Assembly (NCBI GenBank): GCA_028714455.1
Contig: JAQTMG010000002.1
Location: 102,047-166,046 of the forward strand
Direction of reading: 5' to 3'
From: Patescibacteria group bacterium
GTDB lineage: Bacteria > Patescibacteriota > Patescibacteriia > CAIXNZ01
Length of the DNA stretch: 64,000 bases
Positions 1-64,000 of this stretch are shown piece after piece. Positions within the stretch are counted from its first letter, which is position 1, and every line of letters begins with the position of its first letter. Under the pieces are notes generated by a model, which did not search any database, had not been told where the DNA came from, and worked only from the letters and a program-made list of their open reading frames with translations. The translations under genes and the position numbers were made by a program.

Positions 1-445
1 TTTTGAAAAAAATATTTATTGCGCAGATTCTGGAAAATACGGAACAACTATATTTTCTGCGAAAAAAATTAATAAAGGTGAAACTGTCTTCATTATTTGC
101 GGTCCAATTATAAAACAGCCATCAATTTATACGGTTCCGATTGATTTTAATTTATATATTGATCCGATTGCGCCTGGTAAATTTCTTAACCATTCCTGCG
201 AACCTAGTTGCGGTATAAAGAATAGGACAGAAATCGTCGCCATGAGAGATCTGGGCAAGGATGAAGAGATAACAATTGATTATGCCATGATTGTTTATAA
301 ATATGATGATCTAAAATTAAAACAGAAAATAGTGTGTAATTGTGGTTCGAAAATATGTAGAGGAAAATTTGGCAGTTTTGAAACTCTGCCAGAAAATTTG
401 CGTGAAAAATATAAAGGTTTTATCTCGGATTATATGATTCAATAA
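1..445 (+). CDS. SET-domain protein (lysine methyltransferase-like), 5' partial
   Basis: Frame is open from the window start. It contains NHSCEPSC (SET core motif) and a C-terminal post-SET Cys cluster CNCGSKICRGKF. Confidence 0.6.
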   Translation, partial: FEKNIYCADSGKYGTTIFSAKKINKGETVFIICGPIIKQPSIYTVPIDFNLYIDPIAPGKFLNHSCEPSCGIKNRTEIVAMRDLGKDEEITIDYAMIVYKYDDLKLKQKIVCNCGSKICRGKFGSFETLPENLREKYKGFISDYMIQ

Positions 446-526
446 ATTATGGATTTTAAAAAAGGCATTTTTCAAGTTCTTTTACAAATGTTTTTAGAAG
501 GAAAGTAAAAAAAGGAGGTCTAGCAA

Positions 527-844
527 ATGGCAACAATACCAATAACAAAGGTGACCAACGAATTTCCGGATTGGGTAAAAGAAGCGCTCATCGGCTTAGA
601 ATTCCCAGTAGTAGAAGTTCCCAATGACCAGCCCTTGCGCGCGCATAATTTTTGGGGACCCCCGATAAATTCACCCCTACTGTCTGAACTATCAGAATCA
701 GTTCATTGCGTGGATGGGGGCGTATTTTTGCAGATTCTGCACGAAAAAAATACGAAAGCCGCTGACTGGCTTGGGACAAAAACCCTTATGGGGTTGGCTC
801 ATTGGGTTGGTATCACCGGGGATAAACTTTTTTTGGTAGATTAA
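527..844 (+). CDS. hypothetical protein (GC-richer, SD-led orphan)
   Basis: Perfect SD AAAAAGGAGG 8 nt upstream of the ATG. Codon GC is higher than in neighbouring genes. A hairpin terminator follows. Confidence 0.5.
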   Translation: MATIPITKVTNEFPDWVKEALIGLEFPVVEVPNDQPLRAHNFWGPPINSPLLSELSESVHCVDGGVFLQILHEKNTKAADWLGTKTLMGLAHWVGITGDKLFLVD

Positions 845-856
845 GCCATTACAAAA

Positions 857-890
857 GGCGAGTTAGAATTCTTTCTACTCGCCTCTTTCT
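857..890 (+). terminator. intrinsic terminator hairpin
   Basis: AGGCGAGT...ACTCGCCT stem followed by a T-rich run. Confidence 0.5.
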
Positions 891-913
891 AAAAGCATTT
901 GTTGATAAATTAT

Positions 914-1831
914 ATGGATTTTAGAAATAACATCCCACTTTCCAAATACACAACCTTTAAAATTGGCGGGGACGCCAAGTATTTTTTTATTGCCAATAAT
1001 TCTGATGAATTAATTAAGGCGATTTCTGACGCGCAAAAAAAGAAAATAAATTACATTGTTTTGGGCGGGGGGAGTAATGTTTTGGTTTCTGATGCTGGCT
1101 TTGACGGTTTGGTTATCATCAATAAAAGTGACGCGATCAAGATTGAAAAAAACATTGTCAAAGCCGGCAGCGGGGTTTTGCTTTTTAATGTTGTCAATAA
1201 AAGCATTGAAAATAATTTGAGCGGACTGGAATGGGCAGCTGGGATTCCGGGCACCATTGGCGGGGCTGTGCGCGGTAACGCTGGCGCGTATAGGGGCCAG
1301 ATGTCAGACAGTATTATTAAAGTTGAAGTTTTAAGAGACGGAAAGATTATTTCTTTGGACAAAAAAGATTGCGGCTATGGTTATCGCCAGTCAATTTTTC
1401 AAAATAATAAAGATTTAATTTTGTCAGTTGAATTGCAGTTGCAAAAAGGGGACAGGGTTGAGAGCGAAAAAAAGATCAAAGAGATTTTGGCTGACAGAAA
1501 AAATAAACAGCCATTGGAATTTCCTTCGGCTGGCAGTGTTTTTAAAAATGTTATGATTGATGACACGATTGATTTAAGCAGGTTTATTAATTTACCCAAA
1601 GAATATTTGGAGTATAAAAAAATACCAGCCGCGTGGCTGATAGATTCATTAGATTTAAGAGGCAAAACAATCGGTGGGGCGCAGATTTCCACCAAACATG
1701 CCAATTTCATTATTAATACTGGCAAAGCCAATGCCAATGATGTAATTCAACTCATTAGTTTGGTTAAAATGAAAGTGCGCAATAAATATGAGATTGAGCT
1801 GCACGAAGAGGTTGAATACGTGGGATTTTAA
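914..1831 (+). CDS. murB: UDP-N-acetylenolpyruvoylglucosamine reductase MurB
   Basis: FAD-binding GGGSNVL motif and MurB-like C-terminus. The ATG at 914 is preferred over the upstream TTG at 899 used by the ORF track. Confidence 0.8.
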   Translation: MDFRNNIPLSKYTTFKIGGDAKYFFIANNSDELIKAISDAQKKKINYIVLGGGSNVLVSDAGFDGLVIINKSDAIKIEKNIVKAGSGVLLFNVVNKSIENNLSGLEWAAGIPGTIGGAVRGNAGAYRGQMSDSIIKVEVLRDGKIISLDKKDCGYGYRQSIFQNNKDLILSVELQLQKGDRVESEKKIKEILADRKNKQPLEFPSAGSVFKNVMIDDTIDLSRFINLPKEYLEYKKIPAAWLIDSLDLRGKTIGGAQISTKHANFIINTGKANANDVIQLISLVKMKVRNKYEIELHEEVEYVGF

Positions 1832-2083
1832 AAAAAATCGGGGATGAACTGGGCAAAAATTCATCCCCGCAGACAAGGAGGAGTGTTTCTCTATTTATTT
1901 TTTATATAGCCCGCTCCAAGAAAAAGGGGGGGCCAAATCGACGTGGTGGTTGGGCCGTTTCACGAGGGGAGCCCGAGGTACGCCGATTTGACCCCGTCCC
2001 AAAGGAGTATGATTAATTTACTACATGTGATATTTTCTGTCAAATGATTGAATTTTTTTATTTTTAGTGATAAATTATTATAT

Positions 2084-2368
2084 ATGAAACTGACAAAACA
2101 AGAAGTCGAAAAAATTGCCAAACTCTCGCGTTTGGAGTTAACAGAGGCAGAAAAAGAATTGTATGCCAATCAGCTGACAAAAGTTTTAGATTATGTGGAT
2201 AAATTAAAGGAAATTAATACTGAAAATGTGCCAATCACGGCGCAGGTGACTGGCTTGGAAAATGTTTATCGAGGGGATGAGATTGACCAATGCGATTTTC
2301 AAAAAGATCTAATAAATCAATCAACAGAACACGAGGATAATTTAATTAAGACAAAGAGTGTATTTTAA
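2084..2368 (+). CDS. gatC: Asp/Glu-tRNA amidotransferase subunit C
   Basis: MKLTKQEVEKIAKLSRLELTEAEKE is the typical GatC N-terminus. The ORF-track start at 2048 is probably too early. Confidence 0.8.
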   Translation: MKLTKQEVEKIAKLSRLELTEAEKELYANQLTKVLDYVDKLKEINTENVPITAQVTGLENVYRGDEIDQCDFQKDLINQSTEHEDNLIKTKSVF

Positions 2369-2370
2369 CC

Positions 2371-2455
2371 GCCCTTTGTCATTCCGAACCGCAGTGAGGA
2401 ATCCAGGACTTATGGATTCCACGCTACGCTCTGAATGACTATTGCGACAAAGGGC
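2371..2455. repeat. solo palindromic element related to the inverted repeats that flank the GIY-YIG gene at 59.7 kb
   Basis: GTCATTCCGAACCGCAGTGAGGAATCC and GGATTCCACGCTACGCTCTGAATGAC are nested inside CCCTTTGTC/GACAAAGGG arms. The arms match the repeats at 59694-59721 and 60075-60099. Confidence 0.6.
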
Positions 2456-2463
2456 ATTAATTT

Positions 2464-3921
2464 ATGGAACTTAACCAACTCACAATCAGAGAAGCTCACG
2501 AAAAGCTGCAAAACGGCGAGATTTCCAGTTTAGAATTGGTCAATGCTTGCATTGAGCGCATCAAAAAGACTGACAAAAAGTTGCACTGCTTTTTAGCCAC
2601 TGATTTTGATAACGCGATTAAACAAGCCAAGGAGGTTGATAAGAAAATCAAAAAAGGCGAGAAAATAAAAATGCTGGAAGGTATTCCTTGCGGCATTAAG
2701 GATTTGATTTTAACCAAAGGCATTACCACAACTGCTTCTTCAAAAATGCTGGAACATTATGTGCCCTTGTTTGACGCCACGGTCATTAAGCGACTAAAAG
2801 ATAACGGCGCCATTATTTTAGGCAAGCAAAATTGCGATGCCTGGGGTCATGGCGGTTCAACTGAAAATTCAGATTATGGACCAACGCATAACCCCTGGGA
2901 TTTAACTAGGGTACCAGGGGGTTCTTCTGGCGGCAGCGCAGCTGCTACTGTTTCTGACCAGGTTATTTATTCATTGGGTACAGATACTGGTGGTTCAATC
3001 CGCTGTCCGGGAGCGCATTGTGGCGTGGTTGGCTTTAAGCCCACTTATGGCCGAGTACCGCGTTTTGGCGCCGTGGCCATGGGTTCTTCTTTGGACACAA
3101 TCGGACCGCTCGCCAAATGCGTTGATGATGCAGCCATTGTTTTAAACGCCATTGCCGGCCTGGACGCTAATGATGGCACAACCCTACCTAAACCAGTGCC
3201 TGACTACACTAAAATGAAAGATAAAGGCGTGAAAGGCCTGACCATTGGTTTACCCAAAGAGGCGTTTGGCAAGGGCTTGCAACCAGAAGTTAAAGCGGCA
3301 ATTGACAAAGCAGTTGAAGATTTGAAAAAGCTGGGCGCGAAATTTAAAGAGGTCTCTTTGAAATATATTGATTATGGCTTGGCTTGTTATTACATTATTA
3401 TGCCTTCAGAGGTTTCTTCAAATTTGGGAAGATATGACGGCATTAGATATGGCCATCAATCAAAGGAAGCTGATAATTTGTTTGAAGTTTATACCAAATC
3501 ACGCGCCGAGGGTTTTGGCGCCGAAGCCAAGCGCAGAATCATGATCGGCACTTATGTTTTGTCAGCCGGTTATTATGACGCTTATTATAAAAAAGCCATG
3601 CAAGTGCGCACCCTGATTAAAGAGGATTTTGAAAAAGTTTTGAGCGAAGTTGATTTGATTTTAATGCCCACCTCGCCTCGGCCTGCTTTTAAACTCGGCG
3701 AAAATACCAGTGATCCACTGACAATGTATCTGGAAGATATTTATACCGTGACTATAAACATGGCTGGCGTACCAGCTGCTTCAATTCCATGCGGTTTTGT
3801 GAATAATCTGCCAGTTGGTATGCAGCTGATTGCAAAACAATTAGGCGAAGAAAAGATTTTTCAGGCGGCTTATGCTTATGAAGCGGTTAATGGCTGGAAC
3901 AAGGTTAAACCAAAACTTTAA
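2464..3921 (+). CDS. gatA: Asp/Glu-tRNA amidotransferase subunit A (amidase)
   Basis: Amidase signature GGSSGGSAAA with Ser-cisSer-Lys context. Confidence 0.9.
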   Translation: MELNQLTIREAHEKLQNGEISSLELVNACIERIKKTDKKLHCFLATDFDNAIKQAKEVDKKIKKGEKIKMLEGIPCGIKDLILTKGITTTASSKMLEHYVPLFDATVIKRLKDNGAIILGKQNCDAWGHGGSTENSDYGPTHNPWDLTRVPGGSSGGSAAATVSDQVIYSLGTDTGGSIRCPGAHCGVVGFKPTYGRVPRFGAVAMGSSLDTIGPLAKCVDDAAIVLNAIAGLDANDGTTLPKPVPDYTKMKDKGVKGLTIGLPKEAFGKGLQPEVKAAIDKAVEDLKKLGAKFKEVSLKYIDYGLACYYIIMPSEVSSNLGRYDGIRYGHQSKEADNLFEVYTKSRAEGFGAEAKRRIMIGTYVLSAGYYDAYYKKAMQVRTLIKEDFEKVLSEVDLILMPTSPRPAFKLGENTSDPLTMYLEDIYTVTINMAGVPAASIPCGFVNNLPVGMQLIAKQLGEEKIFQAAYAYEAVNGWNKVKPKL

Positions 3922-3938
3922 ACGAAAAAGGAGGGAAA

Positions 3939-4106
3939 ATGAAAAGGACGCTTGCTAATAGGGCAGCTGCTCTTCGACATACTGGAGATGAAGAGAAGAG
4001 GCTATCCCAAATGATTGAGGAGAATGAATACGGCAAAAGGAGAGAAAAATACCGGGAAGAAATTCAAGCTCGCAGGAGGATAATGGCGAAGCATGGCGCA
4101 AGGTAA
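3939..4106 (+). CDS. small hypothetical protein (55 aa, basic), SD-led, GC-richer
   Basis: SD AAAAAGGAGGGAAAATG. Not in the ORF track because it is under 60 aa. Confidence 0.35.
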   Translation: MKRTLANRAAALRHTGDEEKRLSQMIEENEYGKRREKYREEIQARRRIMAKHGAR

Positions 4107-4138
4107 AATAATCCTGACGACAAAAAAGGAGGAAAGAA

Positions 4139-4366
4139 ATGAGAGAAAAAGTAGATCGCAAGGCTAAATTAGCACCCCCAGGTTCAGAACGGGAAAAGTT
4201 TTTTGAGCGCCCTGGCCTGATATCTGTTAATCTGGGACCAGAAGGAATCGACGAGAAGACAGCGAAGAAGTTGAATCAACTCATGAAAGACATCGACGCA
4301 GGAAAAGTAAAGGAGGGTATTCCCGAAAAGGTGCTGGAAAGGGATAAAAGACTCAAGATGGTCTAG
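4139..4366 (+). CDS. small hypothetical protein (75 aa), SD-led, GC-richer
   Basis: SD AAAAAAGGAGGAAAGAAATG, followed by a hairpin terminator. Confidence 0.45.
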   Translation: MREKVDRKAKLAPPGSEREKFFERPGLISVNLGPEGIDEKTAKKLNQLMKDIDAGKVKEGIPEKVLERDKRLKMV

Positions 4367-4372
4367 TCGATC

Positions 4373-4401
4373 AAGAGGAAGCGCAAGCTTCCTCTTTTTT
4401 T
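4373..4401 (+). terminator. intrinsic terminator
   Basis: AGAGGAAG-CGCAAG-CTTCCTCT followed by T7. Confidence 0.6.
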
Positions 4402-4404
4402 ATC

Positions 4405-4513
4405 TTGACAAAATATTCTCCTTATGATAAGTTCTTTAAGTGCATATGGCCCTCCCAAGTCAGTATGCACGCTGACGCGCCGACCTGTCACCACCAGGTC
4501 GGCGCATTTTTTT
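4405..4513 (+). ncRNA. candidate small RNA transcription unit (promoter, two hairpins, terminator)
   Basis: TTGACA at 4405, then a plausible -10 TAAGTT at a 17-nt spacing. Hairpin GTGCATA...TATGCAC. Terminator GCGCCGACCTG...CAGGTCGGCGC followed by T7. No ORF. Confidence 0.3.
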
Positions 4514-4557
4514 ATTCTCTAAAATCGTATATTTTGCTAAAATAGAAACAGCGCGTT

Positions 4558-4642
4558 ATTAGGTGATTAGTAGAGTGTGATTAGTGACTAATATCCATTC
4601 ACTCTCCACCAAACCCTCCACGCTCCACACTCAACGCTAAAC
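4558..4642. repeat. MITE-like intergenic repeat, copy 1
   Basis: Shares GTGATTAGTGAC(T/C)AATATCCA(T/A)T(C/T)ACTCTCCAC and CTCCAC/CTCAAC-rich tails with the copies at 10198, 21026 and 34659. Confidence 0.6.
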
Positions 4643-4660
4643 CAGCGAAAAAATATATTT

Positions 4661-6862
4661 ATGATTAAAAAAACCTATCATGTCCAGGGCATGGATTGCG
4701 CGGCTTGCGCTGTCCAGATTGAAAAAAAATTAAGTAAAATGCCTGAAATAAAAAAAGTCGTGGTTAATTTGGCCACTGGCATGCTTAATATTGAATCAGA
4801 CAATGAGATTCCTTTTGAAGTTTTGCAAAAAGCTGTCGAGGATATTGGTGCTTATAAATTGCACAAAATGGAACCTGGCGCGGCCGGACACGAACACGGC
4901 GCGATGTTGAAAGAAGCGGAAATTAAGAAATTAAGAAATAAAACGATTTTTGGCGTGATTATTTCTGTCCTGGTGATGATTCTGTCTTATTCTCAATTTA
5001 TTCCAATTCTTAATCAGATTTCAAATAATGTTATAAACCTTTTACTTTTGGTTCTGGCCGCGGCCGTGCAGATCTGGTTGGGTTGGCAGTTTTACAAAAG
5101 CACCTGGGGTAGTTTAAAAAGCTTTAACTCGAACATGGATACCTTGATTGCTCTAGGCACGACAAGCGCTTTTGTTTATTCTTTAGCAGCCGTGATTTAT
5201 TCAATAATTAGTAATCAAAATGTTGGCACCTATTTTGACACGGCTGTTGTAATCTTAACTTTAATTATTTTGGGCAAATATCTGGAAGCCAGGGCCAAGG
5301 GCAAGGCCTCTGATGCTATTAAGAATTTAATTAAACTCCAGGCCAAAATTGCGCACCTCATGGTTAATGGGGTGGAAAAAGAAATTGAGCTTGATCAAGT
5401 TAAAATTGGCGATTTAATCATCGTCAGACCCGGTGAAAAAATTCCGGTTGACGGTGAAATTGTTGAGGGCGAATCCTCGATTGACGAAAGCATGATTACT
5501 GGCGAAAGTTTGCCGGTTGATAAAAAGATTGGCGATAAAGTAATTGGTTCAACAATAAATAAATCCGGCTCTTTTACTTTTAAAGCGGAAAAAGTCGGCG
5601 CTGACACTGTTTTGGCCCAGATCATTAAATTGGTTGGCGAAGCCCAGGGCACAAAAGCGCCCATTCAAAATCTGGCTGATATAATCTCCGGCTACTTTGT
5701 GCCGATCGTTTTGTTAATTGCCCTATTTACCTTTATTATCTGGCTTATTGCTGGCCAGGCCTTTGTTTTTTCTTTGGTCATGGGAATTTCCGTTTTAATT
5801 ATTGCCTGTCCGTGCGCACTTGGGTTAGCCACACCAACCGCGATTATTGTCGGCACTGGCAAGGGCGCGCAAGAGGGGATTTTAATTAAGAATGCCGAAG
5901 GCCTGGAAAAGGCCGAGAAAATCAACGTACTTTGTTTTGATAAAACAGGCACTCTGACCGAGGGCCAGCCAGAGGTTCTAAACTTTTCAGACGAGGATAC
6001 TTTAAAGATCGCTTATTCGCTGGAGTCAAAATCAGAACATCCTTTTGCCGCCGCCATCACTAAAAAAGCGCTGGAATATAAATTTGAGCCGCAAAAAATA
6101 ATTGGGTTTAAAGCAATCACTGGCCGAGGCATTTTGGCCAGCATTGAAAATGAAAAATATTATCTTGGCAATCAGGAATTTTTAGCCGAGCAGGGGATTG
6201 AGTTGCCGGCCGAGACCAAAGCAAAAATTTTGGCAGAAGAAAATTTGGCGCGCAGCGTTTTACTTTTGGCAGATGAAAAAAAATATCTGGGTTATATTTC
6301 ACTGGCTGATCCGATTAAGGAAAATGCCAAGAGTTCGATAGACTTATTAAAATCAATGAACATCAAGCCGGTTCTGATGACAGGCGACAATTCAAAGACG
6401 GCCGAGGTCGTGGCTGGTATTTTAGGCATCAATGAGTGGTATGCCAAGATCCTGCCAGATGAAAAGCAAAAGAAAATCTTGAGTCTGCAGGCTGATGGTA
6501 ATAAAGTTGGCATGGTTGGCGACGGTATAAATGACGCGCCAGCTTTAACCCAGTCGGACCTGGGCATTGCCATGGCCACCGGCACTGACGTGGCTATTGA
6601 ATCAGCGGACTTTGTTATTTTAAAAGGCGATTTGAATAAAGTTATCAAAGCCTTGGTTCTTTCCAAAAAAACCATGTCCACGATCAGGGGTAATTTGTTC
6701 TGGGCCTTTATCTATAATATTATCGGCATTCCCATCGCCGCCGGCATTTTATTTCCGTCAACTCATCTTTTGCTTTCCCCGACCATTTCAGCCGCGGCCA
6801 TGGCTTTTAGCTCTTTGTTCGTGGTTTTAAATTCCTTATTGCTAAAACGCGCCAGGATATAA
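4661..6862 (+). CDS. copA: copper-translocating P1B-type ATPase
   Basis: N-terminal HMA motif [11 protein letters not shown] transmembrane motif, DKTGTLT phosphorylation site and GDGINDAP hinge. Confidence 0.9.
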
Positions 6863-6866
6863 AAAA

Positions 6867-6893
6867 GCCCCGCAGGCACGGGGCTTCATTTTC
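6867..6893 (+). terminator. intrinsic terminator
   Basis: GCCCCG-CAGGCA-CGGGGC followed by a T-run. Confidence 0.6.
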
Positions 6894-7483
6894 TAACAAA
6901 GATCCAATTGGATTGGCAAAAACGCATCAATTATCTTTTTGATTTCGTAATACAGGTATTGGTCAGTTTCCTCGGCAATAGGCAGAATGTAAATTATCGT
7001 CTCCTTTATCTTACGGACCTGCTTCTCTCGGTCGCAAGAGCTTAAAGTCCGCAGATTGTGCAGGCGGTCAACCAGTTTCAGTATCCTGGTTTTATTGTTT
7101 GAGCGGCGGAGCTTTTGGAAATACTTCTGCAACGTTATGCCGTCGCTTAAATCAGTAGCGGATTTTTTAGTCAGAAATTGAACCGCCTTTTTCACCTCCT
7201 TGCCAAAAATGTGCTCAATGTCCCAGAAGTTCAAAATAAAACTGTCTTCGGGTAAATCATGCAGCAGCGCGCTGCAAAGCATTCTGGGGTCGTAGATTTT
7301 CAGCTCGTCAATCAAAATCAGAGCGCAGCTCTTGGGGTGTTCAAAGTACCTTTCGCCGCTTTCACGAGTTTGACCGCGATGGCCGTATTTCGCCAAGACG
7401 TAGGCCAGAATGACCAGATTGAGTTCGCTCGGCAATAACTTATCTTCCAGTTTTTCTATGAATTCTTCTCTGCCAATAGCCAT
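6893..7483 (-). CDS. RelA/SpoT-type HD-domain (p)ppGpp hydrolase (small alarmone hydrolase)
   Basis: HRGQTRESGERYFEHP, LLHDLPEDS and LVDRLHNLRTL match the SpoT HD-domain motifs. No synthetase domain is present. Confidence 0.7.
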   Translation of the reverse strand: MAIGREEFIEKLEDKLLPSELNLVILAYVLAKYGHRGQTRESGERYFEHPKSCALILIDELKIYDPRMLCSALLHDLPEDSFILNFWDIEHIFGKEVKKAVQFLTKKSATDLSDGITLQKYFQKLRRSNNKTRILKLVDRLHNLRTLSSCDREKQVRKIKETIIYILPIAEETDQYLYYEIKKIIDAFLPIQLDLC

Positions 7484-7529
7484 TTTAACCTCCTTTTTAA
7501 AAGAACCGCTGATATTGGAGTTTAATACT

Positions 7530-7548
7530 TGACAAGCTCCTTGTCAAC
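7530..7548. promoter_or_regulatory. perfect palindrome TTGACAAG-CTC-CTTGTCAA in a divergent intergenic region
   Basis: 8-bp arms, candidate operator. A -10 TATAAT lies at about 7575. Confidence 0.3.
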
Positions 7549-7617
7549 ACTTTACATGAAAATTTAAATATTGTATAATAGTGATAATTCGTTTTATTAA
7601 TAATTAATTAAGTTAAT

Positions 7618-8583
7618 ATGAACAAAAAATTTCTAATAGCTTCGCTTCTGGTACTAGTTTTGATATTGTCAGGTTGCGGCATCACAAGTCTGACCCGGGT
7701 TTTGAGCGCTGATGAAGCCAAAGCCAAGGCCGTTGATTTCATCAATAAGAATTTGGTGGCGGCAGGCACCACAGTGACCATAGATAAAGTAACTGAAGAA
7801 AGCGGACTTTACAAGCTGACAGTGACCGTGAACGGCCAGTCAGTCGATTCTTACATGACTAAAGACGGCACTAAATTTTTTACCCAGGCCATTGACATCG
7901 CCCAGGTAGAAAAAGATAACGCGCAAAATAGCGGTCAAGACACCAACACCGCCAAAGAAATACCGAAAAACGATAAGCCAGTCGTTGAACTCTTTGTCAT
8001 GAGCCAGTGTCCCTATGGCACGCAGATTGAAAAAGGCATTATACCGGTCGTTCAAGCCCTTGGTTCAAAAATAGATTTTCAAATAAAATTTGTTGATTAT
8101 GCCATGCATGGAGATGTAGAAATTAAAGAAGAAATGAACCAGGTTTGTATTGAAAAGGATTTCTCCAAAGATTATTTGACCTATCTGCAATGTTTCCTGA
8201 AGGCAGGGGACGGCGCTAGCTGTCTCAAAGAAGCCAAGATTGACACTGCTAAATTAAGTACTTGCGTCAGCGCTTTGGACAAACAATATAGCATCACGGC
8301 TAATGCCGCTGACAAGACAAAGTGGTCCAACGGCACTTATCCTCCCTTTGATGTTAATAAGGCAGATAACGTGAAGTATGGCGTTCAGGGCTCACCCACA
8401 CTGATAATCAACGGTGTTGAATCACAGAGTGCCAGAGATTCAGCCAGTTTATTGAGTGCGATCTGCTCGGGATTTAATACGGCTCCCAGCGGATGCAGCA
8501 CTAAGCTCTCCTCTGACACGCCGGCCGCGGGCTTTGGCACTGGCACTTCTGATACCGCCTCTTCCGCAAGTTGTGGAAATTAA
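7618..8583 (+). CDS. thioredoxin-fold (DsbA-like) lipoprotein with a Ser/Thr/Gly-rich C-terminal tail
   Basis: Signal peptide plus lipobox LSGC. SQCPYG active-site-like motif. VQGSPTLIINGV cis-Pro region typical of the DsbA/thioredoxin fold. Confidence 0.45.
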   Translation: MNKKFLIASLLVLVLILSGCGITSLTRVLSADEAKAKAVDFINKNLVAAGTTVTIDKVTEESGLYKLTVTVNGQSVDSYMTKDGTKFFTQAIDIAQVEKDNAQNSGQDTNTAKEIPKNDKPVVELFVMSQCPYGTQIEKGIIPVVQALGSKIDFQIKFVDYAMHGDVEIKEEMNQVCIEKDFSKDYLTYLQCFLKAGDGASCLKEAKIDTAKLSTCVSALDKQYSITANAADKTKWSNGTYPPFDVNKADNVKYGVQGSPTLIINGVESQSARDSASLLSAICSGFNTAPSGCSTKLSSDTPAAGFGTGTSDTASSASCGN

Positions 8584-8604
8584 AAAAAATCAAATAAATA
8601 AAAA

Positions 8605-8625
8605 GGGCTTAGACGCCCTTTTTAT
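8605..8625 (+). terminator. intrinsic terminator
   Basis: GGGCTTAGACGCCC followed by T5. Confidence 0.55.
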
Positions 8626-8662
8626 GTTTGACCAAAGTGTTGAAAAAATATAAAATTAATCT

Positions 8663-10195
8663 ATGTTTAAGGAAAATAATTACAAAAAATATCTTTATAT
8701 TCTCTCATTTTTTTGCGGCATGACTATCATGGCCGTGGAAATTTCGGCTTCGCGCCTTTTAGCGCCATATTTTGGCACTTCGACTTTTGTCTGGACCAAC
8801 ATCATCGGCGTGATTATGGTGGCTCTGGCCATTGGCTATTTTGTCGGCGGCAAGTTATCCGACAGGCGTCCAGATTTAAACGTTTTGCTCAAAATAATCC
8901 TGGTTTCCTGTATTTTTTTAATGACCATACCCTTTATTACTAGGCCGTTGGTGGAATTTATAACCGGCAGCATCTCAATCTGGCAATCGGCTACGAGTTT
9001 AATCTTTATCGGTTCTCTTCTGACCGTGGTCATCTTGTTTATTTTTCCGATAATCTTACTTGGTATTGTCAGTCCGTTTATAATCAAGCTGCTTTCTCTG
9101 AAAAATGGCAACGTAGGCAATGACGCTGGACTGGTTTTTTCCATCTCAACCGTTGGCAGTATTGCGGGAACTTTTTTGCCAGTGCTGGTTTTTATTCCCT
9201 ATCTCGGCACCAGGAAAACAATTTTAATTTTTTCCTTGTCTTTGCTGGTAATCGCGATTATTGGTTTGTTTCCCAAAAAAATTTCCTTGATTTTTCTTTT
9301 ACTTTTTATTCCTGTCATTGTTTTAAAAATGCCAGCGATCAAATCCGCCAATGCTGTGGCCGAGGGTGAGTCCGTCTATCAATATTATCAGGTGGCTGAC
9401 CAAAATAATTTTAGATATTTAAAAATCAATGAAGGTATGGGCGTTTTTTCCGTGCTTAACAAAAGTTCAGACAGCGTTTTAACTGATTCTTATTTTGATT
9501 ATTATAATATTTTGCCTTACATTGACGGCCAGAGTAAAAAGCAAGATGTCCTTATTTTGGGTTTAGCCGGCGGCACAGTCAGCACCCAGTTGAATCATTT
9601 TTTTGCCAACGACTTTGATCTGCATATTGACGGCGTGGAAATAGACAAAAAGTTAATTGAAACGGCCAAAAAGTATTTTAATTTGGAGAATCCCTCTCTG
9701 ACCATTTACAATTTAGACGGCCGAAATTTTTTAGATTATTACCAAAATAAATATAACGCAGTGGTGATTGATGTTTATTCCAACCAGCTGTATATTTCTT
9801 TCCACCTGACCACCAAAGAATTTTTTGATTTGGTAAAAAATCATCTGAAGCCTCAAGGTATCGTGGCCATGAATGTCAACGCTACAGGTAAAGATTCGGC
9901 GCTTTTAAAAAACATCACCAATACCATGCTTTTGAGTTTTAAAAATGTTTATACGGTCTGGACCAGTAATTACAGCTGGAACTATTTAGTGATCGCCTCT
10001 GATAGCGATTTAGATTTCAAAGATTTGAAAAATATCAAAGTTGATCCGCAGTTAAGATCAATTATTGATAATACCAGACAAAATGTTGAGAGGGTTGAAT
10101 ACGACAACAAATTTGGTTTCCTGACAGACGATAAAGCGCCAATTGAAAATTTGACTGACTGGATGATAATTGATTATGTATATAAGAATATGTGA
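8663..10195 (+). CDS. spermidine/spermine synthase family protein fused to an N-terminal polytopic membrane domain
   Basis: C-terminal LILGLAGG...IDGVEID...VVIDVY matches the aminopropyltransferase fold. About six transmembrane helices at the N-terminus. Confidence 0.6.
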   Translation: MFKENNYKKYLYILSFFCGMTIMAVEISASRLLAPYFGTSTFVWTNIIGVIMVALAIGYFVGGKLSDRRPDLNVLLKIILVSCIFLMTIPFITRPLVEFITGSISIWQSATSLIFIGSLLTVVILFIFPIILLGIVSPFIIKLLSLKNGNVGNDAGLVFSISTVGSIAGTFLPVLVFIPYLGTRKTILIFSLSLLVIAIIGLFPKKISLIFLLLFIPVIVLKMPAIKSANAVAEGESVYQYYQVADQNNFRYLKINEGMGVFSVLNKSSDSVLTDSYFDYYNILPYIDGQSKKQDVLILGLAGGTVSTQLNHFFANDFDLHIDGVEIDKKLIETAKKYFNLENPSLTIYNLDGRNFLDYYQNKYNAVVIDVYSNQLYISFHLTTKEFFDLVKNHLKPQGIVAMNVNATGKDSALLKNITNTMLLSFKNVYTVWTSNYSWNYLVIASDSDLDFKDLKNIKVDPQLRSIIDNTRQNVERVEYDNKFGFLTDDKAPIENLTDWMIIDYVYKNM

Positions 10196-10197
10196 GG

Positions 10198-10305
10198 AGT
10201 TGAGAGTAAGGAGTGGAGGGCTTAGTGGAGAGTAATTGGATGTTGGTCATTAATTACCCTCAACCAATTACCTAACGCTCAACTCTCCACTCTCCACTAT
10301 TTACC
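10198..10305. repeat. MITE-like intergenic repeat, copy 2 (palindromic version)
   Basis: GAGTTGAGAG...CTCAACTCTC arms. Contains AGTGGAGAGTAATTGGAT, the reverse complement of the core in copies 1 and 4. Confidence 0.6.
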
Positions 10306-10365
10306 AAATGGAAGGTTTGCATGGCGGTCTAGTGCGCACGCCTGCCCCGTACCAATATTTATCAA

Positions 10366-10404
10366 GGAAGGATGGCCGAGAGGCTGAAGGCATCCAGCAC
10401 CAAC
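10366..10404 (+). other. tRNA-Ser-like 5' half (acceptor plus D-arm), part of a nested RNA scaffold
   Basis: GGAAGGA-TG-GCC-GAGAGGCTGAA-GGC. It pairs with TCCTTCC at 10531-10537. The 11-bp helix ATCCAGCACCA/TGGTGCTGGAT brackets the inner tRNA. No T-arm. Confidence 0.35.
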
Positions 10405-10406
10405 GC

Positions 10407-10494
10407 GGAGGGATCGCATAGTGGTCTAGTGCGCTTGCTTGGAGAGCAAGTGTGTCGCAAGGCACCGCGAGTTCAAATCTCGCTCCCTCCGCCA
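10407..10494 (+). tRNA. tRNA-Ser(GGA), complete with encoded CCA, nested inside the interrupted outer tRNA
   Basis: Acceptor GGAGGGA/TCCCTCC. Anticodon stem CTTGC/GCAAG with loop TTGGAGA. Long variable arm. T-arm GCGAG-TTCAAAT-CTCGC. Discriminator G then CCA. Confidence 0.8.
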
Positions 10495-10630
10495 TGGTGC
10501 TGGATTAATAGCGGGGGATATTAATCTCATTCCTTCCGCACATTTTTAAAATATTGGTACGGGGCTTGGAAAGCGTGTTGGGCGCAAGCCCTCGTGGGTT
10601 CAAATCCCACACCTTCCGCCATTAATTTAC

Positions 10631-10659
10631 TTGACAAATATTATTTTTGTGCTATAATT
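10631..10659 (+). promoter_or_regulatory. consensus sigma-70-type promoter (TTGACA, 17 nt, TATAAT)
   Basis: Exact -35 and -10 hexamers at a 17-nt spacing. Confidence 0.6.
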
Positions 10660-10681
10660 ATTAAAGAATTTATCCTAAATT

Positions 10682-10705
10682 CTGCTGAACGTCAGCGGAT
10701 TTTTT
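10682..10705 (+). terminator. hairpin plus T-run between the promoter and typA (attenuator-like)
   Basis: CTGCTGA-ACG-TCAGCGG followed by ATTTTTT. Confidence 0.45.
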
Positions 10706-10759
10706 ATTTATGTTCCGCTAAGTTCTATATTCTCTATTCTGTATTCTAAATTCTAAGCT

Positions 10760-12562
10760 ATGAGCATAAGAAACGTCGCCATTATCGCACACGTTGACCA
10801 CGGCAAAACCACGCTCGTGGATGCTTTGCTGCGCCAATCAAAAACATATTTAGGCAAGGAAATGAATGAAAAGGATTTGATCATGGACAGCAATGATTTG
10901 GAAAGAGAGCGCGGCATCACCATTTTTTCTAAAAATGCTTCAGTGATCTGGAATGGCATAAAAATAAATATCATTGACACGCCTGGCCACGCCGATTTCG
11001 GCGGGGAAGTGGAGCGCGTTTTAAACATGGCTGACGGCGTGCTGCTTTTGGTTGACGCCAAAGAGGGACCAATGCCGCAGACGCGTTTTGTTTTAAAAAA
11101 AGCTCTAGAAATGGGTCACAGAGTGATTGTAGTTATCAATAAAATTGATAAGCCAGATGCTCGTCCTGATTATGTTCTAGACAAAACCTTTGATTTGTTC
11201 GTGGAACTGGGCGCTGATGATCAGGCTTTAAATTTTCCAGTTATTTATGCCGCGGCCAAACAAGGTAAGGCGGGACTAGAATCAGATTTAAGCAAAATGC
11301 AGGACATCACGCCGATTTTTGACGCCATCATCAATCATATTCCGGCTCCGATTTCTAATACTGAAAAACCGTTACAAATGTTAGTCACGACCGTGACCGC
11401 TGATAATTTCCGCGGCAGAATTGCCATTGGCAGAATTTATAATGGCAAAATTAAAGCCGGACAAGACGTGATGCACATAAATCGTGAAGGCCAAATGACA
11501 AAATTTCGTTTGGTTTCCTTGATGACTTTTGTGGGCTTGGGCCGTATTGATATTCAGGAAGCAGTAGCCGGCGATATCGTGGCTATTTCTGGCATACCCG
11601 AAGTAAATATCGGCGAAACAATTGCTGACGCTGAAAATCCCAACGCCTTGCCGCTTTTAAATATAGAAGAGCCGACAGTGAAAATGACTTTTATGATTAA
11701 TGATTCTCCTTTTGCCGGCAAAGAGGGCGAGTTTTCAACTTCACGCCAAATTCAGGAGCGCTTGCATAGAGAATTGGAAACTGACATGGCTTTGCGCGTG
11801 GAAAATAACGCCGCTGGCACCTGGACCGTTTCAGGACGCGGTGAATTGCACCTGGCGATTTTAATTGAAAGAATGAGACGTGAAGGTTATGAATTTCAAG
11901 TTTCCAGACCGCAAGTTATTAATAAAGAAAAAGATGGAAAAACCTTAACTCCATTTGAAAGAGTCTTTATTGAAGTGCCTGAACAATATTATGGTTCATG
12001 CATTCAAAAACTTGGCAGTAGAAAAGGTGAGTTAAAAGAAATGAGAACGCTTGATGGCATTACTTATTTAGAATTTGTAATCCCTACTCGTGGTCTTTTT
12101 GGCTATCGCAGTGAATTTTTAACAGACAGCCGCGGTCTTGGTATAATTAATACATCTTTTTATCAATACGATCTTGACCCCAATAACTGGGGTGAAAAAG
12201 AACAGGGCTCGTTAGTTGCTCATGAAACAGGCACCTCGCATTTGTATGGTTTGGTTAATGTGCAGGGCAGGGGAGTTTTATTCATTGGACCAGGCGTTTC
12301 TGTTTATGAAGGCCAAGTTGTCGGTCTAAATTCTCGACCAGGCGATATTCGTGTTAATGTCTGTAAGGAAAAACAACTCTCAAATATGCGCTCCAAGGGT
12401 GACGGCGGCGCTGAACACTTTAATAAACCAAAGGAAATGGATCTGGAAGATGCTTTGGAATTCATCGGCGACGATGAACTTGTTGAAGTTACGCCAAAAA
12501 ATGTCAGAATCAGAAAGGTTTATCTTGATGAAGTGTCTGCCAAGAGAATGGCCAGAAAATAA
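10760..12562 (+). CDS. typA: translational GTPase TypA/BipA
   Basis: AHVDHGKTT and DTPGH G-domain motifs, with EF-G-like domains. Confidence 0.9.
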
Positions 12563-12597
12563 AAAAGCCCTCCGTAGAGCGGAGAGCTTTAATGAGA

Positions 12598-12891
12598 TTA
12601 TTCGCCGTAGGAACAGGTGTAGGCCGCAAATCGAGTCGCTTCGAAAACGATTTCTTTTCCGGCCGGGATGATGAAGGTTGAAATGGCTTTACATTCTTGG
12701 CCATTTATCTTGATGCACCCGTAGACAACAACGATTCTTTCTTGCCTTTTGGCGATGCCAAATTCGTATCTTCCGGGAGAAACTACGCCGACCGTGTGGT
12801 CGCCGGATTCGCTCGTAAAACCGAGTGATTGAACCCTTCCCTTGAAATACACATTGTGCTTGATCCCTGGATCGGTTTTCTTCCTCGCCAT
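12598..12891 (-). CDS. ppnP: pyrimidine/purine nucleoside phosphorylase PpnP (DUF1255)-like
   Basis: NVYFKGRVQSLGF...YEFGIAKRQERIVVVYG...YTCSYGE parallels the YaiE/PpnP motifs. SD-led and GC-richer. Confidence 0.6.
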   Translation of the reverse strand: MARKKTDPGIKHNVYFKGRVQSLGFTSESGDHTVGVVSPGRYEFGIAKRQERIVVVYGCIKINGQECKAISTFIIPAGKEIVFEATRFAAYTCSYGE

Positions 12892-12980
12892 TTAATATCA
12901 CCTCCTTTATTTTTTTAAACCTTAGCATATAATAATTCACAAATCAAATCATCCAATTCCTAATTACTAATCACCGGCCT

Positions 12981-13070
12981 GGAGAGGTACCAAAGTGGTC
13001 GAATGGGCCGCACTCGAAATGCGGTAGATCAGCAATGGTCTCGCGAGTTCGAATCTCGCCCTCTCCGCCA
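12981..13070 (+). tRNA. tRNA-Ser(CGA)
   Basis: Acceptor GGAGAGG/CCTCTCC. Anticodon stem CCGCA/TGCGG with loop CTCGAAA. Long variable arm. T-arm GCGAG-TTCGAAT-CTCGC. CCA encoded. Confidence 0.85.
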
Positions 13071-13277
13071 AGTTTTACATTCAGCGAAATTGAAAGATGT
13101 TGTCTTGGCGCAAAGCGCCTCGGCATGATATTTTTCCGCTGCCGTCGAATTTCGTATTTCGATTTTCGAAATGCGCCGCCGAGAACCATTATTTACCTTT
13201 TTTGATTTTTGGTGTAGCATTATAGTAGTTGAAAAGGAATATTACTTATATTTTAATTCTACTACCACGATATTGGT

Positions 13278-13475
13278 ATGTCAAACATTACAAAAACACT
13301 TAGAAAACTTAGGGAAGCCAAGGGGTTATCCCAAGAAAAATTGGCGAGATTGGCTGATGTCGCCAATAATACCATTATTAAAATTGAAGCTGGTAAAAAC
13401 CAGAATCCAACGCTTGATACTCTCAAGAAAATTGCGAAAGCTCTTGGGGTTAGCGTTGATGAGTTGATAAGGTAA
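13278..13475 (+). CDS. XRE-family HTH transcriptional regulator
   Basis: KGLSQEKLARLADVANNTIIKIEAG helix-turn-helix. Confidence 0.75.
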   Translation: MSNITKTLRKLREAKGLSQEKLARLADVANNTIIKIEAGKNQNPTLDTLKKIAKALGVSVDELIR

Positions 13476-13479
13476 ATTT

Positions 13480-14379
13480 ATGAAACATAAATCGCTTATC
13501 GCATATCTTGTAATTATCACACTTTTAAGTGCAGTATTTATTGTATTAATGAAATTGTTAGGCCAAAAAGGAAATTATCTCGCTGCTTTTTATATGCTGG
13601 GGCCAGCGATTGCTGCTATTATTACCAGATTATTTTTCTACGATAAAAAGTTTAAGGATGCAAATTTGAGGTTTGGAAAAGTTAAAAATTATTTTAAATT
13701 TTGGGCGATTGCCTTGAGTATAACCGTTTTATCTCTCGTCATTTATACCCTATTAGGTTCAATAAGTTGGGATTTTTCCGGGCAGGTGTTTTTGGGTCAA
13801 TTGGCTAAACAATTTGCACTTACCGGCCAAAATATCAATAACCTTCCCGCTGGTCTTACGCCGCAATTGATGCTGATTATCTATTTTATCGGCGGGTTGA
13901 CCATTTTTAATATTTTGCCCGGGGTTATCACTGGTTTTGGTGAAGAGTTCGGCTGGAGAGGATTTATGTTTCCGCAAATGTACAAAATCAAGCCCTGGGT
14001 GGCTTTTATTGTTGGCGGCTTGATATGGTACGCTTGGCATATCCCACTGGTTCTTGTAATTGCTCAAACACAAACATTTACGATTGCTCAAACAATTCTG
14101 AATGTAGCGGTTCTCGCCATTGGTTCAATCTGCACCCACACTTTTTTGGCGTATGTGTATGTAAAGTCAAAAAATGTCTTTGTGGCTTCTGTGACCCACA
14201 TTACATTGGATAATGTCGCAAGATCGTTTGCCTATTTCATTATTATCCAAAATCAGATAACGGCAAATATCGGGCTGGCAATTACAATGTTAATTGTCGT
14301 GGCAGTTCTGTATTTTTCCAAAGAATGGAAAGTTTTTGAAAATTATTTTAATAAAAGGGAGATTGAAAATTATGAATAA
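13480..14379 (+). CDS. CPBP-family (CAAX/Abi) intramembrane metalloprotease
   Basis: GFGEEFGWRGF motif (EExxxR) and a downstream HxxxN/D-type motif in a polytopic membrane protein. Confidence 0.7.
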   Translation: MKHKSLIAYLVIITLLSAVFIVLMKLLGQKGNYLAAFYMLGPAIAAIITRLFFYDKKFKDANLRFGKVKNYFKFWAIALSITVLSLVIYTLLGSISWDFSGQVFLGQLAKQFALTGQNINNLPAGLTPQLMLIIYFIGGLTIFNILPGVITGFGEEFGWRGFMFPQMYKIKPWVAFIVGGLIWYAWHIPLVLVIAQTQTFTIAQTILNVAVLAIGSICTHTFLAYVYVKSKNVFVASVTHITLDNVARSFAYFIIIQNQITANIGLAITMLIVVAVLYFSKEWKVFENYFNKREIENYE

Positions 14380-14614
14380 ATTTTGGTTTCGAACAAGAAA
14401 AGGTATCAAAAGCAAAGATTTAGGTTGGGGTTTTATTCCTGTAAGTTGGGAAGGGATTGTGGCTTATTCTGTTCTACTCGTGTTGGTTATTTTATTTGGA
14501 GCATATTTTGACATTTTACATGCAAACACAGCGCAGGGTTTTTATTTTCTTTTTTCGATAGTTATATTATTTTTTGCCTTTAGTGTTTTGGCTAAAGTCA
14601 AAACGCAAAGATAA
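14373..14614 (+). CDS. small membrane protein
   Basis: ATG overlaps the stop of the upstream gene. Two transmembrane helices. The ORF-track start at 14294 is likely too early. Confidence 0.4.
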
Positions 14615-14641
14615 AATAGAGTAGGATCCGACAAAGAAAAA

Positions 14642-14680
14642 AGCCGATATTCTTACGAATACCGGCTTTTGATTTTTACT
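14642..14680. terminator. bidirectional terminator hairpin
   Basis: AGCCG-N16-CGGCT flanked by A-runs on one side and T-runs on the other. Confidence 0.55.
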
Positions 14681-15174
14681 GCGGAAAAATTTGGGCAGAG
14701 CTTGGGTTTTGTAAATCGCCAATAATCACCACGCGATTCTCGCCGTTTTGTGAGAATCTCTGAATCATTTGCTCCATGGGTGACTGCACCCTTAAAACCT
14801 GGCCAGGCGGCATCCAAAATCCCATCCGATCGGCTCCTGTGTCCGCGCACCTTACACGCAGACAACCAACAACCTGCAAGGGTTTTTTATTAAAAACAAC
14901 CGCGTAGTCAGGGACCCTGAAATTTTCACCCGCCGCGTATAAGGTTACGGGTTCTCCTGGAAAAATTGGCTTGCCGCACCAGGCGCACCTTATTGTCATG
15001 GCGCTAAAACACTTATGGCAATAAGGAAGTTGGCCATTTTGCGGAATCATTTTGATAATATGTTTTTCGCCCTGGGCGGCGCAGATATCCCAAATTTTGG
15101 TCTCATGACCGCATTGGGCCATGATTTTTCCGCAAAAAAGATTCAAAAAGAACATTCTGGCTTTTAAAAGCATT
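14676..15174 (-). CDS. Cys-rich (zinc-ribbon-like) hypothetical protein, SD-led and GC-richer
   Basis: SD AAAAAGGAGGGCAAAATG at the Met of MLLKARMFF, so the start is at 15174 rather than the track's 15221. Motifs CGHE...CHKC...CAWCGKP. Confidence 0.5.
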
Positions 15175-15298
15175 TTGCCCTCCTTTTTCCTATTTGTATC
15201 ATTCAAATCCAGGATAGTCAAATAGCATTTGAGTTGATTTTCAAAATTTAAATAATTGTTATATAATAAAACCAGTGCTAAAGATTAAATTTAAACCC

Positions 15299-15754
15299 AT
15301 GCAACTAAAAAAAGTGGCGATTATTTGCGGTCTGGCGGCCCTTGTCTTGGCTCTTAGCGGCTGTCTGCCTCAATTTTTCATGCCTTCGGCCAAGAATCAA
15401 AACCTCAATTTCGGCTTTAATCTCAACGAGGATTTGAATGAGAACACAAATGAGAACGCGAATGTGAACGAGCCAGCCGGCGACGGCGACACTCATGTTA
15501 CGAATCCAAACATGACCAGGGAGCGCTGTATTGAATTAATGGCTTATTCTCTCTACGGAGTAACTCTGATGCAACAAGGCAACACCGCGAAATTCATGCT
15601 AATTTCTCAAAAAGTCGCGAATCTGGAAAAGCAGTATAATGTTAACACAGATGATTATGACGAAGTATGCAATAATTTCCTCAACGAAGAACAGTTTATG
15701 ATAGACGTGGAAAAACGCATGCAGCAACTTGGCGCTGACATAACTACCGAATAA
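15299..15754 (+). CDS. lipoprotein with Asn/Glu-rich repeats
   Basis: Signal peptide MQLKKVAIICGLAALVLALSGC (lipobox). NENTNENANVNE repeats. Confidence 0.5.
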   Translation: MQLKKVAIICGLAALVLALSGCLPQFFMPSAKNQNLNFGFNLNEDLNENTNENANVNEPAGDGDTHVTNPNMTRERCIELMAYSLYGVTLMQQGNTAKFMLISQKVANLEKQYNVNTDDYDEVCNNFLNEEQFMIDVEKRMQQLGADITTE

Positions 15755-15799
15755 TCTTGAATCAAATAGTTTGCAAAAAAGCCGTTGATTACTCAACGG

Positions 15800-16210
15800 C
15801 TTTTGACTTTTTGCCTCATGTGTTATAATAATTTTATGGATAGGGGGACATGGCTAACCCAAGCCAGGAGGTGCTCTCATGAAAAAGTTTGTCGGAACCA
15901 TGTCTCGGTTGTCGGGTCTGTAACATGCGGAAGGCAAAGTAACAGGCCTGCGATCAAGGGCGTGTCCGCTAAACCAAGGCGAAAGAGGAGCCTGTTTTTC
16001 TTTCGCCACGCGGACACGCCCACGACAATAATCCCCGTCGGAAAGGGGATAAAAGGATATTAAAAAATCAAAGGAGGAGCTTGCATGGAAAAACTTTTTT
16101 CCAGGCTCGTGGTCGATCTGTAGACTCCTGATACGGAGGAAGCAGATCATCTTAATATTCACGGTCCAAAAAGGACCCCAAACCCCCGAACATAGGTTCG
16201 GGGTTTTTAT
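15800..16210 (+). ncRNA. GC-rich structured region with two tiny SD-led ORFs (candidate ncRNA or leader)
   Basis: 12-bp inverted repeat GGGCGTGTCCGC...GCGGACACGCCC. Hairpin CCCC-GTCGGAAA-GGGG. Terminal CCCCCGAAC-ATAG-GTTCGGGGG followed by T5. Mini-ORFs MKKFVGTMSRLSGL and MEKLFSRLVVDL after AGGAGG. Confidence 0.35.
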
Positions 16211-16270
16211 TTGTATATTTTTTAAAAGTCGAAGTATCGTGGTATAATACTTGTAAATAACCGCTTAACT

Positions 16271-17017
16271 ATGATTAACAAAATTATAAAATTTACTTTT
16301 TTAGGCCTGCTAATAGTGGGTGTTTTTTCACTAATCGCCTGGGTAATCTTTGAGTTCACCCTTGATGATCCAAAGGGTGAGGAAAATGCGGTTAAAAAGA
16401 TTTTTTACCAAGCCGCGAGTATCTTGCCTGTCTACCCGGCGGTTGATTTGACCGTGCCTTACCACCATCAACAGCACGCTCTCTCCTGTGAAGTTGCTTC
16501 CTTAACTATGGCCCTAAATTACAAAGGCGTAAAAGTAACTGAAAACGAGTTAATCGCCCAGCTGCCTTTTTCTTTTACCGGACCTCGCCAGACCGGCAAT
16601 ATCTGGGGCGATCCTAATTTAGGTTTTGTCGGCAACATTGATGGCACCATGCCCAATACTGGCTATGGCGTTTATGAGCAGCCGATTTATGATTTAGCTT
16701 CTAAATATCGCTCGGCTAAAATTATTACCAATGGCACTGTCGCTGATTTAATTACGGAATTAGTAAATGGCAATCCTATCGTTGTCTGGGGAGTGGTCGG
16801 TAGCGGCAAAGATATTTCCTGGAAGACACCTAACGGAAAAGTTATCAGCGCCAAGCTGGATGAGCACGCCAGGACTTTAATCGGCTTTACCGGTACGTCA
16901 GATAATCCCAAATTACTTATTTTGGACGACCCGATTTACGGCAAGATAAGAATGTCAGTCAGCAGCTTTCAAAAAAATTGGGGCATGCTGGATAATAGGG
17001 CAGTGGTAATTTATTAA
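16271..17017 (+). CDS. membrane-anchored papain-like (C39-like) cysteine peptidase domain protein
   Basis: N-terminal transmembrane helix. QQHALSCEVASLTMAL places a Cys nucleophile in a C39-like context. Confidence 0.4.
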   Translation: MINKIIKFTFLGLLIVGVFSLIAWVIFEFTLDDPKGEENAVKKIFYQAASILPVYPAVDLTVPYHHQQHALSCEVASLTMALNYKGVKVTENELIAQLPFSFTGPRQTGNIWGDPNLGFVGNIDGTMPNTGYGVYEQPIYDLASKYRSAKIITNGTVADLITELVNGNPIVVWGVVGSGKDISWKTPNGKVISAKLDEHARTLIGFTGTSDNPKLLILDDPIYGKIRMSVSSFQKNWGMLDNRAVVIY

Positions 17018-17038
17018 AATCAAATTTAACAAAAAAAA

Positions 17039-17068
17039 AGAGGGCCCTAGAACAGAGCCCTCTTTGGG
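17039..17068. terminator. bidirectional terminator
   Basis: AGAGGGC-N11-GCCCTCT flanked by A-runs on one side and T-runs on the other. Confidence 0.55.
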
Positions 17069-17078
17069 TTTCAGATGA

Positions 17079-17453
17079 TTACGCAGTGATGATTGATGGT
17101 TCTCCCATCAAGGCCTCACGAGAAAACTGCTTTTTCTCGGCGGAGACCTGCTCCACTTCCCTGACGAATTCGGGGAACTCGGCGAAAACGACAGCCGCCA
17201 CTTCAGGGATCTTATCATAGAAGTAGTTTCTTGCGATGCCGCGCAGAGAACATCTCCTGATACTTTTTTCGTGGTCGGCGATGCATTCCTCTGCCAGGTC
17301 GTAGAATTCTTCGGTGGTGATAGTCTGCCGGGTCAGTCTGCCCGCGATCAGTTTGCACCAACCATAGGCGTCCGGCAGCATGAACGCAATTTTCTGCTTA
17401 TTCATTCTCAACAGCCGTTCCTTTGCCTCTGCCACAAAAGCAACCTTTGCCAT
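17079..17453 (-). CDS. hypothetical protein, SD-led and GC-richer
   Basis: SD AAAGGAGGGG upstream. No recognised motifs. Confidence 0.5.
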   Translation of the reverse strand: MAKVAFVAEAKERLLRMNKQKIAFMLPDAYGWCKLIAGRLTRQTITTEEFYDLAEECIADHEKSIRRCSLRGIARNYFYDKIPEVAAVVFAEFPEFVREVEQVSAEKKQFSREALMGEPSIITA

Positions 17454-17615
17454 ATTACCCCTCCTTTGGGTTTGGGTTGGAATATTGTATGCGTTAATGT
17501 ACGTTTTTAATCATTAATAATACCACAAAAAAATAGTCTTGTCAAGAGCTAGGCTGATTGACTCGTTATTTTTTGGCTAAAATAAAAGAAAAACCCCGTC
17601 AATTGACGAGGTTTT

Positions 17616-18104
17616 TTAATGAAGCACTCTTGCTTTATGATCTTGCTTTTTGGAGTTGTGTTTCTCTGCCTTGTCGATTTCTCCGGCTATTTTACTAAGC
17701 AAAGATTCCACGCAGTCCTTGGCCTTAGAAAGAGCGATTTCGTCCATTTTACTCGAATGCGATTCCAGATAAGCATGGAAGGCGCTCAAAATTAGCGAGG
17801 CGGTCAGCCACTGTTCACGAGTGAGAACAATGAGCTGCGGCTGATCATAGTCAAGTTTTTGATCACTGATGGCTGCTTCCAGCTTCTGGAGATAATCTTC
17901 AGGAGTAAGACAGCCCGTTAAAAGAACAAACTGATTAAAAGATTTCTCTTTAAGCTTAATCAGATCAGCTAGATATGAACTCTTGATCTGGGAAAGAAGC
18001 ATATCAATTTCAAAGATGTTCAGATTAATCTTTATGGTCAGGTCTTGCAAAAATGGATTGGCCGTATCGGATTGATCCGTATTCCGCCTACTTTGCTCCG
18101 GCAT
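17616..18104 (-). CDS. hypothetical protein
   Basis: SD GGGAGG upstream. A palindromic terminator follows at 17592-17620. Confidence 0.5.
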   Translation of the reverse strand: MPEQSRRNTDQSDTANPFLQDLTIKINLNIFEIDMLLSQIKSSYLADLIKLKEKSFNQFVLLTGCLTPEDYLQKLEAAISDQKLDYDQPQLIVLTREQWLTASLILSAFHAYLESHSSKMDEIALSKAKDCVESLLSKIAGEIDKAEKHNSKKQDHKARVLH

Positions 18105-18258
18105 GATTATTTCTACCTCCCTTCGCCCTCCATAGCTTTTTACGGAGGAAGACTTTGTTTGATGCTTGACCTTACTACAAATTTTATTTTATGTCAAGGA
18201 CTGATTTGAGTATATCACGTTTTTTTAGTATGATTAAGACATAATTTATTAAAAATTT

Positions 18259-19977
18259 ATGAAAAAATATCTATCAATTTTCGTGATTCTAGGCGGCCTG
18301 CTTCTGGCCTGGCCGGTCTTGGCCCAGGAACAAATTGATAATTATGACGTGACGATTCAAATGAATAAAGACGCGACCATCAATGTTTCAGAAAGGATAC
18401 AATATGATTTCGGCGCAGAGCAAAAGCACGGCATTTTCAGATACATACCGATCAAATATAAGGCGCGCGGCGGTAACTTTAACCTAAGAATTTCCGACAT
18501 AAGCGTAATTGATGGTAACGGCTTTTTTTACAACACCGAAATTACTTACCCGGGCAACGATGTAAGTATCAAAATCGGCGAGGCTGATGTTTTGGTTAGT
18601 GGCAAAAAAACTTACATTATTGACTATACTATCAGGCGAGCCATTAACTACTTCGAAGACCATGACGAATTGTATTGGAACGTGACTGGCAATGAATGGC
18701 CGGTGCCGATTGTCAAATCTAGTGCCGCGGTTATTTTGCCTGTTAGTTTTGACGCTTCTCAAATCATGAAGTCATGCTTTAGCGGACCATTTGGCAGCAC
18801 TGCTTCTTGCGCCAAAACCGATTTGATTAAAAATAATGAAAACGGTTTGGTCAAGTTCATACTCTTTAGCCAAAATGAATTGAAAGCGGGCGAGGGCTTA
18901 ACAATTGTGGCGGGCTTGCCAGTTGGCAGCATCGCCAAACCCACTTGGCAGCAAAACATTACTGATTTTTTAAGTGATAATAAGGCCTTATTTTTGCCGC
19001 TTCTGGTTTTACTGGCCTGTTTTATTTATTGGTATTGGAAGGGCCGAGATCCCAAGGGCAGAGTCACGATAATTGCCGAGTACGAAGCGCCCGATGATTT
19101 AACGCCATCTGAAGTAGGCACGATTATCGATGAAATGGTTAATAAAAAAGATGTTTCCGCGGAAATAATTAATCTGGCCGTGCTGGGCTATTTGAAAATT
19201 AAAAGGGAAATCAGCGGCACTATAATCAAAAAACCTGTTTACACTTTGCTAAAATTAAAGTCCTCTGACGGGCTTTTGCCGCACCAAAAGAAACTGATGG
19301 ACGCGCTCTTTTCAAGCGACAAGCAAGAAGTCGCTCTTTCTAATTTATCGGAAAACTTTTATAAAAAGTACGAAGAGCTGGTTAAAGATATTTACGCTCT
19401 AACCGTTAGCAAAGGTTATTTCCCCGCAAGTCCACAAAAAGTCAGACAAAGGGCCGCCATGGTCTTGGCTCTTATTTTGGGCGCTGTTTATTTATTCACG
19501 GGCTTATTTTCTGATACCCTGGGTTTTGTTGGTTTTATCATCTCCATTATAATTGTGGAAATTTTCGCTTTTAGAATGCCCAGAAAAACCCTCAAGGGCG
19601 TTTTGACCAAAGAAAAAATATTGGGGCTTAAAGAATTTTTAATGGTCACTGAAAAAGATAGGATAAAATTTCACAACGCGCCAGAAAAAAGTCCTGAACT
19701 TTTTGAAAAGTTTTTACCTTATGCCATGGTTTTGGGCGTGGAAACGCAGTGGGCCAAGCAGTTTGAATCAATTTATAAAACTCCACCGTCTTGGTATCAG
19801 GGCACGGAAGGCGCCAATTTTAATAGCATTTTATTTGTCTCTAGTCTGCATAACTTTCAAGCGCAAACAAATTCTGCTTTATTTACCGCGCCCTCAAGCG
19901 CTGCCGGCGGCGCTAGCGGTTTTTCCGGCGGTGGCTCTGGCGGGGGATTTGGCGGCGGTGGAGGAGGGTCTTGGTAA
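18259..19977 (+). CDS. DUF2207-family membrane protein with a Gly-rich C-terminal tail
   Basis: Signal peptide, extracytoplasmic domain, transmembrane helices, and a C-terminal GGGSGGGFGGGGGGSW tail typical of DUF2207. Confidence 0.6.
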   Translation: MKKYLSIFVILGGLLLAWPVLAQEQIDNYDVTIQMNKDATINVSERIQYDFGAEQKHGIFRYIPIKYKARGGNFNLRISDISVIDGNGFFYNTEITYPGNDVSIKIGEADVLVSGKKTYIIDYTIRRAINYFEDHDELYWNVTGNEWPVPIVKSSAAVILPVSFDASQIMKSCFSGPFGSTASCAKTDLIKNNENGLVKFILFSQNELKAGEGLTIVAGLPVGSIAKPTWQQNITDFLSDNKALFLPLLVLLACFIYWYWKGRDPKGRVTIIAEYEAPDDLTPSEVGTIIDEMVNKKDVSAEIINLAVLGYLKIKREISGTIIKKPVYTLLKLKSSDGLLPHQKKLMDALFSSDKQEVALSNLSENFYKKYEELVKDIYALTVSKGYFPASPQKVRQRAAMVLALILGAVYLFTGLFSDTLGFVGFIISIIIVEIFAFRMPRKTLKGVLTKEKILGLKEFLMVTEKDRIKFHNAPEKSPELFEKFLPYAMVLGVETQWAKQFESIYKTPPSWYQGTEGANFNSILFVSSLHNFQAQTNSALFTAPSSAAGGASGFSGGGSGGGFGGGGGGSW

Positions 19978-20024
19978 TTTCTAAATCCTAAATTCTAAAT
20001 CCTAGAAAATAGGAATATATTTTC

Positions 20025-21026
20025 ATGAACAAATTCTATACTCAATTTAATGACATTTTAAAAGATCAGCCTGCTTACAGAGTTAAGCAAATTAAGCAGG
20101 CTATTTTTGTTGAGCTAATTGATAATTGGGACAAGGCCATGACTTTGCCCAAGAAACTTAGAGCTGAACTGGCAAAAAAAGTTCCATTGGAAGTTAAAGC
20201 GCAAATTTTTGAATCAAAAGATGAGGACGCGATCAAAGCTTTGATTACTTTAGGTGATGGTTTAAAAATTGAAACTGTTTTAATGAAACACAATCGTAGA
20301 AATACTGTTTGCGTTTCCTCTCAAGTCGGCTGCCCTTTGGGCTGTAAATTTTGTGCCACAGGCGCCATGGGATTTAAAAGAAATCTGGAAACCTGGGAAA
20401 TTGTCAGTCAGGTTTTATTCTTTGCCAGAAAATTAAAAATCACCGGCGAAAGAATTGATAACGTGGTTTTCATGGGCATGGGCGAGCCATTTTTAAATTA
20501 CAATAACGTTATGGAGGCCATTAGAATTTTAAATGACGCGCATGGCCTGGCTATTGGTATTCGCCATTTTTCAATTTCAACCATTGGCATAATCGAGGGC
20601 ATTGAAAAATTTGCTGATGAAAAAATGCAAGTCAACCTGGCCATCTCCTTGCACGCGCCAGATGATAAGACCAGAATCAGCATCATTCCTTGCGGCAAAA
20701 AATATACAATTCACAAAATTCTTGAGGCGGTTGACGATTATATTGCCAAAACCAATCGCAAAGTTATGTTTGAATATCTTTTAATAAAAGGGGTTAATGA
20801 TTCTGATGATTTTGCTTTAAAATTAGCGAAATTGATGAAAAAGCCGCTTTATTTTGTCAACCTAATCACGTATAATAAGACTGGAGCCTATCAACCGCCT
20901 TCCACAGATAAAATTAAACATTTCAAAGATATTTTGGAAAAGAACAGAGTTTTTACCACACTGCGCTACAGATTTGGCGCTGATATTGAAGCGGCGTGCG
21001 GACAGCTTGCAGCTGGCAATAAGTAG
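20025..21026 (+). CDS. rlmN: 23S rRNA/tRNA (adenine-C2)-methyltransferase RlmN (radical SAM)
   Basis: CPLGCKFCATG is the CxxxCxxC radical-SAM cluster, set in an RlmN/Cfr-like context. Confidence 0.85.
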   Translation: MNKFYTQFNDILKDQPAYRVKQIKQAIFVELIDNWDKAMTLPKKLRAELAKKVPLEVKAQIFESKDEDAIKALITLGDGLKIETVLMKHNRRNTVCVSSQVGCPLGCKFCATGAMGFKRNLETWEIVSQVLFFARKLKITGERIDNVVFMGMGEPFLNYNNVMEAIRILNDAHGLAIGIRHFSISTIGIIEGIEKFADEKMQVNLAISLHAPDDKTRISIIPCGKKYTIHKILEAVDDYIAKTNRKVMFEYLLIKGVNDSDDFALKLAKLMKKPLYFVNLITYNKTGAYQPPSTDKIKHFKDILEKNRVFTTLRYRFGADIEAACGQLAAGNK

Positions 21027-21125
21027 AGAGTTGAGCGTGGAGAGTTTGGATATTAGGAATTGGTAAATAGTGTATTAATTTCCCTCCACCAATTACTTAT
21101 CACTCCACTCTTTACCCTTTACCCC
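21026..21125. repeat. MITE-like intergenic repeat, copy 3
   Basis: GAGAGTTGAGCGTGGAGAG...CCACCAATTACTTATCACTCCACTC. Confidence 0.55.
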
Positions 21126-21138
21126 AAACCGTTCAATT

Positions 21139-21606
21139 ATGAAACCAAATTACATCATCATTCCACTCATTACTCTTGCCATTGCTCTTACTGGCAGTTT
21201 ATTGACCAGCGCTGGCATGGATTGGTATAACACGCTGACTCTGCCAGCTTCGGCTCCTGCGGGAATAGTAATCGGTACTGTCTGGACAATAATTTTCATA
21301 CTTTCAACGATTTCAGCGCTGATTATTTGGAATAACTTCAAGGAGGATAAATTATTTCGGTGGATAATCGGCATCTTTATAGCCAACGCGATTTTAAACG
21401 TGCTCTGGAGTTATGTCTTCTTCTATTCTCATCAAATCGGTGCTTCCATAGTTGAAATGATTATTTTAGAACTCTCGGTTCTCTCACTCTGCGTTCTTAT
21501 TTGGCCAAAATCAAAATGGGCTTCGATTTTACTCTGGCCATACGTCGCTTGGGTGATTTTTGCCACGTATTTGACTGTTAACATCTGGCAATTAAATTTA
21601 ATATAG
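21139..21606 (+). CDS. TspO/MBR tryptophan-rich sensory protein
   Basis: Five transmembrane helices. WYNTL...WN...LNVLWSYVFF are TspO motifs. Confidence 0.75.
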   Translation: MKPNYIIIPLITLAIALTGSLLTSAGMDWYNTLTLPASAPAGIVIGTVWTIIFILSTISALIIWNNFKEDKLFRWIIGIFIANAILNVLWSYVFFYSHQIGASIVEMIILELSVLSLCVLIWPKSKWASILLWPYVAWVIFATYLTVNIWQLNLI

Positions 21607-21647
21607 GGTCAAGTCGGCCCAAAAATTTAATAATTAACGTAAAAAAA

Positions 21648-21854
21648 ATGAAAAAACTCAATGTACTGGACATTATTGCTCTTATTTTAGTTGAAATTGG
21701 CGGCATTAATTGGGGCTTGGTCGGATTATTCAAATTCGATCTGGTTCAATGGCTCTTTGGCACAATGCCAACTTTGGCCATGATCGTCTACATCCTAATC
21801 GGACTTTCTGGCCTTTACACCATTTACCTGGCTATGAATGTAACAAAGAAATAG
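21648..21854 (+). CDS. DUF378 small membrane protein
   Basis: ALILVEIGGINWGLVG motif. Confidence 0.6.
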   Translation: MKKLNVLDIIALILVEIGGINWGLVGLFKFDLVQWLFGTMPTLAMIVYILIGLSGLYTIYLAMNVTKK

Positions 21855-21870
21855 TTATTTTTTATCAAAA

Positions 21871-21899
21871 CCCTCTCGTTTTGCGCGCGAGGGTTTTGA
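21871..21899 (+). terminator. intrinsic terminator
   Basis: CCCTC...GAGGG followed by TTTT. Confidence 0.45.
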
Positions 21900-21935
21900 A
21901 TTGAATAAATGCTGTAATTATGATAAATTAGCCCT

Positions 21936-23738
21936 ATGCTGAATTCTCAAACCGAAGAAATAAAATCAAAGGTTGACATTGTCGATCTGATTTCCGAATA
22001 CGTCGTCCTGAAACCAGCCGGCACAAACTGGCGCGCTCGCTGCCCGTTTCACAACGAGAAAACGCCGTCTTTCATGGTTTCGCGCGACAAACAAATCTGG
22101 CACTGCTTTGGCTGCGGTGAAGGCGGTGATATTTTTGAGTTTGTGCAAAAAATGGAAGGCGTGGAATTTCCCGAAGCTTTGCATATTCTGGCTGATAAAG
22201 CCGGCGTCAAATTGAGAAGGACCGACCCCAAACAAATCTCGCAGAAAACCAGAATGCTGGATGTGCTAAAAATGGCGGCTGAATATTTCCATCTGTCTCT
22301 TTTAAAAACCACTGAAGGCAAAATCGCCAGAGATTATCTGGAAAAGAGAAAAATCGAGCCTGAAACAATCGAGGAATTCAAGCTCGGCTACGCGCCTTCG
22401 TCCTGGGAAAATCTTTTCAATTTTTTAATAAAAAAGGGGTTTAAGCAGGACGAGATAATCGCGGCCGGTTTGGCTTTAAAAAGCGAACGCGGCCAAGTTC
22501 ATGACCGTTTTCGCTTGCGTTTAATGTTTCCTATCAATGACCATCATGGCAATGTGGTTGGCTTCACGGGCAGAATTTTGGATGAAACAAAGCAGGATCA
22601 GGGCGGTAAATACGTGAACACGCCACAAACCATGGCTTATAATAAAAGTTTGGTAATTTATGGCCTGGACAAAGCCAAAATTGAAATTAAAAATAAAAAT
22701 CTGGCCGTGATTGTCGAGGGCAACATGGATGTTATTGCTTCGCATCAGGCTGGCGTCAACAACGTGGTCGCTTCATCAGGCACCGCTCTGACAATTGAGC
22801 AATTAAATCTTTTAAAGAGATACACAAATAACGTCGCGCTCTCCTTTGATTCCGATTTAGCCGGTCAGAGCGCGGCTGAACGGGGGATTGATACGGCGCT
22901 GGCGCTTGGCTTTAACATAAAAGTAATCCAGCTGCCGGCGGAAATTAACGGGGTCAAAATTAAAGACCCAGACGATTGTATTAAAGCGGACATCAAGGTC
23001 TGGCAAAAAGCCATTGACGAATCAATTTCTATTATGGATTTTTATTTTAATAAAACCCTGGCCAAATTCGACCTCAAAAAGCCGCAGGACAGAAAAGAAA
23101 TAACCAATCGGCTGATTAAGCAGATTGCCAAACTACCTGACCGCGTGGAAAGCGACTACTGGTTGACTAATCTGGCCCAGCGTCTGGACGTGCCTGATAA
23201 TATTTTGCGGGAAACGTTTATGGCTTTCTCTGATTCGAAAAAAAGGAGCCGGCACGAAGCCGCGGTTGAAAAAATCACCGGCGACAGCCGCGAAGACATG
23301 CTGGCCCGCCAGCTTTTGGCCATTGCCCTGAAATTTCCCCAAAATCTTGATTACGTTATAAAGCACCTGGAGCCCGAAATGATTCCGCAGGATGAGCTGA
23401 AACAAATTTACAAGGAAATCGTATTATATTATAATAATGACAAAGAGTTTCATCGCGAAGAATTTGAAAAAATATTGGCAGAAAAAGAAAAAAAGTCGTT
23501 AGACACGATAACCACCTTGTTGCTTTTGGCCGATAAGGACTTTTTTGATTATGACGGCGAAAGGATTGAGAAAGAGCTGCTGGACATAATCGCTTTTATG
23601 AAAAAAAATTACATCAATAAAAAGATAAAACAGGTCCAGATGCTCATTTTCCAGGCGGAAAAGGAAAAAAATCAGCAGCAGATTCAGGAGCTTTCCAGGG
23701 AATTTTCCGCTCTGACCGAAAAATTAAACAACGCCTAA
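21936..23738 (+). CDS. dnaG: DNA primase DnaG
   Basis: Zinc finger CPFHNEKTPSF...CFGCG. TOPRIM motif EGNMDVIA. Confidence 0.9.
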   Translation: MLNSQTEEIKSKVDIVDLISEYVVLKPAGTNWRARCPFHNEKTPSFMVSRDKQIWHCFGCGEGGDIFEFVQKMEGVEFPEALHILADKAGVKLRRTDPKQISQKTRMLDVLKMAAEYFHLSLLKTTEGKIARDYLEKRKIEPETIEEFKLGYAPSSWENLFNFLIKKGFKQDEIIAAGLALKSERGQVHDRFRLRLMFPINDHHGNVVGFTGRILDETKQDQGGKYVNTPQTMAYNKSLVIYGLDKAKIEIKNKNLAVIVEGNMDVIASHQAGVNNVVASSGTALTIEQLNLLKRYTNNVALSFDSDLAGQSAAERGIDTALALGFNIKVIQLPAEINGVKIKDPDDCIKADIKVWQKAIDESISIMDFYFNKTLAKFDLKKPQDRKEITNRLIKQIAKLPDRVESDYWLTNLAQRLDVPDNILRETFMAFSDSKKRSRHEAAVEKITGDSREDMLARQLLAIALKFPQNLDYVIKHLEPEMIPQDELKQIYKEIVLYYNNDKEFHREEFEKILAEKEKKSLDTITTLLLLADKDFFDYDGERIEKELLDIIAFMKKNYINKKIKQVQMLIFQAEKEKNQQQIQELSREFSALTEKLNNA

Positions 23739-23747
23739 CCTTAAAAT

Positions 23748-24953
23748 ATGGCAAAAAAATCAAAGAAAAAAACAAAAAAGTCATTCAAGAAAAGAAAGAT
23801 TGTTAAAAGAGCTCGCAAAAAACACGGCAAAAAAGTCGTTCGGCGCTCAAGAAAGGAAGCCAAGTTGCCGTCCGAAGCGCAAATGAATCAACTGCTGGTC
23901 AAAGGCCGAGGACGCGGTTTTGTGACCGAACAAGAACTTTTAATGACTTTTCCCGAAGTTGAGGAGTATCTTGATTTGTACGACAAATTTTTAGATCAGC
24001 TTGATCATAACAGCATCCAAATAGTGGCGCTCAAAGGCGGCATGCTTATGAAGGGCAAGGAAAAAGATGAGATGCTGGGCAAGATCAGCACGGGCAAGGA
24101 AAGAAAGAGGATTGATCTGGCTGATATAACCAGTGAAGATTCGATTCAAATGTATTTACGCGAAATTGGTAAGGTTCCCTTGCTAAAAGGTGAAGAGGAA
24201 ATGTCTTTGGCCAGAAGAAAGGACAAGGGCGATAAAGAAGCCATTAAAAAATTAATCGAGGCCAACTTGCGCTTGGTTGTTTCCATTGCCAAGAAATTCG
24301 TGGGCAAAAATATGTCTTTGCTCGACTTAATTCAGGAAGGCAATATGGGTTTGTTTAAAGCCGTGGAAAAATTTGATGCCAGCAAGGGTTATAAATTTTC
24401 AACTTACGCCACCTGGTGGATTAGACAAGCCATCACCAGATCTTTGGCTGATCAATCGAGAACAATCAGAATTCCGGTCCACATGGTTGAAACTATCAAT
24501 AAATTTCAGCAGGTTCAGAGACGATTAATCCAGGATTTGGGTAGGGAACCGCTACCAGAAGAAATCGCGGCTGAAATGAGCGAAGATATTGAAAAAGTCA
24601 GACACATTATTAATATTTCGCAGGAAACTGTTTCTTTGGAAACTTCTGTGGGTGAAGACGAAGACGATTCAACTCTGGAGGACTTTATTGAGGATGTGAA
24701 AAACATGGCGCCTGACCGAGCCGCCGCTCTTCAGCTTCTGCGCGATTATGTCAAAAGTATCATAACCGAGCTTTCGCCCAGAGAACAAAAAATTCTGGAA
24801 ATGCGTTTCGGCATTGGCGACGGCGTGGCTCATACTTTGGAGGAAGTCGGAAAGGAATTTGATGTGACGCGCGAACGCATCAGACAAATTGAAGCAAAGT
24901 CATTGGAAAAAATAAAACAACACCATCAAGTAGAAAAATTAAGAGATTTTTAA
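23748..24953 (+). CDS. rpoD: RNA polymerase sigma-70 factor RpoD with a basic N-terminal extension
   Basis: Regions 2-4 ([31 protein letters not shown]). The N-terminus is Lys/Arg-rich rather than carrying an acidic region 1.1. Confidence 0.9.
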
Positions 24954-24955
24954 AG

Positions 24956-24990
24956 AAAAACTCCTCTCCGCGTTGCGGAGGGGAGTTTTA
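24956..24990. terminator. bidirectional terminator
   Basis: CTCCTCTCCGC-GTT-GCGGAGGGGAG flanked by A-runs on one side and T-runs on the other. Confidence 0.6.
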
Positions 24991-24999
24991 TTAATGTTA

Positions 25000-25461
25000 C
25001 TAGTCGGTCTTGACGAGACAAAGTTCGGGATAGTGACAGATCGAAATCGTGGGATGTTCTTCGCCGATTTTTTCAATGACTTCCTTGGTCTTGACGAGCC
25101 AGCGCGGATCGCAGGGCTTGAGGTCCGGTTCCTCGAAACAGCATCTGGCCTCTTGCTCGTTTAAAAACAGAGCAACGATTTTTGAAGTGCCACCTCGCCA
25201 CCAGCCGGTGTTAACGTATTCAAGCCGCCGCTCGAAAGATGTTTGCGGAGATAGAAGGCCACGGCCCTCATTGATGTAAAATTGCAGATTTGTGGCAATG
25301 GCCAGCATCGTGCCGCCATTTACTCTTTCGCCCTTCTGAACCTTACTCTCGCCCTTCAGCTCGATTTTCACTGCATAGGGATGACCATTTTCATCTTTCG
25401 CGTACACCTCGTAAATTGAGGTTCCGGTCACGGCATAGAATTTTTCAAATATTTCCGGCAT
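25000..25461 (-). CDS. hypothetical protein, SD-led and GC-richer
   Basis: SD AAAAAGGAGGGTCACATG. No recognised motifs. Confidence 0.5.
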   Translation of the reverse strand: MPEIFEKFYAVTGTSIYEVYAKDENGHPYAVKIELKGESKVQKGERVNGGTMLAIATNLQFYINEGRGLLSPQTSFERRLEYVNTGWWRGGTSKIVALFLNEQEARCCFEEPDLKPCDPRWLVKTKEVIEKIGEEHPTISICHYPELCLVKTD

Positions 25462-25544
25462 GTGACCCTCCTTTTTGTTTTATATTAACTTTTTATCAAT
25501 TATCGTTGAATCTGTCAATTTTCAAAAAACACATCAGGGGCAAG

Positions 25545-25979
25545 CTAGTTCATTAAAACTTTCCCGCCCAAATCAACAATAAAATCAGAAATATCATCAA
25601 TTTTCTTGGCTTGAACTGGACTAATAATATCTTCAGCCAGAATTTCAATTCTTTCAAGCGCCTCTGTTAACTTTTGTTTACCCCCAGCACCCAAAATAAC
25701 ACTGCGCACCCTGGCGTCATCTTCTTGCGGCCCATTTTTGATCAAATGGACCTTTTCCATGGGCAAGAGTAGGCGAGTGACACCTGAAGCGGTTAAACCA
25801 ATCTTATCAGCCAGATCAACTCGTCGCATCTTTTGATCCTCGGCTTGACTTAAATGATAGAGAATTAAAAATTCGCTAAAACCTAAACCACCCAAGCCGC
25901 GATCTAATCGGGCATTTAAAATGGCCTGGGTTTTGGCCATGTTTATTAATAGTTTTACTGCTGAACTGACTTTTTCCAT
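25545..25979 (-). CDS. MarR-family winged-helix transcriptional regulator
   Basis: Winged-HTH-like core LILYHLSQAEDQKMRRVDLADKIGLTASGVTRLL. Confidence 0.6.
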   Translation of the reverse strand: MEKVSSAVKLLINMAKTQAILNARLDRGLGGLGFSEFLILYHLSQAEDQKMRRVDLADKIGLTASGVTRLLLPMEKVHLIKNGPQEDDARVRSVILGAGGKQKLTEALERIEILAEDIISPVQAKKIDDISDFIVDLGGKVLMN

Positions 25980-26029
25980 AAAAATTGTAGTTAATAAATA
26001 CTTGATAAGTCAAGTATATACCAACTAAT

Positions 26030-26430
26030 TATAATGTCAAATAAAAAAGCACACCATTTTGAATGTCTGGTGTGCTTGAGGTACCAACACGGAATGTTTC
26101 ATCCTTCCTCTGGGGCAGTTGGCGTGCCCGTGGCTTATGCCACCTGTTGTTTTCCACTTTCGTGGGCGTTCGGCTTGTACATCCGCAGGGGGAACAACAG
26201 CTATTCCCCAAGAAACAACACCATTGTCCTACTAGGTGCAGCTAGTCCCGACTCGTTTACGGGAGTGCCTCCTAAGGATGTTATCTCTCTGCGGATATGT
26301 CCACCATCACCCCGTAGCCTTGCTCTGATTGTTTTTGGCCTGTCAGAGTAGGTTTTGGTGGCCGGTCCATTACGGAAACGAGATTTGTCAGGCCGTTATG
26401 AAATTCAGGTTCTTGTACATTAACACCTCC
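26030..26430 (-). ncRNA. GC-rich structured RNA candidate with a 10-codon SD-led mini-ORF at its 5' end
   Basis: On the minus strand: SD AAAGGAGGTG then ATG (MYKNLNFITA), followed by about 330 nt of GC-rich paired sequence ending in GCACACC...GGTGTGC plus T6. The 105-aa ORF on the plus strand lacks a SD and is unlikely to be coding. Confidence 0.35.
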
Positions 26431-26495
26431 TTTGTTTTTTATAATATCAAAAAATCGCCAGAAAGGCGATTTTTTTAGATCTTCAATATTATTTT

Positions 26496-26654
26496 TTACT
26501 TTTTGAACGCAAAAGACAAGAGCATGATGGTTAAAGCATTAAGAATCACCAATATTAGCGCTGTTTGCCATTTCTCCGCAAAGGGATTTCTTAAAATATA
26601 AACCGTGTAGATTATTGCAATAATTGCCGCGCCGATAAAATTTCCTTTTACCAT
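26496..26654 (-). CDS. small hydrophobic peptide (52 aa)
   Basis: Two predicted transmembrane segments. No SD. Confidence 0.25.
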   Translation of the reverse strand: MVKGNFIGAAIIAIIYTVYILRNPFAEKWQTALILVILNALTIMLLSFAFKK

Positions 26655-26806
26655 AATTTTATATTTATTTAGTTATACTATTGTAAAAGCGCCTGGGCTC
26701 GCTGTGCCTGCGGCACATCGCTCGCCCTTCGAATCCCAACGCAAACAAAGCAGTTTGTTTGCTCCCCCTCGGTTGAAGGGTTAAATTACTTAAAAATTTA
26801 TCGATG

Positions 26807-26881
26807 TGGCTCCGGGGGTGGGATTCGAACCCACGACCAAAGGATTAACAGTCCTCTGCGCTACCACTGCGCTACCCCGGA
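26807..26881 (-). tRNA. tRNA-Asn(GUU)
   Basis: On the minus strand: UCCGGGG acceptor, D-arm GCGC-AGTGGTA-GCGC, anticodon stem GAGGA/TCCTT with loop CTGTTAA, T-arm GTGGG-TTCGAAT-CCCAC, CCA encoded. Confidence 0.85.
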
Positions 26882-27084
26882 AAATTTTGAATTTACTTCA
26901 CAACCACTACTTGCCCTTGCACCTTTGTGGTGCTGGGCGCTACCCCGGAATGGTATTAATAAAAAAACGAAATAGATTCGTTTTTTTACATTTGGAATAT
27001 AACATGTTTTTGAAAGAACGTCAATTTTGATCTTGATTTAAAATCGCCATATCAGCGATTTTTTGATATAGTTATAATATTCAA

Positions 27085-28182
27085 ATGAATAAAGCAATTA
27101 CATACAATATTATTGGGGTGTTGGTGGTTTTGGCCATAATCATTTTTAAGATACCGCTGATTTGGGTAATTCTTGGGATATTGATCCTTTTAATTTTTAT
27201 AATCTTTAATCCCTTTATACCCTCCGTGGAAAGCATTCCTAAGGGATTTACTGAAAAAAAATTCAATACCGGAAAAATAATTTTGAATTATATTGAAGGG
27301 CCGGATAATGGTCCTCCATTATTATTCATCCCGGGACAAATGGAATTCTGGCAGGGATATAAATTGGTAATTCCAAACTTTTCAAAAAATTATCATGTTT
27401 TTGTCGTTGACGTCCGGGGGCACGGAAAATCTACCAGAACTCCGGGCGAATATTCTTACAATATAATCGGAGAGGACCTTAAAGAATTTTTGGAAAAGGT
27501 TATTAAGAAGCCAGCGATTGTATCCGGACTTTCTTCCGGGGCTGTTCTTTCGCTTTGGTTGGCAGCCAACGCGCCCGAATTTGTTTCCATCGCAATCAGC
27601 GAAGACCCGCCATTCTTTTCTTCTATGTGGCCAAGAATTAAAGAAGAAAAATATATGTATCGTCTGTTTGAGGTCGCGGTTGATTGTCTTGGGAAACCGG
27701 AAAGAGATATATTGGGTTATTTTATGGCGCAGGGAATTCCAAAAGAGGGCCACGAGAAACTCTTTCTTATTCCTCCCTGGATAGCCAAATTTATAGTTGG
27801 GCTTTATGAACTTAATAAAAAAATCAGACCATCAAAACAATATGATATTCCTTTAGCGCCGTTCAGCGGACGGGTGGGATTCAAATTTTTGAATGAATAC
27901 GATGTTGATTTTTCAAAGGCAACGATTGACGGACGGTTAACTGAAGGATTTGATCCGGAAAACACTTTAAAAAAAATCAAATGCCCTGTCTTATTGATTC
28001 AGGCGCGCTGGTCCAGGCATAAAACCTGGGGATTGCTTGGAGCATTAGACGATAATGACGTTGAAAAAATTCGCTCAATCGTAAAGGATATTAAGGTGGC
28101 AAAAGTGAACGCTATTCATGACGTTCATTTGGCAAAACCAAAGATATTTATTAAAGTGGTGAATGATTATTTGGAAGGCTAG
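27085..28182 (+). CDS. membrane-anchored alpha/beta hydrolase
   Basis: N-terminal transmembrane helix. HGxGxS region GHGKS and nucleophile elbow GLSSG. Confidence 0.65.
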   Translation: MNKAITYNIIGVLVVLAIIIFKIPLIWVILGILILLIFIIFNPFIPSVESIPKGFTEKKFNTGKIILNYIEGPDNGPPLLFIPGQMEFWQGYKLVIPNFSKNYHVFVVDVRGHGKSTRTPGEYSYNIIGEDLKEFLEKVIKKPAIVSGLSSGAVLSLWLAANAPEFVSIAISEDPPFFSSMWPRIKEEKYMYRLFEVAVDCLGKPERDILGYFMAQGIPKEGHEKLFLIPPWIAKFIVGLYELNKKIRPSKQYDIPLAPFSGRVGFKFLNEYDVDFSKATIDGRLTEGFDPENTLKKIKCPVLLIQARWSRHKTWGLLGALDDNDVEKIRSIVKDIKVAKVNAIHDVHLAKPKIFIKVVNDYLEG

Positions 28183-28209
28183 AGCAATATTAAAATCTCC
28201 AAAAATATT

Positions 28210-29127
28210 ATGTATATATATTGTCCCCCCAAACCAATTGAATTAGAACTCACCGACGAGTGGGGTTTTAGAATTAGACAAAAAGCAGCCGAGTACATCG
28301 CCGCTAATCAAAACCGAACTGGCGCGGAACGAGGAAGCTCCGAAGAACAGGGATTTGGCGCACTTGCTGAAATGGTTATCCGCAATAAGTTGGGTATGCC
28401 AGAAATTAATCCGGAAAGCCATCCCCTTGGTTATGACCTTTTACTTCCTTCTGGCGTTAAAGTTGACGTAAAGTGTCGTGGCGGCTCACTCCCATTTAAA
28501 GAAGAATATGAAAGTGACGATGGAATTAAGAGGGAAGCAAAACACAATTTTTTTGCCCGCCAAATTCATGATGAAAATTTAGATACGGATATTTATGTAA
28601 TGACCCATCTTGAAACGCCAAAGAATAGAGTACTGCCCGGCACTACGCGACAAAAAAAATGGATACTATATATTTGTGGCTGGGTATCAAAAGAACGCGT
28701 ATATAAAGAGGGGGTTTATTTGCCGCGTGGTTCGCTGACAGAGCAAGGGAGAACCTGGTTCACTTATCGTGGCCAAGAGATTGAATTTTATAATCGTAAT
28801 CTTAATGGTCTCAATAACATTAATGACCTTATGAGTATTGAGTTAGCAGATGTGGAAAAGGACAAAGTCCGTGGAGGAGACTTAAATTTAACATCCGTCG
28901 ATGCTGTAAGAATCACCCATGACCTTATAGGGCGTGGCGTTTTGACAAAAGAACATCTGGCCTTTATCCAAAGGGATACTGGTCTGGAAAAAAACACAAA
29001 GCCCATCTTACATGCTAATCAATATTTCCATTTATTGAAATATCTTAAGAAAAAAGGTGCTGTCACGGACACGGAAATTGAAAAGGCGCGCCAGATCCTT
29101 CAAGAAGAACCATACGCGGGAATCTGA
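28210..29127 (+). CDS. putative Type II restriction endonuclease (PD-(D/E)xK fold)
   Basis: GYDLLL...VKVDVKCRG matches the PD...(D/E)xK pattern. It converges on and overlaps an adjacent DNA methyltransferase gene. Confidence 0.5.
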   Translation: MYIYCPPKPIELELTDEWGFRIRQKAAEYIAANQNRTGAERGSSEEQGFGALAEMVIRNKLGMPEINPESHPLGYDLLLPSGVKVDVKCRGGSLPFKEEYESDDGIKREAKHNFFARQIHDENLDTDIYVMTHLETPKNRVLPGTTRQKKWILYICGWVSKERVYKEGVYLPRGSLTEQGRTWFTYRGQEIEFYNRNLNGLNNINDLMSIELADVEKDKVRGGDLNLTSVDAVRITHDLIGRGVLTKEHLAFIQRDTGLEKNTKPILHANQYFHLLKYLKKKGAVTDTEIEKARQILQEEPYAGI

Positions 29128-30221
29128 AATAGCTTCAGTTTATTATTTTCTATTTTTTTATATAGCGTCTCGGCTTCTTTGATGCGCTGTTTAGAGACTG
29201 CCACGTAATCCGTTCGATATTTTTTAAACAAATAGACCTCTTGATTTTTTTCAATCCCAATATATTTTCTATTTTCCAAAACCGCTGCCACAAGAAAACT
29301 GCCACTTCCGCAAGTGTTATCTAGAACTATATCACCTTCTTTAGTGAATGTACGAATAAGATATCGACCAAGCTCTACCGGTTTTTGTGTAGGATGATAG
29401 ACTCTTCCCTCGCTCTCGGCGGTCTTGAAATAAACCACGTCAGTTGGATATCTTTCGCCATTACTTTTTACCTCAACTGCTTTAAAATCACCATAAGACC
29501 CAGTTAGCTGATCTTTTCTAAATCCTTTATTGTATGGCTCCCCAGGAGTCATTTGTGGATTATATATAGGCTGATTTTTATAAAAAATACATACATCTTC
29601 ATGTCTGCGAAGTGGCTGTCTTCTTGAGTTTAAAAAATTCGTTGGCTTTGACTTAACCCAGGCTATCTTGTATTTAAACAGTTTGGGTCTGGATAACATT
29701 AAATTTGCGGTAAATAATCCCTGGCTCGTCAAAGCAATAACGCCATTGTCTCGAATAACTCGTTCATAATGTTTCCACAATTGATCAAGAGGAATGACGC
29801 TATCCCAGTGATTTTGTGTTGTACCATACGGCAGATCGCACAAAATCATATCTATTGATTTGGGCGGAATATCATTCATTACTTTCAGGCAATCACCTTC
29901 AATCACGCGATTTTCGAAATATGATATTTCCTTTTCGGTTCTATTAACTTTAATTTCAGGCTCCTCAAAATTAAAATTTTTTCTTAAATACCAGTGACAA
30001 TAAGTATTTATCGGCAATCCTTCCTGTCGTGCACGACATTTAAGCTCGAGATAAGAATTCGTTCCAAGCAAATTACGCAGTTCGCTACTTCCAAGGTCGG
30101 CGATATTTTTATATAAATCTTTATTCCTTTTACCAAAAGCTAAAATAAGTCCTTTCGCTTTTGAGCTGATCTCTTTGCGATCGGAAAAATAGACAGCTTT
30201 GAAAATTTGGTTATCTCCCAT
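29100..30221 (-). CDS. DNA methyltransferase, beta class (N4-cytosine or N6-adenine)
   Basis: Motif IV DLPYG precedes motif I VLDNTCGSGSF, the order found in the beta group. Confidence 0.75.
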   Translation of the reverse strand: MGDNQIFKAVYFSDRKEISSKAKGLILAFGKRNKDLYKNIADLGSSELRNLLGTNSYLELKCRARQEGLPINTYCHWYLRKNFNFEEPEIKVNRTEKEISYFENRVIEGDCLKVMNDIPPKSIDMILCDLPYGTTQNHWDSVIPLDQLWKHYERVIRDNGVIALTSQGLFTANLMLSRPKLFKYKIAWVKSKPTNFLNSRRQPLRRHEDVCIFYKNQPIYNPQMTPGEPYNKGFRKDQLTGSYGDFKAVEVKSNGERYPTDVVYFKTAESEGRVYHPTQKPVELGRYLIRTFTKEGDIVLDNTCGSGSFLVAAVLENRKYIGIEKNQEVYLFKKYRTDYVAVSKQRIKEAETLYKKIENNKLKLFQIPAYGSS

Positions 30222-30359
30222 GCATATATTATAGTATGATACCTAAGTAAAATCTATAGTAAAATTTATAGATTTTATCCACAACTAGCCTTGACAACAA
30301 TGTTATATTATTCTAACATTAAGATAGTTAGAAATAATTAACATAATTAAACAAAACGT

Positions 30360-30746
30360 ATGACTAAAAAAACATTTTTAATTTACAAAATCATCGCGGT
30401 TATTGTCGTAGGTATCGCTTTTGGCGCCTCTGTCAATTTCGGCAACTGGTATCTGCCCCTGGCCATTCTTATCGCGGCCTGGGTTTTTCTGTATATTTTG
30501 AGGACCAGAGTTAAAGAAGTAATAGCAGACGAGCGCGACTATAACCTAGCCGGCAAGGCCTCGGCCTTGTCATTGAGAATTTTTGCCTCATTGGCAGTTA
30601 TCGCCGGCTTTATTCTTTATGTCGCCGAAAAGCAGAACGAAACTATGTTTGCGATCGGCAGTGTTCTTATGTATTCAGCCGGTTTTCTAATGCTGCTTTA
30701 CGCTATTATTTTTAAAATTTACGAAAAAAAAGATGAACGCAATTAA
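30360..30746 (+). CDS. DUF2178-like membrane protein
   Basis: Four transmembrane helices. Overlaps the downstream XRE regulator gene, a known gene pair. Confidence 0.5.
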
Positions 30747-30933
30747 AGTAAGGGTAAAAGAATTTCGGCTTAAAAAAGGCCTGACCCAAGAAGAATTAGC
30801 CAGACGAGTTGGTGTGCGTAGAGAAACTATTGTTTTTCTTGAACAAGGGAAATATAATCCGTCTCTAAAACTGGCACTTAACATAGCCAAAGAATTAAAA
30901 ATACCAGTTGATGAATTATTTTCTTTAGCATAA
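30733..30933 (+). CDS. XRE-family HTH transcriptional regulator (YozG-like)
   Basis: [30 protein letters not shown]. Confidence 0.75.
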
Positions 30934-30982
30934 ATAACGTAATTCAAAAAAGACCCAAGGAGGGCCTTTTTTGAGTATTTGA

Positions 30983-31597
30983 CTATTTATTTCTATTTTT
31001 CAGATGTCTCCAAATATATAGAACGATGAGTAAGAGCAGAAGCAACAGCATGAGTAAATCAAAGTTATGTAATTTTTGCTGGATTAGTTCCCAATTATTG
31101 CCCAATTTCACGCCCAGCCAGGTGAATAAGATGGTCCAGGGGATCACACCAAGAAAAGTAAATAAGGAGAATTTTTTAAAGTTCATTTCAGCTATGCCAG
31201 CCGGAAAGGAAATATAAGTTCTGATGACAGGCAAAAGCCGGCCAAAAAATACTGCCCAGTCACCATATTTATTAAACCATCTATCCGCCAAATTTAAATC
31301 ATGATGAGAAATTAAAATATATTTGCCATATTTTTCTATCAAAGTTCTGCCTCCATATCTGCCAATCAGATAGGCCAGACATGAGCCGACTAGATTGCCC
31401 AAGACACCGAAAATTACCACCAGCCAGAATAACAATCTGCCGTTGACAATTAAAAAACCAGAGAATGACATGATAATTTCCGAGGGGATAGGCAAACCGC
31501 AACTTTCCAAAAGCATCAGTATAAAAACTCCGGCATAACCGGTCTTGTCGATTATGGCAATAATGATTTGTATAAAAAAGTTTATCAGGGCTGTCAT
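30983..31597 (-). CDS. DedA/TVP38-family membrane protein
   Basis: DedA core GRLLPVIRTYISFPAGIAEM. Confidence 0.7.
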   Translation of the reverse strand: MTALINFFIQIIIAIIDKTGYAGVFILMLLESCGLPIPSEIIMSFSGFLIVNGRLLFWLVVIFGVLGNLVGSCLAYLIGRYGGRTLIEKYGKYILISHHDLNLADRWFNKYGDWAVFFGRLLPVIRTYISFPAGIAEMNFKKFSLFTFLGVIPWTILFTWLGVKLGNNWELIQQKLHNFDLLMLLLLLLLIVLYIWRHLKNRNK

Positions 31598-31699
31598 ATG
31601 CTTTTCATTATATTATTTTGAGCGCGTTTGGACAAGGCGGCGCTCTTTTATTTTTCTTCAAAAAGAGCTAAGATTGAATTAAGAAATTAACAAAAAATC

Positions 31700-32290
31700 A
31701 TGAAAAAAATCATTATCGGTTTTGTCAGCGCGTTGGTCATTATTGGTCTTGGTACCATTATTTATTATTTTGTGATGCCGCGCGAGCTTGGCTCGCTGCA
31801 GAATATTGATTTAAAATCGTCTGGTCCCACTGCTTCAAATCAGCCAATCAATAAAACCCAAGAATCAAACGACTATAAAATTTTAAAAACGACTGACTTT
31901 GAAGTCAAATATCCCAATTGGCAAAACATTGACGTTTCAACCATCCCTGACGCGAAATATGTGAAAGTGGCCGTCTCTAACCAAAGATGTGTTTTAATAA
32001 TCAAAGGTACTCCTTTACCCGCCAACACTAGCTACAAAGATTATATCGAGGGGATTATTAAGCAATCGGGCGCAGCTTTAAAAATAAATTCGCAACAAAT
32101 AAATAGCGCTTCGGCTTATCTGGATGGAGATGTCACTTCTGGACAAACCATTTTAAGAAACATTTCTTATAGCTATTTAGCCAAGAGCAACGTTGTCTAT
32201 GGCCTGGCCTTTGTTTCGGAAAAAAGCGTGTTTGAAAATTATTGCCGTGAGACGATTGAGAACGTAATTAATAGCGTGATTGTAAAATAA
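31700..32290 (+). CDS. secreted or membrane-anchored hypothetical protein
   Basis: N-terminal signal or transmembrane segment. Confidence 0.5.
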   Translation: MKKIIIGFVSALVIIGLGTIIYYFVMPRELGSLQNIDLKSSGPTASNQPINKTQESNDYKILKTTDFEVKYPNWQNIDVSTIPDAKYVKVAVSNQRCVLIIKGTPLPANTSYKDYIEGIIKQSGAALKINSQQINSASAYLDGDVTSGQTILRNISYSYLAKSNVVYGLAFVSEKSVFENYCRETIENVINSVIVK

Positions 32291-32291
32291 T

Positions 32292-33062
32292 ATGAAAGAA
32301 TCCATTCTAAATATAACCAAACCAAAAGAGTCAATTCCATCTTTTGAAAAATTTTCCGGCCTCTGGGAAAAAGGTTTTGAGGACATTAAAATATTTAACG
32401 GCAAAAGCGGCCGGATTGTCATGGGCACTGACAAGGGGTTGCGTGAACAGAATGAAGATATTATTGCCGTTGATTTTGGAAACGACGCCTTTGCCGTGAT
32501 TGATGGCATGGGCGGCTATGCGCATGGCCAAGAGGCGGCCCAAATAGTTGGCCTGCAATTTTTAAAAGCAGTCAAAGAAAAATTGAGCCCGCGCGAGATG
32601 CATAAAAATGCCCACATCGTGATGCAATGTACCGGTTTCAAAGAAAGCGGCGCCGTTTATCTGGCTGGCCAAATTGAAAAGAAAAAATTAAAAATCTGGT
32701 CTGCCGGCGATGCGCATTTAGTTGTTGTGGACAGTAAGGGTGAGATTAAATTCTCATCGAAATATACAACCTTGCAAGACGCGCCAAGCGGTCATGGACT
32801 TGGTGAAGCCAAAACCGATTTTACTTTACTAGAAAATTATGACAGAATTTTTGTTGGAAGTGATGGCTTGTTTAATAATATTAAAGATGAAGAGCTTAAA
32901 AATCTGAAAGGCGTGCCAATAGAAAAAGCCATGCAAGAATTGGTTAAATCCGCTAAAAATGCCATGAAAAACGGTCTTGATGAAAATACCGGCGGCAGTC
33001 CTGACAATCTTACGATTTTAATTTATGAAATTTTGCCCACGCCGTTACGTGGAAAAAATTAA
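32292..33062 (+). CDS. PP2C-family Ser/Thr phosphatase
   Basis: AVIDGMGGYAHG...SDGLF metal-binding motifs. Confidence 0.65.
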   Translation: MKESILNITKPKESIPSFEKFSGLWEKGFEDIKIFNGKSGRIVMGTDKGLREQNEDIIAVDFGNDAFAVIDGMGGYAHGQEAAQIVGLQFLKAVKEKLSPREMHKNAHIVMQCTGFKESGAVYLAGQIEKKKLKIWSAGDAHLVVVDSKGEIKFSSKYTTLQDAPSGHGLGEAKTDFTLLENYDRIFVGSDGLFNNIKDEELKNLKGVPIEKAMQELVKSAKNAMKNGLDENTGGSPDNLTILIYEILPTPLRGKN

Positions 33063-33127
33063 TATATTATTTTTCATTAAAATCAAGCAAATTCTAATCA
33101 AATGAAAAAAGCCGCCTGATTCTCAAA

Positions 33128-33160
33128 AGACCCCGAGATAGCATTAAGGGGTCTTTTTTA
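33128..33160 (+). terminator. terminator hairpin, 5' copy of a near-duplicate pair
   Basis: AGACCCCGAGATAGCATTAAGGGGTCT followed by T6. It closely matches the hairpin at 34613-34647. Confidence 0.55.
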
Positions 33161-33242
33161 TTATATATGACTTGATTTTTTTATTTTTATCTGTTAAGGT
33201 TATCCATCGGAACATTGAAAAAATAAAATTAAGGAGGAAAAA

Positions 33243-34604
33243 ATGGAAAAAGCGTTTACGATGGATCAAACGTGGCTACAATGCATGAATTGCGGACACA
33301 GAGCCGACTTGCTGGAGGAAAGAAAATTCAGGTGCCCAGAGTGCGGAGGACTCTATGATATTGAGCACAATTTTAAAAGATTGCCCGTTGATCTTGGGGA
33401 TGATTCGTCGGGAAGAAAATGGAGTTTTAAATCGTTGTCGTCCCGTTATTTTCGCGAGCTTTTTCAGGCCAGAGCTGGGGGCGCTTTCAATTCTTTTAAG
33501 CCGGAATGTGTTTCAGGCATCTGGCGCTACAAGGAATGGATTATGCCGTACTTGCCCGAAGGTCAGATTGTCACTTTGCACGAAGGCAACGTGCCAATCG
33601 TGCCAGCCGGTAAAAATCTTCAGGCCTGGGTCGGCGATGTTGAGCTTTATATCATAATGGAAGGCATGACTCCGACCGGTTCATTCAAGGATTTCGGCGG
33701 CACGGTCATGATGTCCATTGCCAAAGCCGCTGGCATCAAAGCCGTTTGTTGCGCCTCAACCGGCGACACTTCGGCCATGGCCGCGGCTTATGCGGCGGCG
33801 GCCGGCCTTGCCTGTGTGGTCATTTTGCCCCGCGGCAAAGTCACGCCAGTTCAATTGGCTCAACCGCTTGTTCACGGCGCCAGAGTCATCACTTTGCCCG
33901 GCAGCTTTGACGATTGCATGCGCGTCATGCAGGAACTCGTTAGAGAATACGGCATCTACCCGGCCAACAGTCTTAATCCTTCGAGGATCGAGGGCCATCA
34001 GGCCACGGTTTTTCAAATCGCCCAGCGCTTTAACTGGAATTTACCCGATTGGATTTCGGTGCCAGTGGGCAACGGCAGTAATTGTTCATCGGTTGGCAAA
34101 GCTCTGCGTCTTATGAAAAAATTCGGCTTTCAAGCGCCGACCAAAATTTTGGGCTGCCAATCAACGGCCGCCGATCCGCTTTCTTTTCCCTGGTTCGGCG
34201 GAATCACCCTGGAAAAGTGGAAAGCAGATTACTCGCCGATTAAAGTAGGCGAAACTTCTGCCACGGCCGCCAGAATCGGCGACCCTGTCTCTCGCGACAA
34301 AGTCATGAGAGAAATTCTGGCCTCGCATGGCGCCATGCAAACCGCGGCTGAAAGAGAATTGAACGAAGCCGTGGCCATTTGTGGTAAAGACGGCCATAAT
34401 GTCTGCCCGCAAACTGGCATGGCTCTGGCTGGCGTAAGAAATGCCTTGAAGTGCGGCCAAATTAAGGCGGGGGAGCGAGTTATTGTCGTTTCCACCGCAA
34501 CCGGCCTGAAGTTTGGCGAATCTGCCGCCGCCAACCTCAAATCAAACATTATTAATGCCACCGATTGTAAAATAAGCACGGTGGCCAAAATTATGGAACT
34601 GTAA
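33243..34604 (+). CDS. thrC: threonine synthase-family PLP enzyme with an N-terminal zinc ribbon, GC-rich and SD-led
   Basis: TPTGSFKDFGG matches PTLAFKDFGG. STGDTSAMAAA present. Zinc ribbon C-x2-C...C-x2-C. SD AAGGAGGAAAAAATG. Confidence 0.65.
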   Translation: MEKAFTMDQTWLQCMNCGHRADLLEERKFRCPECGGLYDIEHNFKRLPVDLGDDSSGRKWSFKSLSSRYFRELFQARAGGAFNSFKPECVSGIWRYKEWIMPYLPEGQIVTLHEGNVPIVPAGKNLQAWVGDVELYIIMEGMTPTGSFKDFGGTVMMSIAKAAGIKAVCCASTGDTSAMAAAYAAAAGLACVVILPRGKVTPVQLAQPLVHGARVITLPGSFDDCMRVMQELVREYGIYPANSLNPSRIEGHQATVFQIAQRFNWNLPDWISVPVGNGSNCSSVGKALRLMKKFGFQAPTKILGCQSTAADPLSFPWFGGITLEKWKADYSPIKVGETSATAARIGDPVSRDKVMREILASHGAMQTAAERELNEAVAICGKDGHNVCPQTGMALAGVRNALKCGQIKAGERVIVVSTATGLKFGESAAANLKSNIINATDCKISTVAKIMEL

Positions 34605-34612
34605 ATAACCCA

Positions 34613-34647
34613 AGACCCCGAGATTACATCAAGGGGTCTTTTTTTAT
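34613..34647 (+). terminator. terminator hairpin, 3' copy of a near-duplicate pair
   Basis: AGACCCCGAGATTACATCAAGGGGTCT followed by T7. Confidence 0.6.
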
Positions 34648-34658
34648 TGGTTTTTGAT

Positions 34659-34752
34659 GGAGAGTGGGTTAAGTAATCAGTTAAACGTGATTAGTGACCA
34701 ATATCCAATTACTCTCCACTAAATCCTCCACTCTCTACTCTCAACTCTAAAC
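34659..34752. repeat. MITE-like intergenic repeat, copy 4
   Basis: GTGATTAGTGACCAATATCCAATTACTCTCCACT is near-identical to copy 1. Confidence 0.6.
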
Positions 34753-34806
34753 AAGTACATGGTGGTCTTTTTCTTTTTTAAAAAATTGTGCTAAAATAAA
34801 TTCAAT

Positions 34807-35778
34807 ATGCAAATTATCAAAACAGAAAACTTGACCAAAAAATTCAATGGTTTTACGGCCGTTGATAATCTTAATCTTGAAGTTCAGGAAGGCGAAATTT
34901 TTGGTTTGCTGGGGCCTAATGGCGCTGGCAAAACCACTTCTATAATGATGCTGACTACTTTACTTAAACCAAGTTCGGGCACGGCCAAGGTTAATAATTT
35001 TGACATTGTCAACCAGCCAGACGCGGTCAGAAAATCAATTGGCGTGGTTTTTCAAGACCCTAGTTCAGACGACACCTTAACCGGTTATGAAAATTTAAAA
35101 CTTCACGGACTGCTTTATGGCATGCCGGCTGACTTGCGCGAACAAAGGATTAAAGAGGTTTTGAAACTCGTTGATTTGACTGACAGAAGAAATGATTTGG
35201 TGAAAAAATATTCAGGCGGCATGAGAAGACGATTAGAATTAGCCAGGGGATTAATGCACCACCCCAAAGTATTATTTTTAGATGAACCAACGCTTGGTCT
35301 TGACCCTCAATCACGCACAACAATTTGGGCTTATGTCCAGGAGTTGGCCAAAAAAGAAAAAATATCAATCATTTTAACAACTCATTACATGGATGAAGCA
35401 GATCAGCTCTGTAATCGATTGGCCATCATTGATCATGGCAAAATTTCAGCCCTTGATTCACCGTCAAATTTGAAAAAAGTAATTGGCGGCGATGTGGTCT
35501 TGGTAAAAGTTGAAAATCCCAATCTGGATGAAATAAAAAAACTGGACTTTGTTAAAAAAACTCAAGTTCATGATGGCTACGTGACATTAACAGTTGCCAA
35601 TGCCAGTGAGAATTTAGCCCGCATTCTACAAACAATCGGCAAGGTTGAATCAGTTGATGTCCATTTGCCAACTCTAAATGATGTTTTTCTTCATTACACG
35701 GGCAAAGAAATCAGAGAAGGTTCAGCCGAGGGTGGCTGGGGCGAGAGAGTAATGAGCTTTAGATCCAGAAAAAATTAG
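34807..35778 (+). CDS. ABC transporter ATP-binding protein
   Basis: Walker A GPNGAGKTT, signature LSGGMRRR, Walker B LFLDEP. Confidence 0.85.
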   Translation: MQIIKTENLTKKFNGFTAVDNLNLEVQEGEIFGLLGPNGAGKTTSIMMLTTLLKPSSGTAKVNNFDIVNQPDAVRKSIGVVFQDPSSDDTLTGYENLKLHGLLYGMPADLREQRIKEVLKLVDLTDRRNDLVKKYSGGMRRRLELARGLMHHPKVLFLDEPTLGLDPQSRTTIWAYVQELAKKEKISIILTTHYMDEADQLCNRLAIIDHGKISALDSPSNLKKVIGGDVVLVKVENPNLDEIKKLDFVKKTQVHDGYVTLTVANASENLARILQTIGKVESVDVHLPTLNDVFLHYTGKEIREGSAEGGWGERVMSFRSRKN

Positions 35779-35789
35779 TATTATTACTT

Positions 35790-36581
35790 ATGTATCAAAT
35801 GAGCCAAACAAAAAATGAAATAGTCGGCATCTATGCTGTCTGGTATCGAGAATTCAAGGTTTTTTTAAGAGAAAAATCCAGAATTGTTTCTTCGGTTATT
35901 AACCCAATTTTGTGGCTTTTTATATTCGGCGCCGGTTTGGGTTCCAGCATCAACATCTCGGGCTTAAATTATCAGGCCTTTATTTTTCCTGGCATCCTGG
36001 CCCAAGTCGTGCTTTTCTCTTCAGTTTTTTACGGTGTCTATATTGTCTGGGACAGAAAAATTGATTTTTTAAAAGAAGTTTTGGTCGCGCCGATTTCTCG
36101 CACCTCAATTTTTATTGGCAAGGTTTTGGGCGGCGCCACCGATGCCATGATTCAAATAATTATTTTATTAATCTTTGGCTGGATTTTTGGTCTGGTCGGA
36201 TTAATTCCGGGGCTGCACATCACTTTATTTACGGGTATTGGCGCTCTCTTTGTTTTATTTTTTACCACTGTATCCTTAACCAGCGTTGGCTTAATTCTAG
36301 GTTCACAAATGGAAAGCCCCGAGGGTTTTCAATTGATCTCCAGCTTTCTTTTGTTTCCGATATTTTTCTTGTCAGGCGCGCTTTTCCCACTCAATAATTT
36401 GCCGGTCTGGCTTGGCTCTCTTACAAAATTAGACCCCATGACTTACACGGTTGACGCGGCCAGACATATTATCTTAGGCACCTCTCAATATGGCTTAGGC
36501 CTTGATCTGATCGTAATTATCGCTTTCATGCTAGTCATGATCTGGCTTGGCACCTATGCTTTTGAAAAAATGAAATTATAA
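35790..36581 (+). CDS. ABC-2 type transporter permease
   Basis: Six transmembrane helices immediately downstream of the ATPase gene. Confidence 0.7.
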   Translation: MYQMSQTKNEIVGIYAVWYREFKVFLREKSRIVSSVINPILWLFIFGAGLGSSINISGLNYQAFIFPGILAQVVLFSSVFYGVYIVWDRKIDFLKEVLVAPISRTSIFIGKVLGGATDAMIQIIILLIFGWIFGLVGLIPGLHITLFTGIGALFVLFFTTVSLTSVGLILGSQMESPEGFQLISSFLLFPIFFLSGALFPLNNLPVWLGSLTKLDPMTYTVDAARHIILGTSQYGLGLDLIVIIAFMLVMIWLGTYAFEKMKL

Positions 36582-36625
36582 AGCATGCGGCAAATAGTAC
36601 CGATGTCTGGCTTTTTAAAACCGAG

Positions 36626-36650
36626 ACCGTCACGCCAGTGGCGGTTTTTT
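36626..36650 (+). terminator. terminator hairpin, 5' copy of a near-duplicate pair
   Basis: ACCGTCAC-GCCA-GTGGCGGT followed by T6. Matches 37747-37775. Confidence 0.5.
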
Positions 36651-36751
36651 CTTTATTTACTTTAGTCGAGCTTTATGCTACTTTTTTAAGAGGCACCTTA
36701 AAATAAGTCTGAAATTTACCAAATTAAACCAGGAGGCAAAGGAGGTAAGCC

Positions 36752-37732
36752 ATGGATAAAATCGTTTTTTCAAAACCGCTTTCAAGAACCGCGCTGGTTG
36801 ATGCAATTCGGAGGAGACAACCCGTGTCGCAAAGAGCGGCCAAGAAACTGGCGCTTCATCTGGCCAAAAAATTCGGCACGGAGATCAGAAGAGCAGTGGA
36901 AAAAGCGCTTAAAAAACAGGGTGCGTACTCAATCATGGCCATAAGCAAATTAAAACCCCGGATTTCCAATGAGGACGGCTGGAGAGTGAGCTGGCCTTCT
37001 TACCGATGGTATTGCCGGATCGCGGGCGGATTTTACGAAGTAACTACGTCCCTTGCCATTGTCGTTTGCCACGGACAGATGAGTTCGAAACTTTGGGTAA
37101 CCAATCAGCTGAACGCTCTTTGCGTCAGAAAAAGAAAAAGTTTCCGGGTTCAACAGTCGGGATTCGAAGTTATCGCGATAAAAACATTTCTAGAGCGAAT
37201 GAAACCGGTTACGCAAGAAATCTGCGGCTTAATTTGGCCGTATTACAAACGATCCGTCAGAGACGTTCTGCGCCAGAATACCGTTCATTATTGTTGGTTT
37301 GTTTGCGAGGGCGCCGAGACAGACCAATTACTGATAACGCCGCTATTATCTCGAAAAGAATTTCTAGAAACGATTAAACATTGCGACGGCTACAAATTCT
37401 TCATCGAGAACTTCTATCTGCCGTTGTCAAAAGCTCAATCTAATAGATCGCTTGTTGGCGAGGGGATAAAAGAATTAGAGAAAAGGGGTTATCCTTGTAT
37501 CTGGATTTTGCACAGTGATAGTTCTTTTTTCTTCCCCGAGTCGGTTATAAAGGACGCTTATAGTTCAGTCGACAACAAAAAAATGCGTCCCGCCTACCGC
37601 TTGATTGGTTTGGCCTCTAATCTTTACCCCCATCTTGAAGGACCAGCCTATCAGCCGTTTTGGGAAATTTCCTATTACGCGGTAAATCATTTTGCTGATG
37701 CCTTTAAAAATCCGCGACCCAAAAGAAGGTGA
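36752..37732 (+). CDS. hypothetical protein, GC-rich and SD-led
   Basis: SD AGGAGGCAAAGGAGGT. Basic N-terminus. No recognised motifs. Confidence 0.5.
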   Translation: MDKIVFSKPLSRTALVDAIRRRQPVSQRAAKKLALHLAKKFGTEIRRAVEKALKKQGAYSIMAISKLKPRISNEDGWRVSWPSYRWYCRIAGGFYEVTTSLAIVVCHGQMSSKLWVTNQLNALCVRKRKSFRVQQSGFEVIAIKTFLERMKPVTQEICGLIWPYYKRSVRDVLRQNTVHYCWFVCEGAETDQLLITPLLSRKEFLETIKHCDGYKFFIENFYLPLSKAQSNRSLVGEGIKELEKRGYPCIWILHSDSSFFFPESVIKDAYSSVDNKKMRPAYRLIGLASNLYPHLEGPAYQPFWEISYYAVNHFADAFKNPRPKRR

Positions 37733-37746
37733 GCTTTTAGCAACGA

Positions 37747-37775
37747 GGCCGTCACGCCAGTGACGGCCTTTTTTA
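37747..37775 (+). terminator. terminator hairpin, 3' copy
   Basis: GGCCGTCAC-GCCA-GTGACGGCC followed by T6. Confidence 0.6.
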
Positions 37776-37820
37776 TTAATACAAAAACCACCCCGCGACG
37801 CGGAGTGGTTTTTGGTTTAC

Positions 37821-38000
37821 TTAGTAGCGATTTCTTTGTGGTCGTCTTGCCCTGTGGCAGTCCCTGCAGAGTAGTTGATCTAATCTGGCTGGATCTGGTT
37901 CAAAGGGAAGCTCGGTGATGTCAGCGCCGCAGGAAGAACACTTCCAGTTGCCCTGAAACATCTTTCTAGGTTGAAAACCGCCTTGATTTCCGAAAGCCAT
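37821..38000 (-). CDS. CxxC-x17-CxxC zinc-ribbon small protein (59 aa)
   Basis: MAFGNQGGFQPRKMFQGNWKCSSCGADITELPFEPDPARLDQLLCRDCHR. Under 60 aa, so absent from the ORF track. Confidence 0.5.
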   Translation of the reverse strand: MAFGNQGGFQPRKMFQGNWKCSSCGADITELPFEPDPARLDQLLCRDCHRARRPQRNRY

Positions 38001-38165
38001 TTTGCTTTGACTTAATAATTAACTCGAAACAAAATGGCACTTATGTTATAAAACGAATTTTATATTTATACTGCCGATTTGCTCGATTGATAACAGTATA
38101 GCACGTCTGGAGTATTTTGTCAACGATACATTGACCAAAAGCCATTTTTTAGCTAAAATTAACTA

Positions 38166-39431
38166 ATGAAAATACAAATCGAAAAATTAGTCTTTGGCGG
38201 TCAGGGCATAGGCAGGTTCGAAGGCAAAACCGCCTTTGTCTGGAATGCTCTGCCAGGCGAAGAAGTGGAAGCACTCTTGATAAAGAAACACAAAAACATC
38301 ATTGAGGCTATCGCTACCGAGATAATCAAACCGTCGCCGGACAGGATTAAAAAAATCGAAGAGCATTTTTTGGCTTGCAGTCCCTGGCAGATTTTGTCAT
38401 ACGCGAAAGAAAATATTTGGAAAAAAGAAATCGCCAAAGAAACTTATAAAAAGTTTGCTGACTTAAAAATGTCCGAACTTGAGATTGAAAGTGATGAAAA
38501 AGAATTTGGCTACCGCAATAAAATCGAATATAGTTTCACTCTGGATAACGCCGGAAAAATAACCCTGGCTTTTTTCATCAGAGGTAAACATAAACTCTCG
38601 GCTATTAACGACTGCCAACTGGCCACGGAGCCAATAAATAAAATCGCGCATAAAATAGTTGATTGGCTTAATTTAAACGAGGTGCCAATTCGCAGCTGCA
38701 AATCATTGATTGTCAGATCAAATCAGGCAGGGGAGACAATCGCCGCCCTTTTCATTAAAGATGTCTTGAGTTTTGAAGAATACCCGGAACTTGACGAAAA
38801 ATTTTTGGGTTTTACTTTATATTTTTCAGACCCTCATTGCCCGGCCTCAATCCCAACCCAAACTCTATATTCTGTCGGCCAGGATTTTCTGATTGAAGAA
38901 ATTAATGGAATTAAATTGCGCTACGGCGTTTCAAGTTTTTTCCAGGTTAATGTGCCAATTTTTGAAAAAGCGCTCGCTGATATTGAAAAATTTTTGGATA
39001 AGAAAAAAGAAGTGCTGGATTTTTACTCTGGCGTGGGGGCGATAAGTTTAGCTCTGCATAATAAATTTAAATCAGCTGTTTTGGTTGATAATAATGAAGA
39101 AGCGATTAGCTTTGCCAAAGTAAATATTGAATTAAATAAAATTAAAAATTGTGAAGCGCAAGCTAGTGAAGCTGAAAAAATCGCTGAATTAATAACCAAA
39201 GATAAAATTTTAATTGTTGATCCGCCTCGGGTCGGCTTGCATTACAAAGTGATTGATAAAATTCTTGAAGTCAAGCCTCGGCGGATAATTTATTTATCCT
39301 GCAATCTAGCCACCCAAGCGCGCGACCTTAAAATGTTAAAAGGGGAGTATGAAGTCAAATTTTCCAAACTTTATAATTTCTTTCCCAGGACGCCGCACAT
39401 CGAGGGTTTGTGCGTTTTAGAAAGAAAATAA
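38166..39431 (+). CDS. RNA (uracil-C5)-methyltransferase, RlmD/TrmA family (TRAM plus SAM methyltransferase)
   Basis: N-terminal TRAM domain. FFQVN and DPPRVGL motifs. Catalytic Cys near the C-terminus. Confidence 0.7.
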   Translation: MKIQIEKLVFGGQGIGRFEGKTAFVWNALPGEEVEALLIKKHKNIIEAIATEIIKPSPDRIKKIEEHFLACSPWQILSYAKENIWKKEIAKETYKKFADLKMSELEIESDEKEFGYRNKIEYSFTLDNAGKITLAFFIRGKHKLSAINDCQLATEPINKIAHKIVDWLNLNEVPIRSCKSLIVRSNQAGETIAALFIKDVLSFEEYPELDEKFLGFTLYFSDPHCPASIPTQTLYSVGQDFLIEEINGIKLRYGVSSFFQVNVPIFEKALADIEKFLDKKKEVLDFYSGVGAISLALHNKFKSAVLVDNNEEAISFAKVNIELNKIKNCEAQASEAEKIAELITKDKILIVDPPRVGLHYKVIDKILEVKPRRIIYLSCNLATQARDLKMLKGEYEVKFSKLYNFFPRTPHIEGLCVLERK

Positions 39432-39433
39432 TT

Positions 39434-39739
39434 ATGCAGACCAAGAAATTCCAAAGAAAAATAGAAGATTTTGTCTGTGAAAACTGCGGACAAAAAATTG
39501 AAGGCAGCGGCTACACTGATCACTGCCCCAATTGTTTATATTCAAAACATGTTGATATTAATCCCGGTGATCGGCTTTGCCCTTGCCAAGGACTTATGGA
39601 ACCAATGTGCGTACAGCTCAAACACGGTGAAAAAATAATTTTTTACCGGTGCCAAAAGTGCGGCCACGAACATCAAGTTAAATCGCTGCCTCAAGATAAT
39701 CAGAAAGAACTCATTAAATTAAGCGCCAACCCCGTTTAG
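39434..39739 (+). CDS. RNHCP-domain zinc-ribbon protein
   Basis: CENCGQ...TDHCPNCLYSKHVD...PGDRLCPC...CQKCGHEH. Confidence 0.55.
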   Translation: MQTKKFQRKIEDFVCENCGQKIEGSGYTDHCPNCLYSKHVDINPGDRLCPCQGLMEPMCVQLKHGEKIIFYRCQKCGHEHQVKSLPQDNQKELIKLSANPV

Positions 39740-39755
39740 TGGTATAATATATTTA

Positions 39756-41900
39756 ATGACCGAGCAGATCTTAAATTTTCTCACCGAGCTATTGCCCAAA
39801 ATCGGACATTTGGGCATTTTTGGTTATTGGCTGCTTTTGCTGATAACTTTCTTGGAATCAATCGCTTTTATCGGCGTCTTAATCCCTGGAGCAATCATAA
39901 TCGCGCTTTTTGGCATATTGGCTTCACAAAACTATTTTGATTTCAAGGACTTGATTTGGTATGCGGCAATTGGCGCTGTTTTGGGAGACATTTTAAGTTT
40001 TTATCTTGGTAGATACGCCAACAAAATATTCAAGCCAAATAACCGAATTTTCAGATCAAACTACATAAAAAAGGGCGAGGTATTTTTCAAAAATCACGGA
40101 CCCAAAAGTATTTTTCTGGGCAGATTTATCGCTTTTGTCCGACCAAACATCTCGTTCGTGGCCGGACTTTTCAAAATGGACGCCAAGAAATTTTATTTTT
40201 ACAACATCACCAGCGCTTTTTTGTGGGCGATATTATATCTGGCCATCGGCTACGCGCTGGCTGAAACAGCCACCACCATCGCTTTCTGGTCAACCCGTGT
40301 CAGCGTCTTGATTTTGGTTATCTTGGCTTTTTTGATAATTATCGATCTGCTCCGTTATCTAATAATAAAAAGGGGCAGGGTCTTTTTCCAATTCTTAAAA
40401 TCAATTTTAATTTCTTTGAAAGAAGCCGTGCTGCAAAATCCGGATGTGAGAAAAATGATAAAAGCGCACCCGGCCTTCTTTGGTTTTCTCAAAAAAAGAT
40501 TTGAAACCAAGAAGTTCACTGGTTTTGCCCTGACCGTTTTAATCTTAATTTTTGTTTATTTCTTGTATCTGTACCTGGCTTTGATTTTTGACGTTCTATA
40601 TTCGCGCACGATTGTCGGAGCCGATTTGCGCATCGATGAGCTCATTCTGGTCTTTAGGCACGGCACCTTAATCGGCCCGTTTTCTTGGATTACTTTGCTG
40701 GGCGAATGGCAGTTTGTGGCGGCGGCTTCGGTCGTTTTTGCCGCATTCTTGTGGCTGTGGCAGAAAAAAAATTATGTCTATTCGTTTTTCGTTACCATAG
40801 TCGGCAGTGTTGCTTTTGGCGCTCTAAGTAAAATCGCGATTCATCGACCCAGACCGACTTCTGGCCTGATTTTCGAAAGCTCCTATTCGTTTCCAAGCAA
40901 CCACGCCGTCATTGCCCTGGCCTTTTTCGGCTTCATCGCTTACTTCTTCTGGCGCGACTTAAAAACCTTAAGAAATAAATTAAACGTATTTTTCGGCTGT
41001 CTCACTCTAATCATTCTGATTGGTTTTAGCCGGCTCTATCTGGGCGTTCATTTTTTAAGCGACGTTTTGGGCGGCTATCTGCTGGGTCTGCTCTGGCTAC
41101 TTATCGGCATAATCATCTGTGAATATCTGAATTACAAGACGGTGAGGTTGTGGCTGCCAACGCCAAAACTTAAGAAAAGAACGCTGACGATTTTAAGCGG
41201 TATGCTGCTTGCTCTCATTGTGATTTTTTATGTTTTATTCGGTATTTATTTTAAACCCGAGATTAACCCGCAGACGGAAAAAAATGAAAACCAGCTCGTT
41301 ATTTCCAGCGTTGAAAATATCAGCCAGATTTTCGAAGCGGCCAAGCTGCCAAAATATTCCGAAACTCTGACCGGGGCCAAGCAAGAGCCGCTTAGCTTTA
41401 TAATAATTTCAAGCAGTGAAAGTAGGTTGATAGACGCCTTTGCGGCGGCGGATTGGTACCTGGCTGACACACCCAACCTGACGACCGTCTCAAAAATCGT
41501 ACAGAGCGGCTTATTTAACATCAGCTATCCGAACGCGCCCATGACGCCATCGTTTTGGAATGCGGAAATCCACGACTTGGGTTTTGAAAAGCCGATTGAC
41601 CTGAACAGCGTCAGACAGCGGCACCACGCCAGATTCTGGAAAACAAATATCACGACCAGTGGCGGCCAAAGCGTTTTTGTCGGTACGGCCAGCCTGGACA
41701 TCAGTTTAAAATGGCTCGTTGTCCATAAAATCGATCCGGGCATCGACACGGAGAGGGAAACCGTTTTCCGAGATTTATTTAATACGGGTGCGATTCTAAA
41801 ATTCCAAAAAGAACAATTTGTCCAACCGCTTTTGGGCAAAAATTTCGCCGGTGACCAGTTTTTCACTGACGGCGAGATTTATGTCATTGAATTAAAATAA
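39756..41900 (+). CDS. fusion membrane protein: DedA domain, PAP2 phosphatase domain and a C-terminal uncharacterised domain
   Basis: DedA-like N-terminus. PAP2 motifs KIAIHRPRP, SFPSNHA and SRLYLGVHFLSDV. Confidence 0.6.
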   Translation: MTEQILNFLTELLPKIGHLGIFGYWLLLLITFLESIAFIGVLIPGAIIIALFGILASQNYFDFKDLIWYAAIGAVLGDILSFYLGRYANKIFKPNNRIFRSNYIKKGEVFFKNHGPKSIFLGRFIAFVRPNISFVAGLFKMDAKKFYFYNITSAFLWAILYLAIGYALAETATTIAFWSTRVSVLILVILAFLIIIDLLRYLIIKRGRVFFQFLKSILISLKEAVLQNPDVRKMIKAHPAFFGFLKKRFETKKFTGFALTVLILIFVYFLYLYLALIFDVLYSRTIVGADLRIDELILVFRHGTLIGPFSWITLLGEWQFVAAASVVFAAFLWLWQKKNYVYSFFVTIVGSVAFGALSKIAIHRPRPTSGLIFESSYSFPSNHAVIALAFFGFIAYFFWRDLKTLRNKLNVFFGCLTLIILIGFSRLYLGVHFLSDVLGGYLLGLLWLLIGIIICEYLNYKTVRLWLPTPKLKKRTLTILSGMLLALIVIFYVLFGIYFKPEINPQTEKNENQLVISSVENISQIFEAAKLPKYSETLTGAKQEPLSFIIISSSESRLIDAFAAADWYLADTPNLTTVSKIVQSGLFNISYPNAPMTPSFWNAEIHDLGFEKPIDLNSVRQRHHARFWKTNITTSGGQSVFVGTASLDISLKWLVVHKIDPGIDTERETVFRDLFNTGAILKFQKEQFVQPLLGKNFAGDQFFTDGEIYVIELK

Positions 41901-41913
41901 TTTTGGAATAAAA

Positions 41914-41945
41914 AACCCCGCGCTTTATAACGCGAGGTTTTGTGT
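41914..41945. terminator. bidirectional terminator
   Basis: CCCCGCGC-TTTATAA-CGCGAGG with A- and T-runs. Seven-bp stem on the minus-strand transcript. Confidence 0.55.
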
Positions 41946-41953
41946 TTGGTCTT

Positions 41954-42241
41954 TTATAGCAACACGCATCTGGGTCTGCGAGCCAGAACTTCTATGCTCG
42001 TGACCATGGAAACCCTTGCGGTCTTGGACAAGATAAATTGATCTTTTGATCCTTCGATCAACTTTGTGCCGACAAAGATGAATTCGTTCGAATCGGGATT
42101 AAGGCCCATCAGCTTGCCCTTGCAATCAAAAGCTTTGTCCGTGGTTTTAACTTTTACCCACTGGCCAGACAGTCCCAGGATGACTTTTTTCTTTTTCGCG
42201 TCAGACATCTCCTTCGGGAAACCGTAAACCTTCTTCCTCAT
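41954..42241 (-). CDS. hypothetical protein, SD-led
   Basis: SD AAGGAGGGG upstream. Confidence 0.45.
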   Translation of the reverse strand: MRKKVYGFPKEMSDAKKKKVILGLSGQWVKVKTTDKAFDCKGKLMGLNPDSNEFIFVGTKLIEGSKDQFILSKTARVSMVTSIEVLARRPRCVLL

Positions 42242-42383
42242 TTACCCCTCCTTGGTTTTGCTGCTTAGATTTTAAGAACGTGGCGCATCGCAAAAGTCGT
42301 TTTGACCGATTTAATCCAGATTAAGCCAAAAGTCATTCTTTGTCAAGTTGATTTATGCTATAATGTCCAAGAATTAACAACGT

Positions 42384-42890
42384 ATGATAAACATCGTCAT
42401 AATAATTTTTTTGGTTTTGTTAATCTCGGTCGCCATTGCCAGTTCTTCATTCGCCCCCTGGATACCCAGCCGGAAAAAAGACCTGGAAAGAATCTTTAGG
42501 CTGGCTAATTTAAAACCAGGCGAATTATTTTATGACCTGGGCTCTGGCAGCGGGCAGGTGGTCATTCACGCGGCAAAGTACAAAGCCAAGGCCATCGGCC
42601 TGGAAATAGCTTTACCGCTTTATCTGATCAGCAAAATCAGGCAGCCATTTTATCGCGGAACTTTATTCAAGTATAAAAATCTGTTTTCCGAAGACCTTTC
42701 GAAAGCCGACGTCATTTATTTTTTCGGCACGCCCAGGACAATTAATTCGAAACTGAAGCAAAAACTGGAAAGGGAAGCCAAGCCAGGCGCCAGAATAATT
42801 TCCTACACTTTTATTATCGAGGGCTGGCAGCCGGTTTTGATTGATAAGCCTGATAAAAGCAGGCTGCCGATCTATCTGTATATCCGCTAA
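42384..42890 (+). CDS. small class I SAM-dependent methyltransferase with an N-terminal transmembrane helix
   Basis: Motif I FYDLGSGSGQVV. Confidence 0.6.
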   Translation: MINIVIIIFLVLLISVAIASSSFAPWIPSRKKDLERIFRLANLKPGELFYDLGSGSGQVVIHAAKYKAKAIGLEIALPLYLISKIRQPFYRGTLFKYKNLFSEDLSKADVIYFFGTPRTINSKLKQKLEREAKPGARIISYTFIIEGWQPVLIDKPDKSRLPIYLYIR

Positions 42891-42912
42891 AAATGCCTGT
42901 TAATTATTTCCT

Positions 42913-42941
42913 TGACAACGATTTTATTTTACAATATCATT
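42913..42941 (+). promoter_or_regulatory. sigma-70-type promoter (TTGACA, 17 nt, TATCAT)
   Basis: Consensus -35, a 17-nt spacer, then a near-consensus -10. Confidence 0.5.
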
Positions 42942-42985
42942 TTAATATCCTAACTAGGATTTAATTATTAAACCCAAGTTAAATT

Positions 42986-43177
42986 ATGTCACAGGTTCTC
43001 TCACTGCTCAACGAGCAGATTCTCAATTTTGCTTTATTAATGGAGGATGAGGGCGAAGAAGAAGCCGAGGAAGAAGCTGAAGAAGAGACTGAAGAGGAGG
43101 AGGATGAAGATGAAGAAGGCGACGAAACCAAAAAAGAAGACGAAGAAGAAGACGAAGACGAAGAAGAAGGATTTTAA
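42986..43177 (+). CDS. small protein with a 43-residue polyacidic (Glu/Asp) tail
   Basis: Own promoter and terminator. N-terminal amphipathic segment then EEEAEEEAEEETEEEEDEDEEGDE... Confidence 0.45.
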   Translation: MSQVLSLLNEQILNFALLMEDEGEEEAEEEAEEETEEEEDEDEEGDETKKEDEEEDEDEEEGF

Positions 43178-43283
43178 TAAAAAAGGGGAGCGAGCAATCG
43201 TTCTCCTTTTGTTTTTGTTAAAATGATTTACAGGGCGCGGGATTTTTGCTAAACTATCTTTAAGTTATTTATTATCTAAATAT

Positions 43284-43886
43284 ATGAAAAAATTCCTCAA
43301 AATATTCTTTATGGCCATTGGCTCGTTGGCGGCCGTGGCAATCTTAGCCATGGCGATTTTGCAAATCAGCAAATTAAATTCCAGCTATCAATTGGACAGA
43401 GCGCGAGAACAAGTCGCTAACTATTCTCAATACCAATTCACTAACGGCGAGTACAATAAGCTTAAAAAAAGTGAAAAAAATGACGTTTATTACTATGCCG
43501 CCGACGGAAAAAGGTATGTCTTTCCGACAGTTGAAACCTATTATTCCTGGTTTAGACAGATACAAGTCAGCGATGTAAATACTTTTAGCTTGGTGCAATT
43601 ATACGAAACGCCACTGGGCGGTAATGTCACTTGCCGGCCAGGTACGCTAATCCAGACGCCAACTGACAACAACGTCTATATCGTGATTAAAAATGGCCAC
43701 ATCCGCGCGCTAAGCCAAGATCTGCTTAACCTGGTCTACAATTATAATTGGAAAAGATACGTCATTAGCGTGCCTAATTTTTTCTTTATTAATTACATCG
43801 TGGATAAACCGATCAACGATTTATCGGATTTTCCCGAGATACCCAAGAGCATAACAATTGACCAGGACAAGGGCCTGAACAAATGA
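43284..43886 (+). CDS. membrane-anchored or secreted hypothetical protein
   Basis: Signal or transmembrane N-terminus. Confidence 0.5.
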   Translation: MKKFLKIFFMAIGSLAAVAILAMAILQISKLNSSYQLDRAREQVANYSQYQFTNGEYNKLKKSEKNDVYYYAADGKRYVFPTVETYYSWFRQIQVSDVNTFSLVQLYETPLGGNVTCRPGTLIQTPTDNNVYIVIKNGHIRALSQDLLNLVYNYNWKRYVISVPNFFFINYIVDKPINDLSDFPEIPKSITIDQDKGLNK

Positions 43887-45037
43887 TAAAAAAAATTTCT
43901 CAAATCTGCCTTAACGTAGTCTTACTCGGCTGCATCGCGGTCACGGTTTTTTATTTATTCACGCAAAGAACTACGATTCTGGCGCAAGCGGACCAGCTTA
44001 TTTTTAATAATAATAGAGAATCTTCTTTAAACGTAGAGATCAAAAAAGTCAAAAGAGAAAAACCAGCCGAAAGGGAAGTGCGAGCTCTTTATTTAACTGC
44101 CAACACGGCTAGCCAGGATAATAGAATTGCTAAAATTATTGAGTTTATGAAAGGCAGCGCCCTTAACGCCGTAGTCATAGATATTAAAAGCTATAGCGGT
44201 AAAATTGTTTATGACAGCCAGGTGCCGCAGGTTATTCAGCTGCAAACAAAGCAAGTCATAATCAAAGACATACCAGCTTTGATTCAAAAACTCCACGATA
44301 ATGATATCTATGTTATAGCCAGACAAACGGTTTTCCAGGATCTGGAGCTTTCCGGCAAAAAACCGAGTTGGGCCGTCCAAAATAAAGTGACTGGCGGCGT
44401 TTGGCATGACAAGAACGGACTTGGCTGGATGGACCCATCAGTCGAAGAGGTCTGGCAATATAATTCTGAAATTGCCAGAGAAGCGATTTTGCTTGGCTTT
44501 GACGAAGTAAATTTTGACTACATCAGATTTCCTTCTGACGGCGATCTAACAACTATGGCCTTCCATAATTTAGCGGGCAGGACAAAAAGGGGGGTGATGA
44601 AATCATTTTTTGAATATCTGTCGGGTGAATTAAAAGATCAGCCCGGCTATATGTCAGTTGACCTCTTTGGCCTAACCAGCGTTCGGCTTGATGATATGAA
44701 TATCGGTCAAAATATAGAGGATGCGGGTCCAAACTTCGATTACATCTGCCCCATGGTCTATCCCTCTCATTATCCAACCAAATACATGGGTTTTGTGAAT
44801 CCCGCGGATCATCCGTATGAAATCATCAACCACGATTTAACCATAGCCAACGAGCGCCTGGCTCACGTAGCCAATAACCGAGCCAAAATCAGGCCCTGGC
44901 TTCAGGACTTTAATATGGGCGCTGTCTACACGCCGGCTATGCTTGATTTGGAAATCAAAGCGCAAAAAGACAGCGGCAGTTTCGGCTATCTGCTTTGGAA
45001 CGCGGGCAATGTCTATACTTACGCGCCAAAATTATAA
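43883..45037 (+). CDS. putative glycoside-hydrolase-like TIM-barrel protein (DUF4015/GHL10-like)
   Basis: N-terminal transmembrane helix. GFDEVNFDYIRFPSDGD motif. Confidence 0.4.
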   Translation: MIKKISQICLNVVLLGCIAVTVFYLFTQRTTILAQADQLIFNNNRESSLNVEIKKVKREKPAEREVRALYLTANTASQDNRIAKIIEFMKGSALNAVVIDIKSYSGKIVYDSQVPQVIQLQTKQVIIKDIPALIQKLHDNDIYVIARQTVFQDLELSGKKPSWAVQNKVTGGVWHDKNGLGWMDPSVEEVWQYNSEIAREAILLGFDEVNFDYIRFPSDGDLTTMAFHNLAGRTKRGVMKSFFEYLSGELKDQPGYMSVDLFGLTSVRLDDMNIGQNIEDAGPNFDYICPMVYPSHYPTKYMGFVNPADHPYEIINHDLTIANERLAHVANNRAKIRPWLQDFNMGAVYTPAMLDLEIKAQKDSGSFGYLLWNAGNVYTYAPKL

Positions 45038-45098
45038 ATTTGATATTTTTCCCGATTAAAATAAGTTCAAACCAGGTTCCTTAAAAAAGGAGGCAATA

Positions 45099-45323
45099 AT
45101 GGAAATCATTTTTGACGTAGCGGTTATTTTGACCGTGATTTATCTTGTTATCGGCACACTCTTTTTTATGGTGAGTTTCTTGTTCACGATCGAGTATACT
45201 TATCGTCTGGCCGCTGGTAAAATTATTCCCAGAACCAGAAGTTGGAAGGTGATTGAAGAATTTTTTTATTGCCTGACTCATGACATTCTTTGGGCCATTC
45301 TCTGGCCGATCACGTGGATTTAA
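45099..45323 (+). CDS. small membrane protein, SD-led
   Basis: SD AAAAAAGGAGGCAATAATG. Two transmembrane helices. Confidence 0.4.
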   Translation: MEIIFDVAVILTVIYLVIGTLFFMVSFLFTIEYTYRLAAGKIIPRTRSWKVIEEFFYCLTHDILWAILWPITWI

Positions 45324-45420
45324 AAAAAAGAGAAGCATGTTAATCCCACTCTAAAAGGGTGGGATTTTTTTATTTAAAAATGGTATAATTAAACCATAAT
45401 CTCAACTTTAAATTATCAAT

Positions 45421-46146
45421 ATGACCAAAGTAAAAAGAACAATAAAAAGAATAGTTAAAATTCCGGCCCTACCCGGACCCGGACCAGAGAAAAAAATTTC
45501 TCTGCAAAAGATGTCGGATATCACCTGGCGCATTTTTAGAATCATGTCCGAATTTGTGGACGGCTTTGAATTTCTTTCAAAGCTTAAAAAAGAAGTCACG
45601 ATTTTTGGTTCAGCTCGTTTGGACCATCAAAACCATTGGTGCAAGGAAGCGGAAAAACTGGGACATATTTTAGTCAGGCACGGATTTACAGTAATCACGG
45701 GAGGCGGTCCTGGCATCATGGAAGCCGCCAATAAGGGCGCTTATGGCGTTAATCCCGACAAATCAGTTGGCATTAATATCCAATTACCTACCGAGCAGAG
45801 AGTGAATCCTTATGTTAAAAAAGCCGCGGGCTTCTACTATTTTTTCACGAGAAAAGTCATGCTGGCCGCTTCGGCCCAATCCTATATTTTCTTTCCGGGC
45901 GGTTATGGCACGGCCGATGAATTTCTGGAAATCCTTGAATTAGTACAGACTGGCAAAATGCAAAAAACGCCAATAATTTTAATGGGCAAAGACTTTTGGC
46001 TGCCTCTGATAAGTTGGTTTGAAAAAACCATGGCGAAAAAATATAAAACCATTAACCCAAAGGATATAAAACTTTTCCATGTCGTTGATACCGCCGAACA
46101 AGCTTTTAAATATATAAAAGGCTCTCACGAAAGAACTATATTTTAG
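45421..46146 (+). CDS. LOG-family (TIGR00730) nucleotide 5'-monophosphate nucleosidase
   Basis: VTIFGSARL...GGGPGIMEAANKGA...PGGYGTADE. Confidence 0.8.
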   Translation: MTKVKRTIKRIVKIPALPGPGPEKKISLQKMSDITWRIFRIMSEFVDGFEFLSKLKKEVTIFGSARLDHQNHWCKEAEKLGHILVRHGFTVITGGGPGIMEAANKGAYGVNPDKSVGINIQLPTEQRVNPYVKKAAGFYYFFTRKVMLAASAQSYIFFPGGYGTADEFLEILELVQTGKMQKTPIILMGKDFWLPLISWFEKTMAKKYKTINPKDIKLFHVVDTAEQAFKYIKGSHERTIF

Positions 46147-46295
46147 AGATTAGAGATTGGAGATTAGAAATTAGGGAAATGAATTAATCAAAAAGGGCAA
46201 ATCAAAATTGCTCTTTTTGTCATTGACAAAATTTAAAAAATATGCTAAGATAAAACAATTGGTTCATTTAAAATAAACGCAGAGGAGGATAAAAA

Positions 46296-46874
46296 TTGAA
46301 TATTCACGAAATATTCGGTGAAATTTCTGGATTTTTTTCGGCTCTGGCATATTTGCCTTACATTTATGCAATTCTGAAGGGCAAGGCCAAGCCCAACCGC
46401 GCTACTTGGATCATTTGGGCAACAATGAATTATATCATCTTTGCCAGCTCTTATTTTGCGGGCGCACGCACAACCCTCTGGCTGCCGATTGCTTATGCAC
46501 TGGGTTCCAGTATAACCGCACTTTTGTCAATAAAATATGGCGAAGGCGGTTGGTCAGGGTTTGATAAGTTTTGCTTAACTGGATCGGCTCTCGGCCTTGT
46601 CCTTTGGGCAATCACCAGACAACCCATAGTCGCCCTGGTCATTACCATCTTCATCGATTTTCTAGGCGCTTTGCCGACCATGAAAAAATCATGGCACGAT
46701 CCCAAGAGCGAGAATAAACTGACCTGGCTCATTTTCTCCATTGGAACATTATTCAGCGTACTTGCCATCAACAAGATTAATTTTGCCATCATGATTCTTC
46801 CCATTTATATGTTTCTCTGCTGCAACACAATCACCTTGCTTGTTGCTTGCCCCAGAAAGAAAAGTAATGTCTAA
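46296..46874 (+). CDS. polytopic membrane protein
   Basis: TTG start after SD GAGGAGG. Five to six transmembrane helices. Confidence 0.45.
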   Translation: MNIHEIFGEISGFFSALAYLPYIYAILKGKAKPNRATWIIWATMNYIIFASSYFAGARTTLWLPIAYALGSSITALLSIKYGEGGWSGFDKFCLTGSALGLVLWAITRQPIVALVITIFIDFLGALPTMKKSWHDPKSENKLTWLIFSIGTLFSVLAINKINFAIMILPIYMFLCCNTITLLVACPRKKSNV

Positions 46875-47026
46875 CACTCAAACTGAAGTAATTCAAAGTC
46901 GACGACCCGCCAAAGTCAAAAGTGACTCGGCGGGTTTTTTCTTCGACGCCAAAATTTTAAACCCTATGGCCATTATTGACAATAAACCTACTTTATGTTA
47001 AGTTAAAATCAAAAAGGAGGGAAAAA

Positions 47027-47296
47027 ATGTCGCTAATACTATGTCAAGGAACAAAGCCAACAAATCTGTCAATCAAGACGTTTGGGTGCTGCGACGACAA
47101 ATTTGTTCATTTGGGTAAGTATAAAATTACCATGAACGATTTCGTTGCCGCAGCAATGTATGTGCTGACGAACACTGACCTCGAGGAAAATGATCCGCGG
47201 CTGGAATTCGTCAAGGCAGTACAACGGCTAAAACCCGTAAAAGGTTTTAATCGTGGCTCCAAGAGACTAACCATACCGAAAGGCAAAAAGAAGTAA
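47027..47296 (+). CDS. hypothetical protein, GC-richer and SD-led, flanked by CCCGCC/GGCGGG hairpins
   Basis: SD AAAAAGGAGGGAAAAAATG. Hairpin-plus-T-run terminators at about 46903-46945 and 47300-47340. Confidence 0.5.
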   Translation: MSLILCQGTKPTNLSIKTFGCCDDKFVHLGKYKITMNDFVAAAMYVLTNTDLEENDPRLEFVKAVQRLKPVKGFNRGSKRLTIPKGKKK

Positions 47297-47366
47297 CGTC
47301 TCAAACCCGCCGATGCACAAGCAAAGGCGGGTTTTTTCTTTTACGAAATTTTGCTAAAATTAGCTT

Positions 47367-48446
47367 ATGATAAAAAATAAACAAAAAGTCGCGATTGCCA
47401 TGAGCGGGGGAGTTGATTCATCAGTGGCCGCTGCTCTGCTAAAAAAACAGGGCTACCAAGTCATTGGTATTTTTATGCATTTCTGGTCAGATCCGCATTA
47501 CGCACAAAAACAAACCATGGCCAATAAATGCTGCTCTGTTGACGCTAAAAATGACGCCCGCCGAGTTGCCGAAAAGTTGGACATACCCTTATACACAATT
47601 AACCTTGATCAAGATTTCAAAAAATACATCGTGGACAATTTCTTGGATCAATATAAAAAAGGTTTTACGCCAAATCCTTGCGTGCGCTGCAATGAATTTA
47701 TTAAATTCGGATTATTTTGGAAAAAAGCCCAATCGCTTGGCTGTGATTTTATCTCAACTGGCCATTATGCCAAAATCAAAAAAGATAAAAATGGTTTTCA
47801 CTTACTTGAAGCCAAAGATAAATCAAAAGATCAATCATATTTCCTATATCGCCTAAATCAAGAGGTTTTAGCGCATTGTTTATTTCCGCTCGGTGATTTA
47901 GAAAAAACAGAAGTCAGAAAAATCGCCCAAAAAATGAAATTACCGGTCTTTGCCAAAAAGGATTCACAAGAGATTTGTTTTATACAAGAAAAAAACCCGA
48001 CTGAATTTTTAAAACGCTATTTAAAACCAAGGGCAGGGGATATTGTTTCAACCGAGGGGAAAAAAATGGGCCAACACCTGGGTTTGCCATTTTATACCAT
48101 TGGCCAAAGAAAAGGGCTGGGTTTAAGCGGCGGCCCCTGGTATGTCGTTGGGATGAACGCCAAAAAAAATCAAATCATTATCACTGCCAATCCGAGACAT
48201 CCTCGACTTTATAATGATATAATGAAAGTAACTAAAATCAGCTGGACAAATAAGCAGCCGAAATTACCGCTTCGTGTTTTTGTCAAAATCCGTTCCATGA
48301 ACAAAAAACAAGCCGGTGTTTTAAAAAAAGCAGGCAAATATTTTCAAATCAAATTTAAAAATAAACAAAGAGCCATCACGCCTGGCCAATCAGCCGTTTT
48401 TTATTTAAAAAATGAGGCGCTCGGCGGCGGCCTAATTTCAAAATAA
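47367..48446 (+). CDS. mnmA: tRNA-specific 2-thiouridylase MnmA
   Basis: PP-loop SGGVDSS and conserved Cys residues. Confidence 0.85.
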   Translation: MIKNKQKVAIAMSGGVDSSVAAALLKKQGYQVIGIFMHFWSDPHYAQKQTMANKCCSVDAKNDARRVAEKLDIPLYTINLDQDFKKYIVDNFLDQYKKGFTPNPCVRCNEFIKFGLFWKKAQSLGCDFISTGHYAKIKKDKNGFHLLEAKDKSKDQSYFLYRLNQEVLAHCLFPLGDLEKTEVRKIAQKMKLPVFAKKDSQEICFIQEKNPTEFLKRYLKPRAGDIVSTEGKKMGQHLGLPFYTIGQRKGLGLSGGPWYVVGMNAKKNQIIITANPRHPRLYNDIMKVTKISWTNKQPKLPLRVFVKIRSMNKKQAGVLKKAGKYFQIKFKNKQRAITPGQSAVFYLKNEALGGGLISK

Positions 48447-49609
48447 TGAATTCTATCAAAACCAAAAAAATTATCGGACTTTTACTGGCCACGCTGTTCA
48501 TGGCCGTCAGCCTGGCCCAGCTCGCCTATATCCAGTCAACATTTTTAAACCAATATTTCACCCTGGAATTTGTGGGTATAGTTTTTTTTATTTCATATCT
48601 GCTGACGTTTTTTGCCATCAACGGCTACCCGAATTTGATAGCAAAACTGGGTAACCTCAAAACTGTAATCATCGCCATTGTTTTAGAAATATTGAGCTTG
48701 GCGATGTTTATTTATCTGCCAAGGCCAGAGTGGATTTTTATTGGGACAATAATTTACGTGATAGCTATAAATTTAATCGGAATTAACTACGATATTTTTC
48801 TTGAGGCTTACACCGCCAATACTAAAACTGGCAAAATTCGCGGGCTTTATTATACAATTTACAATTTAGGCTGGCTGGCCTCTCCCTTTTTCACTAGTTT
48901 AATTTTCGAAAAATACGGCTTTAACCTGATTTTTGGCATTATAATTTTTCTTTCCGTAATTTTCCTGGCGATTTTATCATTCAGTTTTTTTAATTTTAAA
49001 ATTAATTATCCAAAAAACTATTTTAACTTCAGAAAAACATTTGCCGCTCTCGGAAAAAACAAGGACATGCAGAGAATTTTTTTCATCGCCCTTCTGCTGC
49101 AAATTTTTTATGCCATTATGGTCGTCTACGCTCCTTTGTATTTGAGCGAATACATGGGGCTGTCCTGGACGCAGATAGGCATTATTTTTACTGTCATGCT
49201 TTTGCCCTTTGTATTTTTACAATATCCGGCTGGCTATCTGGCCGATAAATATTGGGGCGAAAAAGAGATGATGACGGCTGGCCTGGTGATTATGGCGATT
49301 TTTTCCATTGCCATATTCTTTATTGATACGCCGACTCTGTGGGTCTGGGCCCTGATATTGTTTTTGGGCAGAGTGGGGGCGAGTCTGACTGAAATAATGA
49401 GAGATACTTATTTTTTTAAAAAAGTTGATTCGACAAATATCGACATGATAAACGCCTTTCGTTCAACCACGCCGCTGGCTTATTTAATCGCGCCAATCGG
49501 CGCCAGCCTGACTTTATACCTGCTGCCGTTTAATTATCTATTTCTGATCCTAGGCCTGTTTTTGACAAGCGGCCTGACAGTATCCCTAATGATTCGGGAT
49601 ACAAAATAA
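48446..49609 (+). CDS. MFS-type transporter
   Basis: About twelve transmembrane helices. Confidence 0.6.
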   Translation: MNSIKTKKIIGLLLATLFMAVSLAQLAYIQSTFLNQYFTLEFVGIVFFISYLLTFFAINGYPNLIAKLGNLKTVIIAIVLEILSLAMFIYLPRPEWIFIGTIIYVIAINLIGINYDIFLEAYTANTKTGKIRGLYYTIYNLGWLASPFFTSLIFEKYGFNLIFGIIIFLSVIFLAILSFSFFNFKINYPKNYFNFRKTFAALGKNKDMQRIFFIALLLQIFYAIMVVYAPLYLSEYMGLSWTQIGIIFTVMLLPFVFLQYPAGYLADKYWGEKEMMTAGLVIMAIFSIAIFFIDTPTLWVWALILFLGRVGASLTEIMRDTYFFKKVDSTNIDMINAFRSTTPLAYLIAPIGASLTLYLLPFNYLFLILGLFLTSGLTVSLMIRDTK

Positions 49610-49689
49610 TACATAAAAAAATATTATAAACTATAAACCTTCGAGAAATCGCAGGTTTATTTATAAATTCAATGCTCAAGCCGTGCTTA

Positions 49690-49790
49690 CTGTTCACTGG
49701 GGTTTGGGGGCGCAACTAACCTACGTTAGCCGTAACTAACTTCGGTTAGCGAAGGCTAAGCGTCTATTTGCATTTGCGACCCCAAAACTT
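49690..49790 (+). other. GC-rich tandem-hairpin element upstream of alaS
   Basis: CTAAC-CTAC-GTTAG and CTAAC-TTCG-GTTAG hairpins nested within outer pairing GGGGTTTGGGG...CCCCAAAAC. Confidence 0.35.
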
Positions 49791-49866
49791 TTTGGTTCTT
49801 TTTGGTTACAAAAAGAACGAAGGTTAAATTCTTGCTAAAATTGCTAAAATTCTATACAATTTGAAT

Positions 49867-51681
49867 ATGACAGCTAAAGAATTGCGTGAAAAATACATCA
49901 ATTTTTTTCTCTCTAAAGGGCATAAGCACATACCCAGCGCTTCTTTAATTCCGGAAAATGATCCTTCGGTTTTGTTCACCACGGCTGGCATGCATCCGCT
50001 GGTACCATATTTAATGGGTGAAATTCACCCGGGCGGTAAAAAAGTCGTTGATATTCAAAAATGCATCAGAACCTCTGATATTGACGAGGTGGGCGATAAT
50101 CGTCACTTAACTTTTTTTGAAATGATGGGCAATTGGTCCTTTGGCGATTATTTTAAAAAAGAGGCGATTGAATGGAGCTGGGAATTTTTAACTGGCTCAA
50201 AATGGCTCGGCCTTGATCCGCAAAGAATTTATGTCACGGTTTTCAAAGGCGAAGAGGGAATTCCAAAAGATGACGAATCATTAAAAATCTGGCAGAATAT
50301 TTTTAAAAAAGAGGGAATAACTCACGAAATTGCCAAAAATGAAAAAATTGATGACACAACCAGAATCATTCCGTTAGGCAAAGAAGATAATTTTTGGATT
50401 GCTGGCGCAACCGGACCCTGCGGCGCAGACACTGAAATGTTTTACGATATAAATCCACAAGCAGGTCCTCTTGATGGCAAATTCAACGAATTAGTGAAAT
50501 CAGGCCGCTTGATTGAAATCTGGAATGATGTGTTCATGGAATTTGATAAGACGGCCGAGGGCAAATATGTGCCGCTCAAACAACAAAATGTGGATACTGG
50601 CATGGGCCTGGAACGAACAATAACTGTGCTCAATGGCTTTGACAATGTTTTTCAAACAGAATTTTTCCAGCCGCTCTTTAAGGAGATTGAAAAACTTTCG
50701 GGAAAAAAATATGCTGATGATGAAAATACCCGCGCTTTTAGGATAATTGCCGACCACATTAAAGCCGCTGCCTTCATTTTAGCCGACCCCAAAGGCATTA
50801 CGCCATCAAATGTTGATCGTGGCTATGTTCTCCGCCGTTTAATCCGCCGCGCTGTCAGATACGGAAAATTGCTTGGCATCAAAGATATTTTTACTTTCAA
50901 AATTGCCGAGCATGTCATTAAAATGTACCAGGATACTTATCCCGAACTTCATGAAAATAAAAATTTCATAATAAACCAATTAACTCTGGAGGAAGAAAAA
51001 TTTGATAAGACCATAAATAATGGCATGAAAGAATTCGAAAAAATAAGCCATGACAAAAACATTTCAGGCAAAGAAGCTTTTGTTCTTTTTTCCACCTATG
51101 GCTTTCCATTTGAAATGACAAAGGAAATAGCGCAGGAGAAAGGCATTAAAATAAATGAAAAAGAATTTGATGACGAGTTTAAAAAGCATCAAGAACTTTC
51201 CCGCACGGCTTCGGCTGGCATGTTTAAGGGCGGTTTGGCCGATACTTCAGATGAAACCAAAAAACTACACACGGCCGCTCATTTGATGTTGGCAGCGCTA
51301 AGAAAGGTGTTGGGGCCCGATGTTTATCAAAAGGGAAGTAATATCACAGCCGAGCGCTTAAGGTTTGATTTTAGCTATGATAAGAAGATGACACCCGAAC
51401 AAATTAAGGAAGTTGAAGATCTTGTTAATGAAAAAATAAAGGAAAAAATACCGGTTAAAATGGAAGAAATGGATACGGAAAAAGCCAAAAAAGAAGGCGC
51501 CACGGGTGTTTTTGGCCATAAATACGGCGATAGGGTAAAAGTGTATACAATAGGTAACTTTAGCCAAGAAATATGCGGCGGTCCGCATGCTGAAAATACC
51601 TCGGAATTGGGTCATTTTCACATTCAAAAGGAGGAGAGCTCCTCGGCTGGCGTTCGCCGAATCAAGGCAATCCTTGGCTAA
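49867..51681 (+). CDS. alaS: alanyl-tRNA synthetase, short form lacking the C-Ala domain
   Basis: Class II catalytic core. Editing motifs HTAAHLM and CGGPH near the C-terminus. About 604 aa. Confidence 0.8.
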   Translation: MTAKELREKYINFFLSKGHKHIPSASLIPENDPSVLFTTAGMHPLVPYLMGEIHPGGKKVVDIQKCIRTSDIDEVGDNRHLTFFEMMGNWSFGDYFKKEAIEWSWEFLTGSKWLGLDPQRIYVTVFKGEEGIPKDDESLKIWQNIFKKEGITHEIAKNEKIDDTTRIIPLGKEDNFWIAGATGPCGADTEMFYDINPQAGPLDGKFNELVKSGRLIEIWNDVFMEFDKTAEGKYVPLKQQNVDTGMGLERTITVLNGFDNVFQTEFFQPLFKEIEKLSGKKYADDENTRAFRIIADHIKAAAFILADPKGITPSNVDRGYVLRRLIRRAVRYGKLLGIKDIFTFKIAEHVIKMYQDTYPELHENKNFIINQLTLEEEKFDKTINNGMKEFEKISHDKNISGKEAFVLFSTYGFPFEMTKEIAQEKGIKINEKEFDDEFKKHQELSRTASAGMFKGGLADTSDETKKLHTAAHLMLAALRKVLGPDVYQKGSNITAERLRFDFSYDKKMTPEQIKEVEDLVNEKIKEKIPVKMEEMDTEKAKKEGATGVFGHKYGDRVKVYTIGNFSQEICGGPHAENTSELGHFHIQKEESSSAGVRRIKAILG

Positions 51682-51835
51682 AACTTGACATTTTATTTAA
51701 TTCCTATATAATTCAGTTATATAATTTTTAATCAAAATTATAGGTATACAAATTAACAAATCGATTTTTTGCAAAAGATTCTTGCAAAGAATCCTTTTTT
51801 TTGTTATTATCTAAAAACGCCAAAAAAAACAAACT

Positions 51836-52072
51836 ATGGCTGAAAACGAAAACACTAAGGCCAGCAAAAATTTTATCGAAATGAGGGGTAGGGTTGAAGA
51901 ACTCTTGCCAGCGGGCAGCTTTAAGATAAAATTGGAAAATGGCCAGGAAATTCTGGGTTTTCTTTCCGGCAAGATGAGAATGAACAAGATCAGAATTTTG
52001 CCGGGCGACGAGGTAAGAGTTGAGATGACGCCCTACGATTTATCCAAGGGAAGAGTTGTCTATAGATATTAA
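51836..52072 (+). CDS. infA: translation initiation factor IF-1
   Basis: S1-like OB fold, ending GRVVYRY. Confidence 0.85.
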
Positions 52073-52112
52073 ATAATTAAGGAAAATATTTTTAAAATAT
52101 TTTTTTATTTTT

Positions 52113-52229
52113 ATGAAAGTTAGAGCATCGGTCAGACCAAGATGCAGAGATTGCAAAGTCATCAGACGAAAAAAACGCGTCTGGGTAATTTGCAAAAGTC
52201 ACCCTAAGCACAAACAGCGCCAGGGCTAA
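52113..52229 (+). CDS. rpmJ: ribosomal protein L36
   Basis: [38 protein letters not shown]. Not in the ORF track because it is under 60 aa. Confidence 0.85.
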
Positions 52230-52283
52230 CTTTTTATATTCCAATCCCTAATTTACTAATTACCAATTACTAATAACCAAGAT

Positions 52284-52676
52284 ATGCCAATCCGTATCGC
52301 TGGCGTCACAATTCCACAAGATAAAAGAATAGTTATTGCTTTAACCTATATTTATGGTATTGGCGATTCTTCTGCCGAAAAAATACTTAAAGCTCTTAAA
52401 ATTAACCCGGATACAAAAGCCAAAGACGTCACGGCCGACGAAGAGAGTAGGATTCGTGAGTATCTTAAGGATAATTTTAAATTAGAGGGTGATTTGAGAA
52501 GAGAGGTTTTGACCAACATTAAACGATTAAAAGAAATCAAAAGTTATAGAGGTAACAGACACGAAAGACATTTACCTTCTCGCGGACAAAGAACTAAAAC
52601 AAACTCCAGAACGGTTCGCGGCAACAAAAGAGTTACTCTGGGCAGCGGCAGAAAACCGTCAGCGCAGAAAACATAA
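52284..52676 (+). CDS. rpsM: ribosomal protein S13
   Basis: [11 protein letters not shown]...YIYGIG. Confidence 0.9.
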
Positions 52677-52685
52677 TTTTCCAAT

Positions 52686-53222
52686 ATGGCAGAAACTACA
52701 AAAAAAGATAAGAAAGAAAAAGAAGTTGTCAAAGAAGTTGCTAAAGAAGAAAAGGTTGAAAAACAGCCCGAGATTAAAATTGAAAAAAAAATCGAAGAGC
52801 CGTCTTTATCGGCAGAACCAAAGGATGAAAAGGAAAAAACCGGCAAGGTTTTCAGAAAAAAGAAAAATATCAGGCAGATAACTCATGGCCGAGCTTATAT
52901 TCAGGCGACATATAATAACACAATCATTACTTTGACCGATTTAAACGGCAATGTTTTATCATGGTCAAGCGCCGGCCAAAACGGCTTCAAGGGCCCAAAA
53001 AAATCGACTCCTTATGCCGCTTCGGTGATTGTTAAAGACGCCGTTGATAAAGCCAGCGTTTATGGATTAAAAAATGTTAACGCTTTTGTTAAGGGTGTCG
53101 GTTCTGGTCGCGAAGCAGCTGTCAGAGCTTTGAATACTTATGGCATAAATGTAATTTCCATTAAAGATATTACGCCGATTCCGCATAACGGCTGCCGCGC
53201 TAGAAAACCGCGCCGAATCTAA
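52686..53222 (+). CDS. rpsK: ribosomal protein S11 with a roughly 50-aa Lys/Glu-rich N-terminal extension
   Basis: S11 core GRAYIQATYNNTIITLTD. N-terminal KE-rich extension. Confidence 0.85.
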   Translation: MAETTKKDKKEKEVVKEVAKEEKVEKQPEIKIEKKIEEPSLSAEPKDEKEKTGKVFRKKKNIRQITHGRAYIQATYNNTIITLTDLNGNVLSWSSAGQNGFKGPKKSTPYAASVIVKDAVDKASVYGLKNVNAFVKGVGSGREAAVRALNTYGINVISIKDITPIPHNGCRARKPRRI

Positions 53223-53244
53223 TTCAAATTCTGAATCAAATAAA

Positions 53245-53871
53245 ATGGCAAGAAATCTAAATCCAAAATGTAAGCAATGCCGAAGAGAGGGTGTCAAGCT
53301 TTTTCTCAAAGGTGATCGTTGTTCAACCCCCAAATGCGCCATGGTTAAAAGAAATTTTCCACCGGGCGTTCATGGCGGCAAGGGTTATCCGAGAAGCACT
53401 TCTTATGGTTTAGAATTGCGAGAAAAACAAAAAGCCAAGAGGATCTACAGAATTTTAGAAGCCCAATTCAGCAAATATTTCGTGCAGGCCACGAAGTCAA
53501 AAGGCAATACCGAGGAGGTGATGTTCCAGCTATTAGAAATGCGCTTTGATAATGTCGTCTACCGAGCCGGCTTGGCTAAGTCAAGGGATCTGGCCAGACA
53601 GCTGATTTCTCATAAACATTTTACAATCAATGGCAAAAGGGTAAATATCCCTTCTTATAAGGTTAAAGTTGGCGATGTTATCGGCATTAAAGAAAATAGC
53701 AAAAGTTCCAAAGTTTTTGACAGTATCAAGGAACAGATCAAAAAAATAGAAGGTGTCTCCTGGCTTTCGATTGACCCGGAAAAGCTTGAGATCAAGGTGG
53801 TCGACAAACCAAAACTCGCGGAGCTGAAGGAATTTAATCCCAAACTAATAGTCGAATTTTATTCAAAATAA
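53245..53871 (+). CDS. rpsD: ribosomal protein S4
   Basis: N-terminal zinc-ribbon-like C-x2-C...C and an S4 domain. Confidence 0.9.
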   Translation: MARNLNPKCKQCRREGVKLFLKGDRCSTPKCAMVKRNFPPGVHGGKGYPRSTSYGLELREKQKAKRIYRILEAQFSKYFVQATKSKGNTEEVMFQLLEMRFDNVVYRAGLAKSRDLARQLISHKHFTINGKRVNIPSYKVKVGDVIGIKENSKSSKVFDSIKEQIKKIEGVSWLSIDPEKLEIKVVDKPKLAELKEFNPKLIVEFYSK

Positions 53872-53901
53872 AAATAAATTTTAAGATTAAATTATTTTTT
53901 T

Positions 53902-54684
53902 ATGGAAAATCTCTTCTTACCGACCAAAATTGAGTTAAAAAAGGGCGAAGGAGCCAACGAGGGCATTTTGGTTATTGAGCCGCTATTTCATGGTTATGGC
54001 ACAACCATCGGCAATGCTTTGAGAAGAGTTTTATTGTCGTCACTGCCAGGCGCCGCCGTCACTTCATTTAAAATCAAAGGGGCTACGCACGAATTTTCAG
54101 CCGTTAAGGGAATATACGAGGATGTTCTTGAAATTGTATTAAACTTAAAACAGCTTCGCTTAAAGATGTACGTTGATGAACCGGTTGTCTTAAAACTTGT
54201 TAAAAAGGGCGAAGGTGAAGTAACCGGAGCCGATATTGAAAAAAATTCTAGCGTGGAAATTTTTAATCCAGAAATGAAAATCGCGACCATTACGGAAAAG
54301 GGCGCGGAATTAAACATGGAAATTACCGTTGAAAAAGGACTTGGCTTTGAACCAACCGAAAACAGAGATAAGACAAAACTGCCGGTCGGAGCCATCGCCA
54401 TTGATGCCATTTATACGCCGCTAAAGGACATCGGCTTTAAAGTCGAAGATACTCGCGTGGGCCAAATCACCAACTTTGACAAATTGACCATGGATATCAA
54501 GACCGACGGCACTATCACCCCGTCATACGCGATCAACTATGCCGCCAAACTGCTAATCGATCATTTTACTTTATTAACTAAGGAAGAAAATATTCCAGTT
54601 GAGACAGCCGTCAAAGAATCGGCCGAAGAAAAACCGGCCAAAAAGGCTAAGAAAGCGCCCAAGGCCAAAAAGGCTAAGAAATAA
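53902..54684 (+). CDS. rpoA: RNA polymerase alpha subunit, N-terminal domain only, with a Lys-rich tail
   Basis: Alpha NTD motifs. Ends KPAKKAKKAPKAKKAKK with no alpha-CTD. Confidence 0.8.
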   Translation: MENLFLPTKIELKKGEGANEGILVIEPLFHGYGTTIGNALRRVLLSSLPGAAVTSFKIKGATHEFSAVKGIYEDVLEIVLNLKQLRLKMYVDEPVVLKLVKKGEGEVTGADIEKNSSVEIFNPEMKIATITEKGAELNMEITVEKGLGFEPTENRDKTKLPVGAIAIDAIYTPLKDIGFKVEDTRVGQITNFDKLTMDIKTDGTITPSYAINYAAKLLIDHFTLLTKEENIPVETAVKESAEEKPAKKAKKAPKAKKAKK

Positions 54685-54686
54685 AT

Positions 54687-55037
54687 ATGAGACACAGGAA
54701 TAAGACAAAAATTTTGGATCGCAAAAAAGCAGCCAGAAAAGCGCTCATGAGAGGACTGGCGACGAATTTTATTTTACACGAAAAAATCAAAACGACTATG
54801 GCTAAGGCTAAAGCTCTGCGGCCATACGTTGAAAAACTTATTACCAAAGGCCGAAAGAACGATTTGAATACCAGAAGACAGCTCCTAAAGGTTTTATACA
54901 AAGAAAACGCAGTTAAAAAGGTTCTGGAAGTCCTTAGCCCGCGTTATAAAGAAAGAAATGGCGGCTATACCAGGATTATCAAGCTTGGCAGTAGGCAAGG
55001 GGATTCAGCCAAAATGGCAATTATTGAATTTGTTTAA
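54687..55037 (+). CDS. rplQ: ribosomal protein L17
   Basis: MRHRNKTKILDRKKAARKAL. Confidence 0.9.
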   Translation: MRHRNKTKILDRKKAARKALMRGLATNFILHEKIKTTMAKAKALRPYVEKLITKGRKNDLNTRRQLLKVLYKENAVKKVLEVLSPRYKERNGGYTRIIKLGSRQGDSAKMAIIEFV

Positions 55038-55038
55038 T

Positions 55039-55413
55039 ATGAAAACTACTAATTTGAACGTAAAAACTGAAAGAAAAATTCAGACCATAGATGCGACCAA
55101 CCAGTCCGTAGGCAGATTAGCCTCGCAGATTGCCAGATTACTAATTGGCAAACATAAGGTTGGCTATACGGCGCACATTGATGATGGTGATTTTGTCGTA
55201 GTCACTAACGCTGGCAAACTACTTTTTACGGGCAATAAACTGCAACAAAAAACATACAAACATCACTCTGGCTATCCAGGCGGACTTAAGGAAACTAAAA
55301 TGAAAAAAGTCTACGGTGAAAATCCTGGTCAGGTAATAAAAAAAGCCGTGGATAATATGTTACCTAAAAACAGGCACCGCAAAGAGTTGTTAAAAAGATT
55401 GACAATCAAATAA
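55039..55413 (+). CDS. rplM: ribosomal protein L13
   Basis: L13 core. Start taken at MKTTNL rather than the longer ORF-track start. Confidence 0.8.
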   Translation: MKTTNLNVKTERKIQTIDATNQSVGRLASQIARLLIGKHKVGYTAHIDDGDFVVVTNAGKLLFTGNKLQQKTYKHHSGYPGGLKETKMKKVYGENPGQVIKKAVDNMLPKNRHRKELLKRLTIK

Positions 55414-55415
55414 TT

Positions 55416-55847
55416 ATGGAAAAAACAGCAACTAAAAATAAAGAGAACACCAAAGAATCTGGAAAATACTTTTTCGCCATCGGCCGAAGAAAATGCTCTA
55501 TCGCCAGAGTTAAATTGTTTTTGAAAGGCAAGGGTGAAATAATGATTAACGGCAAAAAATCAACTGATTATTTACCCGATTACGTGCTTCAAGAAATAAT
55601 TCACGCTCCGCTCAAGCTTGCTAATTTAGAGAAAGCTGATATTATCGTCTCTACTAATGGTGGCGGCAAGACTGGCCAGGCAGAAGCGATAAGATTGGGC
55701 ATTTCCCGCGCCCTGGTTTTACTTGATAAAGAACTTCGCAAAACCCTGAAGGTCGCTGGCTTTTTAAAACGCGATCCCCGAATCAAAGAAAGAAAGAAGC
55801 CGGGCCTTAAGAGAGCAAGAAGAGCACCCCAATGGCAAAAAAGGTAG
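55416..55847 (+). CDS. rpsI: ribosomal protein S9
   Basis: S9 core, C-terminus ends in KR. Confidence 0.9.
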   Translation: MEKTATKNKENTKESGKYFFAIGRRKCSIARVKLFLKGKGEIMINGKKSTDYLPDYVLQEIIHAPLKLANLEKADIIVSTNGGGKTGQAEAIRLGISRALVLLDKELRKTLKVAGFLKRDPRIKERKKPGLKRARRAPQWQKR

Positions 55848-55881
55848 GGTTATACAAGCAAAAGATAAAACCTGCAATATA

Positions 55882-55905
55882 TTATTCAAAAGCCCCCGCA
55901 ATCGC
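55882..55905 (+). terminator. intrinsic terminator
   Basis: CCCCCGC-AAT-CGCGAGGG followed by T5. Confidence 0.55.
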
Positions 55906-55959
55906 GAGGGTTTTTGAATTCCATAAATACCTGAAATATGCTAAAATTAGTTTAACGAT

Positions 55960-57435
55960 ATGGTAGAAAAACCCCAAAATATAGCTAAAAATACGACGCT
56001 TTTGACTTCGGCCTATATCTTTCAAAAGATATTTGCCTTTGTTTATTTTACACTCATTGCCAGATGGTTAGGCGCTAGTAATATCGGCGTTTACACCTTT
56101 GCAGTATCTTTTACCACCATTTTAGCTATCTTTATTGATTTCGGCCTTGCCAATGTTTTAATACGCGAGGCAGCCAAATATAAAGAGAGAGCCAACAAGT
56201 ATTTGAATAATATTATTTCCATCAAGCTAATTTTCTCTGTTATAACTTATTTAGCCGCGGTTTTAATAATAAATTTTCTTAACAAGGGAGAACTGACCCT
56301 AACCATGGTCTATTTAGCCGGCATTGCCATGGTCTTGGATTCGTTCACGCTTTGTTTTTGGGCCATTTTCCGCGCTTATCAAAATTTGAAATATGAGGCG
56401 ATTAGCATTGTCATAAACCAGGTATTAATTTTAATCGTGGGTTTGGCCGGCATACTTCTAAAATTTCCTCTTTATATTTTAATCCTGGCGCTTATCACGG
56501 GCAGCGCCTTTAGCTTTTTATATTCGCTGATACTGCTGAAAGTAAAATTACATTTTAAATTTAAGATTGAATTTGACAAACAAATTCTAAAACTGCTTTT
56601 GATTATTGCTGTGCCTTTTGCGCTGGCTGGAATTTTCACCAGAGTTTACGGTTACATTGACCAGGTTCTGCTTTCAATCATGGTGGGGGATAAATATCTG
56701 GGCTGGTATGCCATTGGTTACAAAATAACCTATGCTTTTCAATTTTTGCCAGCTGCTTTTGCGGCCGCCATTTATCCGGCCATGAGCCATGCTTTTGAAT
56801 ACAATAAAGAACGTCTCAAAATAATTTTTGAAAAAGCGCTCTTCCTTTTGATTATTTCCTCGATTCCGGTAGCGACTGGCATCGCTCTTTTGGCCGATAA
56901 AATCATCCTGCACCTTTATACCGTCCAATTCGAACCCTCGATTCTGGCTTTGCAAATTATGATTTTCGGCATTATACCGATCTTTTTAAATTACCCGGTT
57001 GGTTCGCTTTTAAACGCCTGCAACAAACAGACAATCAACACGATCAACTGGGCGATCATAATGGTTATCAATGTCATTCTAAATTTAATCTTGATTCCCA
57101 TGTATCAACATGTCGGAGCTTCGATCGCGGCTCTTTCCACTTTATTTTTATTATTTTTAATGAACCTGCTCTGGGTACCCAAAATTATAAAATATGATTA
57201 CAAATATCTCGGCCTTAAATTATTAAAAACAATAATCTCCGTGGCGATCATGTCTTTATTCGTGCTTTATCTCAAAAATCAGTTAAACTATATTATCGTT
57301 ATTGCTATCGGCGCTATCATTTATATCGCCGCCATGTATCTAATGCGCGGCTTTACCAAGGATGATATAAAATATTTAATCCAAGCGGTTTTCAAAAAAA
57401 CACCATATGAAAAAGAGCTTATTGATAACGAATGA
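55960..57435 (+). CDS. Wzx-like polysaccharide flippase (MOP superfamily)
   Basis: About fourteen transmembrane helices at the head of a glycosyltransferase cluster. Confidence 0.6.
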   Translation: MVEKPQNIAKNTTLLTSAYIFQKIFAFVYFTLIARWLGASNIGVYTFAVSFTTILAIFIDFGLANVLIREAAKYKERANKYLNNIISIKLIFSVITYLAAVLIINFLNKGELTLTMVYLAGIAMVLDSFTLCFWAIFRAYQNLKYEAISIVINQVLILIVGLAGILLKFPLYILILALITGSAFSFLYSLILLKVKLHFKFKIEFDKQILKLLLIIAVPFALAGIFTRVYGYIDQVLLSIMVGDKYLGWYAIGYKITYAFQFLPAAFAAAIYPAMSHAFEYNKERLKIIFEKALFLLIISSIPVATGIALLADKIILHLYTVQFEPSILALQIMIFGIIPIFLNYPVGSLLNACNKQTINTINWAIIMVINVILNLILIPMYQHVGASIAALSTLFLLFLMNLLWVPKIIKYDYKYLGLKLLKTIISVAIMSLFVLYLKNQLNYIIVIAIGAIIYIAAMYLMRGFTKDDIKYLIQAVFKKTPYEKELIDNE

Positions 57436-58519
57436 TTTTCCGCCAAAGACAGGCGGCGTGGCCAATTATTTATCTAATCTAAGCGAAAATCTGCCTCATG
57501 ACAAAATTGTTGTTTTGGCTGACAAAAGCGTGGGGCAAACACACCATCATGAAATCAAATACCGATTAATCAAAGAGGATTTATTTTACAGATTCTTCTG
57601 GCCGCGCTGGTTAAAAACTTGCTTTGTCGCGAAGAAAATTATTGATCAAGAAAAAATAGAGCAGGTTATCATCAGCCACGTTTTACCCATGGGCTATGTG
57701 GCTATGTTGCTTGGCTTGCCATATTTTGTAATTTTACACGGACTTGACATTGTCTTGGCCAAGAAATCCATCTGGAAAAGATATTGGCTTAAAAAAATAT
57801 TAAATAGAGCAAAGCACGTTATCATCAATAGTAATTTTACTAAAAAAGAAGTATTGGATATTGGGATTTCTGAAGATAAAATTACTATTGTTAATCCTTG
57901 TCCCAATTTTCAAAAAATGATCATTAACGAAACTGAAAAACAAATTATCAAAAATGAACTGGACTTGCATCATAAAAAAATTCTTTTGTCAGTGGGCCGT
58001 CTTATTCCAAGGAAGGGTTTTGATAAAGTGATTGAAACCTTACCTCAAGTTTTAAAACAGGTTCCCAGCCTAGTTTATCTGATTGTCGGCAGGGGACCAG
58101 ACCGAGAACGCCTGGAAAAACTGGCAGAAAAACTAAGCGTTCTGGGCAACATCACGATTGTTGAGGACGTGCCAGATTCAAATCTGCCGGTTTATTATGA
58201 TTTAGCCGATGTTTTTATTATGCCATCAAGAATTGTAAATAAAACCGATGTTGAGGGCTTTGGCATTGTTTATCTGGAAGCCAATCTTTTGGGCAAGCCG
58301 GTTATTGCTGGCAAAAGCGGAGGAGTAGAAGACGCAGTTATTGATAACCAGACGGGCATTTTAGTAAATCCCGAGGACGCCAATGCCATCGCCATTGCCA
58401 TTATTAAACTTTTTTCCGATGAAAATCTGGCGAACACATTAGGTGTTCAGGGCAAAGCAAGGGTCTTAAATGAATTTTGCTGGTCAAAACAAATTGCCAA
58501 GATTGAAAATATTTTATGA
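57407..58519 (+). CDS. glycosyltransferase family 4 (GT-B)
   Basis: EGFGIVYLEANLLGKPVIAGKSGG. Confidence 0.75.
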   Translation: MKKSLLITNDFPPKTGGVANYLSNLSENLPHDKIVVLADKSVGQTHHHEIKYRLIKEDLFYRFFWPRWLKTCFVAKKIIDQEKIEQVIISHVLPMGYVAMLLGLPYFVILHGLDIVLAKKSIWKRYWLKKILNRAKHVIINSNFTKKEVLDIGISEDKITIVNPCPNFQKMIINETEKQIIKNELDLHHKKILLSVGRLIPRKGFDKVIETLPQVLKQVPSLVYLIVGRGPDRERLEKLAEKLSVLGNITIVEDVPDSNLPVYYDLADVFIMPSRIVNKTDVEGFGIVYLEANLLGKPVIAGKSGGVEDAVIDNQTGILVNPEDANAIAIAIIKLFSDENLANTLGVQGKARVLNEFCWSKQIAKIENIL

Positions 58520-59694
58520 ACCAAAATCAAAAACTAAACATTTTAATGTTTAACATGTCCAAATATAGCGATTGGCAAAAAGGTGTAGTCAATCGCAATT
58601 TTCATATTTTACATAATTTAGCTAAGCGTGATGAAATTAATAAAATAATTGCGGTTGATTTTTTACCTTTTAATTGGAAAAGAGCAATAAAAACTTTTAT
58701 CTACGACCAGATTTTAAAAGACACAAGAGGCACAATTTGTTTTGGGGATTTAACTTCTCAATGCTGGCAAATCTCCAGCAAAATTTTAGTCTATTCAACT
58801 ATTGATTCTATTTTAAATAAAAAAAGAATTATTACGGAATTAAAAAGAATTTTAGACAAAGAGGGGATGAATAATAATTTGATCGTCTGGAACTACAATC
58901 CAATGTATATTGATTATTTTAACCAATTCAAGCAAAGGCTAAATATCTTTGACACGGTCGACAATTGGCTTGAACATTCAAGCTATCAAGAATATAAAAA
59001 TTTACTTCAGAAAAATTACGACACAATTAAGGATGGCAGTGATCTGATTTTTACCGTTTCAGAAAACTTGAAACAAAATCTTTTTAACAACCAGGAAAGC
59101 GCTCACTGGATTCCGAATGCCGTTGATTTGGATTATTTCCAAAACCAGACAAACATCTCGCCAAAATTACAGAATATTCCCAAACCGATTATCGGTTTTC
59201 TGGGAATTTTACAAGACAGAATTGATCTTGAAATTCTGCTAAATTTAGCCAAAAATAACCCTGAAAAATCTTTAATTTTAGCCGGTCCTGTTTGGAAAAA
59301 TTTTCCCAGAGAAAAATTTAACGGCTTAAAAAATGTTTATTTTCTTGGCCCAATAGGTTACTCGGAAATTCCGTCGCTTTATAACGGCTTTGACGTCGGC
59401 ATTATTCCATACAAAATCAACGCCTTCATCAAATCAACTGATCCCATGAAATATTATGAATATCTGGCGGCCAATTTGCCGGTGGTTTCAACTCCGGCGC
59501 CGGGCATTGAAAGATTTGGCAATTTAATTAAAGTTGCCAAAACACCCGAAGAATTTAATGTAATGGTTAATCAAGCCTTGAGTGAAGGAAAAGATAGGCA
59601 AAGAGAAGAAAGAATAAAGATTCTTCAAAATAATACGTGGGGCGACAGAATTGAAGAAATGTTAAAATTAATAAACGCAAGGTGGTCCACATAG
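58516..59694 (+). CDS. GT-B-fold glycosyltransferase
   Basis: C-terminal GT1-like nucleotide-sugar binding region. Confidence 0.55.
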   Translation: MNQNQKLNILMFNMSKYSDWQKGVVNRNFHILHNLAKRDEINKIIAVDFLPFNWKRAIKTFIYDQILKDTRGTICFGDLTSQCWQISSKILVYSTIDSILNKKRIITELKRILDKEGMNNNLIVWNYNPMYIDYFNQFKQRLNIFDTVDNWLEHSSYQEYKNLLQKNYDTIKDGSDLIFTVSENLKQNLFNNQESAHWIPNAVDLDYFQNQTNISPKLQNIPKPIIGFLGILQDRIDLEILLNLAKNNPEKSLILAGPVWKNFPREKFNGLKNVYFLGPIGYSEIPSLYNGFDVGIIPYKINAFIKSTDPMKYYEYLAANLPVVSTPAPGIERFGNLIKVAKTPEEFNVMVNQALSEGKDRQREERIKILQNNTWGDRIEEMLKLINARWST

Positions 59695-60099
59695 TCATTC
59701 CGAGCGTAGCGCGAGGAATCCATAACATCGATTAATATGAAACAATATTGCGTTTACATAATGACTAACAAAAGTGACTCCGTGGATTATACCGGCATAA
59801 CGAATAATTTATTTCGAAGAGTATACGAGCATAAAACCCATTTTAATGAGAAGAGTTTTACTTCAAAATATAATATCAATAAATTAGTTTATTTTGAGGA
59901 ATATAATAATCCCGATCAAGCCATATACAGAGAAAAGCAAATAAAGGGCTTGAGTAGAGAAAAAAAATTTAATTTAATAAAAACTATCAATCCTGATTTT
60001 AATGATTTGGCCAGAGATTGGTATAAAGATAGCCAGGCCGAGCGCAAAGAACAACCGACTCAACCTAAATCATAGATTCCACGCTGCGCTCTGAATGAC
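59694..60099 (+). mobile_element. GIY-YIG nuclease cassette bracketed by about 27-bp imperfect inverted repeats
   Basis: Left repeat GTCATTCCGAGCGTAGCGCGAGGAATCC at 59694-59721. Right repeat GGATTCCACGCTGCGCTCTGAATGAC at 60075-60099. A gene-less copy of the same repeats lies at 2371-2455. Confidence 0.55.
59737..60075 (+). CDS. GIY-YIG family nuclease (COG2827-like)
   Basis: YCVYIMTN...DYTGITNNLFRRVYEHK GIY...YIG motifs. Confidence 0.75.
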   Translation: MKQYCVYIMTNKSDSVDYTGITNNLFRRVYEHKTHFNEKSFTSKYNINKLVYFEEYNNPDQAIYREKQIKGLSREKKFNLIKTINPDFNDLARDWYKDSQAERKEQPTQPKS

Positions 60100-60125
60100 A
60101 GTTGTGGCTCGGCTTTTGCAAAAAT

Positions 60126-60995
60126 ATGGATTTATCAATAATAATTGTAAATTGGAACGTCAAAGACTTGCTACGAAAATGTCTGCAATCAATCTATAAA
60201 AAAACTCAAGGCCTTGAATTTGAAGTTTTTGTAGTTGATAACGCCTCAAAAGATAATTCAATTCAAATGGTTTTAAAAGAATTTCCTCAAGCAACTTTAA
60301 TCGCTTCAAATGTAAATCTGGGTTTCGCCAGAGCCAATAATCTAGCGCTCGAACAGGCCAGAGGAAAATATATTTTATTCATGAATCCAGATATGGAGCT
60401 GGTTGAAAATTCTTTTCCTAAATTAATTGAACTAATGGATAAGGATCCAAAAATCGCTTTGTCCACTTGCCAATTAATTTATCCTGACAGCTCCAGGCAA
60501 AATAATGTTAAAAATAACCCTGGATTTTGCGACCAATTTTTAATCCTCTTAAAACTCCATCATCTTTTTCAACCACGATGCTTAAAGAGATATTTGGCCA
60601 AGGATTTTGATTATTCCAAAGAACAAGAAGTTCGGCAAATAATGGGCGCTTTTATTTTTGCCAATGGCGAGATAATAAAAAAACTTGGCGGCTGGGATAC
60701 TGAATATTTTCTTTGGTGGGAAGATTTGGATTTATGCAAAAGAGTACAGGATACCGGTTATAAAATTGTTTACACGCCAAGCACAAAAGTTATACATTAT
60801 GAAGCCAAGGCCTTTGAGCAGCAACCTAGTTTGGAAAAACAAAAAAGATTTAATAGGGGAATGAGAATATATTTTAAAAAACATTTTGGTTTATTGGTTT
60901 ATTGGTTTATTGGTTTATTGGGGTTTATAAGCTTGGGTCTAGCCTGGTTGAGTCAGATCTTTAAAATCAAGCCAAAAACGCAATCAAAGTTATAG
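60126..60995 (+). CDS. glycosyltransferase family 2
   Basis: LSIIIVNWNVKDLL, DNASKDNS and a DxD-type FMNPD motif. ATG at 60126 preferred over 60102. Confidence 0.75.
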   Translation: MDLSIIIVNWNVKDLLRKCLQSIYKKTQGLEFEVFVVDNASKDNSIQMVLKEFPQATLIASNVNLGFARANNLALEQARGKYILFMNPDMELVENSFPKLIELMDKDPKIALSTCQLIYPDSSRQNNVKNNPGFCDQFLILLKLHHLFQPRCLKRYLAKDFDYSKEQEVRQIMGAFIFANGEIIKKLGGWDTEYFLWWEDLDLCKRVQDTGYKIVYTPSTKVIHYEAKAFEQQPSLEKQKRFNRGMRIYFKKHFGLLVYWFIGLLGFISLGLAWLSQIFKIKPKTQSKL

Positions 60996-61101
60996 AAAAA
61001 CTGAAACACTAAAAATAATCACGAATAGCACGAATTTATAAAAAAATTTCGTGTTATTGGTGAATAAAAATTCGTGGTTCAGTTATCACTGAAAAATAAA
61101 A

Positions 61102-61127
61102 AGCCCCACATTTCTGCGGGGCTTGAA
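61102..61127 (-). terminator. intrinsic terminator for the minus-strand gene
   Basis: AGCCCC-N10-GGGGCT, with a T-run on the minus strand. Confidence 0.5.
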
Positions 61128-61130
61128 AAA

Positions 61131-61409
61131 CTAACGATAACAAAGGATGAGCACGATAATTGATGCGCTGATACAGGCGCTTAAACCAAGGCAGGCCTGG
61201 AGCATGCGAATTCTCTTAAAATAACCTTCCAGCGCCATACACACCTGAACAACCAGGTAGATTGTGAACATGCTGATTGAAAGCCCCTGGACGTTGTGGG
61301 TCTTGATGATTTGATAAAGCTGAGGCAACATTGCCGTAACGTTGATAAAACCAATAACCCAAATAATAACTGACCAATGGATCTTCTCGGCGAATTCATC
61401 GCGTGTCAT
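61131..61409 (-). CDS. SemiSWEET/PQ-loop-like small membrane transporter
   Basis: Three transmembrane helices. MLPQLYQIIKT PQ motif. Start at MTRDEF, about 92 aa. Confidence 0.5.
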   Translation of the reverse strand: MTRDEFAEKIHWSVIIWVIGFINVTAMLPQLYQIIKTHNVQGLSISMFTIYLVVQVCMALEGYFKRIRMLQACLGLSACISASIIVLILCYR

Positions 61410-61501
61410 CTTATCCCTCCTTATTTTATTGTTAGGTACTTTAATTAAATATAATAGCAAAATTTTATATAATTGTCAAATGTTAACAAAATAATAAAAG
61501 C

Positions 61502-62962
61502 ATGTCAGATATAACAAATCTCTTAAAAAATAATAAAATCCAAATATTTTTGGCTATTTTAATCATTGAAATACTTTCTTTAATTAGTTTTAAAATTACC
61601 TGGCTTTCAGGAATATTTTTTGTCTTAATCTGTCTAGGCGTTTTAATTTTAACCTGGCGCAAATTAGAAAATGGCGTCTTGATTGCCTTGGCTGAATTGA
61701 TAATTGGCTCACAAGGATATTTATTTTATCTGATGTTACCCGGATTTAAGGTCTCAATTCGTCTGGGAATTTTTCTGATTGTATTTTTTGTCTGGTTATT
61801 TAAATATTTCAACTTCAGGAATTTCCTCAATTTATTGAGGAAGGATAGGCTAGTTCAAAATTTCATTTTACTTTTAGTTTTTATTGCTTTTGGCGCAATC
61901 AATGGTTTAATTCACAAAAATGGCGCTAGCAATGTTTTTTTTGATCTAAACGGTTATTTATATTTCGGACTCTTTTTTGTCTTTCTGGATGCTTTCAAGG
62001 ATAAAGAATTACCCAATAAATTTATTAATGTTTTACTTGCCGCTTTAACCTATGTTTCTCTGGAAATATTTTTTACTCTTTATATTTTCTCACATTCAAT
62101 TCCATATTTGCCTGATTTATTTTACCACTGGATTCGCGATACCAGGGTAGGGGAGATTACTTATGCCGGCGCTAATTTTTTCCGCGTTTTTTTCCAGTCG
62201 CAAATCTGGACGCTGGAAAGTATATTTATTATTCTATGCATTCTGTTATTAAATAAAAAGTCCAAGTGGCTATATATTCTCTTAATCTTTCTTCAAACTT
62301 CCATTCTAATCAGTTTTGCCCGCAGTTTCTGGCTTGGCGGCGCCGTGGCTATGGCGTTTTTATTCGGTTATTTAATTTACACTCGAATAAAAGAATGGCA
62401 GAAATTATTAAAAAATATTGGCTTAATGATTAGCGCTGCTATTCTAAGTGTTGTCTTGATTTTCGCGATTGCCAATTTTCCATTACCCAAACCCACGGCT
62501 TATTTTACGGCTGATATGTTAGTTGGCAGATTTACTCTGTTTAGCGATGCCGCTGCTTCTAGCCGCTGGCAAGAGCTGCCAGTGATTTTGGAAAAAATAA
62601 AAACCAGCCCCATTTTTGGCGCTGGCTTTGGTTCCACTATTACTTATAAAACCGAGGATCCGCGAATCAAAAATACCGATAATCCAGAAGGCTGGTATAC
62701 CACCTACACTTTTGAATGGGGTTTTTTAGATACGATTACGGAAATTGGTATTATTGGTTTATTGGTTTATTTAGTTTTTATCGGCCAGATCTTTTATCTG
62801 GGGCTTAAGGGCAGGGGAGAGAATTGGCTAAAAATTGGTTTGTTACTCGGTTTGATTGCTTTAGTAATAACTAATATCTCCAGTCCATATTTGAATCATC
62901 CACTGGGTATTGGCTATTTGCTTCTCTGTGCTGGAATATTTGAATCAAGATTGTCCGATTAA
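61502..62962 (+). CDS. O-antigen ligase/polymerase-like (Wzy_C-like) membrane protein
   Basis: About twelve transmembrane helices with a periplasmic loop. Located in the polysaccharide cluster. Confidence 0.5.
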   Translation: MSDITNLLKNNKIQIFLAILIIEILSLISFKITWLSGIFFVLICLGVLILTWRKLENGVLIALAELIIGSQGYLFYLMLPGFKVSIRLGIFLIVFFVWLFKYFNFRNFLNLLRKDRLVQNFILLLVFIAFGAINGLIHKNGASNVFFDLNGYLYFGLFFVFLDAFKDKELPNKFINVLLAALTYVSLEIFFTLYIFSHSIPYLPDLFYHWIRDTRVGEITYAGANFFRVFFQSQIWTLESIFIILCILLLNKKSKWLYILLIFLQTSILISFARSFWLGGAVAMAFLFGYLIYTRIKEWQKLLKNIGLMISAAILSVVLIFAIANFPLPKPTAYFTADMLVGRFTLFSDAAASSRWQELPVILEKIKTSPIFGAGFGSTITYKTEDPRIKNTDNPEGWYTTYTFEWGFLDTITEIGIIGLLVYLVFIGQIFYLGLKGRGENWLKIGLLLGLIALVITNISSPYLNHPLGIGYLLLCAGIFESRLSD

Positions 62963-63099
62963 TTGCCAACAAGTTGGCAAAATCCACAACGATTATCCCA
63001 ATTTATTGGGATTTATTATTTTGTAAATTTGTAAATATGAGCTAACCTGGTTGACAAAGAAATAAAAATTTGCTTAAATTTAGGAAAAGGAGGGAAAAA

Positions 63100-63444
63100 A
63101 TGACCAAACCAGTTGGTAAAGAAGTGCTAAGCCAGTGCGGAATCACGGGAAAGAAATGGAAAAAACTGCCAAATGGCCTGCGCAAACACCGCCGCTGGCA
63201 AAAGGCCCAGGAACGCAAACTGTTTCTCAAGCGCGAGCAGGAATGCAAGCGGCGCGCAGACGAACTGGCCAAGCTGCCGAATTATGAGGACTTTCCGAAA
63301 TCCGTACGACGCGACTACCACGGCGATTGTTGCCCCCACTGCTTCACGTCAAGAAGATTCGCGAGCGCTCAAGTCAAGATACAAACAAAGCAGGGCACAA
63401 AGACCCTCCACAAATGCGAGAGGTGCGGAAAATTATATCGGTAA
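63100..63444 (+). CDS. basic zinc-finger-like hypothetical protein, SD-led and GC-richer
   Basis: SD AAAAGGAGGGAAAAAATG. CCPHC...CERCG. A hairpin terminator follows at 63448-63485. Confidence 0.5.
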   Translation: MTKPVGKEVLSQCGITGKKWKKLPNGLRKHRRWQKAQERKLFLKREQECKRRADELAKLPNYEDFPKSVRRDYHGDCCPHCFTSRRFASAQVKIQTKQGTKTLHKCERCGKLYR

Positions 63445-63496
63445 AGAAAAAACCGCTCCAACAACTGGGGCGGTTTTAATTTTTCAGGACTCATCT

Positions 63497-63766
63497 TTAT
63501 TCGCCGTAATAAATATCACAAGCGAATCCTTTGGGATTTTGCTCGTGCCGGCAGAACGTAAACGCGACCTTGGCTGGCGGCATTTCAGCCGACAAAGATT
63601 CGGGATGGGTAACTGACATTAAAATAAAGAAAGCAATAAGAATATCAATACCCAGGAGCAACACATCTGAAAAAGCGTCCAAATACTTCCGATCCGCAAT
63701 ATCCCCAAATATAGCCTGTACGCCAAACGCAATCATACCGATCAAAAAACCAGCAAAAAATTCCAT
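63497..63766 (-). CDS. small membrane protein, SD-led
   Basis: SD AAAAAAGGAGGGAAAATG on the minus strand. Two to three transmembrane helices. Confidence 0.45.
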   Translation of the reverse strand: MEFFAGFLIGMIAFGVQAIFGDIADRKYLDAFSDVLLLGIDILIAFFILMSVTHPESLSAEMPPAKVAFTFCRHEQNPKGFACDIYYGE

Positions 63767-63822
63767 TTTCCCTCCTTTTTTGTTTAAGAACTTTTATGTT
63801 TTATTTTAACATTTTTGGAAAA

Positions 63823-64000
63823 TCATGTCAAGATCGTACCAATAATTTTCGCGTAACCATTTAAAAATTCCTTGGCAGACATTTTATTTTTGCCTTCAAG
63901 TTGCAATTCAATTAATTCCAGCTGACCACGGCCGCATTGAACTTTCAAAACATTATTAACCTCATAAACCTCGCCAACAACCCTGCTAACCTGCTCGAGC
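63823..64000 (-). CDS. fmt: methionyl-tRNA formyltransferase, C-terminal end (3' partial at the window edge)
   Basis: LEQVSRVVGEVYEVNNVLKVQCGRGQLELIELQLEGKNKMSAKEFLNGY resembles the Fmt C-terminal domain. Confidence 0.5.
   Translation of the reverse strand, partial: LEQVSRVVGEVYEVNNVLKVQCGRGQLELIELQLEGKNKMSAKEFLNGYAKIIGTILT

Follow-up and report, generated by a model that had tools for sequence, protein, structure and literature searches.

A candidate family of structured RNA with a Shine-Dalgarno-led 5′ end near rpoD and tRNA-Asn in Patescibacteria

Genomic locus and expression signals

The locus described here belongs to a 64,000-nucleotide stretch of DNA from a Patescibacteria group bacterium, referred to below as the window, and lies between a tRNA-Asn gene (26807-26881, minus strand) and a MarR-family gene (25545-25979, minus strand), both of which bear out the neighbours named in a first-pass annotation made from the letters alone. 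The product of the MarR-family gene matches the Pfam MarR models just under their gathering cut-off and is 100% identical to a database entry (P0001) named as a MarR-family regulator from a Patescibacteria group bacterium. A near-consensus promoter for this gene, TTGACA-16-TATACT, overlaps an 18-nt palindrome (25984-26040, minus strand), and the motif TATATACTTGACTTGTTAAGTAT, which is conserved upstream of MarR homologues at L008, L012, L013, L015 and L017, is probably the autoregulatory operator of the MarR-family gene. Common neighbours of the homologues are TspO/MBR genes and ABC genes that encode two ABC_tran domains.

On the other side of the locus, a hydrophobic ORF of 52 aa (MVKGNFIGAAII...) follows tRNA-Asn at 26496-26654 (minus strand). 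An ORF of the same length and with the same starting residues, also placed after tRNA-Asn, occurs at the related locus L019 (6342-6500, plus strand), and the frame probably encodes a real small membrane protein; no gene is called for it on an identical Logan contig, and the protein collection does not contain it. Immediately 3′ of the tRNA-Asn gene, about 100 nt of GC-rich sequence (26690-26790, minus strand) contain two hairpins; this stretch has no counterpart in L019, where a plain terminator hairpin is found, and no repeat in the window or the fetched loci. Beyond tRNA-Asn and hydrolase genes, a 305-aa ORF without a Pfam match converges on an N6/N4 DNA methylase gene, the 3′ ends overlapping (28210-30221), and the two may form a restriction-modification pair.

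Between these flanks, an RNA of about 396 nt is predicted on the minus strand at 26041-26436, its ends being deduced from a promoter (inferred transcription start) and a terminator (end of the U-run), and full-length homology linking it to four other loci (L019, L020, L021 and L026). All the sequence features listed in the first-pass annotation for a minus-strand structured RNA of about 390 nt were found in place. An extended -10 element, TGaTATTAT (26441-26449, minus strand), aligns with TGTTATAAT in L026 and L019; in the window and L026 it has the form TGnTAT(A/T)AT and directly follows an upstream terminator hairpin, and transcription would start about 7 nt downstream of it. In the window this hairpin lies between A/T runs (26444-26480, strand unspecified; inverted repeat I3), its L026 equivalent standing directly before the promoter, and it resembles a bidirectional terminator, which would end the unit of the 52-aa ORF and set the RNA apart from it. 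At the 3′ end, the strong terminator noted at first reading is an intrinsic one (26043-26077, minus strand; inverted repeat I19), with a 10-bp stem formed by AAGCACACCA (26077-26068) and TGGTGTGCTT (26056-26047) and followed by T6. This hairpin is kept in all homologues, with double changes at alignment columns 397/429 and 398/428, and the L026 copy is also called by a terminator scan. With its own extended -10 promoter and its own terminator, the RNA, which is single copy in the window, appears to be an independent transcription unit.

The strand is fixed as minus by the one-sided T-run together with the predicted folding energies: the minimum free energy of the minus strand is -134.9 kcal/mol (z = -4.47), a value equalled by none of 100 shuffles, while the plus strand shows no clear excess over shuffles (z = -1.58). 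The locus had also been described as lying outside the usual AT-rich composition. Its GC content (0.50-0.56) does exceed the window mean of 0.40; however, it is not distinctive within the window, as about 20 other stretches, most of them inside long ORFs, reach 0.55-0.66, so that composition alone does not mark out the RNA locus.

The antisense reading frame

The longest ORF at the locus, 105 aa, runs antisense to the RNA on the plus strand (26034-26351). As the first-pass annotation had remarked, inspection reveals no Shine-Dalgarno sequence upstream of 26034, and the conserved protein that would have spoken for this strand was not found. A word-based search returned no homologues, and a full HMMER scan against 1.8 billion representatives gave three weak matches that switch frame along their length; one relative, P0121, begins with similarity to the second plus-strand frame of the window (NVSSFLWGSWRARG) and goes over to the first (RICPPSPRS.ALI). 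Such frame-hopping similarity indicates conserved non-coding DNA read by chance ORFs. A search with the pseudo-protein alignment returned four unannotated ORFs (P0121-P0124), which have no Pfam domain and whose only source name is "hypothetical protein". Moreover, in the homologues stops cut the antisense ORF short or break it up, and there is no gene call for it on the identical Logan contig L001. The possibility that the ORF is a real protein gene whose RNA-like surroundings are incidental, for which its length and the three weak matches could be cited, thus has practically no chance of being correct; the frame is best regarded as spurious, and the protein reading as effectively refuted already. 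P0121-P0124 themselves are antisense translations of the RNA (one named "hypothetical protein" by JGI, the rest unnamed) and hence misannotations, and frame-hopping pseudo-proteins of this kind in databases can be used as a handle for finding RNA homologues.

Distribution and conservation

The comparative search in relatives, in which a lack of homologues would have counted against the RNA, recovered four further distinct full-length homologues, L019, L020, L021 and L026 (nhmmer E about 1e-46 to 1e-63), the first three, with E-values of 3e-46 to 4e-63, through the contigs of the pseudo-protein relatives P0121-P0124. A scan of JGI metagenomes with a two-block DNA pattern built from invariant stretches produced 23 matches, three of them true (L026 and duplicates of L019 and L020) and 20 due to chance, and a subsequent nhmmer profile search recovered only the same four loci. 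Scans of viral contigs gave nothing real, the only two matches to the two-block pattern both being chance, and blastn of the window RNA against phages and plasmids gave no real match. The family therefore looks rare and confined to one Patescibacteria clade, as judged from the collections searched, and no paper on structured RNAs specific to Patescibacteria was found in a literature search.

The alignment of the five sequences (454 columns) spans the whole RNA with a mean column identity of 81%; the flanking DNA cannot be aligned. Among the invariant runs are GTGGAAAACAACAGGTGG, GCCACGGGCA, CCAACTGCCCCAG, GGATGAAACATTCC, CTCTGACAGGC and ACGAGT. Pairwise identity of the RNA ranges from 70 to 90%, compared with 71-80% at the nucleotide level for rpoD from the same genomes (47-61% at third codon positions; RpoD is 78-87% identical in amino acids among the source relatives), which points to purifying selection on the RNA that is no weaker than on a core gene.

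The genomic setting of the family is defined by rpoD and tRNA-Asn. At 16 related loci collected by their MarR gene (L003-L005 from a contig scan and L006-L018 from a protein search and locus look-ups; MarR protein 48-75% identical), no trace of the RNA was detected, which shows MarR to be unsuitable as an anchor. The RNA goes with rpoD and tRNA-Asn: it is never more than about 1-2.5 kb from the rpoD 3′ end of a dnaG-rpoD unit and always near tRNA-Asn, with orientation and intervening genes differing between loci. This synteny with rpoD may simply reflect close relatedness. The tRNA-Asn gene itself varies among these genomes: tRNA-Asn(GTT) at L019 (5631-6245, plus strand) and L026 (9521-10137, plus strand) has its anticodon loop interrupted by a group I intron of about 555 nt, and the gene has no intron in the window and L020. 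The intron carries a 125-aa ORF at both loci, with a weak HNH match in the L019 copy, and ARAGORN misses the split genes.

Some of these features would suit a selfish or defence RNA, for example a CreT-like toxin whose mini-ORF serves as a trap for ribosomes or tRNA, or an element linked to the tRNA-Asn locus. The RNA is missing upstream of all sampled MarR homologues (at L008, tRNA-Asn stands directly before the MarR promoter with nothing between), the tRNA gene close to it harbours a mobile intron in L019 and L026, and its Shine-Dalgarno-led mini-ORF with a non-conserved peptide, described below, recalls CreT-type RNA toxins, whose ORF works by engaging the translation machinery rather than through its peptide. 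Nevertheless, this account is very improbable, because the RNA is single copy in the window, the syntenic neighbourhood across relatives points to vertical inheritance, and no phage match was obtained by blastn, the two pattern matches in viral contigs being chance. CreT is, in addition, a small RNA with tandem rare codons and CRISPR-derived antitoxins; the present RNA is far larger, and no tandem rare codons, CRISPR locus or antitoxin partner were seen. Other candidates of this type were also rejected: an integrated mobile element, since the locus is syntenic in relatives; a DGR template or repeat family, since a second copy is absent; and pairing with tRNA-Asn, since the RNAduplex energy is no better than that of shuffled sequence.

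The 5′ Shine-Dalgarno sequence and mini-ORF

A few nucleotides from its inferred 5′ end, the RNA carries a Shine-Dalgarno sequence, AAAGGAGGTG (26424-26433, minus strand), for which a duplex of -16 kcal/mol with a generic anti-Shine-Dalgarno sequence is predicted. It is followed by a mini-ORF (26388-26420, minus strand) with ATG at 26420, the peptide MYKNLNFITA and a TGA stop at 26390-26388, so that the Shine-Dalgarno-led ORF of 10 codons reported at the start of the RNA stands in every part. GGAGG is present in all five homologous sequences, an ATG lies 3-6 nt past a 7-nt GGAGGTG/GGAGGAG element in each of them, indels notwithstanding, and an ORF of 6-10 codons is found at every 5′ end. Elsewhere on the RNA strand stops occur in all three frames at varying places, and the 5′ mini-ORF is the sole recurrent ORF.

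A conserved peptide sequence was not found among the five mini-ORFs, only close relatives agreeing with one another. Three relatives share the pattern MNVxTA (MNVNTA in L026, MNVQTA in L020 and MNVKTA in L019), and the peptide otherwise drifts in sequence and length, as in MYKNLNFITA of the window and MRKIFTKQPD of L021. In the window, the ancestral ATG is now CTG, and a new in-frame ATG has appeared 12 nt upstream, adjoining the Shine-Dalgarno sequence. L021 has lost the ancestral ATG and has a shifted frame; there, a new ATG adjoins the Shine-Dalgarno sequence, and a new UGA 3 nt past the old stop restores an ORF of 10 codons. The presence of the ORF, its spacing from the Shine-Dalgarno sequence and the position of its stop are thus maintained, and the peptide itself is not.

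This pattern bears on the question of whether the peptide is the product, that is, whether the transcript is an mRNA or dual-function RNA that encodes a micropeptide of 6-10 aa ahead of a long structured 3′ UTR. The strong Shine-Dalgarno sequence and ATG in five of five sequences and the shared MNVxTA would agree with such a role, which is nonetheless quite unlikely: the window and L021 peptides conserve neither sequence nor length relative to MNVxTA, the C-terminal "TA-stop" overlaps a nucleotide block that is conserved even out of frame (L021), and the strongest conservation lies outside the ORF. SgrS/SgrT, RNAIII/hld and SR1/SR1P likewise combine a non-coding RNA with a small ORF, but their conserved peptides exceed 20 aa, whereas the peptide here has 6-10 aa and is not conserved.

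The stop codon is held in a nearly invariant block, ACGGCCTGAC-AAATCTCG (26379-26396, minus strand; nearly all columns invariant), and four of the five sequences place it within the nearly invariant ACGGCCUGACnAAUCUCG. In the RNAalifold prediction, the stop-codon block pairs with the 3′ strand GUUGGU (helix P1), just before the terminator. An alternative partner is the stem B loop CAGGCC, with a pairing kept in four of five sequences and its terminal pair lost in L021. Candidate partners thus exist for the block ACGGCCUGAC, with covariation absent.

L021 has a second, weak match (E 5e-4) at 1926-1983 (minus strand), to positions 1-60 of the RNA profile; it covers promoter, Shine-Dalgarno sequence and ATG and sits upstream of a 110-aa gene, which indicates that the 5′ module of the RNA resembles an ordinary strong gene start.

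Consensus fold

The RNAalifold consensus of the five sequences is multi-branched, with 98 pairs in 15 helices, and 94.8% of all cells in the predicted pairs are canonical. Double changes occur in 13 pairs, against 4.9 +/- 1.5 in column shuffles (none of 500 reaches the observed number) and 2-4 in a partner-sliding control, in a test where the structure was derived from the same five-sequence alignment and the shuffles ignore phylogeny. Coming from five fairly close relatives, this covariation is suggestive, good but not rigorous.

Stem B (26301-26361, minus strand; helices 3 and 4) is formed by CCACCA...TGGTGG around CCT/AGG and CTCTGA/TCAGAG. Its pairing is complete (100%), double changes are seen at columns 108/163 and 116/147, and its loop, CAGGCCAAAA, is nearly invariant. 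The stem C domain (26179-26298, minus strand; helices 5-9) is closed by a helix between ATCCGCAG (26296-26289) and CTGCGGAT (26188-26181), an inverted repeat (I12) that substantiates the long-range complementarity pointed out in the first-pass annotation and now has covariation support. The domain contains inner helices, a hairpin with the invariant loop ACGAGT and a hairpin GGGGAAT...TTCCCC, and shows double changes at columns 177/283, 178/282, 188/250, 192/237, 196/233, 205/222 and 207/220. The 3′ domain (26082-26170, minus strand; helices 10-13) consists of four short hairpins, CCAC-GAAA-GTGG, GTGGCAT..GCCAC, GGGCA..TGCCC and GGA..TCC, followed by GTTGGTA. The first of these has a GNRA loop, which changes from GAAA to GCAA in L020. 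The longest invariant runs of the RNA fall in this domain, whose invariant linkers are GTGGAAAACAACAGGTGG and CAGAGGAAGGATGAAACATTCC, the latter taking in the last hairpin.

Several invariant loops and linkers are complementary to one another (GGCCUG with CAGGCC, CCAAC with GUUGG, and CUGUU with AACAG), which hints at pseudoknots and a compact fold. The loop CCAAC in particular is complementary to GTTGG, and a C-to-U change in L021 gives a G-U pair. These candidate pseudoknots are neither supported nor refuted by the alignment, because both sides are almost invariant.

Across the five sequences, homologues, conservation and compensatory changes were all found, a combination that points to a conserved structured non-coding RNA.

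Relationship to the downstream genes

The order of elements, with a Shine-Dalgarno sequence and short ORF (in five of five sequences) followed by structure and a terminator, is also the classical layout of a translation-sensing leader, or attenuator, in which the progress of a ribosome on the mini-ORF would determine whether transcription stops at the 3′ hairpin or reads through into the downstream gene. A co-directional gene comes next in five of five loci, and RNAalifold pairs the stop-codon strand with the segment just before the terminator, as such a device might require. However, a downstream gene or operon of consistent function was not found at the five loci: the genes that follow are MarR in the window and, at the others, a 62-aa ORF and then MliC and an ABC transporter, a 245-aa membrane protein, a PIF1 helicase and a 126-aa protein. 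As these are unrelated to each other, the RNA does not serve a single type of gene as its leader. The MarR-family gene of the window is equipped with a conserved promoter and operator of its own, and both promoter and palindromic operator are kept in relatives without the RNA. Moreover, about 300 nt of conserved multi-domain structure far exceeds what an attenuator needs, inspection by eye reveals no convincing antiterminator that could rival the terminator stem, and the sequence of that stem is itself conserved. An attenuator is accordingly unlikely.

Comparison with known RNA classes

The first-pass annotation had recommended a search against Rfam for RNase P, tmRNA, SRP, 6S, riboswitch and large ornate RNA models. 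The search was run and none of these classes matches. With Rfam 15, at gathering thresholds and at E <= 10, nothing was found on the RNA in the window, its 411-nt core or two homologues. The method was working, as shown by group I introns detected in neighbouring DNA: the RF00028 model finds genuine introns in tRNA-Asn of L019 and L026 (62-67 bits), which served as a positive control, and has no match on the RNA itself (window and two homologues). Since no suggested class matches, the RNA would be a structured RNA of no described family.

The individual classes give the same picture. For tmRNA, the ARAGORN calls in the window and the homologous loci are all tRNAs, and no model of the Rfam tmRNA clan matches at E <= 10. 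For RNase P, no covariance model matches the window or two homologues at E <= 10; an apparent 9-nt identity to E. coli M1 RNA falls in positions that vary among the homologues and was dismissed as chance. SRP RNA and 6S RNA have no Rfam match, and the consensus is multi-branched with 15 helices. T-box and other riboswitch models give no match at E <= 10, and the coherent downstream gene typical of riboswitches was not found, the downstream genes being heterogeneous. A T-box had been considered from a UGGUACC motif and was rejected, as the motif occurs in the window only and the covariance model is negative. The OLE, GOLLD, ROOL, HEARO and raiA models have no match at gathering threshold or E <= 10. 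A CsrA sponge was also set aside, with only about three GGA motifs counted by eye.

Another reading is that the RNA is a highly derived housekeeping RNA (RNase P, 6S, tmRNA or SRP RNA). Its size, strong conservation and core-gene position near dnaG-rpoD would fit, and any canonical genes elsewhere in the genome would lie outside the 64 kb covered. This possibility is distinctly improbable, for besides the absence of any Rfam match even at E <= 10 (window and two homologues) and of any tmRNA found by ARAGORN, no tRNA-like domain, RNase P P4 signature or 6S rod with a bubble is recognised by inspection. The covariation-supported helices form a multi-branched fold, and the family is limited to a few close relatives, whereas a housekeeping RNA would be expected to be detected throughout the phylum.

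The RNA is of the kind of large conserved bacterial RNAs of unknown function and differs from every named family tested. In length (hundreds of nucleotides), multi-domain organization, covarying stems, invariant loops and junctions, and a gene context that does not reveal function, it resembles the large orphan RNAs OLE, ROOL, GOLLD, the raiA motif and HEARO. ROOL and GOLLD often lie near tRNA genes, as the present RNA does. On the other hand, OLE, ROOL and GOLLD are larger and their Rfam models do not match, and the large orphan RNAs lack the conserved Shine-Dalgarno sequence, ATG and mini-ORF start of the present RNA, which is limited to a few Patescibacteria. tmRNA (ssrA) is similar as a structured RNA of about 360-400 nt with a short ribosome-engaged frame (translation being predicted here). 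However, it has no Shine-Dalgarno sequence and ATG of its own, whereas the frame of the present RNA lies at the 5′ end with both; ARAGORN and Rfam are negative, and inspection finds no tRNA-like acceptor and T-arm domain. 6S RNA is likewise non-coding, and a link to sigma-70 could be imagined from the constant proximity of rpoD, but 6S RNA is a long hairpin with a central bubble, whereas the present RNA has a multi-branched fold and is about twice as long, with no Rfam 6S match. The coupling of a canonical translation start to a non-coding body is unusual.

Proposed mechanism and implications

Based on these observations, the locus very probably holds a genuine, independently expressed structured RNA gene whose family is not in Rfam 15. 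Taken as a whole, with the mechanism outlined below, the best explanation is an independent structured RNA of about 390 nt belonging to a new, narrow Patescibacteria family, an account given a somewhat better than even chance of holding. In this model, function would reside in the folded body, which would act in trans and is probably either a compact pseudoknotted RNA or a component of an RNA-protein complex. The 5′ end would be shielded by a ribosome that loads on the mini-ORF, in analogy to 5′ Shine-Dalgarno stabilisers, the Bacillus and Gram-positive precedent for ribosome-based 5′ protection. In cryIIIA STAB-SD and ermC-type leaders, too, a strong Shine-Dalgarno sequence lies a few nucleotides from the 5′ end and the peptide of the short ORF matters less than ribosome occupancy. 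Those elements are carried on mRNAs before the protein gene they control, whereas the present RNA has a conserved non-coding body of about 330 nt and its own terminator, and the genes that follow are unrelated. Alternatively or additionally, a ribosome stopping at the UGA in ACGGCCUGACnAAUCUCG might transiently open the contacts of that block, in which case translation would gate the folding of the RNA. As a best guess, ribosome loading at the 5′ end would keep the RNA stable or control how it folds.

In the tiny genomes of Patescibacteria there is little space for non-essential sequence, and an RNA of 390 nt kept as tightly as the sigma-70 gene probably has an important role. It is unusual in joining a fully canonical translation start with a dispensable peptide and with a stop codon set in a nearly invariant block, which suggests a direct link of the ribosome to the fold of a non-coding RNA. 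It is conceivable, if rather doubtful at present, that the family represents a new class of ribosome-engaging RNA, pseudoknotted and gated in its folding or activity by translation of a mini-ORF whose stop lies in the tertiary core. If true, the ribosome would serve as the input of this non-coding RNA, which would be specific to an ultra-small symbiotic lineage and tied to the region of rpoD and tRNA-Asn.

Follow-up and report, generated by a model that had tools for sequence, protein, structure and literature searches.

A threonine synthase gene with its own predicted transcription signals

The locus described here lies in a 64-kb stretch of Patescibacteria DNA (the window, 64,000 nucleotides in full), and its center is a thrC-like gene encoding a protein of 453 aa (33243..34604, plus strand), the only ORF between two similar hairpins which we term H1 and H2. 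A Shine-Dalgarno sequence AAGGAGG (33231..33237, plus strand) stands 5 nt ahead of its ATG, so the single Shine-Dalgarno-led gene that the original prediction had placed between the hairpins is indeed there. Further upstream we predict a promoter (33172..33200, plus strand) that consists of a −35 element TTGATT (33172-33177), a 17-nt spacer and an extended −10 element TGtTAAGGT (33192-33200). This layout is kept upstream of thrC in two related loci, L124 (TTGATT-17-TGcTAAAGT) and L122 (TTGACA-16-TGcTAAGAT), and we infer that thrC carries its own sigma-70-type promoter.

The predicted product is a genuine threonine-synthase-family enzyme with a Cys4 zinc-ribbon-like N-terminus, in agreement with the first assignment of the gene. 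It scores 185 bits against TIGR00260 (cutoff 167.1) and also matches PF00291; the remaining equivalog models for thrC, PRK08197 among them, score it under their cutoffs. The Cys4 zinc-ribbon-like motif is an N-terminal CxxC...CxxC formed by C14, C17, C31 and C34, and the catalytic core is of the PLP fold-type II, with the PLP-binding Lys149 located within SFKD. The closest solved structure is the Arabidopsis threonine synthase 1E5X (E 1.6e-71, residues 62-445). Among 20 homologs, the four cysteines are invariant together with K149, T176, N242, S243, R248 and N277, the latter aligning with K61, T88, N154, S155, R160 and N188 of the Thermus threonine synthase, which we take to be its PLP lysine and phosphate-binding residues.

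Homologs of the protein at 60-76% identity occur in many CPR lineages, and this strong conservation suggests that thrC is not dispensable. The gene had been described from the beginning as standing alone, and our scan agrees: none of hom, thrB, asd and lysC was found when the window ORFs with a length of 140 aa or more were scanned, nor did threonine-pathway partners appear in the homolog neighborhoods examined. A strongly conserved threonine synthase of this kind, with a Zn ribbon and an intact predicted active site, is found widely in organisms regarded as lacking amino-acid biosynthesis, and given that no pathway partner accompanies it in the neighborhoods examined, the question arises of where the CPR enzyme obtains its substrate. 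A literature search on lone threonine synthases in CPR/Patescibacteria returned nothing on point.

H1 and H2 as copies of one putative terminator

Upstream of thrC lies H1 (33127..33162, plus strand), in which the stem-loop AGACCCCGAGATAGCATTAAGGGGTCT at 33128-33154 is followed by T5+ATT; downstream lies H2 (34612..34648, plus strand), in which the stem-loop AGACCCCGAGATTACATCAAGGGGTCT at 34613-34639 is followed by T6+ATT. Hairpins at 33128 and 34613 were part of the original prediction and both were found in place, while the T6 and T7 tails ascribed to them are reached only by counting the last T of the stem, the tracts directly 3′ of GGGGTCT being T5 in H1 and T6 in H2. What had been read as a 13-nt loop is instead a 2x2 internal loop (GA/AA) followed by a 3-bp inner stem that is capped by a triloop. 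In H1 the outer stem AGACCCC/GGGGTCT is lengthened by A/T pairs, and above the internal loop the apex is formed by an inner stem GAU/AUU with one G·U pair and the triloop AGC; the apex of H2 consists of GAU/AUC and the triloop UAC. The RNA fold energies are −15.2 kcal/mol for H1 (z −4.8) and −15.0 kcal/mol for H2 (z −4.3), and 0/200 shuffles folded as stably.

The repeat unit covers ~36 nt, running from AAGACCCC to the T-tract and ATT. In alignment, H1 and H2 are separated by 3 substitutions and a 1-nt indel in the T-tract, their longest uninterrupted identity being 14 nt, and of the substitutions two affect bases of the triloop and the third turns a G-C pair into G·U. Only two copies of the unit occur in the 64-kb window, with an expectation of 0 from 100 shuffles. 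H2 starts 8 nt past the thrC stop codon on the same strand. H1 is found 66 nt past the stop of the ORF at 32292-33062, with no intervening terminator, and on our reading of the locus it sits 17 nt ahead of the conserved thrC promoter. Both hairpins display the features of Rho-independent terminators, namely a stable sense-strand stem-loop, a 3′ T-tract and a position after a coding region. Judged from their sequences, H1 and H2 are homologous copies of one terminator, and H2 is the predicted ancestral Rho-independent terminator of thrC itself. H1 probably serves as the terminator of an upstream accessory operon, composed of a 196-aa ORF and a PP2C/SpoIIE-like gene, and at the same time as an insulator of the thrC promoter.

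The hairpin recurs in the related loci treated in the next section, and 4/4 members of the family share one two-tier fold, the L124 member showing a C-G to U-A change and one U·G pair. Pairing was judged here from per-sequence RNA folds, as MAFFT misaligned the L124 hairpin (one extra base pair). Every wobble in these hairpins, and likewise in the second hairpin pair described later, is a G·U on the sense strand. Since all differences between H1 and H2 and all wobbles preserve sense-strand RNA pairing, the constraint would act at the RNA level rather than the DNA level, and both copies are probably maintained by selection on the sense-strand RNA hairpin.

Inheritance and base composition of thrC

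The clade is sampled by three genomes in databases, among which only L122 reaches the syntenic anchor genes. Amino acid identity between the window and L122 is 71.8% for thrC, 71.8% for the rlmD/trmA-like gene, 72.3% for RNHCP, 63.7% for VTT/PAP2 and 88% for zf, and the downstream order zf (minus strand), rlmD, RNHCP, VTT/PAP2 is kept. Four-fold sites are 40% identical, close to saturation. Because the divergence of thrC from L122 equals that of its syntenic neighbors, thrC is by this measure vertically inherited within the clade. The original prediction had held that vertical presence of the gene at this locus in relatives would speak against a cassette, and L122, the sole relative reaching the anchors, shows precisely this. 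A recent horizontal transfer of thrC would not go together with divergence in step with the neighbors, a GC excess shared by the whole family and an ordinary GC3.

As for base composition, thrC was rightly noted to be richer in GC than its surroundings: its GC is 0.519 (GC3 0.566), whereas the 4-kb flanks have 0.39. The excess recurs in 7/7 loci measured (0.43-0.52 vs 0.33-0.41) and is also present at GC1 and GC2, and the GC3 of thrC falls inside the spread of the other window genes. The GC-richness is that of an Ala/Gly-rich, strongly conserved family sequence and does not reflect foreign origin. In AT-rich streamlined genomes, a conserved gene family can thus have an intrinsic excess of ~10 points, which, being a family trait, is not to be taken as evidence of transfer.

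The hairpins themselves have a more uneven distribution. Directly 3′ of thrC in L122, the hairpin AAGACCCCGAGATAATATCAAGGGGTCTTTTTTATT is the ortholog of H2, in the same position and with 34/36 identity. In L124, an H-type hairpin is found just 5′ of the conserved thrC promoter, behind a different gene; L124 apparently has no hairpin directly 3′ of thrC, and L122 has no 5′ copy. The window accordingly has both copies, L124 the 5′ one and L122 the 3′ one, and with the tree (window,(L122,L124)) this pattern fits either one old duplication followed by two later losses or independent events. The apical part and the TTGNCAA right flank of the L124 copy are common to the L122 3′ copy, a resemblance that hints at independent duplication events. 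No H-type hairpins beyond the orthologous ones were found in related loci. At the distant thrC loci L125, L126, L133 and L135, the terminators are unrelated to the H type, and the same is true of three loci of one 69% relative, which a metagenome search for close thrC relatives returned. A degenerate H copy in the thrC 5′UTR of L122 was rejected as insignificant, 12% of shuffles scoring equally.

The gene sets on both sides of thrC differ between the window, L122 and L124, and the locus is surrounded by rapid turnover of neighboring accessory genes. No homolog of the upstream PP2C-like gene exceeds 50% identity, so the gene provides no usable synteny for an empty-site search. A clade search based on rlmD yielded clade contigs of 2.4-3.7 kb that end before thrC, and the ~60% rlmD outgroups show no synteny and no thrC near rlmD.

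A second pair of putative sister terminators

A second private pair, of a hairpin type unrelated to H1/H2, lies ~2 kb from thrC. Its first copy T1 (36613..36650, plus strand) is the predicted terminator of an ABC-2 transporter operon, and the second copy T2 (37735..37772, plus strand) is 31/38 identical to it; the two bracket a near-ORFan of 326 aa (36752..37732, plus strand). T1 and T2 differ, among other things, by G·U wobbles and by one compensatory change in which A-U replaces G-C, and the repeat reaches ~10 nt past the palindrome on one side only. T2 stands 13 nt from the bidirectional terminator (37786-37810) of the minus-strand zf gene, and with another terminator beside it T2 is functionally redundant there. 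This hairpin type was absent from all relatives fetched. The 326-aa ORF has no Pfam, NCBIfam, PHROG or PADLOC match, and a search of 1.84 billion representative proteins gave 5 matches including the ORF itself, the best other being 31% identical. PADLOC matches of the neighboring ABC ATPase to AAA-ATPases are generic and were not considered meaningful.

Another repeat adjoins the thrC unit. A palindromic MITE-like repeat of 87-110 nt is present in truncated form some 20 nt past H2 (34669..34755, plus strand), where the variable region starts; other copies are located at 4559-4645 (plus strand) and 10197-10275 (minus strand). For copy 2 the predicted fold is one extended hairpin (−21 kcal/mol, z −4.3), and comparison with Rfam gave no family match. 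Two further repeat candidates were dropped: a short dispersed family at 3925, 47011, 63085 and 63764 is merely the Shine-Dalgarno context AAAAGGAGGGAAAA-ATG, and a repeat match flanking alaS is AT-rich low complexity.

Among the ~35 terminators in the window, H1/H2 and T1/T2 are the only near-identical pairs; both are consecutive, and they fall within 4.7 kb. As a control we surveyed ~1 Mb of DNA with 300 terminator-like hairpins and ~110 consecutive pairs, and at a threshold of at least 80% identity none was comparable to either pair. The only control pair that reached the threshold (Streptomyces L036) turned out to be a tRNA gene that had been duplicated together with its terminator and hence is not comparable. 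Two private pairs within 4.7 kb, against none in the controls, point to a local duplication process acting at the terminators of a gene-turnover hotspot, and suggest that rearrangements in the Patescibacteria genome studied begin or finish at terminators. Searching the literature for genes between duplicated terminators brought up no relevant report.

Proposed origin of the duplicated terminators

The thrC locus is a real local terminator duplication in a gene-turnover patch, not a mobile cassette or a recent import. The account that we consider probable is one in which a self-contained thrC unit was vertically inherited and H1 is a local one-off copy of its terminator, left by a gene-scale rearrangement. 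A terminator segment of ~36 nt would have been copied once and locally while such a rearrangement took place at the terminator, either because inserted or translocated DNA duplicated its target, or through tandem duplication of the thrC unit, of which one coding copy was later lost. An event of this kind would have been repeated 2 kb away around the near-ORFan, giving rise to T1/T2. As a result, H1 would now end the accessory operon and stop read-through 17 nt before the thrC promoter. The route of the terminator duplication, like its date, is something we infer. The tandem-duplication route is weakened by a homology comparison that included the flanks, in which no second thrC remnant or larger duplicated segment was found between or beside H1 and H2. 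The repeat boundaries match the terminator limits almost exactly, which looks more like a targeted than a random segmental event, and since T2 is redundant beside another terminator, selection for insulation cannot account for every copy. For annotation, the lesson is that a GC-rich, hairpin-bracketed gene belongs in this case to the ordinary, vertically inherited core of Patescibacteria genes.

The target duplication proposed in the original prediction survives in part. A duplication of the transposon type does not agree with the absence of terminal inverted repeats just inside H1 and H2 (the longest inverted match is 7 nt and AT-rich), with the lack of a transposase among the window ORFs or with H2 being ancestral in L122, and at 36 nt it would be far longer than any transposon-type target duplication that we know of. 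An old insertion or rearrangement that duplicated a terminator may nonetheless have given rise to the pair.

The strongest competitor, to which we give a minor chance, makes such insertion recurrent and directed at hairpins: gene-sized DNA would enter a resident terminator via staggered cleavage around the palindrome, and repair would duplicate the ~36-nt terminator, the thrC unit having entered in the clade ancestor and the near-ORFan more recently. The enzyme would be encoded elsewhere or be a host repair function, acting in the manner of Cas1-type CRISPR repeat duplication or of cruciform resolution. This explanation would account for both repeats being limited to the terminator ± ~10 nt, for two independent private pairs within 4.7 kb of which neither has a dispersed copy in the 64 kb, and for the rarity of comparable pairs in control DNA. 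One bracketed unit is a near-ORFan, and a redundant T2 is expected if it was made by insertion and is unselected; the bracketed interiors have no homology to the flanks, and the ~60% outgroups without thrC near rlmD leave room for an ancestral thrC insertion. However, no integrase, casposase, transposase or Cas1 was found among the ORFs scanned in the 64 kb, and we know of no precedent for a 36-38-nt target duplication around kilobase inserts. The one-sided ~10-nt extension of the T1/T2 repeat contradicts what cruciform resolution predicts, thrC is vertical within the clade, the wobble pairs without exception indicate RNA-level and not DNA-level constraint, and the cases number two in a single genome. 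The general form of the idea, that terminator hairpins of this CPR lineage are preferred entry points for gene-sized DNA and that insertion itself duplicates the ~36-nt terminator, we regard as rather improbable. If true, new genes would arrive with a terminator and be insulated from their neighbor, a recombinase-cryptic mode of gene gain shaping turnover in streamlined genomes, with the thrC pair as an old instance and the ORFan pair as a recent one.

We find it very unlikely that thrC is an excisable unit, with H1 and H2 as attL/attR-like repeats from which a thrC circle forms and reintegrates by RecA-dependent or replication-slippage recombination, giving on/off variation in the population. 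The geometry does match that of the Salmonella wzy locus, where direct repeats surround one gene (PMC12074656), and the missing 3′ hairpin of L124 and 5′ hairpin of L122 indicate that the arrangement is not static. Yet the longest identity of 14 nt is below the minimal efficient processing segment, quoted as 23-27 bp (PMC12074656), no contig on record (single sample) joins the PP2C-like gene to the ABC transporter via one hairpin, and the high conservation of thrC across CPR suggests a gene that cells do not readily lose.

Even less credit is due to the active mobile cassette implied by the original prediction, a recently acquired, integron- or transposon-like thrC with H1/H2 as attC-like or att sites or as a target-site duplication. 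Its appeal is that direct repeats enclose exactly one gene with a GC above its flanks. The proposed attC-like boundaries do not hold up: RYYYAAC is absent from 33090-33200 and 34580-34690, GTTRRRY is absent at either hairpin, its 2 matches being confined to the neighboring 87-nt repeat, and the unit measures ~36 nt compared with 57-141 nt for attC. Pfam scans of the window ORFs revealed no IntI or any other integrase, transposase or recombinase, and thrC comes with a conserved predicted promoter. In the window each hairpin family is confined to a single pair, unlike the one family common to all sites of an integron array, and no viral contig with the hairpin was found. The foreign reading also fails on divergence (71.8% for thrC vs 71.8, 72.3 and 63.7% for its neighbors), on the GC excess seen in every locus measured and on the orthology of H2 in L122.

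Chance or convergent likeness of two independently evolved terminators is the least believable explanation of all, for although terminators have limited freedom in composition (A-tract, G+C stem, T-tract), weakly similar hairpins recur in L126 and a search for the bare stem AGACCCC-N13-GGGGTCTTTT across a genome collection matched at least 120 loci in all kinds of bacteria (a pattern too generic, with the window's own genome not among the matches listed), H1 and H2 also have 10/13 "loop" positions and the AA...TTTTTATT flanks in common, none of the 161 same-stem hairpins among the matches listed, window copies aside, has under 5/13 loop mismatches, and with 0 expected in shuffles and no comparable pair in control DNA the original claim of duplication instead of independent evolution stands.

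Comparison with known systems

Cas1-Cas2, in duplicating CRISPR repeats, and casposons, upon insertion, duplicate a target of ~30-37 bp, often palindromic, that flanks the new DNA. To our knowledge, this is the only mechanism that gives duplications as long as those seen here. The present locus is unlike these systems in that no Cas1 or casposase was found, the inserts would be genes of 1.1-1.5 kb instead of spacers, and both an array and a leader are missing. Phage “morons”, described by Hendrix and colleagues, are promoter-gene-terminator units located between genes, often with deviant GC. thrC resembles them as an autonomous promoter-gene-terminator unit of deviant GC that sits between unrelated genes, behind the terminator of the upstream gene, and differs from them in being chromosomal, conserved in CPR and vertical, with a GC deviation that is family-wide and no phage context found.

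Integron cassettes are likewise single genes between similar imperfect palindromes in direct orientation. Unlike attC sites, the H units are too short, have no R''/R' cores and come without IntI, attI or Pc, and thrC is both promoter-bearing and vertical; the internal loop of the H hairpin is a symmetric 2x2 one and its fold is free of bulges, whereas attC has extrahelical bases. REP/BIME, Correia and MITE-like palindromes share with our hairpins an intergenic position at gene ends and the ability to act as terminators, and an 87-110-nt MITE-like palindrome even adjoins H2. The H and T hairpins differ in forming just one consecutive pair each in 64 kb, with no RAYT or transposase found. Searches of the hairpins and their neighbors against Rfam, PHROG and PADLOC, and of viral contigs, gave nothing relevant.

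In the wzy locus of Salmonella Typhimurium, 113-bp perfect attL/attR direct repeats mediate excision, and the circular form has been demonstrated (PMC12074656). That locus, too, is one chromosomal gene between direct repeats with no recognizable recombinase (PMC12074656), while the thrC repeats, 36 nt in length, match without a break over no more than 14 nt, and none of the recorded contigs was an excision product.

With respect to the protein, the class I/plant-type threonine synthases (1E5X, TIGR00260) have in common with the thrC product a full-length PLP fold-type II core and the conserved active-site residues, and the plant enzyme 1E5X is its best structural relative, part of the N-terminal domain included. 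The CPR protein differs by an extra N-terminal Cys4 ribbon (residues ~12-36), and the CPR loci examined are without a threonine-pathway partner. Finally, H1 and H2 are like Rho-independent terminators in general in having a G+C-rich stem-loop followed by a T5-T7 tract, 8-66 nt past a stop codon on the sense strand. They stand apart in their two-tiered fold (a 7-10 bp stem, the GA/AA loop, a 3-bp stem and a triloop), compared with a simple stem and tetraloop, and in being consecutive sister copies of one sequence.

Near-Identical Terminator Pairs

The thrC-like (threonine-synthase-like) gene at 33243–34604 on the plus strand, which encodes 453 aa behind the SD sequence AAGGAGG, is the sole ORF between two hairpins, termed H1 (upstream; core 33128–33154, plus strand, AGACCCCGAGATAGCATTAAGGGGTCT) and H2 (downstream; core 34613–34639, plus strand, AGACCCCGAGATTACATCAAGGGGTCT), bearing out the original prediction of near-duplicate hairpins around a single gene. 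Each lies in a repeat of ~36 nt, which starts with AAGACCCC and ends with the T-tract and ATT (33127–33162 and 34612–34648), and the copies differ by three substitutions and one T-tract indel, with a longest perfect identity of 14 nt. They are the only matches in the 64-kb window with up to 3 mismatches and none is expected from shuffles, so the claim that they are copies also holds; direct tests reject chance convergence of two independent terminators.

RNA folding gives one fold common to all H family members, with an outer stem of 7–10 bp and energies of about −15 kcal/mol (z about −4.5), in which the apparent 13-nt loop is structured: a triloop caps an inner stem of 3 bp (GAU/AUC), which a 2x2 internal loop (GA/AA) separates from the outer stem. 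The T-tract foreseen 3′ of the stem is present, at T5 (H1) and T6 (H2), each one shorter than the T6 and T7 first reported. Because of this fold, the T-tract and their location after stop codons, H1 and H2 are predicted to be canonical Rho-independent terminators. Of the three substitutions, two fall in the triloop and the third, C to U, converts a G-C pair to G·U.

A second pair, T1 and T2 (36613–36650 and 37735–37772), unrelated to the H type, surrounds a 326-aa near-ORFan (36752–37732), for which 1.84 billion representative proteins yielded just four homologs, all distant. T1 and T2 are 31/38 identical, their differences include compensatory G-C to A-U and wobble changes, and T2 is redundant, since the zf gene has a bidirectional terminator (37786–37810) 13 nt away. 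The window has ~35 terminator-like hairpins, and no pairs among them but these two, both consecutive and within 4.7 kb, are near-identical; ~1 Mb of other DNA used as control, with 300 hairpins and 138 consecutive pairs, yielded just one further pair at least 80% identical, a duplicated tRNA gene. The sister-terminator pattern is real, local and unusual. Since every wobble pair in H1, T1 and the H copy of a relative (L124, see below) is G·U on the sense strand, the evidence points to the RNA as the level under selection, rather than a DNA cruciform or recombination site.

Other Repeats and Structured RNAs

A weaker third pair (26451–26480 and 27040–27069; AAAATCGCC...GCGATTTTTT, 80% over 30 nt, 589 nt apart) consists of palindromic, bidirectional, A/T-flanked hairpins with tRNA-Asn(GUU) (minus strand, 26807–26881) and a small minus-strand ORF between them; the hairpins resemble each other mainly in the stem, perhaps by chance. 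Adjoining this tRNA, a GC-rich (~0.50) stretch of ~400 nt (26040–26445, minus strand) has an SD-like start, although no ORF in it exceeds 10 codons, and is closed by a terminator on the minus strand (26047–26077); its fold is more stable than those of shuffles (−134.9 kcal/mol, z −4.2). It matched no Rfam family even at E<=0.1 and is a candidate for an unknown structured RNA; the 105-aa plus-strand ORF here is probably spurious.

An intergenic repeat of 87–110 nt, rich in CTCTCCAC motifs, occurs in three copies, at 4559–4645 (plus), 10197–10275 (minus) and 34669–34755 (plus), and has no match in Rfam. One abuts H2, one precedes the CopA-like P-type ATPase gene and one adjoins tRNA-Ser. The copy at 10190–10310 forms a complete long palindrome (DNA fold −21 kcal/mol, z −4.3), whereas the 5′ arm is missing from the other two, which suggests a MITE-like element in decay. 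Around tRNA-Ser(GGA) (10407–10494), ~50–60 nt to either side, a perfect 17-nt inverted repeat (GCCCCGTACCAATATTT, 10344–10360 and 10549–10565) could pair over a distance and enclose the tRNA precursor in a stem. A 33-nt direct repeat (ATRGATTCCACGCTRCGCTCTGAATGAC, 2412–2444 and 60072–60104, 88% identical) lies ~20–50 nt upstream of the starts of a GatA-like amidase (2464) and a GT2 glycosyltransferase (60126), and may be a shared regulatory site. A run of GAA/GAG-rich repeats of 9–12 nt (43049–43169) closes a coding region, where it encodes a low-complexity acidic tail rich in Glu/Asp.

The thrC Product and its Inheritance

The thrC ORF matches PF00291 (E 1e-49) and scores 185 bits against the threonine-synthase equivalog TIGR00260 (cutoff 167), and among solved structures its product is closest to 1E5X, the Arabidopsis threonine synthase (E 1.6e-71 over query residues 62–445), with bacterial enzymes ranking behind. 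Residues K61, T88, N154, S155, R160 and N188 of the Thermus enzyme, its PLP and phosphate ligands, align to K149, T176, N242, S243, R248 and N277; in 20 homologs neither these residues nor the N-terminal ribbon cysteines C14, C17, C31 and C34 vary. Because of these invariant residues and numerous Patescibacteria homologs at 60–76% identity (Nealson-, Falkow-, Azam-, Niyogi- and Pacebacteria, Paceibacterota), the product is a strongly conserved predicted enzyme, widespread in CPR, whose active site is that of a threonine synthase. Neither the scanned window ORFs nor the genes adjoining the examined homologs include hom, thrB, asd or lysC, which agrees with the prediction of a zinc-ribbon, threonine-synthase-family gene standing alone. 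At a more distant locus (L133, a 68% relative), uncalled DNA directly upstream of thrC (~5780–6000) yields fragments resembling amino-acid kinase N- and C-termini (MIKKIVVKISGQ... and ...GIPVAVTDDREKNILLRII...), and may be a decayed pathway gene.

The gene is indeed GC-richer than its surroundings (0.519 vs 0.39 in 4-kb flanks), its GC3 of 0.566 being inside the spread of other window genes. The same excess was found at all seven measured loci (the window, L122, L124, L125, L126, L133 and L135; 0.43–0.52 vs 0.33–0.41), with GC1 and GC2 also raised, and is a property of the thrC family. The downstream order zf(−), rlmD-like, RNHCP, VTT/PAP2 is common to the window and L122, a JGI contig of the same small clade, and identities between them are given by thrC (71.8%), rlmD-like (71.8%), RNHCP (72.3%), VTT/PAP2 (63.7%) and zf (88%); thrC has therefore changed at the pace of the genes around it. 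At four-fold sites identity is 40%, near saturation. With divergence matching that of syntenic neighbours and a family-wide GC excess, recent horizontal transfer was rejected and the foreign-gene reading is not supported; by comparison with L122, thrC is vertically inherited.

Proposed Origin of the Terminator Duplication

In L122 (thrC 72% identical) an H-type hairpin, AAGACCCCGAGATAATATCAAGGGGTCTTTTTTATT, 34/36 identical to H2, lies 3′ of thrC, and the terminator before the thrC promoter is of a different type. In L124, from the same clade (thrC 76% identical), an H-family member (AGACUCUC-AAGAUAAUAUCAA-GAGGGUCU) precedes the thrC promoter, sitting 3′ of a 68-aa gene that in L122 is downstream of thrC, and the 25 nt available 3′ of the thrC stop contain no hairpin. 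Terminators at the more distant thrC loci are unrelated to H. Given these positions, H would have arisen in this small clade as the thrC terminator, the upstream copy being derived. The predicted thrC promoter is conserved in 3/3 genomes (−35 TTGATT/TTGACA, 16–17-nt spacer, extended −10 TGnTAARRT). On the tree from thrC identities, (window,(L122,L124)), the hairpin distribution fits either a single old duplication and two subsequent losses or separate events; the apical GAUAAUAUC and TTGNCAA right flank common to the L124 copy and the L122 3′ copy lean towards the latter, informative sites being few.

Genes flanking thrC on both sides differ among the three genomes. Upstream in the window is a PP2C/SpoIIE-like gene with no homolog above 50% identity; downstream follow a truncated MITE-like palindromic repeat, an ABC-2 transporter and the 326-aa ORF. 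The gene for a small basic Cys-rich protein (67–68 aa, KKCIC...CPVHGY...DPGCY; L122 4506–4709, L124 1342–1548) lies 3′ of thrC in L122 and 5′ of it in L124, and sequence (..VKEGSWA..) that in L122 follows the thrC terminator comes, in L124, immediately after the thrC stop; these changes of position show local reshuffling within the clade. Some 3 kb upstream of the thrC region (28210–30221), an N6/N4 DNA methylase (29100–30221, minus) overlaps the 3′ end of a 305-aa ORF (28210–29127) that has no family match; the two are a probable restriction-modification pair, the ORF being possibly the restriction enzyme.

On the best-supported reading, thrC forms a self-contained transcription unit, inherited vertically, with a sister copy of its own terminator upstream. 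The duplication would have accompanied gene-scale rearrangement at a terminator in a turnover hotspot, H1 would now end an accessory operon and shield the thrC promoter, and both copies would be maintained as RNA terminators. The ORFan pair is best explained by insertion with target duplication; the thrC pair could have arisen likewise only as an old event. A conventional route, in which the thrC unit was duplicated in tandem and one coding copy then lost, has left no trace, and the bracketed units show no homology to their flanks beyond the hairpins. Integration through short homology is disfavoured, as identity runs are short: the 14-nt run is below the RecA/RecBC minimal efficient processing segment of 23–27 bp (as quoted in PMC12074656). 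An active integron-like or transposon-like cassette was rejected, and with it the suggested attC-like boundaries: H1 and H2 carry no attC core sites, no terminal inverted repeats lie inside them, the hairpin is absent from viral contigs, no contig joins the thrC flanking genes without thrC (the strain being known from a single sample), and the scanned window ORFs, of an ordinary CPR chromosome (MurB, GatA, CopA-like ATPase, BipA, DnaG, RpoD, MnmA, AlaRS, S11/S4/RpoA, glycosyltransferases), include no integrase, transposase or other recombinase.

Intrinsic terminators are of a known kind, and their duplication here is a modest curiosity. The same can be said of a lone, conserved threonine synthase in CPR, the gene belonging to a known family and being annotated as such in public records.

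Follow-up and report, generated by a model that had tools for sequence, protein, structure and literature searches.

A repeated terminator-like hairpin brackets an orphan gene of an uncultivated Patescibacteria bacterium

Gene content of the locus

The window, by which we mean the whole 64-kb stretch of DNA analysed here, comes from the chromosome of a Patescibacteria (CPR) bacterium that has not been cultivated, with the housekeeping genes dnaG, rpoD, alaS, mnmA and typA around the locus under study. The closest named relatives of its RlmD protein were found in Candidatus Magasanikbacteria, at about 54-59% identity. Other short intergenic repeats occur in the window, among them D3 (87 nt) and D16 (33 nt). 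The features of the locus are as follows.

33126..33159, + strand: T1, upstream hairpin copy of the thrC-like pair, orthologous to positions 1567-1597 of the related locus L101
33243..34604, + strand: thrC-like PLP enzyme with a PALP domain and an N-terminal zinc ribbon
34612..34644, + strand: T1', downstream hairpin copy of the thrC-like pair, orthologous to positions 4254-4282 of the related locus L088
34807..36581, + strand: operon of an ABC transporter, made up of an ATPase gene (34807-35778) and an ABC-2 permease gene (35790-36581), with T2 as its predicted end
36613..36650, + strand: T2, upstream hairpin copy, with a stem-loop at 36623-36648 and a T-run
36651..36751, + strand: leader of ORF326, 100 nt, AT-rich, with a double Shine-Dalgarno sequence (AGGAGG, AAGGAGG)
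36752..37732, + strand: ORF326, encoding an orphan protein of 326 aa (NCBI hypothetical protein PHC97_01815, Patescibacteria group bacterium)
37735..37775, + strand: T2', downstream hairpin copy, with a stem-loop at 37745-37770 and T6; predicted terminator of ORF326
37786..37815, bidirectional: T3, predicted terminator of the convergent gene zf59
37821-38000, - strand: zf59, the 59-aa zinc-finger gene, convergent to ORF326

The T2 repeat follows the permease stop codon after 32 nt, and the T2' repeat begins 3 nt past the TGA of ORF326. A gap of 10 nt separates T2' from T3, the sequence of which is unrelated to that of T2 and T2'. The original prediction of an SD-led ORF at 36752-37732 was borne out by the AGGAGG...AAGGAGG that precedes it, and the leader also contains a weak promoter-like sequence, TTTACT...TGCTACTTT, which is putative and was read from the sequence.

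T2 and T2' as a pair of predicted intrinsic terminators

Similar hairpins had been described on either side of ORF326, and a repeat search confirmed them as a direct repeat of 38 nt (36613-36650 versus 37735-37772) with 82% identity and a spacing of 1122 nt. The whole T2 repeat (36613-36650) reads TTTTAAAACCGAG-ACCGTCAC-GCCA-GTGGCGGT-TTTTT, with GAGACCGTCAC-GCCA-GTGGCGGTTTT+TT at 36623-36650; the whole T2' repeat (37735-37775) reads TTTTAGCAACGAG-GCCGTCAC-GCCA-GTGACGGC-CTTTTTT, with GAGGCCGTCAC-GCCA-GTGACGGCCTT+TTTT at 37745-37775. The 18-mer common to the two, CCGTCACGCCAGTGRCGG, has two occurrences in the 64-kb window when up to three mismatches are allowed, against 0.02 expected, and is, like GACCCCGAGATNNNATNAAGGGGTC, a terminator-hairpin sequence. 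No significant similarity between the flanks of T2 and T2' was seen beyond the hairpin and T-run in shuffle tests, which ruled out a repeat that reaches into the flanks or into the 3' end of ORF326.

Both copies are predicted to fold into an 11-bp stem with a GCCA loop followed by a U-tract, with energies of -16.2 kcal/mol (z -3.6) for T2 and -22.6 kcal/mol (z -5.9) for T2'. They lie on the coding strand, just 3' of stop codons, and were both caught by a terminator scan. With a GC-rich stem-loop, a T tract and a site downstream of a stop codon, T2 and T2' have the make-up of canonical Rho-independent terminators, and activity as such is predicted for them. The two differ by four substitutions in the stem, A-T to G-C (both sides), G.T to G-C and T.G to T-A, two of these changes being from wobble to Watson-Crick pairs. 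Since all four substitutions keep base pairing, both copies are under structural selection, and T2 and T2' are by their anatomy paralogous intrinsic terminators which have each been kept under selection to fold. A search of positions 33000-38200 against Rfam (E<=1) returned no element, and across the window Rfam recognised three tRNAs and nothing else.

The terminators of neighbouring genes are normally of unrelated sequence. Like other Rho-independent terminators, T2 and T2' have a GC-rich stem of 11 bp and a loop of 4 nt, and each lies on the coding strand, runs into a T6 tract and sits just past a stop codon; what sets them apart is that the two hairpins around one gene are paralogs.

Similarity of the pair against the background of other hairpins

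The 61 terminator-like hairpins that a looser hairpin definition yields in the window were compared all against all by local alignment, giving 1,824 pairs with a mean score of 5.8 and a standard deviation of 1.5. The thrC-like pair scored highest (25.5), followed by T2/T2' (18.5) and by a pair at 46904/47303 (14.0), as against 13.5 for the best pair that does not bracket a gene. The three highest pairs are exactly the gene-bracketing pairs to which the original prediction had drawn attention, and its view that ORF326 shares its architecture with the thrC-like gene and with the ORF at 47027 therefore stands. The similarity within the pairs is far above the background formed by other terminators, and the result that would have overturned the original prediction, flanking hairpins no more alike than any random terminators, was not obtained.

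In a wider comparison, 321 hairpins from the window and some 85 further loci were paired in 51,338 ways, with a mean score of 4.35 and a standard deviation of 1.12; T2/T2' scored 17.0 and the thrC-like pair 21.5. The remaining high scores belonged to orthologous pairs between related loci, with the exception of one within locus L027, where a 57-aa gene is duplicated in tandem, so that this pair was rejected as an instance of the same phenomenon. Other loci totalling about 1.2 Mb contained no comparable gene-bracketing pair. T2/T2' is a true repeat, a chance match being statistically excluded, and the arrangement as such is real, statistically solid and uncommon, with two or three cases in the 64-kb window.

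T2 and T2' could be envisaged as members of a dispersed REP- or MITE-like family of terminators, belonging to the genome or to the donor of an island, in which case their adjacency would be incidental. The search covered 64 kb of a 188-kb contig, and the window does have the repeats D3 and D16, both of which speak for this possibility. Extension of the sequence past the window added 2.3 kb on one side. However, each hairpin family has exactly two copies in the 64 kb, always adjacent and always around one ORF, and in about 90 fetched loci (~1.2 Mb) copies of T2 occurred only on contigs L001 and L002, both of them 100% identical to the window. Nine exact matches to the 18-mer in IMG/VR are, by our own estimate, roughly at chance level, and random dispersal would be very unlikely to make the members of each of the three highest-ranked pairs, out of 1,824, neighbours. 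We consider a dispersed family quite unlikely for these reasons. Still harder to accept is that unrelated neighbouring terminators were made similar by gene conversion or by chance. In the loop of the T1 hairpins a position that is C in both window copies and T in L088 and L101 hints at conversion between paralogs; conversion, however, requires prior similarity and chance is excluded as above, so that such an origin is highly improbable.

ORF326 and its family

PHC97_01815 is a MAG protein encoded on a contig of 188,654 bp, and its only match among 5.8 billion clustered proteins was to itself. An exhaustive HMMER search of 1.84 billion representative proteins yielded three homologs (P0002-P0004; 331, 347 and 235 aa) with 27-32% identity, and a fourth listed match, P0005, was set aside as a repetitive protein. 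Motifs common to the family include SKLW, with EGA and YRLxGL in the three full-length members, and ORF326 is a real gene of a tiny family. The protein had been called hypothetical, and a search of domain databases upheld its orphan status, with no match in Pfam, PHROG, PADLOC, NCBIfam, the PDB sequence profile or the phage and plasmid collections; no reverse-transcriptase domain (Pfam) and no sign of nuclease, recombinase or transposase character were found in it.

The homologs sit on short contigs among hypothetical genes, and the only one with readable flanks, in locus L085, has no flanking hairpin pair. The description of the cassette as GC-rich was correct in direction and marginal in extent, as the GC content of ORF326 (0.451) ranks ninth of 60 and exceeds the gene mean of 0.410 by about one standard deviation (0.043).

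A variable slot between conserved genes

Searches with RlmD and the thrC-like protein led to syntenic relatives at 72-76% identity, namely L088/L089, L090, L091 and L101. In L088, L090 and L091, where RlmD is 72-74% identical to that of the window, the thrC-like gene, zf59, rlmD and the RNHCP and LssY genes are conserved, and L088 keeps the gene order thrC-like, zf59, rlmD, RNHCP, LssY, DOT1-like gene, DUF4015 and LOG. Between the thrC-like gene and zf59/rlmD, the relatives have genes for proteins of 45 aa and 67 aa, an EamA protein, a 268-aa protein and a SIMPL protein, all five of them being present in L088; SIMPL adjoins zf59 in L090 as well. By BLASTN, the segment specific to the window runs from 34650 to 37772, that is, from just after the terminator of the thrC-like gene to just after T2'. 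Neither the ABC operon nor ORF326 is present in L088-L091 and L101. Since the content of the slot differs between syntenic relatives, ORF326, with the ABC operon, is lineage-specific cargo in a variable slot.

The ortholog of T3 in L088, L090 and L091 is the hairpin that follows SIMPL, and from this point on the window is again syntenic with its relatives. In the relatives T3 stands alone after the upstream SIMPL gene, and T2' is redundant at its site in the window, T3 being only 10 nt on. This redundancy would fit a terminator that was brought along with the gene or made by the event through which the gene was gained.

An empty site, in which permease, T2 and T3 would follow one another, was not found in searches for homologs of the permease, RlmD and the thrC-like protein, which is attributable to no sampled relative being close enough. 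A scan of GTDB species genomes with the permease gave matches of at most 74% identity, with no synteny and with unrelated terminators, and a scan of JGI metagenomes with RlmD gave only relatives at 55-59%. Homologs of the permease are scattered over Patescibacteria and many archaea, in unrelated contexts.

The thrC-like pair and a third pair

The thrC-like gene is conserved in place in L088 (72% identity) and L101 (76%). L088 has one copy of the T1-family hairpin, directly after the thrC-like gene, with 27 of 29 nt identical to T1'. L101 has one visible copy, upstream of the thrC-like gene, which follows a different gene than in the window; this gene encodes a 68-aa CxC protein and lies downstream of the thrC-like gene in L088. 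In the L101 hairpin the outer stem has covaried (TCTC/GAGG for CCCC/GGGG), with an unchanged inner part. T1 (33125) is exactly where the window begins to be homologous to L101, the genes upstream of it being different. The upstream copies of the family share AAAAGAC in their flanks and the downstream copies share CAAGAC. Outside the contigs identical to the window, the hairpin was found once each at the thrC locus of L088, of its near-duplicate L089 and of L101.

Since L101 retains the upstream hairpin and L088 the downstream one, the duplication that gave T1 and T1' predates the split of the three lineages, and this hairpin family is the only one here that allows a dating. The thrC-like gene has not moved since, and its cassette is no recent insertion. 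As T1/T1' is older than the lineages, such pairs can persist for long, and the acquisition of ORF326 is not necessarily the time at which T2/T2' arose. A match of 66 nt and 79% identity between T1' of L088 and T1 of the window had raised the possibility that the duplicated unit consisted of terminator plus promoter; this was downgraded, as the promoters of the clade are consensus-like and abut the T-runs.

The third pair is weaker and comprises the following features.

46904..46942, + strand: upstream hairpin, ACCCGCC...GGCGGGTTTTTTCTT
47027..47296, + strand: 89-aa orphan ORF within the pair, with no Pfam or NCBIfam match
47303..47340, + strand: downstream hairpin, directly upstream of mnmA

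This pair aligns with hairpins of L088 that lie around an unrelated gene of 105 aa, with a score of 12.5 that falls within the tail of the background. The likeness is confounded by the terminator-promoter junctions of the clade, in which intergenic regions are strongly consensus-like and TTGACA abuts the T-run.

Comparison with known mobile systems

Mobility genes were sought by comparing 29 ORFs between 4.6 and 51.7 kb with Pfam, together with precomputed Pfam hits at 30.3-47.7 kb; within those limits of 4.6 and 51.7 kb the scan passed over several ORFs at 6.9-21.6 kb. Neither the 29 ORFs nor the precomputed hits included a recombinase, an integrase, a transposase (HUH or other) or a reverse transcriptase.

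The attC sites of integrons measure about 57-141 nt and contain the boxes R'' (RYYYAAC) and R' (GTTRRRY). A regular-expression search for RYYYAAC and GTTRRRY on both strands of T2, T2', T1 and T1' found no match. No tyrosine recombinase was present in the scanned ORFs and the three hairpin pairs have no common consensus, so that an integron is not indicated. Terminal inverted repeats of at least 8 nt between the two ends were lacking apart from TTTTTAAA, as opposed to what a MITE would have. As regards IS200/IS605, PATE and REP-RAYT elements, ORF326 and its neighbours contain no TnpA/RAYT or TnpB domains, and there are no more than two copies of each hairpin in the 64 kb; a class C group II intron is likewise not indicated, given that neither an Rfam match nor a reverse-transcriptase domain in ORF326 was found.

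Clusters of attC sites that have no integrase are known as CALINs (PMC7923331). The locus is like integron cassettes and CALINs in having promoter-poor single ORFs between imperfect palindromes in direct repeat. In contrast to them, R''/R' boxes and a consensus between cassettes are lacking, the hairpins are of 26-38 nt and carry T-tracts, and no IntI was found. Terminator or REP stem-loops serve as landmarks for the insertion of group IIC introns and of some IS elements (PMC4424553). In those cases, however, the hairpin is not duplicated, and the elements carry a ribozyme and a reverse transcriptase, or a transposase, none of which was found here.

These observations bear on the possibility that the hairpins are sites for a recombinase or transposase, of the attC/CALIN, IS200/IS605 or Xer type, with ORF326 and one hairpin as the mobile unit. 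A gene within directly repeated hairpins, a pattern seen three times in 64 kb, would be expected for such a cassette, as would the conservation of the inner T1 hairpin in four copies with covariation of the outer stem in L101. Yet each pair is unrelated in sequence to the others, hence there is no common site; attC boxes and terminal inverted repeats are lacking and the hairpins are shorter than attC; the ORFs scanned at 4.6-51.7 kb held no integrase, transposase or reverse transcriptase, nor did Rfam return an element at 33000-38200; and every hairpin has a coding-strand T-tract, as a terminator would. The long residence of the thrC-like gene and the L085 homolog devoid of a hairpin pair speak against it as well, and a self-mobile cassette is in our judgement very doubtful. 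The common mechanism of insertion or mobilisation originally put forward is thus only partly supported: the recurring architecture, the lineage-specific gene and the variable slot favour it, and a shared machinery has no support, the pairs differing in sequence and having neither attC boxes nor terminal inverted repeats nor a recombinase in the scanned ORFs.

Minimal mobile elements, or genomic islets, belong to naturally transformable bacteria and have been described for Neisseria (PMC3082526, PMC1538595). The locus corresponds to them in its conserved thrC-like and zf59/rlmD flanks, in the unrelated cargo of the relatives and in that no mobility genes were seen. It differs in that minimal mobile elements owe their definition to homologous exchange via the flanking genes. 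We know of no description of minimal mobile elements with duplicated terminators around single cargo genes, and a literature search for duplicated terminators that flank inserted genes returned nothing relevant.

A related possibility is that the hairpins, with the abutting promoter, act as conserved punctuation at which the homologous recombination of the host exchanges, adds or removes single genes between related strains. The likely route for such an exchange would be natural transformation with circularised, repeat-flanked fragments, the repeats being both its product and its substrate. Breakpoints of synteny at the hairpins favour it, as L101 homology starts at T1 and L088 homology stops after T1' (34649) and resumes after T2' (37773); so do the 105-aa gene of L088, placed between hairpins that align with the third pair and enclose unrelated genes, and a ComEC-type Competence domain in a related Patescibacteria locus. 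On the other hand, recombination would have only some 30-38 bp of homology to work with, the orthology score of the third pair lies within the background tail, and in consensus-like intergenic regions the apparent conservation may partly be convergence. Breakpoints fall in intergenic DNA anyway, and polymorphic or empty sites were not observed. An exchange of single genes through such short homology is therefore unlikely.

Possible origin of the pair

The explanation that we favour, with somewhat better than even confidence, is that T2 and T2' arose by local duplication of a terminator, linked to the gain of ORF326 in the variable slot, and that the gene is not self-mobile. T2 and T2' would descend from a single terminator, T2 now ending the ABC-transporter operon and T2' ending ORF326 and shielding the convergent zinc-finger gene from read-through. 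ORF326 would have been acquired passively, between the conserved thrC-like gene and zf59/rlmD, and the duplication would most likely have taken place when a gene was added beside an existing terminator. Candidate routes are a Campbell-type integration by a single crossover within the short homology of the hairpins, a switch of template at the hairpin as the DNA was replicated, and insertion between tandem terminator copies. By any of them the upstream operon may have retained a terminator and the added gene been provided with its own, and selection for hairpin formation could then have preserved both copies, each being needed as a terminator. We infer how and when the duplication took place, and that it goes together with the arrival of ORF326; similarity that is limited to the hairpin would fit an original event of more than one size or mechanism.

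In Campbell-type insertion-duplication and in the integration of CRISPR spacers, a short target that is in part palindromic ends up in direct copies on both sides of the insert. The likeness is meant as an analogy of mechanism only, as neither a circular intermediate nor an integrase nor Cas1 was seen here.

As the evidence stands, the terminators at the locus are ordinary and what is uncommon is their arrangement around an orphan gene. If the duplication of a terminator regularly accompanies the gain of a gene, it would be a simple way for a foreign ORF in a compact genome to become a transcription unit of its own that is insulated, and would offer a sequence signature by which recently or anciently added genes could be recognised in uncultivated bacteria. 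A bolder reading is that terminator hairpins with an abutting promoter form the joints of a gene-by-gene turnover of cassettes in this Patescibacteria lineage, which we hold to be improbable. Each insertion of a single ORF would duplicate the hairpin, and recombination of one hairpin copy with another would remove the ORF again, an integron-like outcome reached with neither attC nor a recognisable integrase. Such turnover, if true, would account for synteny breaks exactly at the hairpins, and if the hairpins are recombination joints, cassettes would be exchanged in a new way in a phylum in which gene flow is poorly understood.

Predicted structure of the ORF326 protein

An AlphaFold (AF2) model of ORF326 was built from the four-sequence alignment and has a mean pLDDT of 57.6, with values of about 70-90 over most of residues 21-170 and below 50 from residue 179 to the end, so that it can be used for about residues 21-170 only. 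The N-terminal ~175 residues were modelled as beta-alpha-alpha-beta6-alpha, and the C-terminal half is left with no confident model. Sequence profiles gave no support for a START, Bet v 1 or SRPBCC fold. A Foldseek search of the PDB with the model returned many START/Bet v 1-like matches, all of them weak (E about 1e-3, TM <=0.44), which are taken as a hint, and not as an assignment, that the N-terminal half may be START-like.

Rearrangement around the thrC-like gene

The thrC-like PLP enzyme (33243-34604) carries an N-terminal zinc ribbon, with weak DUF7129 and Cas12f TNB-type matches. Its GC content of 0.519 is the highest of any gene in the window (mean 0.410), yet the gene is kept at the same place in relatives. 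In L101 and L088, two loci of relatives syntenic with the window, a small protein of 67-68 aa with the pattern CxC...CPVHGY is encoded on opposite sides of it:

L101 1342-1548, CxC...CPVHGY gene, 5' of thrC-like
L088 4506-4709, CxC...CPVHGY gene, 3' of thrC-like

After the thrC-like stop codon, L101 lacks about 135 nt, comprising a hairpin and a promoter, that are present in L088. These differences between L101 and L088 amount to a local rearrangement with its ends at the hairpin.

The interval between tRNA-Asn and the thrC-like gene differs too (window 26807-33062 versus L088 1-2708). In the window it encodes an alpha/beta hydrolase, a 305-aa unknown protein, an N6/N4 DNA methylase (29100-30221, minus strand), DUF2178, an HTH protein, a VTT protein and a SpoIIE-like phosphatase. 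The counterpart in L088 and L101 contains an MliC-domain gene plus small ORFs. The window interval is possibly an islet next to a tRNA gene that includes a restriction-modification-like pair.

Terminator-promoter junctions

Usually, in this clade, the T-run of a terminator runs straight into the -35 TTGACA of the gene that comes next (TTTTATTATTGACAAA), as at these junctions:

Window 46195-46251 and 46936-47010
L088 17955-17990, 18390-18420 and 4276-4300

Intergenic regions thus resemble each other even if they are non-orthologous.

An 87-nt intergenic repeat

Two copies of an 87-nt intergenic repeat, 80% identical and GATTAG-rich in their 5' part, were found in the window:

4559-4645, 5' of a heavy-metal P-type ATPase (4661-6862; HMA and E1-E2 ATPase domains)
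34669-34755, 5' of the ABC operon (ATPase and ABC-2 permease)

No Rfam match to the repeat was obtained, and the promoter-like TGCTAAAAT precedes one copy but follows the other. Since homologues of the P-type ATPase and the ABC operon lie no more than a few kb apart in five other fetched loci (L012, L016, L023, L024 and L067), a candidate regulatory element shared by the two is suggested.

Other repeated sequences

Positions 10310-10344, 97 nt upstream of the tRNA-Ser(gga) gene, are 77% identical to its 5' half (10407-10441); as neither ARAGORN nor Rfam called a tRNA at 10310-10344, this sequence may be a decayed tRNA copy. Further short repeats in the window included:

2412-2444 and 60072-60104, 33-nt repeat GGATTCCACGCTRCGCTCTGAATGAC, 88% identical
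46146-46185, GATTAG-type short-repeat run agagattagagattggagattagaaattaggg, 3' of a LOG-family gene
43049-43169, GAA/GAG-rich periodic repeat, period 9 to 12 nt

The orthologous spacer of L088 holds no GATTAG-type run. The genes immediately 3' of the two 33-nt copies (2464-3921 and 60102-60995) are unrelated, and the GAA/GAG-rich repeat encodes the acidic Glu/Asp low-complexity tail of a small ORF.

Follow-up and report, generated by a model that had tools for sequence, protein, structure and literature searches.

The 112-aa GIY-YIG nuclease gene found in the window, the whole 64,000-nt stretch of DNA analysed here, most probably encodes an SsnA-like enzyme of the Ssn family, and the four hairpin repeat units detected in the same stretch would be its cognate recognition hairpins, in a host that would belong to a Falkowbacteria-like candidate phylum; judging by sequence, we give this reading a probability of roughly 80%. 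The locus is a Falkowbacteria-like case of a system known since 2025, Ssn, and not a new kind of system. Ssn proteins are single-domain GIY-YIG proteins of ~100 aa, equated with CDD cd10448, that bind an oriented hairpin repeat of ~28 nt as ssDNA only and cut a few nucleotides 5' of the repeat (Chenal 2025, PMC11893778). The recognition repeat, called NTS in Neisseria and more widely SRM, typically lies on both sides of ssn genes, and both the NTS-ssnA-NTS layout and the hypothesis of an IS-like or domesticated element were already put forward in the same study (PMC11893778). A literature search for follow-up work on Ssn or its mobility found none. The features of the window are collected in Table 1.

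Table 1. Genes and hairpin repeat units at the two sites of the window.
Feature	Position	Strand	Description
gatC	2048-2368		PF02686
Gene-less dimer element	2371-2455	.	~85 nt, bounded by GCCCTTTGTC / GACAAAGGGC
Unit A	2377-2405	+	tGTCATTCC-GA-AC(CGCA)GT-GA-GGAATCC; left half of gene-less head-to-head dimer
Unit B	2414-2440	-	aGTCATTCAGAGCGTAGCGTGGAATCC; right half of dimer, tag outward
gatA	2464-3921		GatA-type amidase, PF01425
GT1-type gene	58516-59694		Left neighbour of GIY-YIG ORF
Unit C (left)	59693-59721	+	aGTC tag, ATTCC stem, GA, GCG-TAG-CGC, GA, GGAAT stem, CC(A) tail
ssnA-like GIY-YIG gene (putative)	59737-60075	+	112 aa, single domain
Unit D (right)	60076-60100	-	Own strand tGTCATTCAGAGCGCAGCGTGGAATC; tag faces outward (rightward)
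GT2 gene	ATG at 60126		Right neighbour of GIY-YIG ORF

The nuclease gene and its family

An earlier note on this DNA had placed a 112-aa GIY-YIG gene between a glycosyltransferase gene and a GT2 gene in a polysaccharide operon, and this description was borne out. The ORF matches the GIY-YIG domain of Pfam (PF01541, E=3e-14, residues 3-79) and is part of a long, same-strand polysaccharide cluster composed of flippase, GT4, GT1, GIY-YIG ORF, GT2 and Wzy-like genes. No second Pfam or NCBIfam domain was found in the ORF and NCBIfam gave nothing specific, and a comparison of the protein with the PDB returned only distant UPF0213/YhbQ matches (E=0.002) and no Ssn structure. The best database relative of the protein (94%) comes from a MAG annotated as Candidatus Falkowbacteria.

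As the reference for SsnA we used the N. gonorrhoeae orthologue (94 aa; L012:1498-1782), which stands in for N. meningitidis CAX49033.1 and whose ORF was taken from PLSDB, where N. gonorrhoeae chromosomes are mislabelled as plasmids. Pairwise BLASTP between the two proteins gave E=2e-22 over residues 2-92 (92/94) with 38% identity, a value that would in itself be no guarantee of ssDNA specificity in the 112-aa protein, and a tblastn search with the gonococcal SsnA found a single match in the window, at the locus of this ORF (E=5e-17). In a 12-sequence alignment that includes the gonococcal SsnA, residues Y7, Y18, G20, R28, H32, E66 and N85 are invariant, and the GIY/YIG tyrosines, Arg, His, Glu and Asn of the catalytic site are kept across the 12 family members. 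The Ssn family is delimited by size (<150 aa, single-domain GIY-YIG), by similarity (BLASTP E<1e-10 with >=75% query cover) and by its flanks; the protein falls within the size limit and, compared with the gonococcal SsnA, within the similarity limits, and its gene has oriented NTS-like hairpins on both sides, in which the GTC 5' and the C 3' of the palindrome are kept. Rather than a generic homing or mobile nuclease, the protein is a predicted site-specific ssDNA nuclease of the Ssn family.

A free-standing homing endonuclease of the Seg/I-TevI kind that entered the polysaccharide operon, the repeats being what is left of its target or insertion site, would agree with the GIY-YIG domain, with the intergenic position within an operon and with the presence/absence polymorphism described below, but we find it barely credible. 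I-TevI and Seg enzymes have a DNA-binding domain and are typically carried by phages or introns, whereas the protein here is only 112 aa long, is without a DNA-binding or linker domain and has no phage homologues at E<1e-8. In addition, the protein is clearly a member of the SsnA clade, and the same repeats are present far from any nuclease gene.

Hairpin repeats in the window and around related genes

Four credible units of ~26-28 nt, and no more, were found within the 64 kb by strict and relaxed scans. The earlier note had proposed to map all copies of the motif: in the window there are none beyond its two sites, and a dimer of the same family lies in the Wzy gene of a related genome, L001 (related loci are numbered L001 onwards). 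The inverted repeats reported to flank the GIY-YIG gene were confirmed, apart from one detail of the right arm. The left arm, GTCATTCCGAGCGTAGCGCGAGGAATCC, is exact at 59694-59721, with 0 matches expected by chance (none in 100 shuffles), and a repeat finder returned 18-nt arms at 59694-59711 and 60082-60099 that are 89% complementary, but the right arm, at 60076-60099 on the minus strand, reads AGATTCCACGC... and not GGATTCC..., the GG form being that of the copy at 2413-2439. The stop codon of the GT1 gene (TAG, 59692-59694) abuts the tag of unit C and that of the ssnA-like ORF (TAG, 60073-60075) falls within unit D. At the other site, between gatC and gatA, units A and B are placed back-to-back, 8 nt apart, and are enclosed, as previously described, by a perfect 10-nt palindrome, GCCCTTTGTC (2371-2380) and GACAAAGGGC (2446-2455), with 100% complementarity. 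The gene with its inverted flanks is part of the same repeat system as the gene-less pair; the "empty or collapsed site" suggested for the pair and an independent insertion of a dimer would fit the gatC-gatA sequence equally.

The published NTS is CGTCATTCCCGCGMAVGCGGGAATCYRG and unit C is aGTCATTCC-GA-GCGTAGCGC-GA-GGAATCCat, which is essentially an NTS with a 5'-GA/GA-3' internal loop inserted into its stem. The ATTCC/GGAAT stem is retained in all four units, as are the GTC before the palindrome (5') and the C behind it (3'). The internal loop is GA...GA in the left units (A and C) and GA...GT in the right units (B and D), which are 2 nt shorter; this asymmetry, also seen in L001, was considered as a defining feature and rejected, as the right unit of L008 has GA...GA and both units of L028 end in GT. 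The inner stems of units A and C differ by compensatory changes (GCG/CGC to AC/GT). Unit D is near-identical both to unit B and to its right-hand counterpart in L001, unit C has a homologue at the matching position in L001 and L002, and unit A is conserved in L008 and L009.

The published SRM pattern, HGTCWYN(0-2)YYVSBRHN(0-5)WNVSBRGN(0-2)RNCYNB, has 0 matches in the whole window and detects 0/4 units because of the GA/GA internal loop in the stem, and matches to this pattern within 500 bp on both sides of the gene, by which Ssn loci are also recognised, are absent here. As a positive control, the same script with the published patterns found 9 canonical NTS around the gonococcal ssnA. No Rfam family reached the gathering threshold at the gatC-gatA site or at the site of the GIY-YIG gene.

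We also analysed 80 metagenomic loci encoding relatives of the 112-aa protein at 47-67% identity, and near the gene in these 80 relatives the published SRM pattern again had 0 matches. With a strict grammar, GTCA-N4-GA-interior-GA-N4'-T, the 80 loci contain 2.45 units/kb within 250 nt of the gene versus 0.26/kb elsewhere. When only the anchors were required, 80/135 matches had 4-nt stems of perfect complementarity, where chance alone would give 0.4%; 13 different stem sequences were present among these complementary matches and their interiors are small hairpins themselves. Such complementarity is strong covariation for an architecture of stem, G.A loop and stem. Inspected loci without a strict-grammar match carry further unit variants. 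With a relaxed grammar, 69/80 loci have a unit no farther than 250 nt from the gene, and in 50/73 there are units to its left as well as to its right; the same two-sided NTS-like flanking as that of the window gene is present in L001-L003. The relaxed-grammar density is 5.5/kb near the gene, 0.5/kb farther off and 0.08/kb in shuffles (~10-fold enrichment), and the commonest arrangement around the gene has the tags outward.

The folding of the units was calculated with nearest-neighbour DNA parameters. As ssDNA, unit C folds at -4.9 kcal/mol (z=-1.9) into a 5-bp stem, a 2x2 GA loop, a 3-bp stem and a triloop; for the canonical NTS the same calculation gave -8.9. Unit A folds weakly alone and units B and D have no predicted fold alone, so the model of individual hairpins is well supported only for unit C and by the covariation in the family. 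The A/B dimer as ssDNA forms one long hairpin (-20.8 kcal/mol, z=-5.2).

A GCTCGG box is found at 60108-60113, 8 nt outside unit D, and reads CCGAGC 5' of the tag on the unit's own strand. The same box is present beside the right-hand units of L001 and L002, and L003 has three such boxes; its position is a few nucleotides farther out than that where a Neisseria-type cut would be expected.

Taken side by side with the Neisseria Ssn/NTS-SRM system, the window has a single-domain GIY-YIG protein of ~100 aa with full-length similarity and conserved catalytic residues, a gene between oriented ~28-nt hairpins that start with (N)GTC-ATTCC and end with GGAAT-C, and repeat copies without the gene elsewhere in the genome. 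It differs in its host, a Falkowbacteria-like candidate-phylum bacterium, in its hairpin, where the continuous 8-bp stem of Neisseria gives way to a short inner stem and a conserved internal loop of tandem G.A, and in the number of repeats, with four copies seen in 64 kb as opposed to the dense clusters of Neisseria.

The units also resemble the CGTC-tagged REPs, a superfamily that includes Neisseria dRS3 and Rickettsia RPE-4/RPE-6 and whose members have a high copy number across the genome, a CGTC tag (with variants TGTC and CCTC), a stem of 8-9 bp that starts from A-T pairs, a loop of 4-5 nt and a short unpaired CCA tail; no dedicated enzyme or transposase was found for them (Di Nocera 2013, PMC3733652). 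The common features are an unpaired tag ending in GTC (TGTC in units A and D), a stem that begins with AT (ATTCC in the window), the unpaired CCA tail after GGAAT, which units A, B and C have and which is CTA in unit D, and an arrangement mostly as head-to-head dimers with the tags outward, sometimes inside an outer palindrome. Head-to-head pairs with outward tags are formed by both window pairs and are present in L001, L002, L007, L008 and L010. Like CGTC REPs, which can be in-frame insertions that add 20-30 aa to proteins, a pair is inserted in the Wzy gene of L001. The differences are the AGTC tag of units B and C, a stem of 5 bp followed by G.A/A.G and 2-3 bp with a loop of 3-4 nt, and the Ssn gene that in the window lies between two units. 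On these features the units are best described as NTS/SRM-like hairpins of the CGTC-tagged REP superfamily.

Presence and absence in related genomes

In L001 and L002 the nuclease gene occupies the same GT1-GT2 slot, with the same left and right units; the Ssn proteins are 92% and 72% identical to that of the window, and the neighbour proteins ~80% and 64-74%, respectively. Since the slot is conserved and the identity of Ssn tracks that of its neighbours, the gene has long been inherited vertically, with no recent hop. The comparison with relatives lacking the insertion that had been proposed earlier was informative: the GT1-GT2 junction is without the nuclease gene in L004, L006 and L007, and L003 has a 68%-identical homologue in a different gene context. 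L004, the closest relative by GT1 identity (85%), has an 86-nt GT1-GT2 spacer with two units of another stem variant, and the idea that these are "decayed" was dropped, as both hairpins are intact; the spacers of L006 and L007 are unrelated. The position of the nuclease gene is old but not fixed.

Similar variation is found for the dimers. That between gatC and gatA is conserved in the sister genome L008, whereas a different dimer variant takes this position in L010 and in L011 the gatC-gatA spacer is 7 nt and has no unit. The Wzy gene of L001 carries an in-frame dimer of ~87 nt with 12-nt terminal inverted repeats, which adds PLCHPERSEGSKTLGVIDSSHSFGMTERV to the protein and is absent from the Wzy of the window; this insert aligns unit-for-unit with the gatC-gatA dimer and belongs to the same element family. 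No target-site duplication was seen. From the presence or absence at gatC-gatA and the insert in L001 Wzy it follows that the dimers are discrete, insertion-polymorphic elements, and they behave like small MITE/REP-like elements in the Falkowbacteria-like lineage. With regard to the small mobile GIY-YIG cassette envisaged by the earlier note, the insertion polymorphism at both sites and the dimer in L001 Wzy speak in its favour, but the slot itself is old and vertically inherited.

The same comparison bears on whether the repeats could be RNA-level elements, such as terminators, attenuators or mRNA-stabilising hairpins, with the GIY-YIG gene between them by chance. The units are intergenic and co-transcribed with their operons, the A/B dimer has a strong predicted RNA fold (-37 kcal/mol) and an RNA-level role has been suggested for REP-type repeats; nevertheless, we regard this explanation as highly improbable. 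No T-tract or terminator-like call was obtained at any unit, including those of the gatC-gatA and GT1-GT2 sites, which argues against the ordinary terminator hairpins that had been named as an alternative, and the operon partners at both sites need read-through. Moreover, units are also found within coding sequence, as in L001 Wzy, and RNA-level elements would leave unexplained why oriented units are 10-fold enriched next to ssn genes. The suggestion that the gatC-gatA hairpin is an attenuator is without support, as there is no T-tract or terminator signature, one relative (L011) has no hairpin in its spacer and SsnA does not act on RNA (PMC11893778).

Possible action of the enzyme and mobility of the repeats

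Specific parts of the repeat have been characterized in Neisseria: three nucleotides 5' of the palindrome are needed for cleavage by SsnA, the C 3' of the palindrome is most critical for binding, and an altered palindrome sequence abolishes activity even when the structure is preserved (PMC11893778). Because of this last property, the specificity of the window enzyme must differ from that of Neisseria SsnA.

We infer, by homology with Neisseria SsnA, that the window enzyme binds and nicks its units. A stand-alone GIY-YIG enzyme would bind the short oriented hairpin unit in ssDNA, consisting of an (N)GTC tag, an ATTC(C) stem, a tandem G.A loop, a short GC inner stem with a 3-4-nt loop, GGAAT and C, and would nick the strand a few nucleotides 5' of the GTC tag. 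On the plus strand the predicted cuts lie immediately left of 59694 or 2378, and on the minus strand immediately right of 60099 or 2439. The units form two head-to-head pairs with outward tags, one flanking the nuclease gene and the other being the gene-less dimer, and nicks 5' of each tag would fall at the outer borders of either pair. No action would be expected on duplex DNA or RNA. The ssDNA could come from uptake in transformation, from replication forks or from repair. Candidate-phylum bacteria commonly encode DNA-uptake machinery, a possible supplier of such ssDNA. The likely consequence, as in the transformation model for Neisseria, would be that ssDNA with repeats is trimmed or restricted and recombination is thereby modulated.

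The layout is reminiscent of the RAYT REPtron and of IS200/IS605 elements, in which a small gene also lies between hairpin repeats that it recognises, gene-less repeat dimers are dispersed and the nuclease is specific for ssDNA hairpins, an activity that for the window protein is predicted. The window enzyme, however, would be a GIY-YIG hydrolase and not an HUH/Y1 transposase, the tag is GTC and not GTAG, and no strand-transfer chemistry is known for Ssn. The resemblance is best taken as an analogy of layout and not as membership.

A step further, the unit-ssnA-unit cassette could be an autonomous element, a GIY-YIG "REPtron", with the ~85-nt dimers as its non-autonomous miniatures, which Ssn itself would excise and insert via ssDNA intermediates, by analogy with RAYT/REP and IS200/IS605. 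Such a transposon would extend the identification of the protein as Ssn and does not exclude it, and we consider it possible but on balance unlikely. It would account for the inverted terminal units, in which the tags, and with them the predicted cut sites, lie outermost, for the precise in-frame dimer of ~87 nt in L001 Wzy that belongs to the gatC-gatA family and is absent from the window, for the empty gatC-gatA spacer of L011, and for a gene that is missing at the junction in L004, L006 and L007 and found in another context in L003. CGTC REPs, moreover, have been reported without a dedicated transposase (PMC3733652) and the hypothesis was raised by the authors of the Ssn study themselves (PMC11893778). 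On the other hand, GIY-YIG nucleases hydrolyse DNA, with no strand transfer known and no joining activity shown for Ssn; the slot is conserved at 65-80% neighbour identity with the gene diverging in step, as in vertical descent; neither a target-site duplication nor phage copies were found; and host recombination or palindrome slippage could also yield the polymorphisms. The comparative data strengthen the transposon modestly. That cassette and dimers form a working pair of autonomous and non-autonomous transposons driven by a GIY-YIG ssDNA nuclease, which would be at work in candidate-phylum bacteria and could enter essential or envelope genes like Wzy in frame, we hold to be doubtful; if true, it would be a third enzymatic route to REP/MITE-like repeats, besides DDE and HUH transposases.

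Returning to the SsnA-like nuclease with its cognate hairpins, this assignment would extend the Ssn/hairpin-repeat system to a Falkowbacteria-like lineage. The published SRM pattern overlooks a whole branch with a conserved tandem G.A loop, and surveys of Ssn repeats that use it would therefore under-count them. The relatives may also offer a new pair of nuclease and site specificity for the ssDNA-cutting tools under development from the Ssn family. Finally, three comparative observations bear on whether the repeats are mobile and whether Ssn is the "missing" enzyme of CGTC-type REPs: only some of the genomes have the nuclease gene at the GT1-GT2 junction, only some have a dimer between gatC and gatA, and a sister genome carries the same dimer in frame in its Wzy.

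Repeat patterns around metagenomic and plasmid ssn homologues

The surroundings of the ssn gene, which encodes an SsnA-like GIY-YIG nuclease, were searched in 80 metagenomic loci (L015-L094). The published degenerate SRM pattern recovered no unit within 250 nt of the ssn gene at any of the 80, and with the grammar GTC[AT]-N4-GA…G[AT]/AA-N4'-T units adjoining the gene were found in 69 of them. At L058 the repeat is a plain hairpin, CGTCATTCCGG…CCGGAAT, which has no G.A loop and is likewise missed by the published pattern.

An Ssn homologue with 62% identity is present on a plasmid of Planktothrix agardhii (L014) in a defence-island context, flanked by an MmeI-type restriction-modification gene on one side and DISARM drmA on the other; neither published pattern, NTS (Neisseria) or SRM, matches within 1 kb of it. 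The PLSDB plasmid collection lists as plasmids two entire N. gonorrhoeae chromosomes of ~2.17 Mb (NZ_CP119140.1 and NZ_CP119142.1), as well as multi-Mb Aeromonas and Sinorhizobium records that are whole chromosomes too. The gonococcal ssnA sequence was itself taken from a chromosome filed there, and such entries are a trap for statistics on plasmids.

Variation within and beside the units

The left unit of L002, a genome with the ssn gene in the same GT1-GT2 slot, is split by an AT-rich insert of ~45 nt, and the upstream left-type unit of L003, where the homologue lies downstream of a Xer/phage-integrase gene and upstream of T4SS-pilin-like genes, contains a GC-rich insert of ~55 nt. Downstream in L003, a ~109-nt repeat occurs twice in tandem, each copy with a right-type unit whose inner stem is extended. 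Right-hand units in the window, in the sister genome L001 and in L002 and L003 are accompanied by a recurrent GCTCGG box, 6-10 nt away on their outer side; on the unit's own strand it reads CCGAGC and is 5' of the tag, which, by analogy with the Neisseria enzyme, would place it a few nt past the expected cut site.

Shared intergenic sites, stop codons and a dimer within a gene

In relatives, identical intergenic spots are occupied by dimers with other stems, namely CATT/AATG, TACT/AGTA, TGGT/ACCA and CCCT/AGGG; the 7-nt gatC-gatA spacer of one relative (L011) has no unit. The different stems may reflect either separate insertions or change at the site itself, in co-evolution with an altered nuclease. 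Units also abut or provide stop codons, and in L001 the GT1 reading frame runs into the left unit (…PHSHSER*).

Coordinates of the features
Feature	Position	Location or remark
Variant-stem dimer	L004:1129-1214	GT1-GT2 junction, relative without ssn gene at this site
Variant-stem dimer	L010:324-393	gatC-gatA spacer of a relative
Spacer	L011:1786-1792	gatC-gatA
GT1 stop TAG	window 59692-59694	immediately before unit C tag
Nuclease stop TAG	window 60073-60075	within unit D
GT1 stop	L001:9974-9976	loop of left unit
GCTCGG box	window 60108-60113	
Split left unit	L002:5903-6000	
Interrupted left-type unit	L003:5840-6000	
Tandem repeat	L003:6340-6640	
Ssn homologue (L014)	NZ_LR882964.1:18847-19131	
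In-frame dimer	L001:12756-12842	Wzy_C gene
Wzy gene	window 61502-62962	

In L001 (Candidatus Falkowbacteria MAG JAFGMD010000021.1), a head-to-head dimer of ~87 nt lies in frame within the Wzy_C gene; it ends in 12-nt terminal inverted repeats (CCGCTCTGTCAT / ATGACAGAGCGG) and adds 29 amino acids to the protein, PLCHPERSEGSKTLGVIDSSHSFGMTERV. Comparison of both genes revealed that the window Wzy is without this dimer. In its position the L001 dimer resembles the Rickettsia palindromic elements, which occur within genes.
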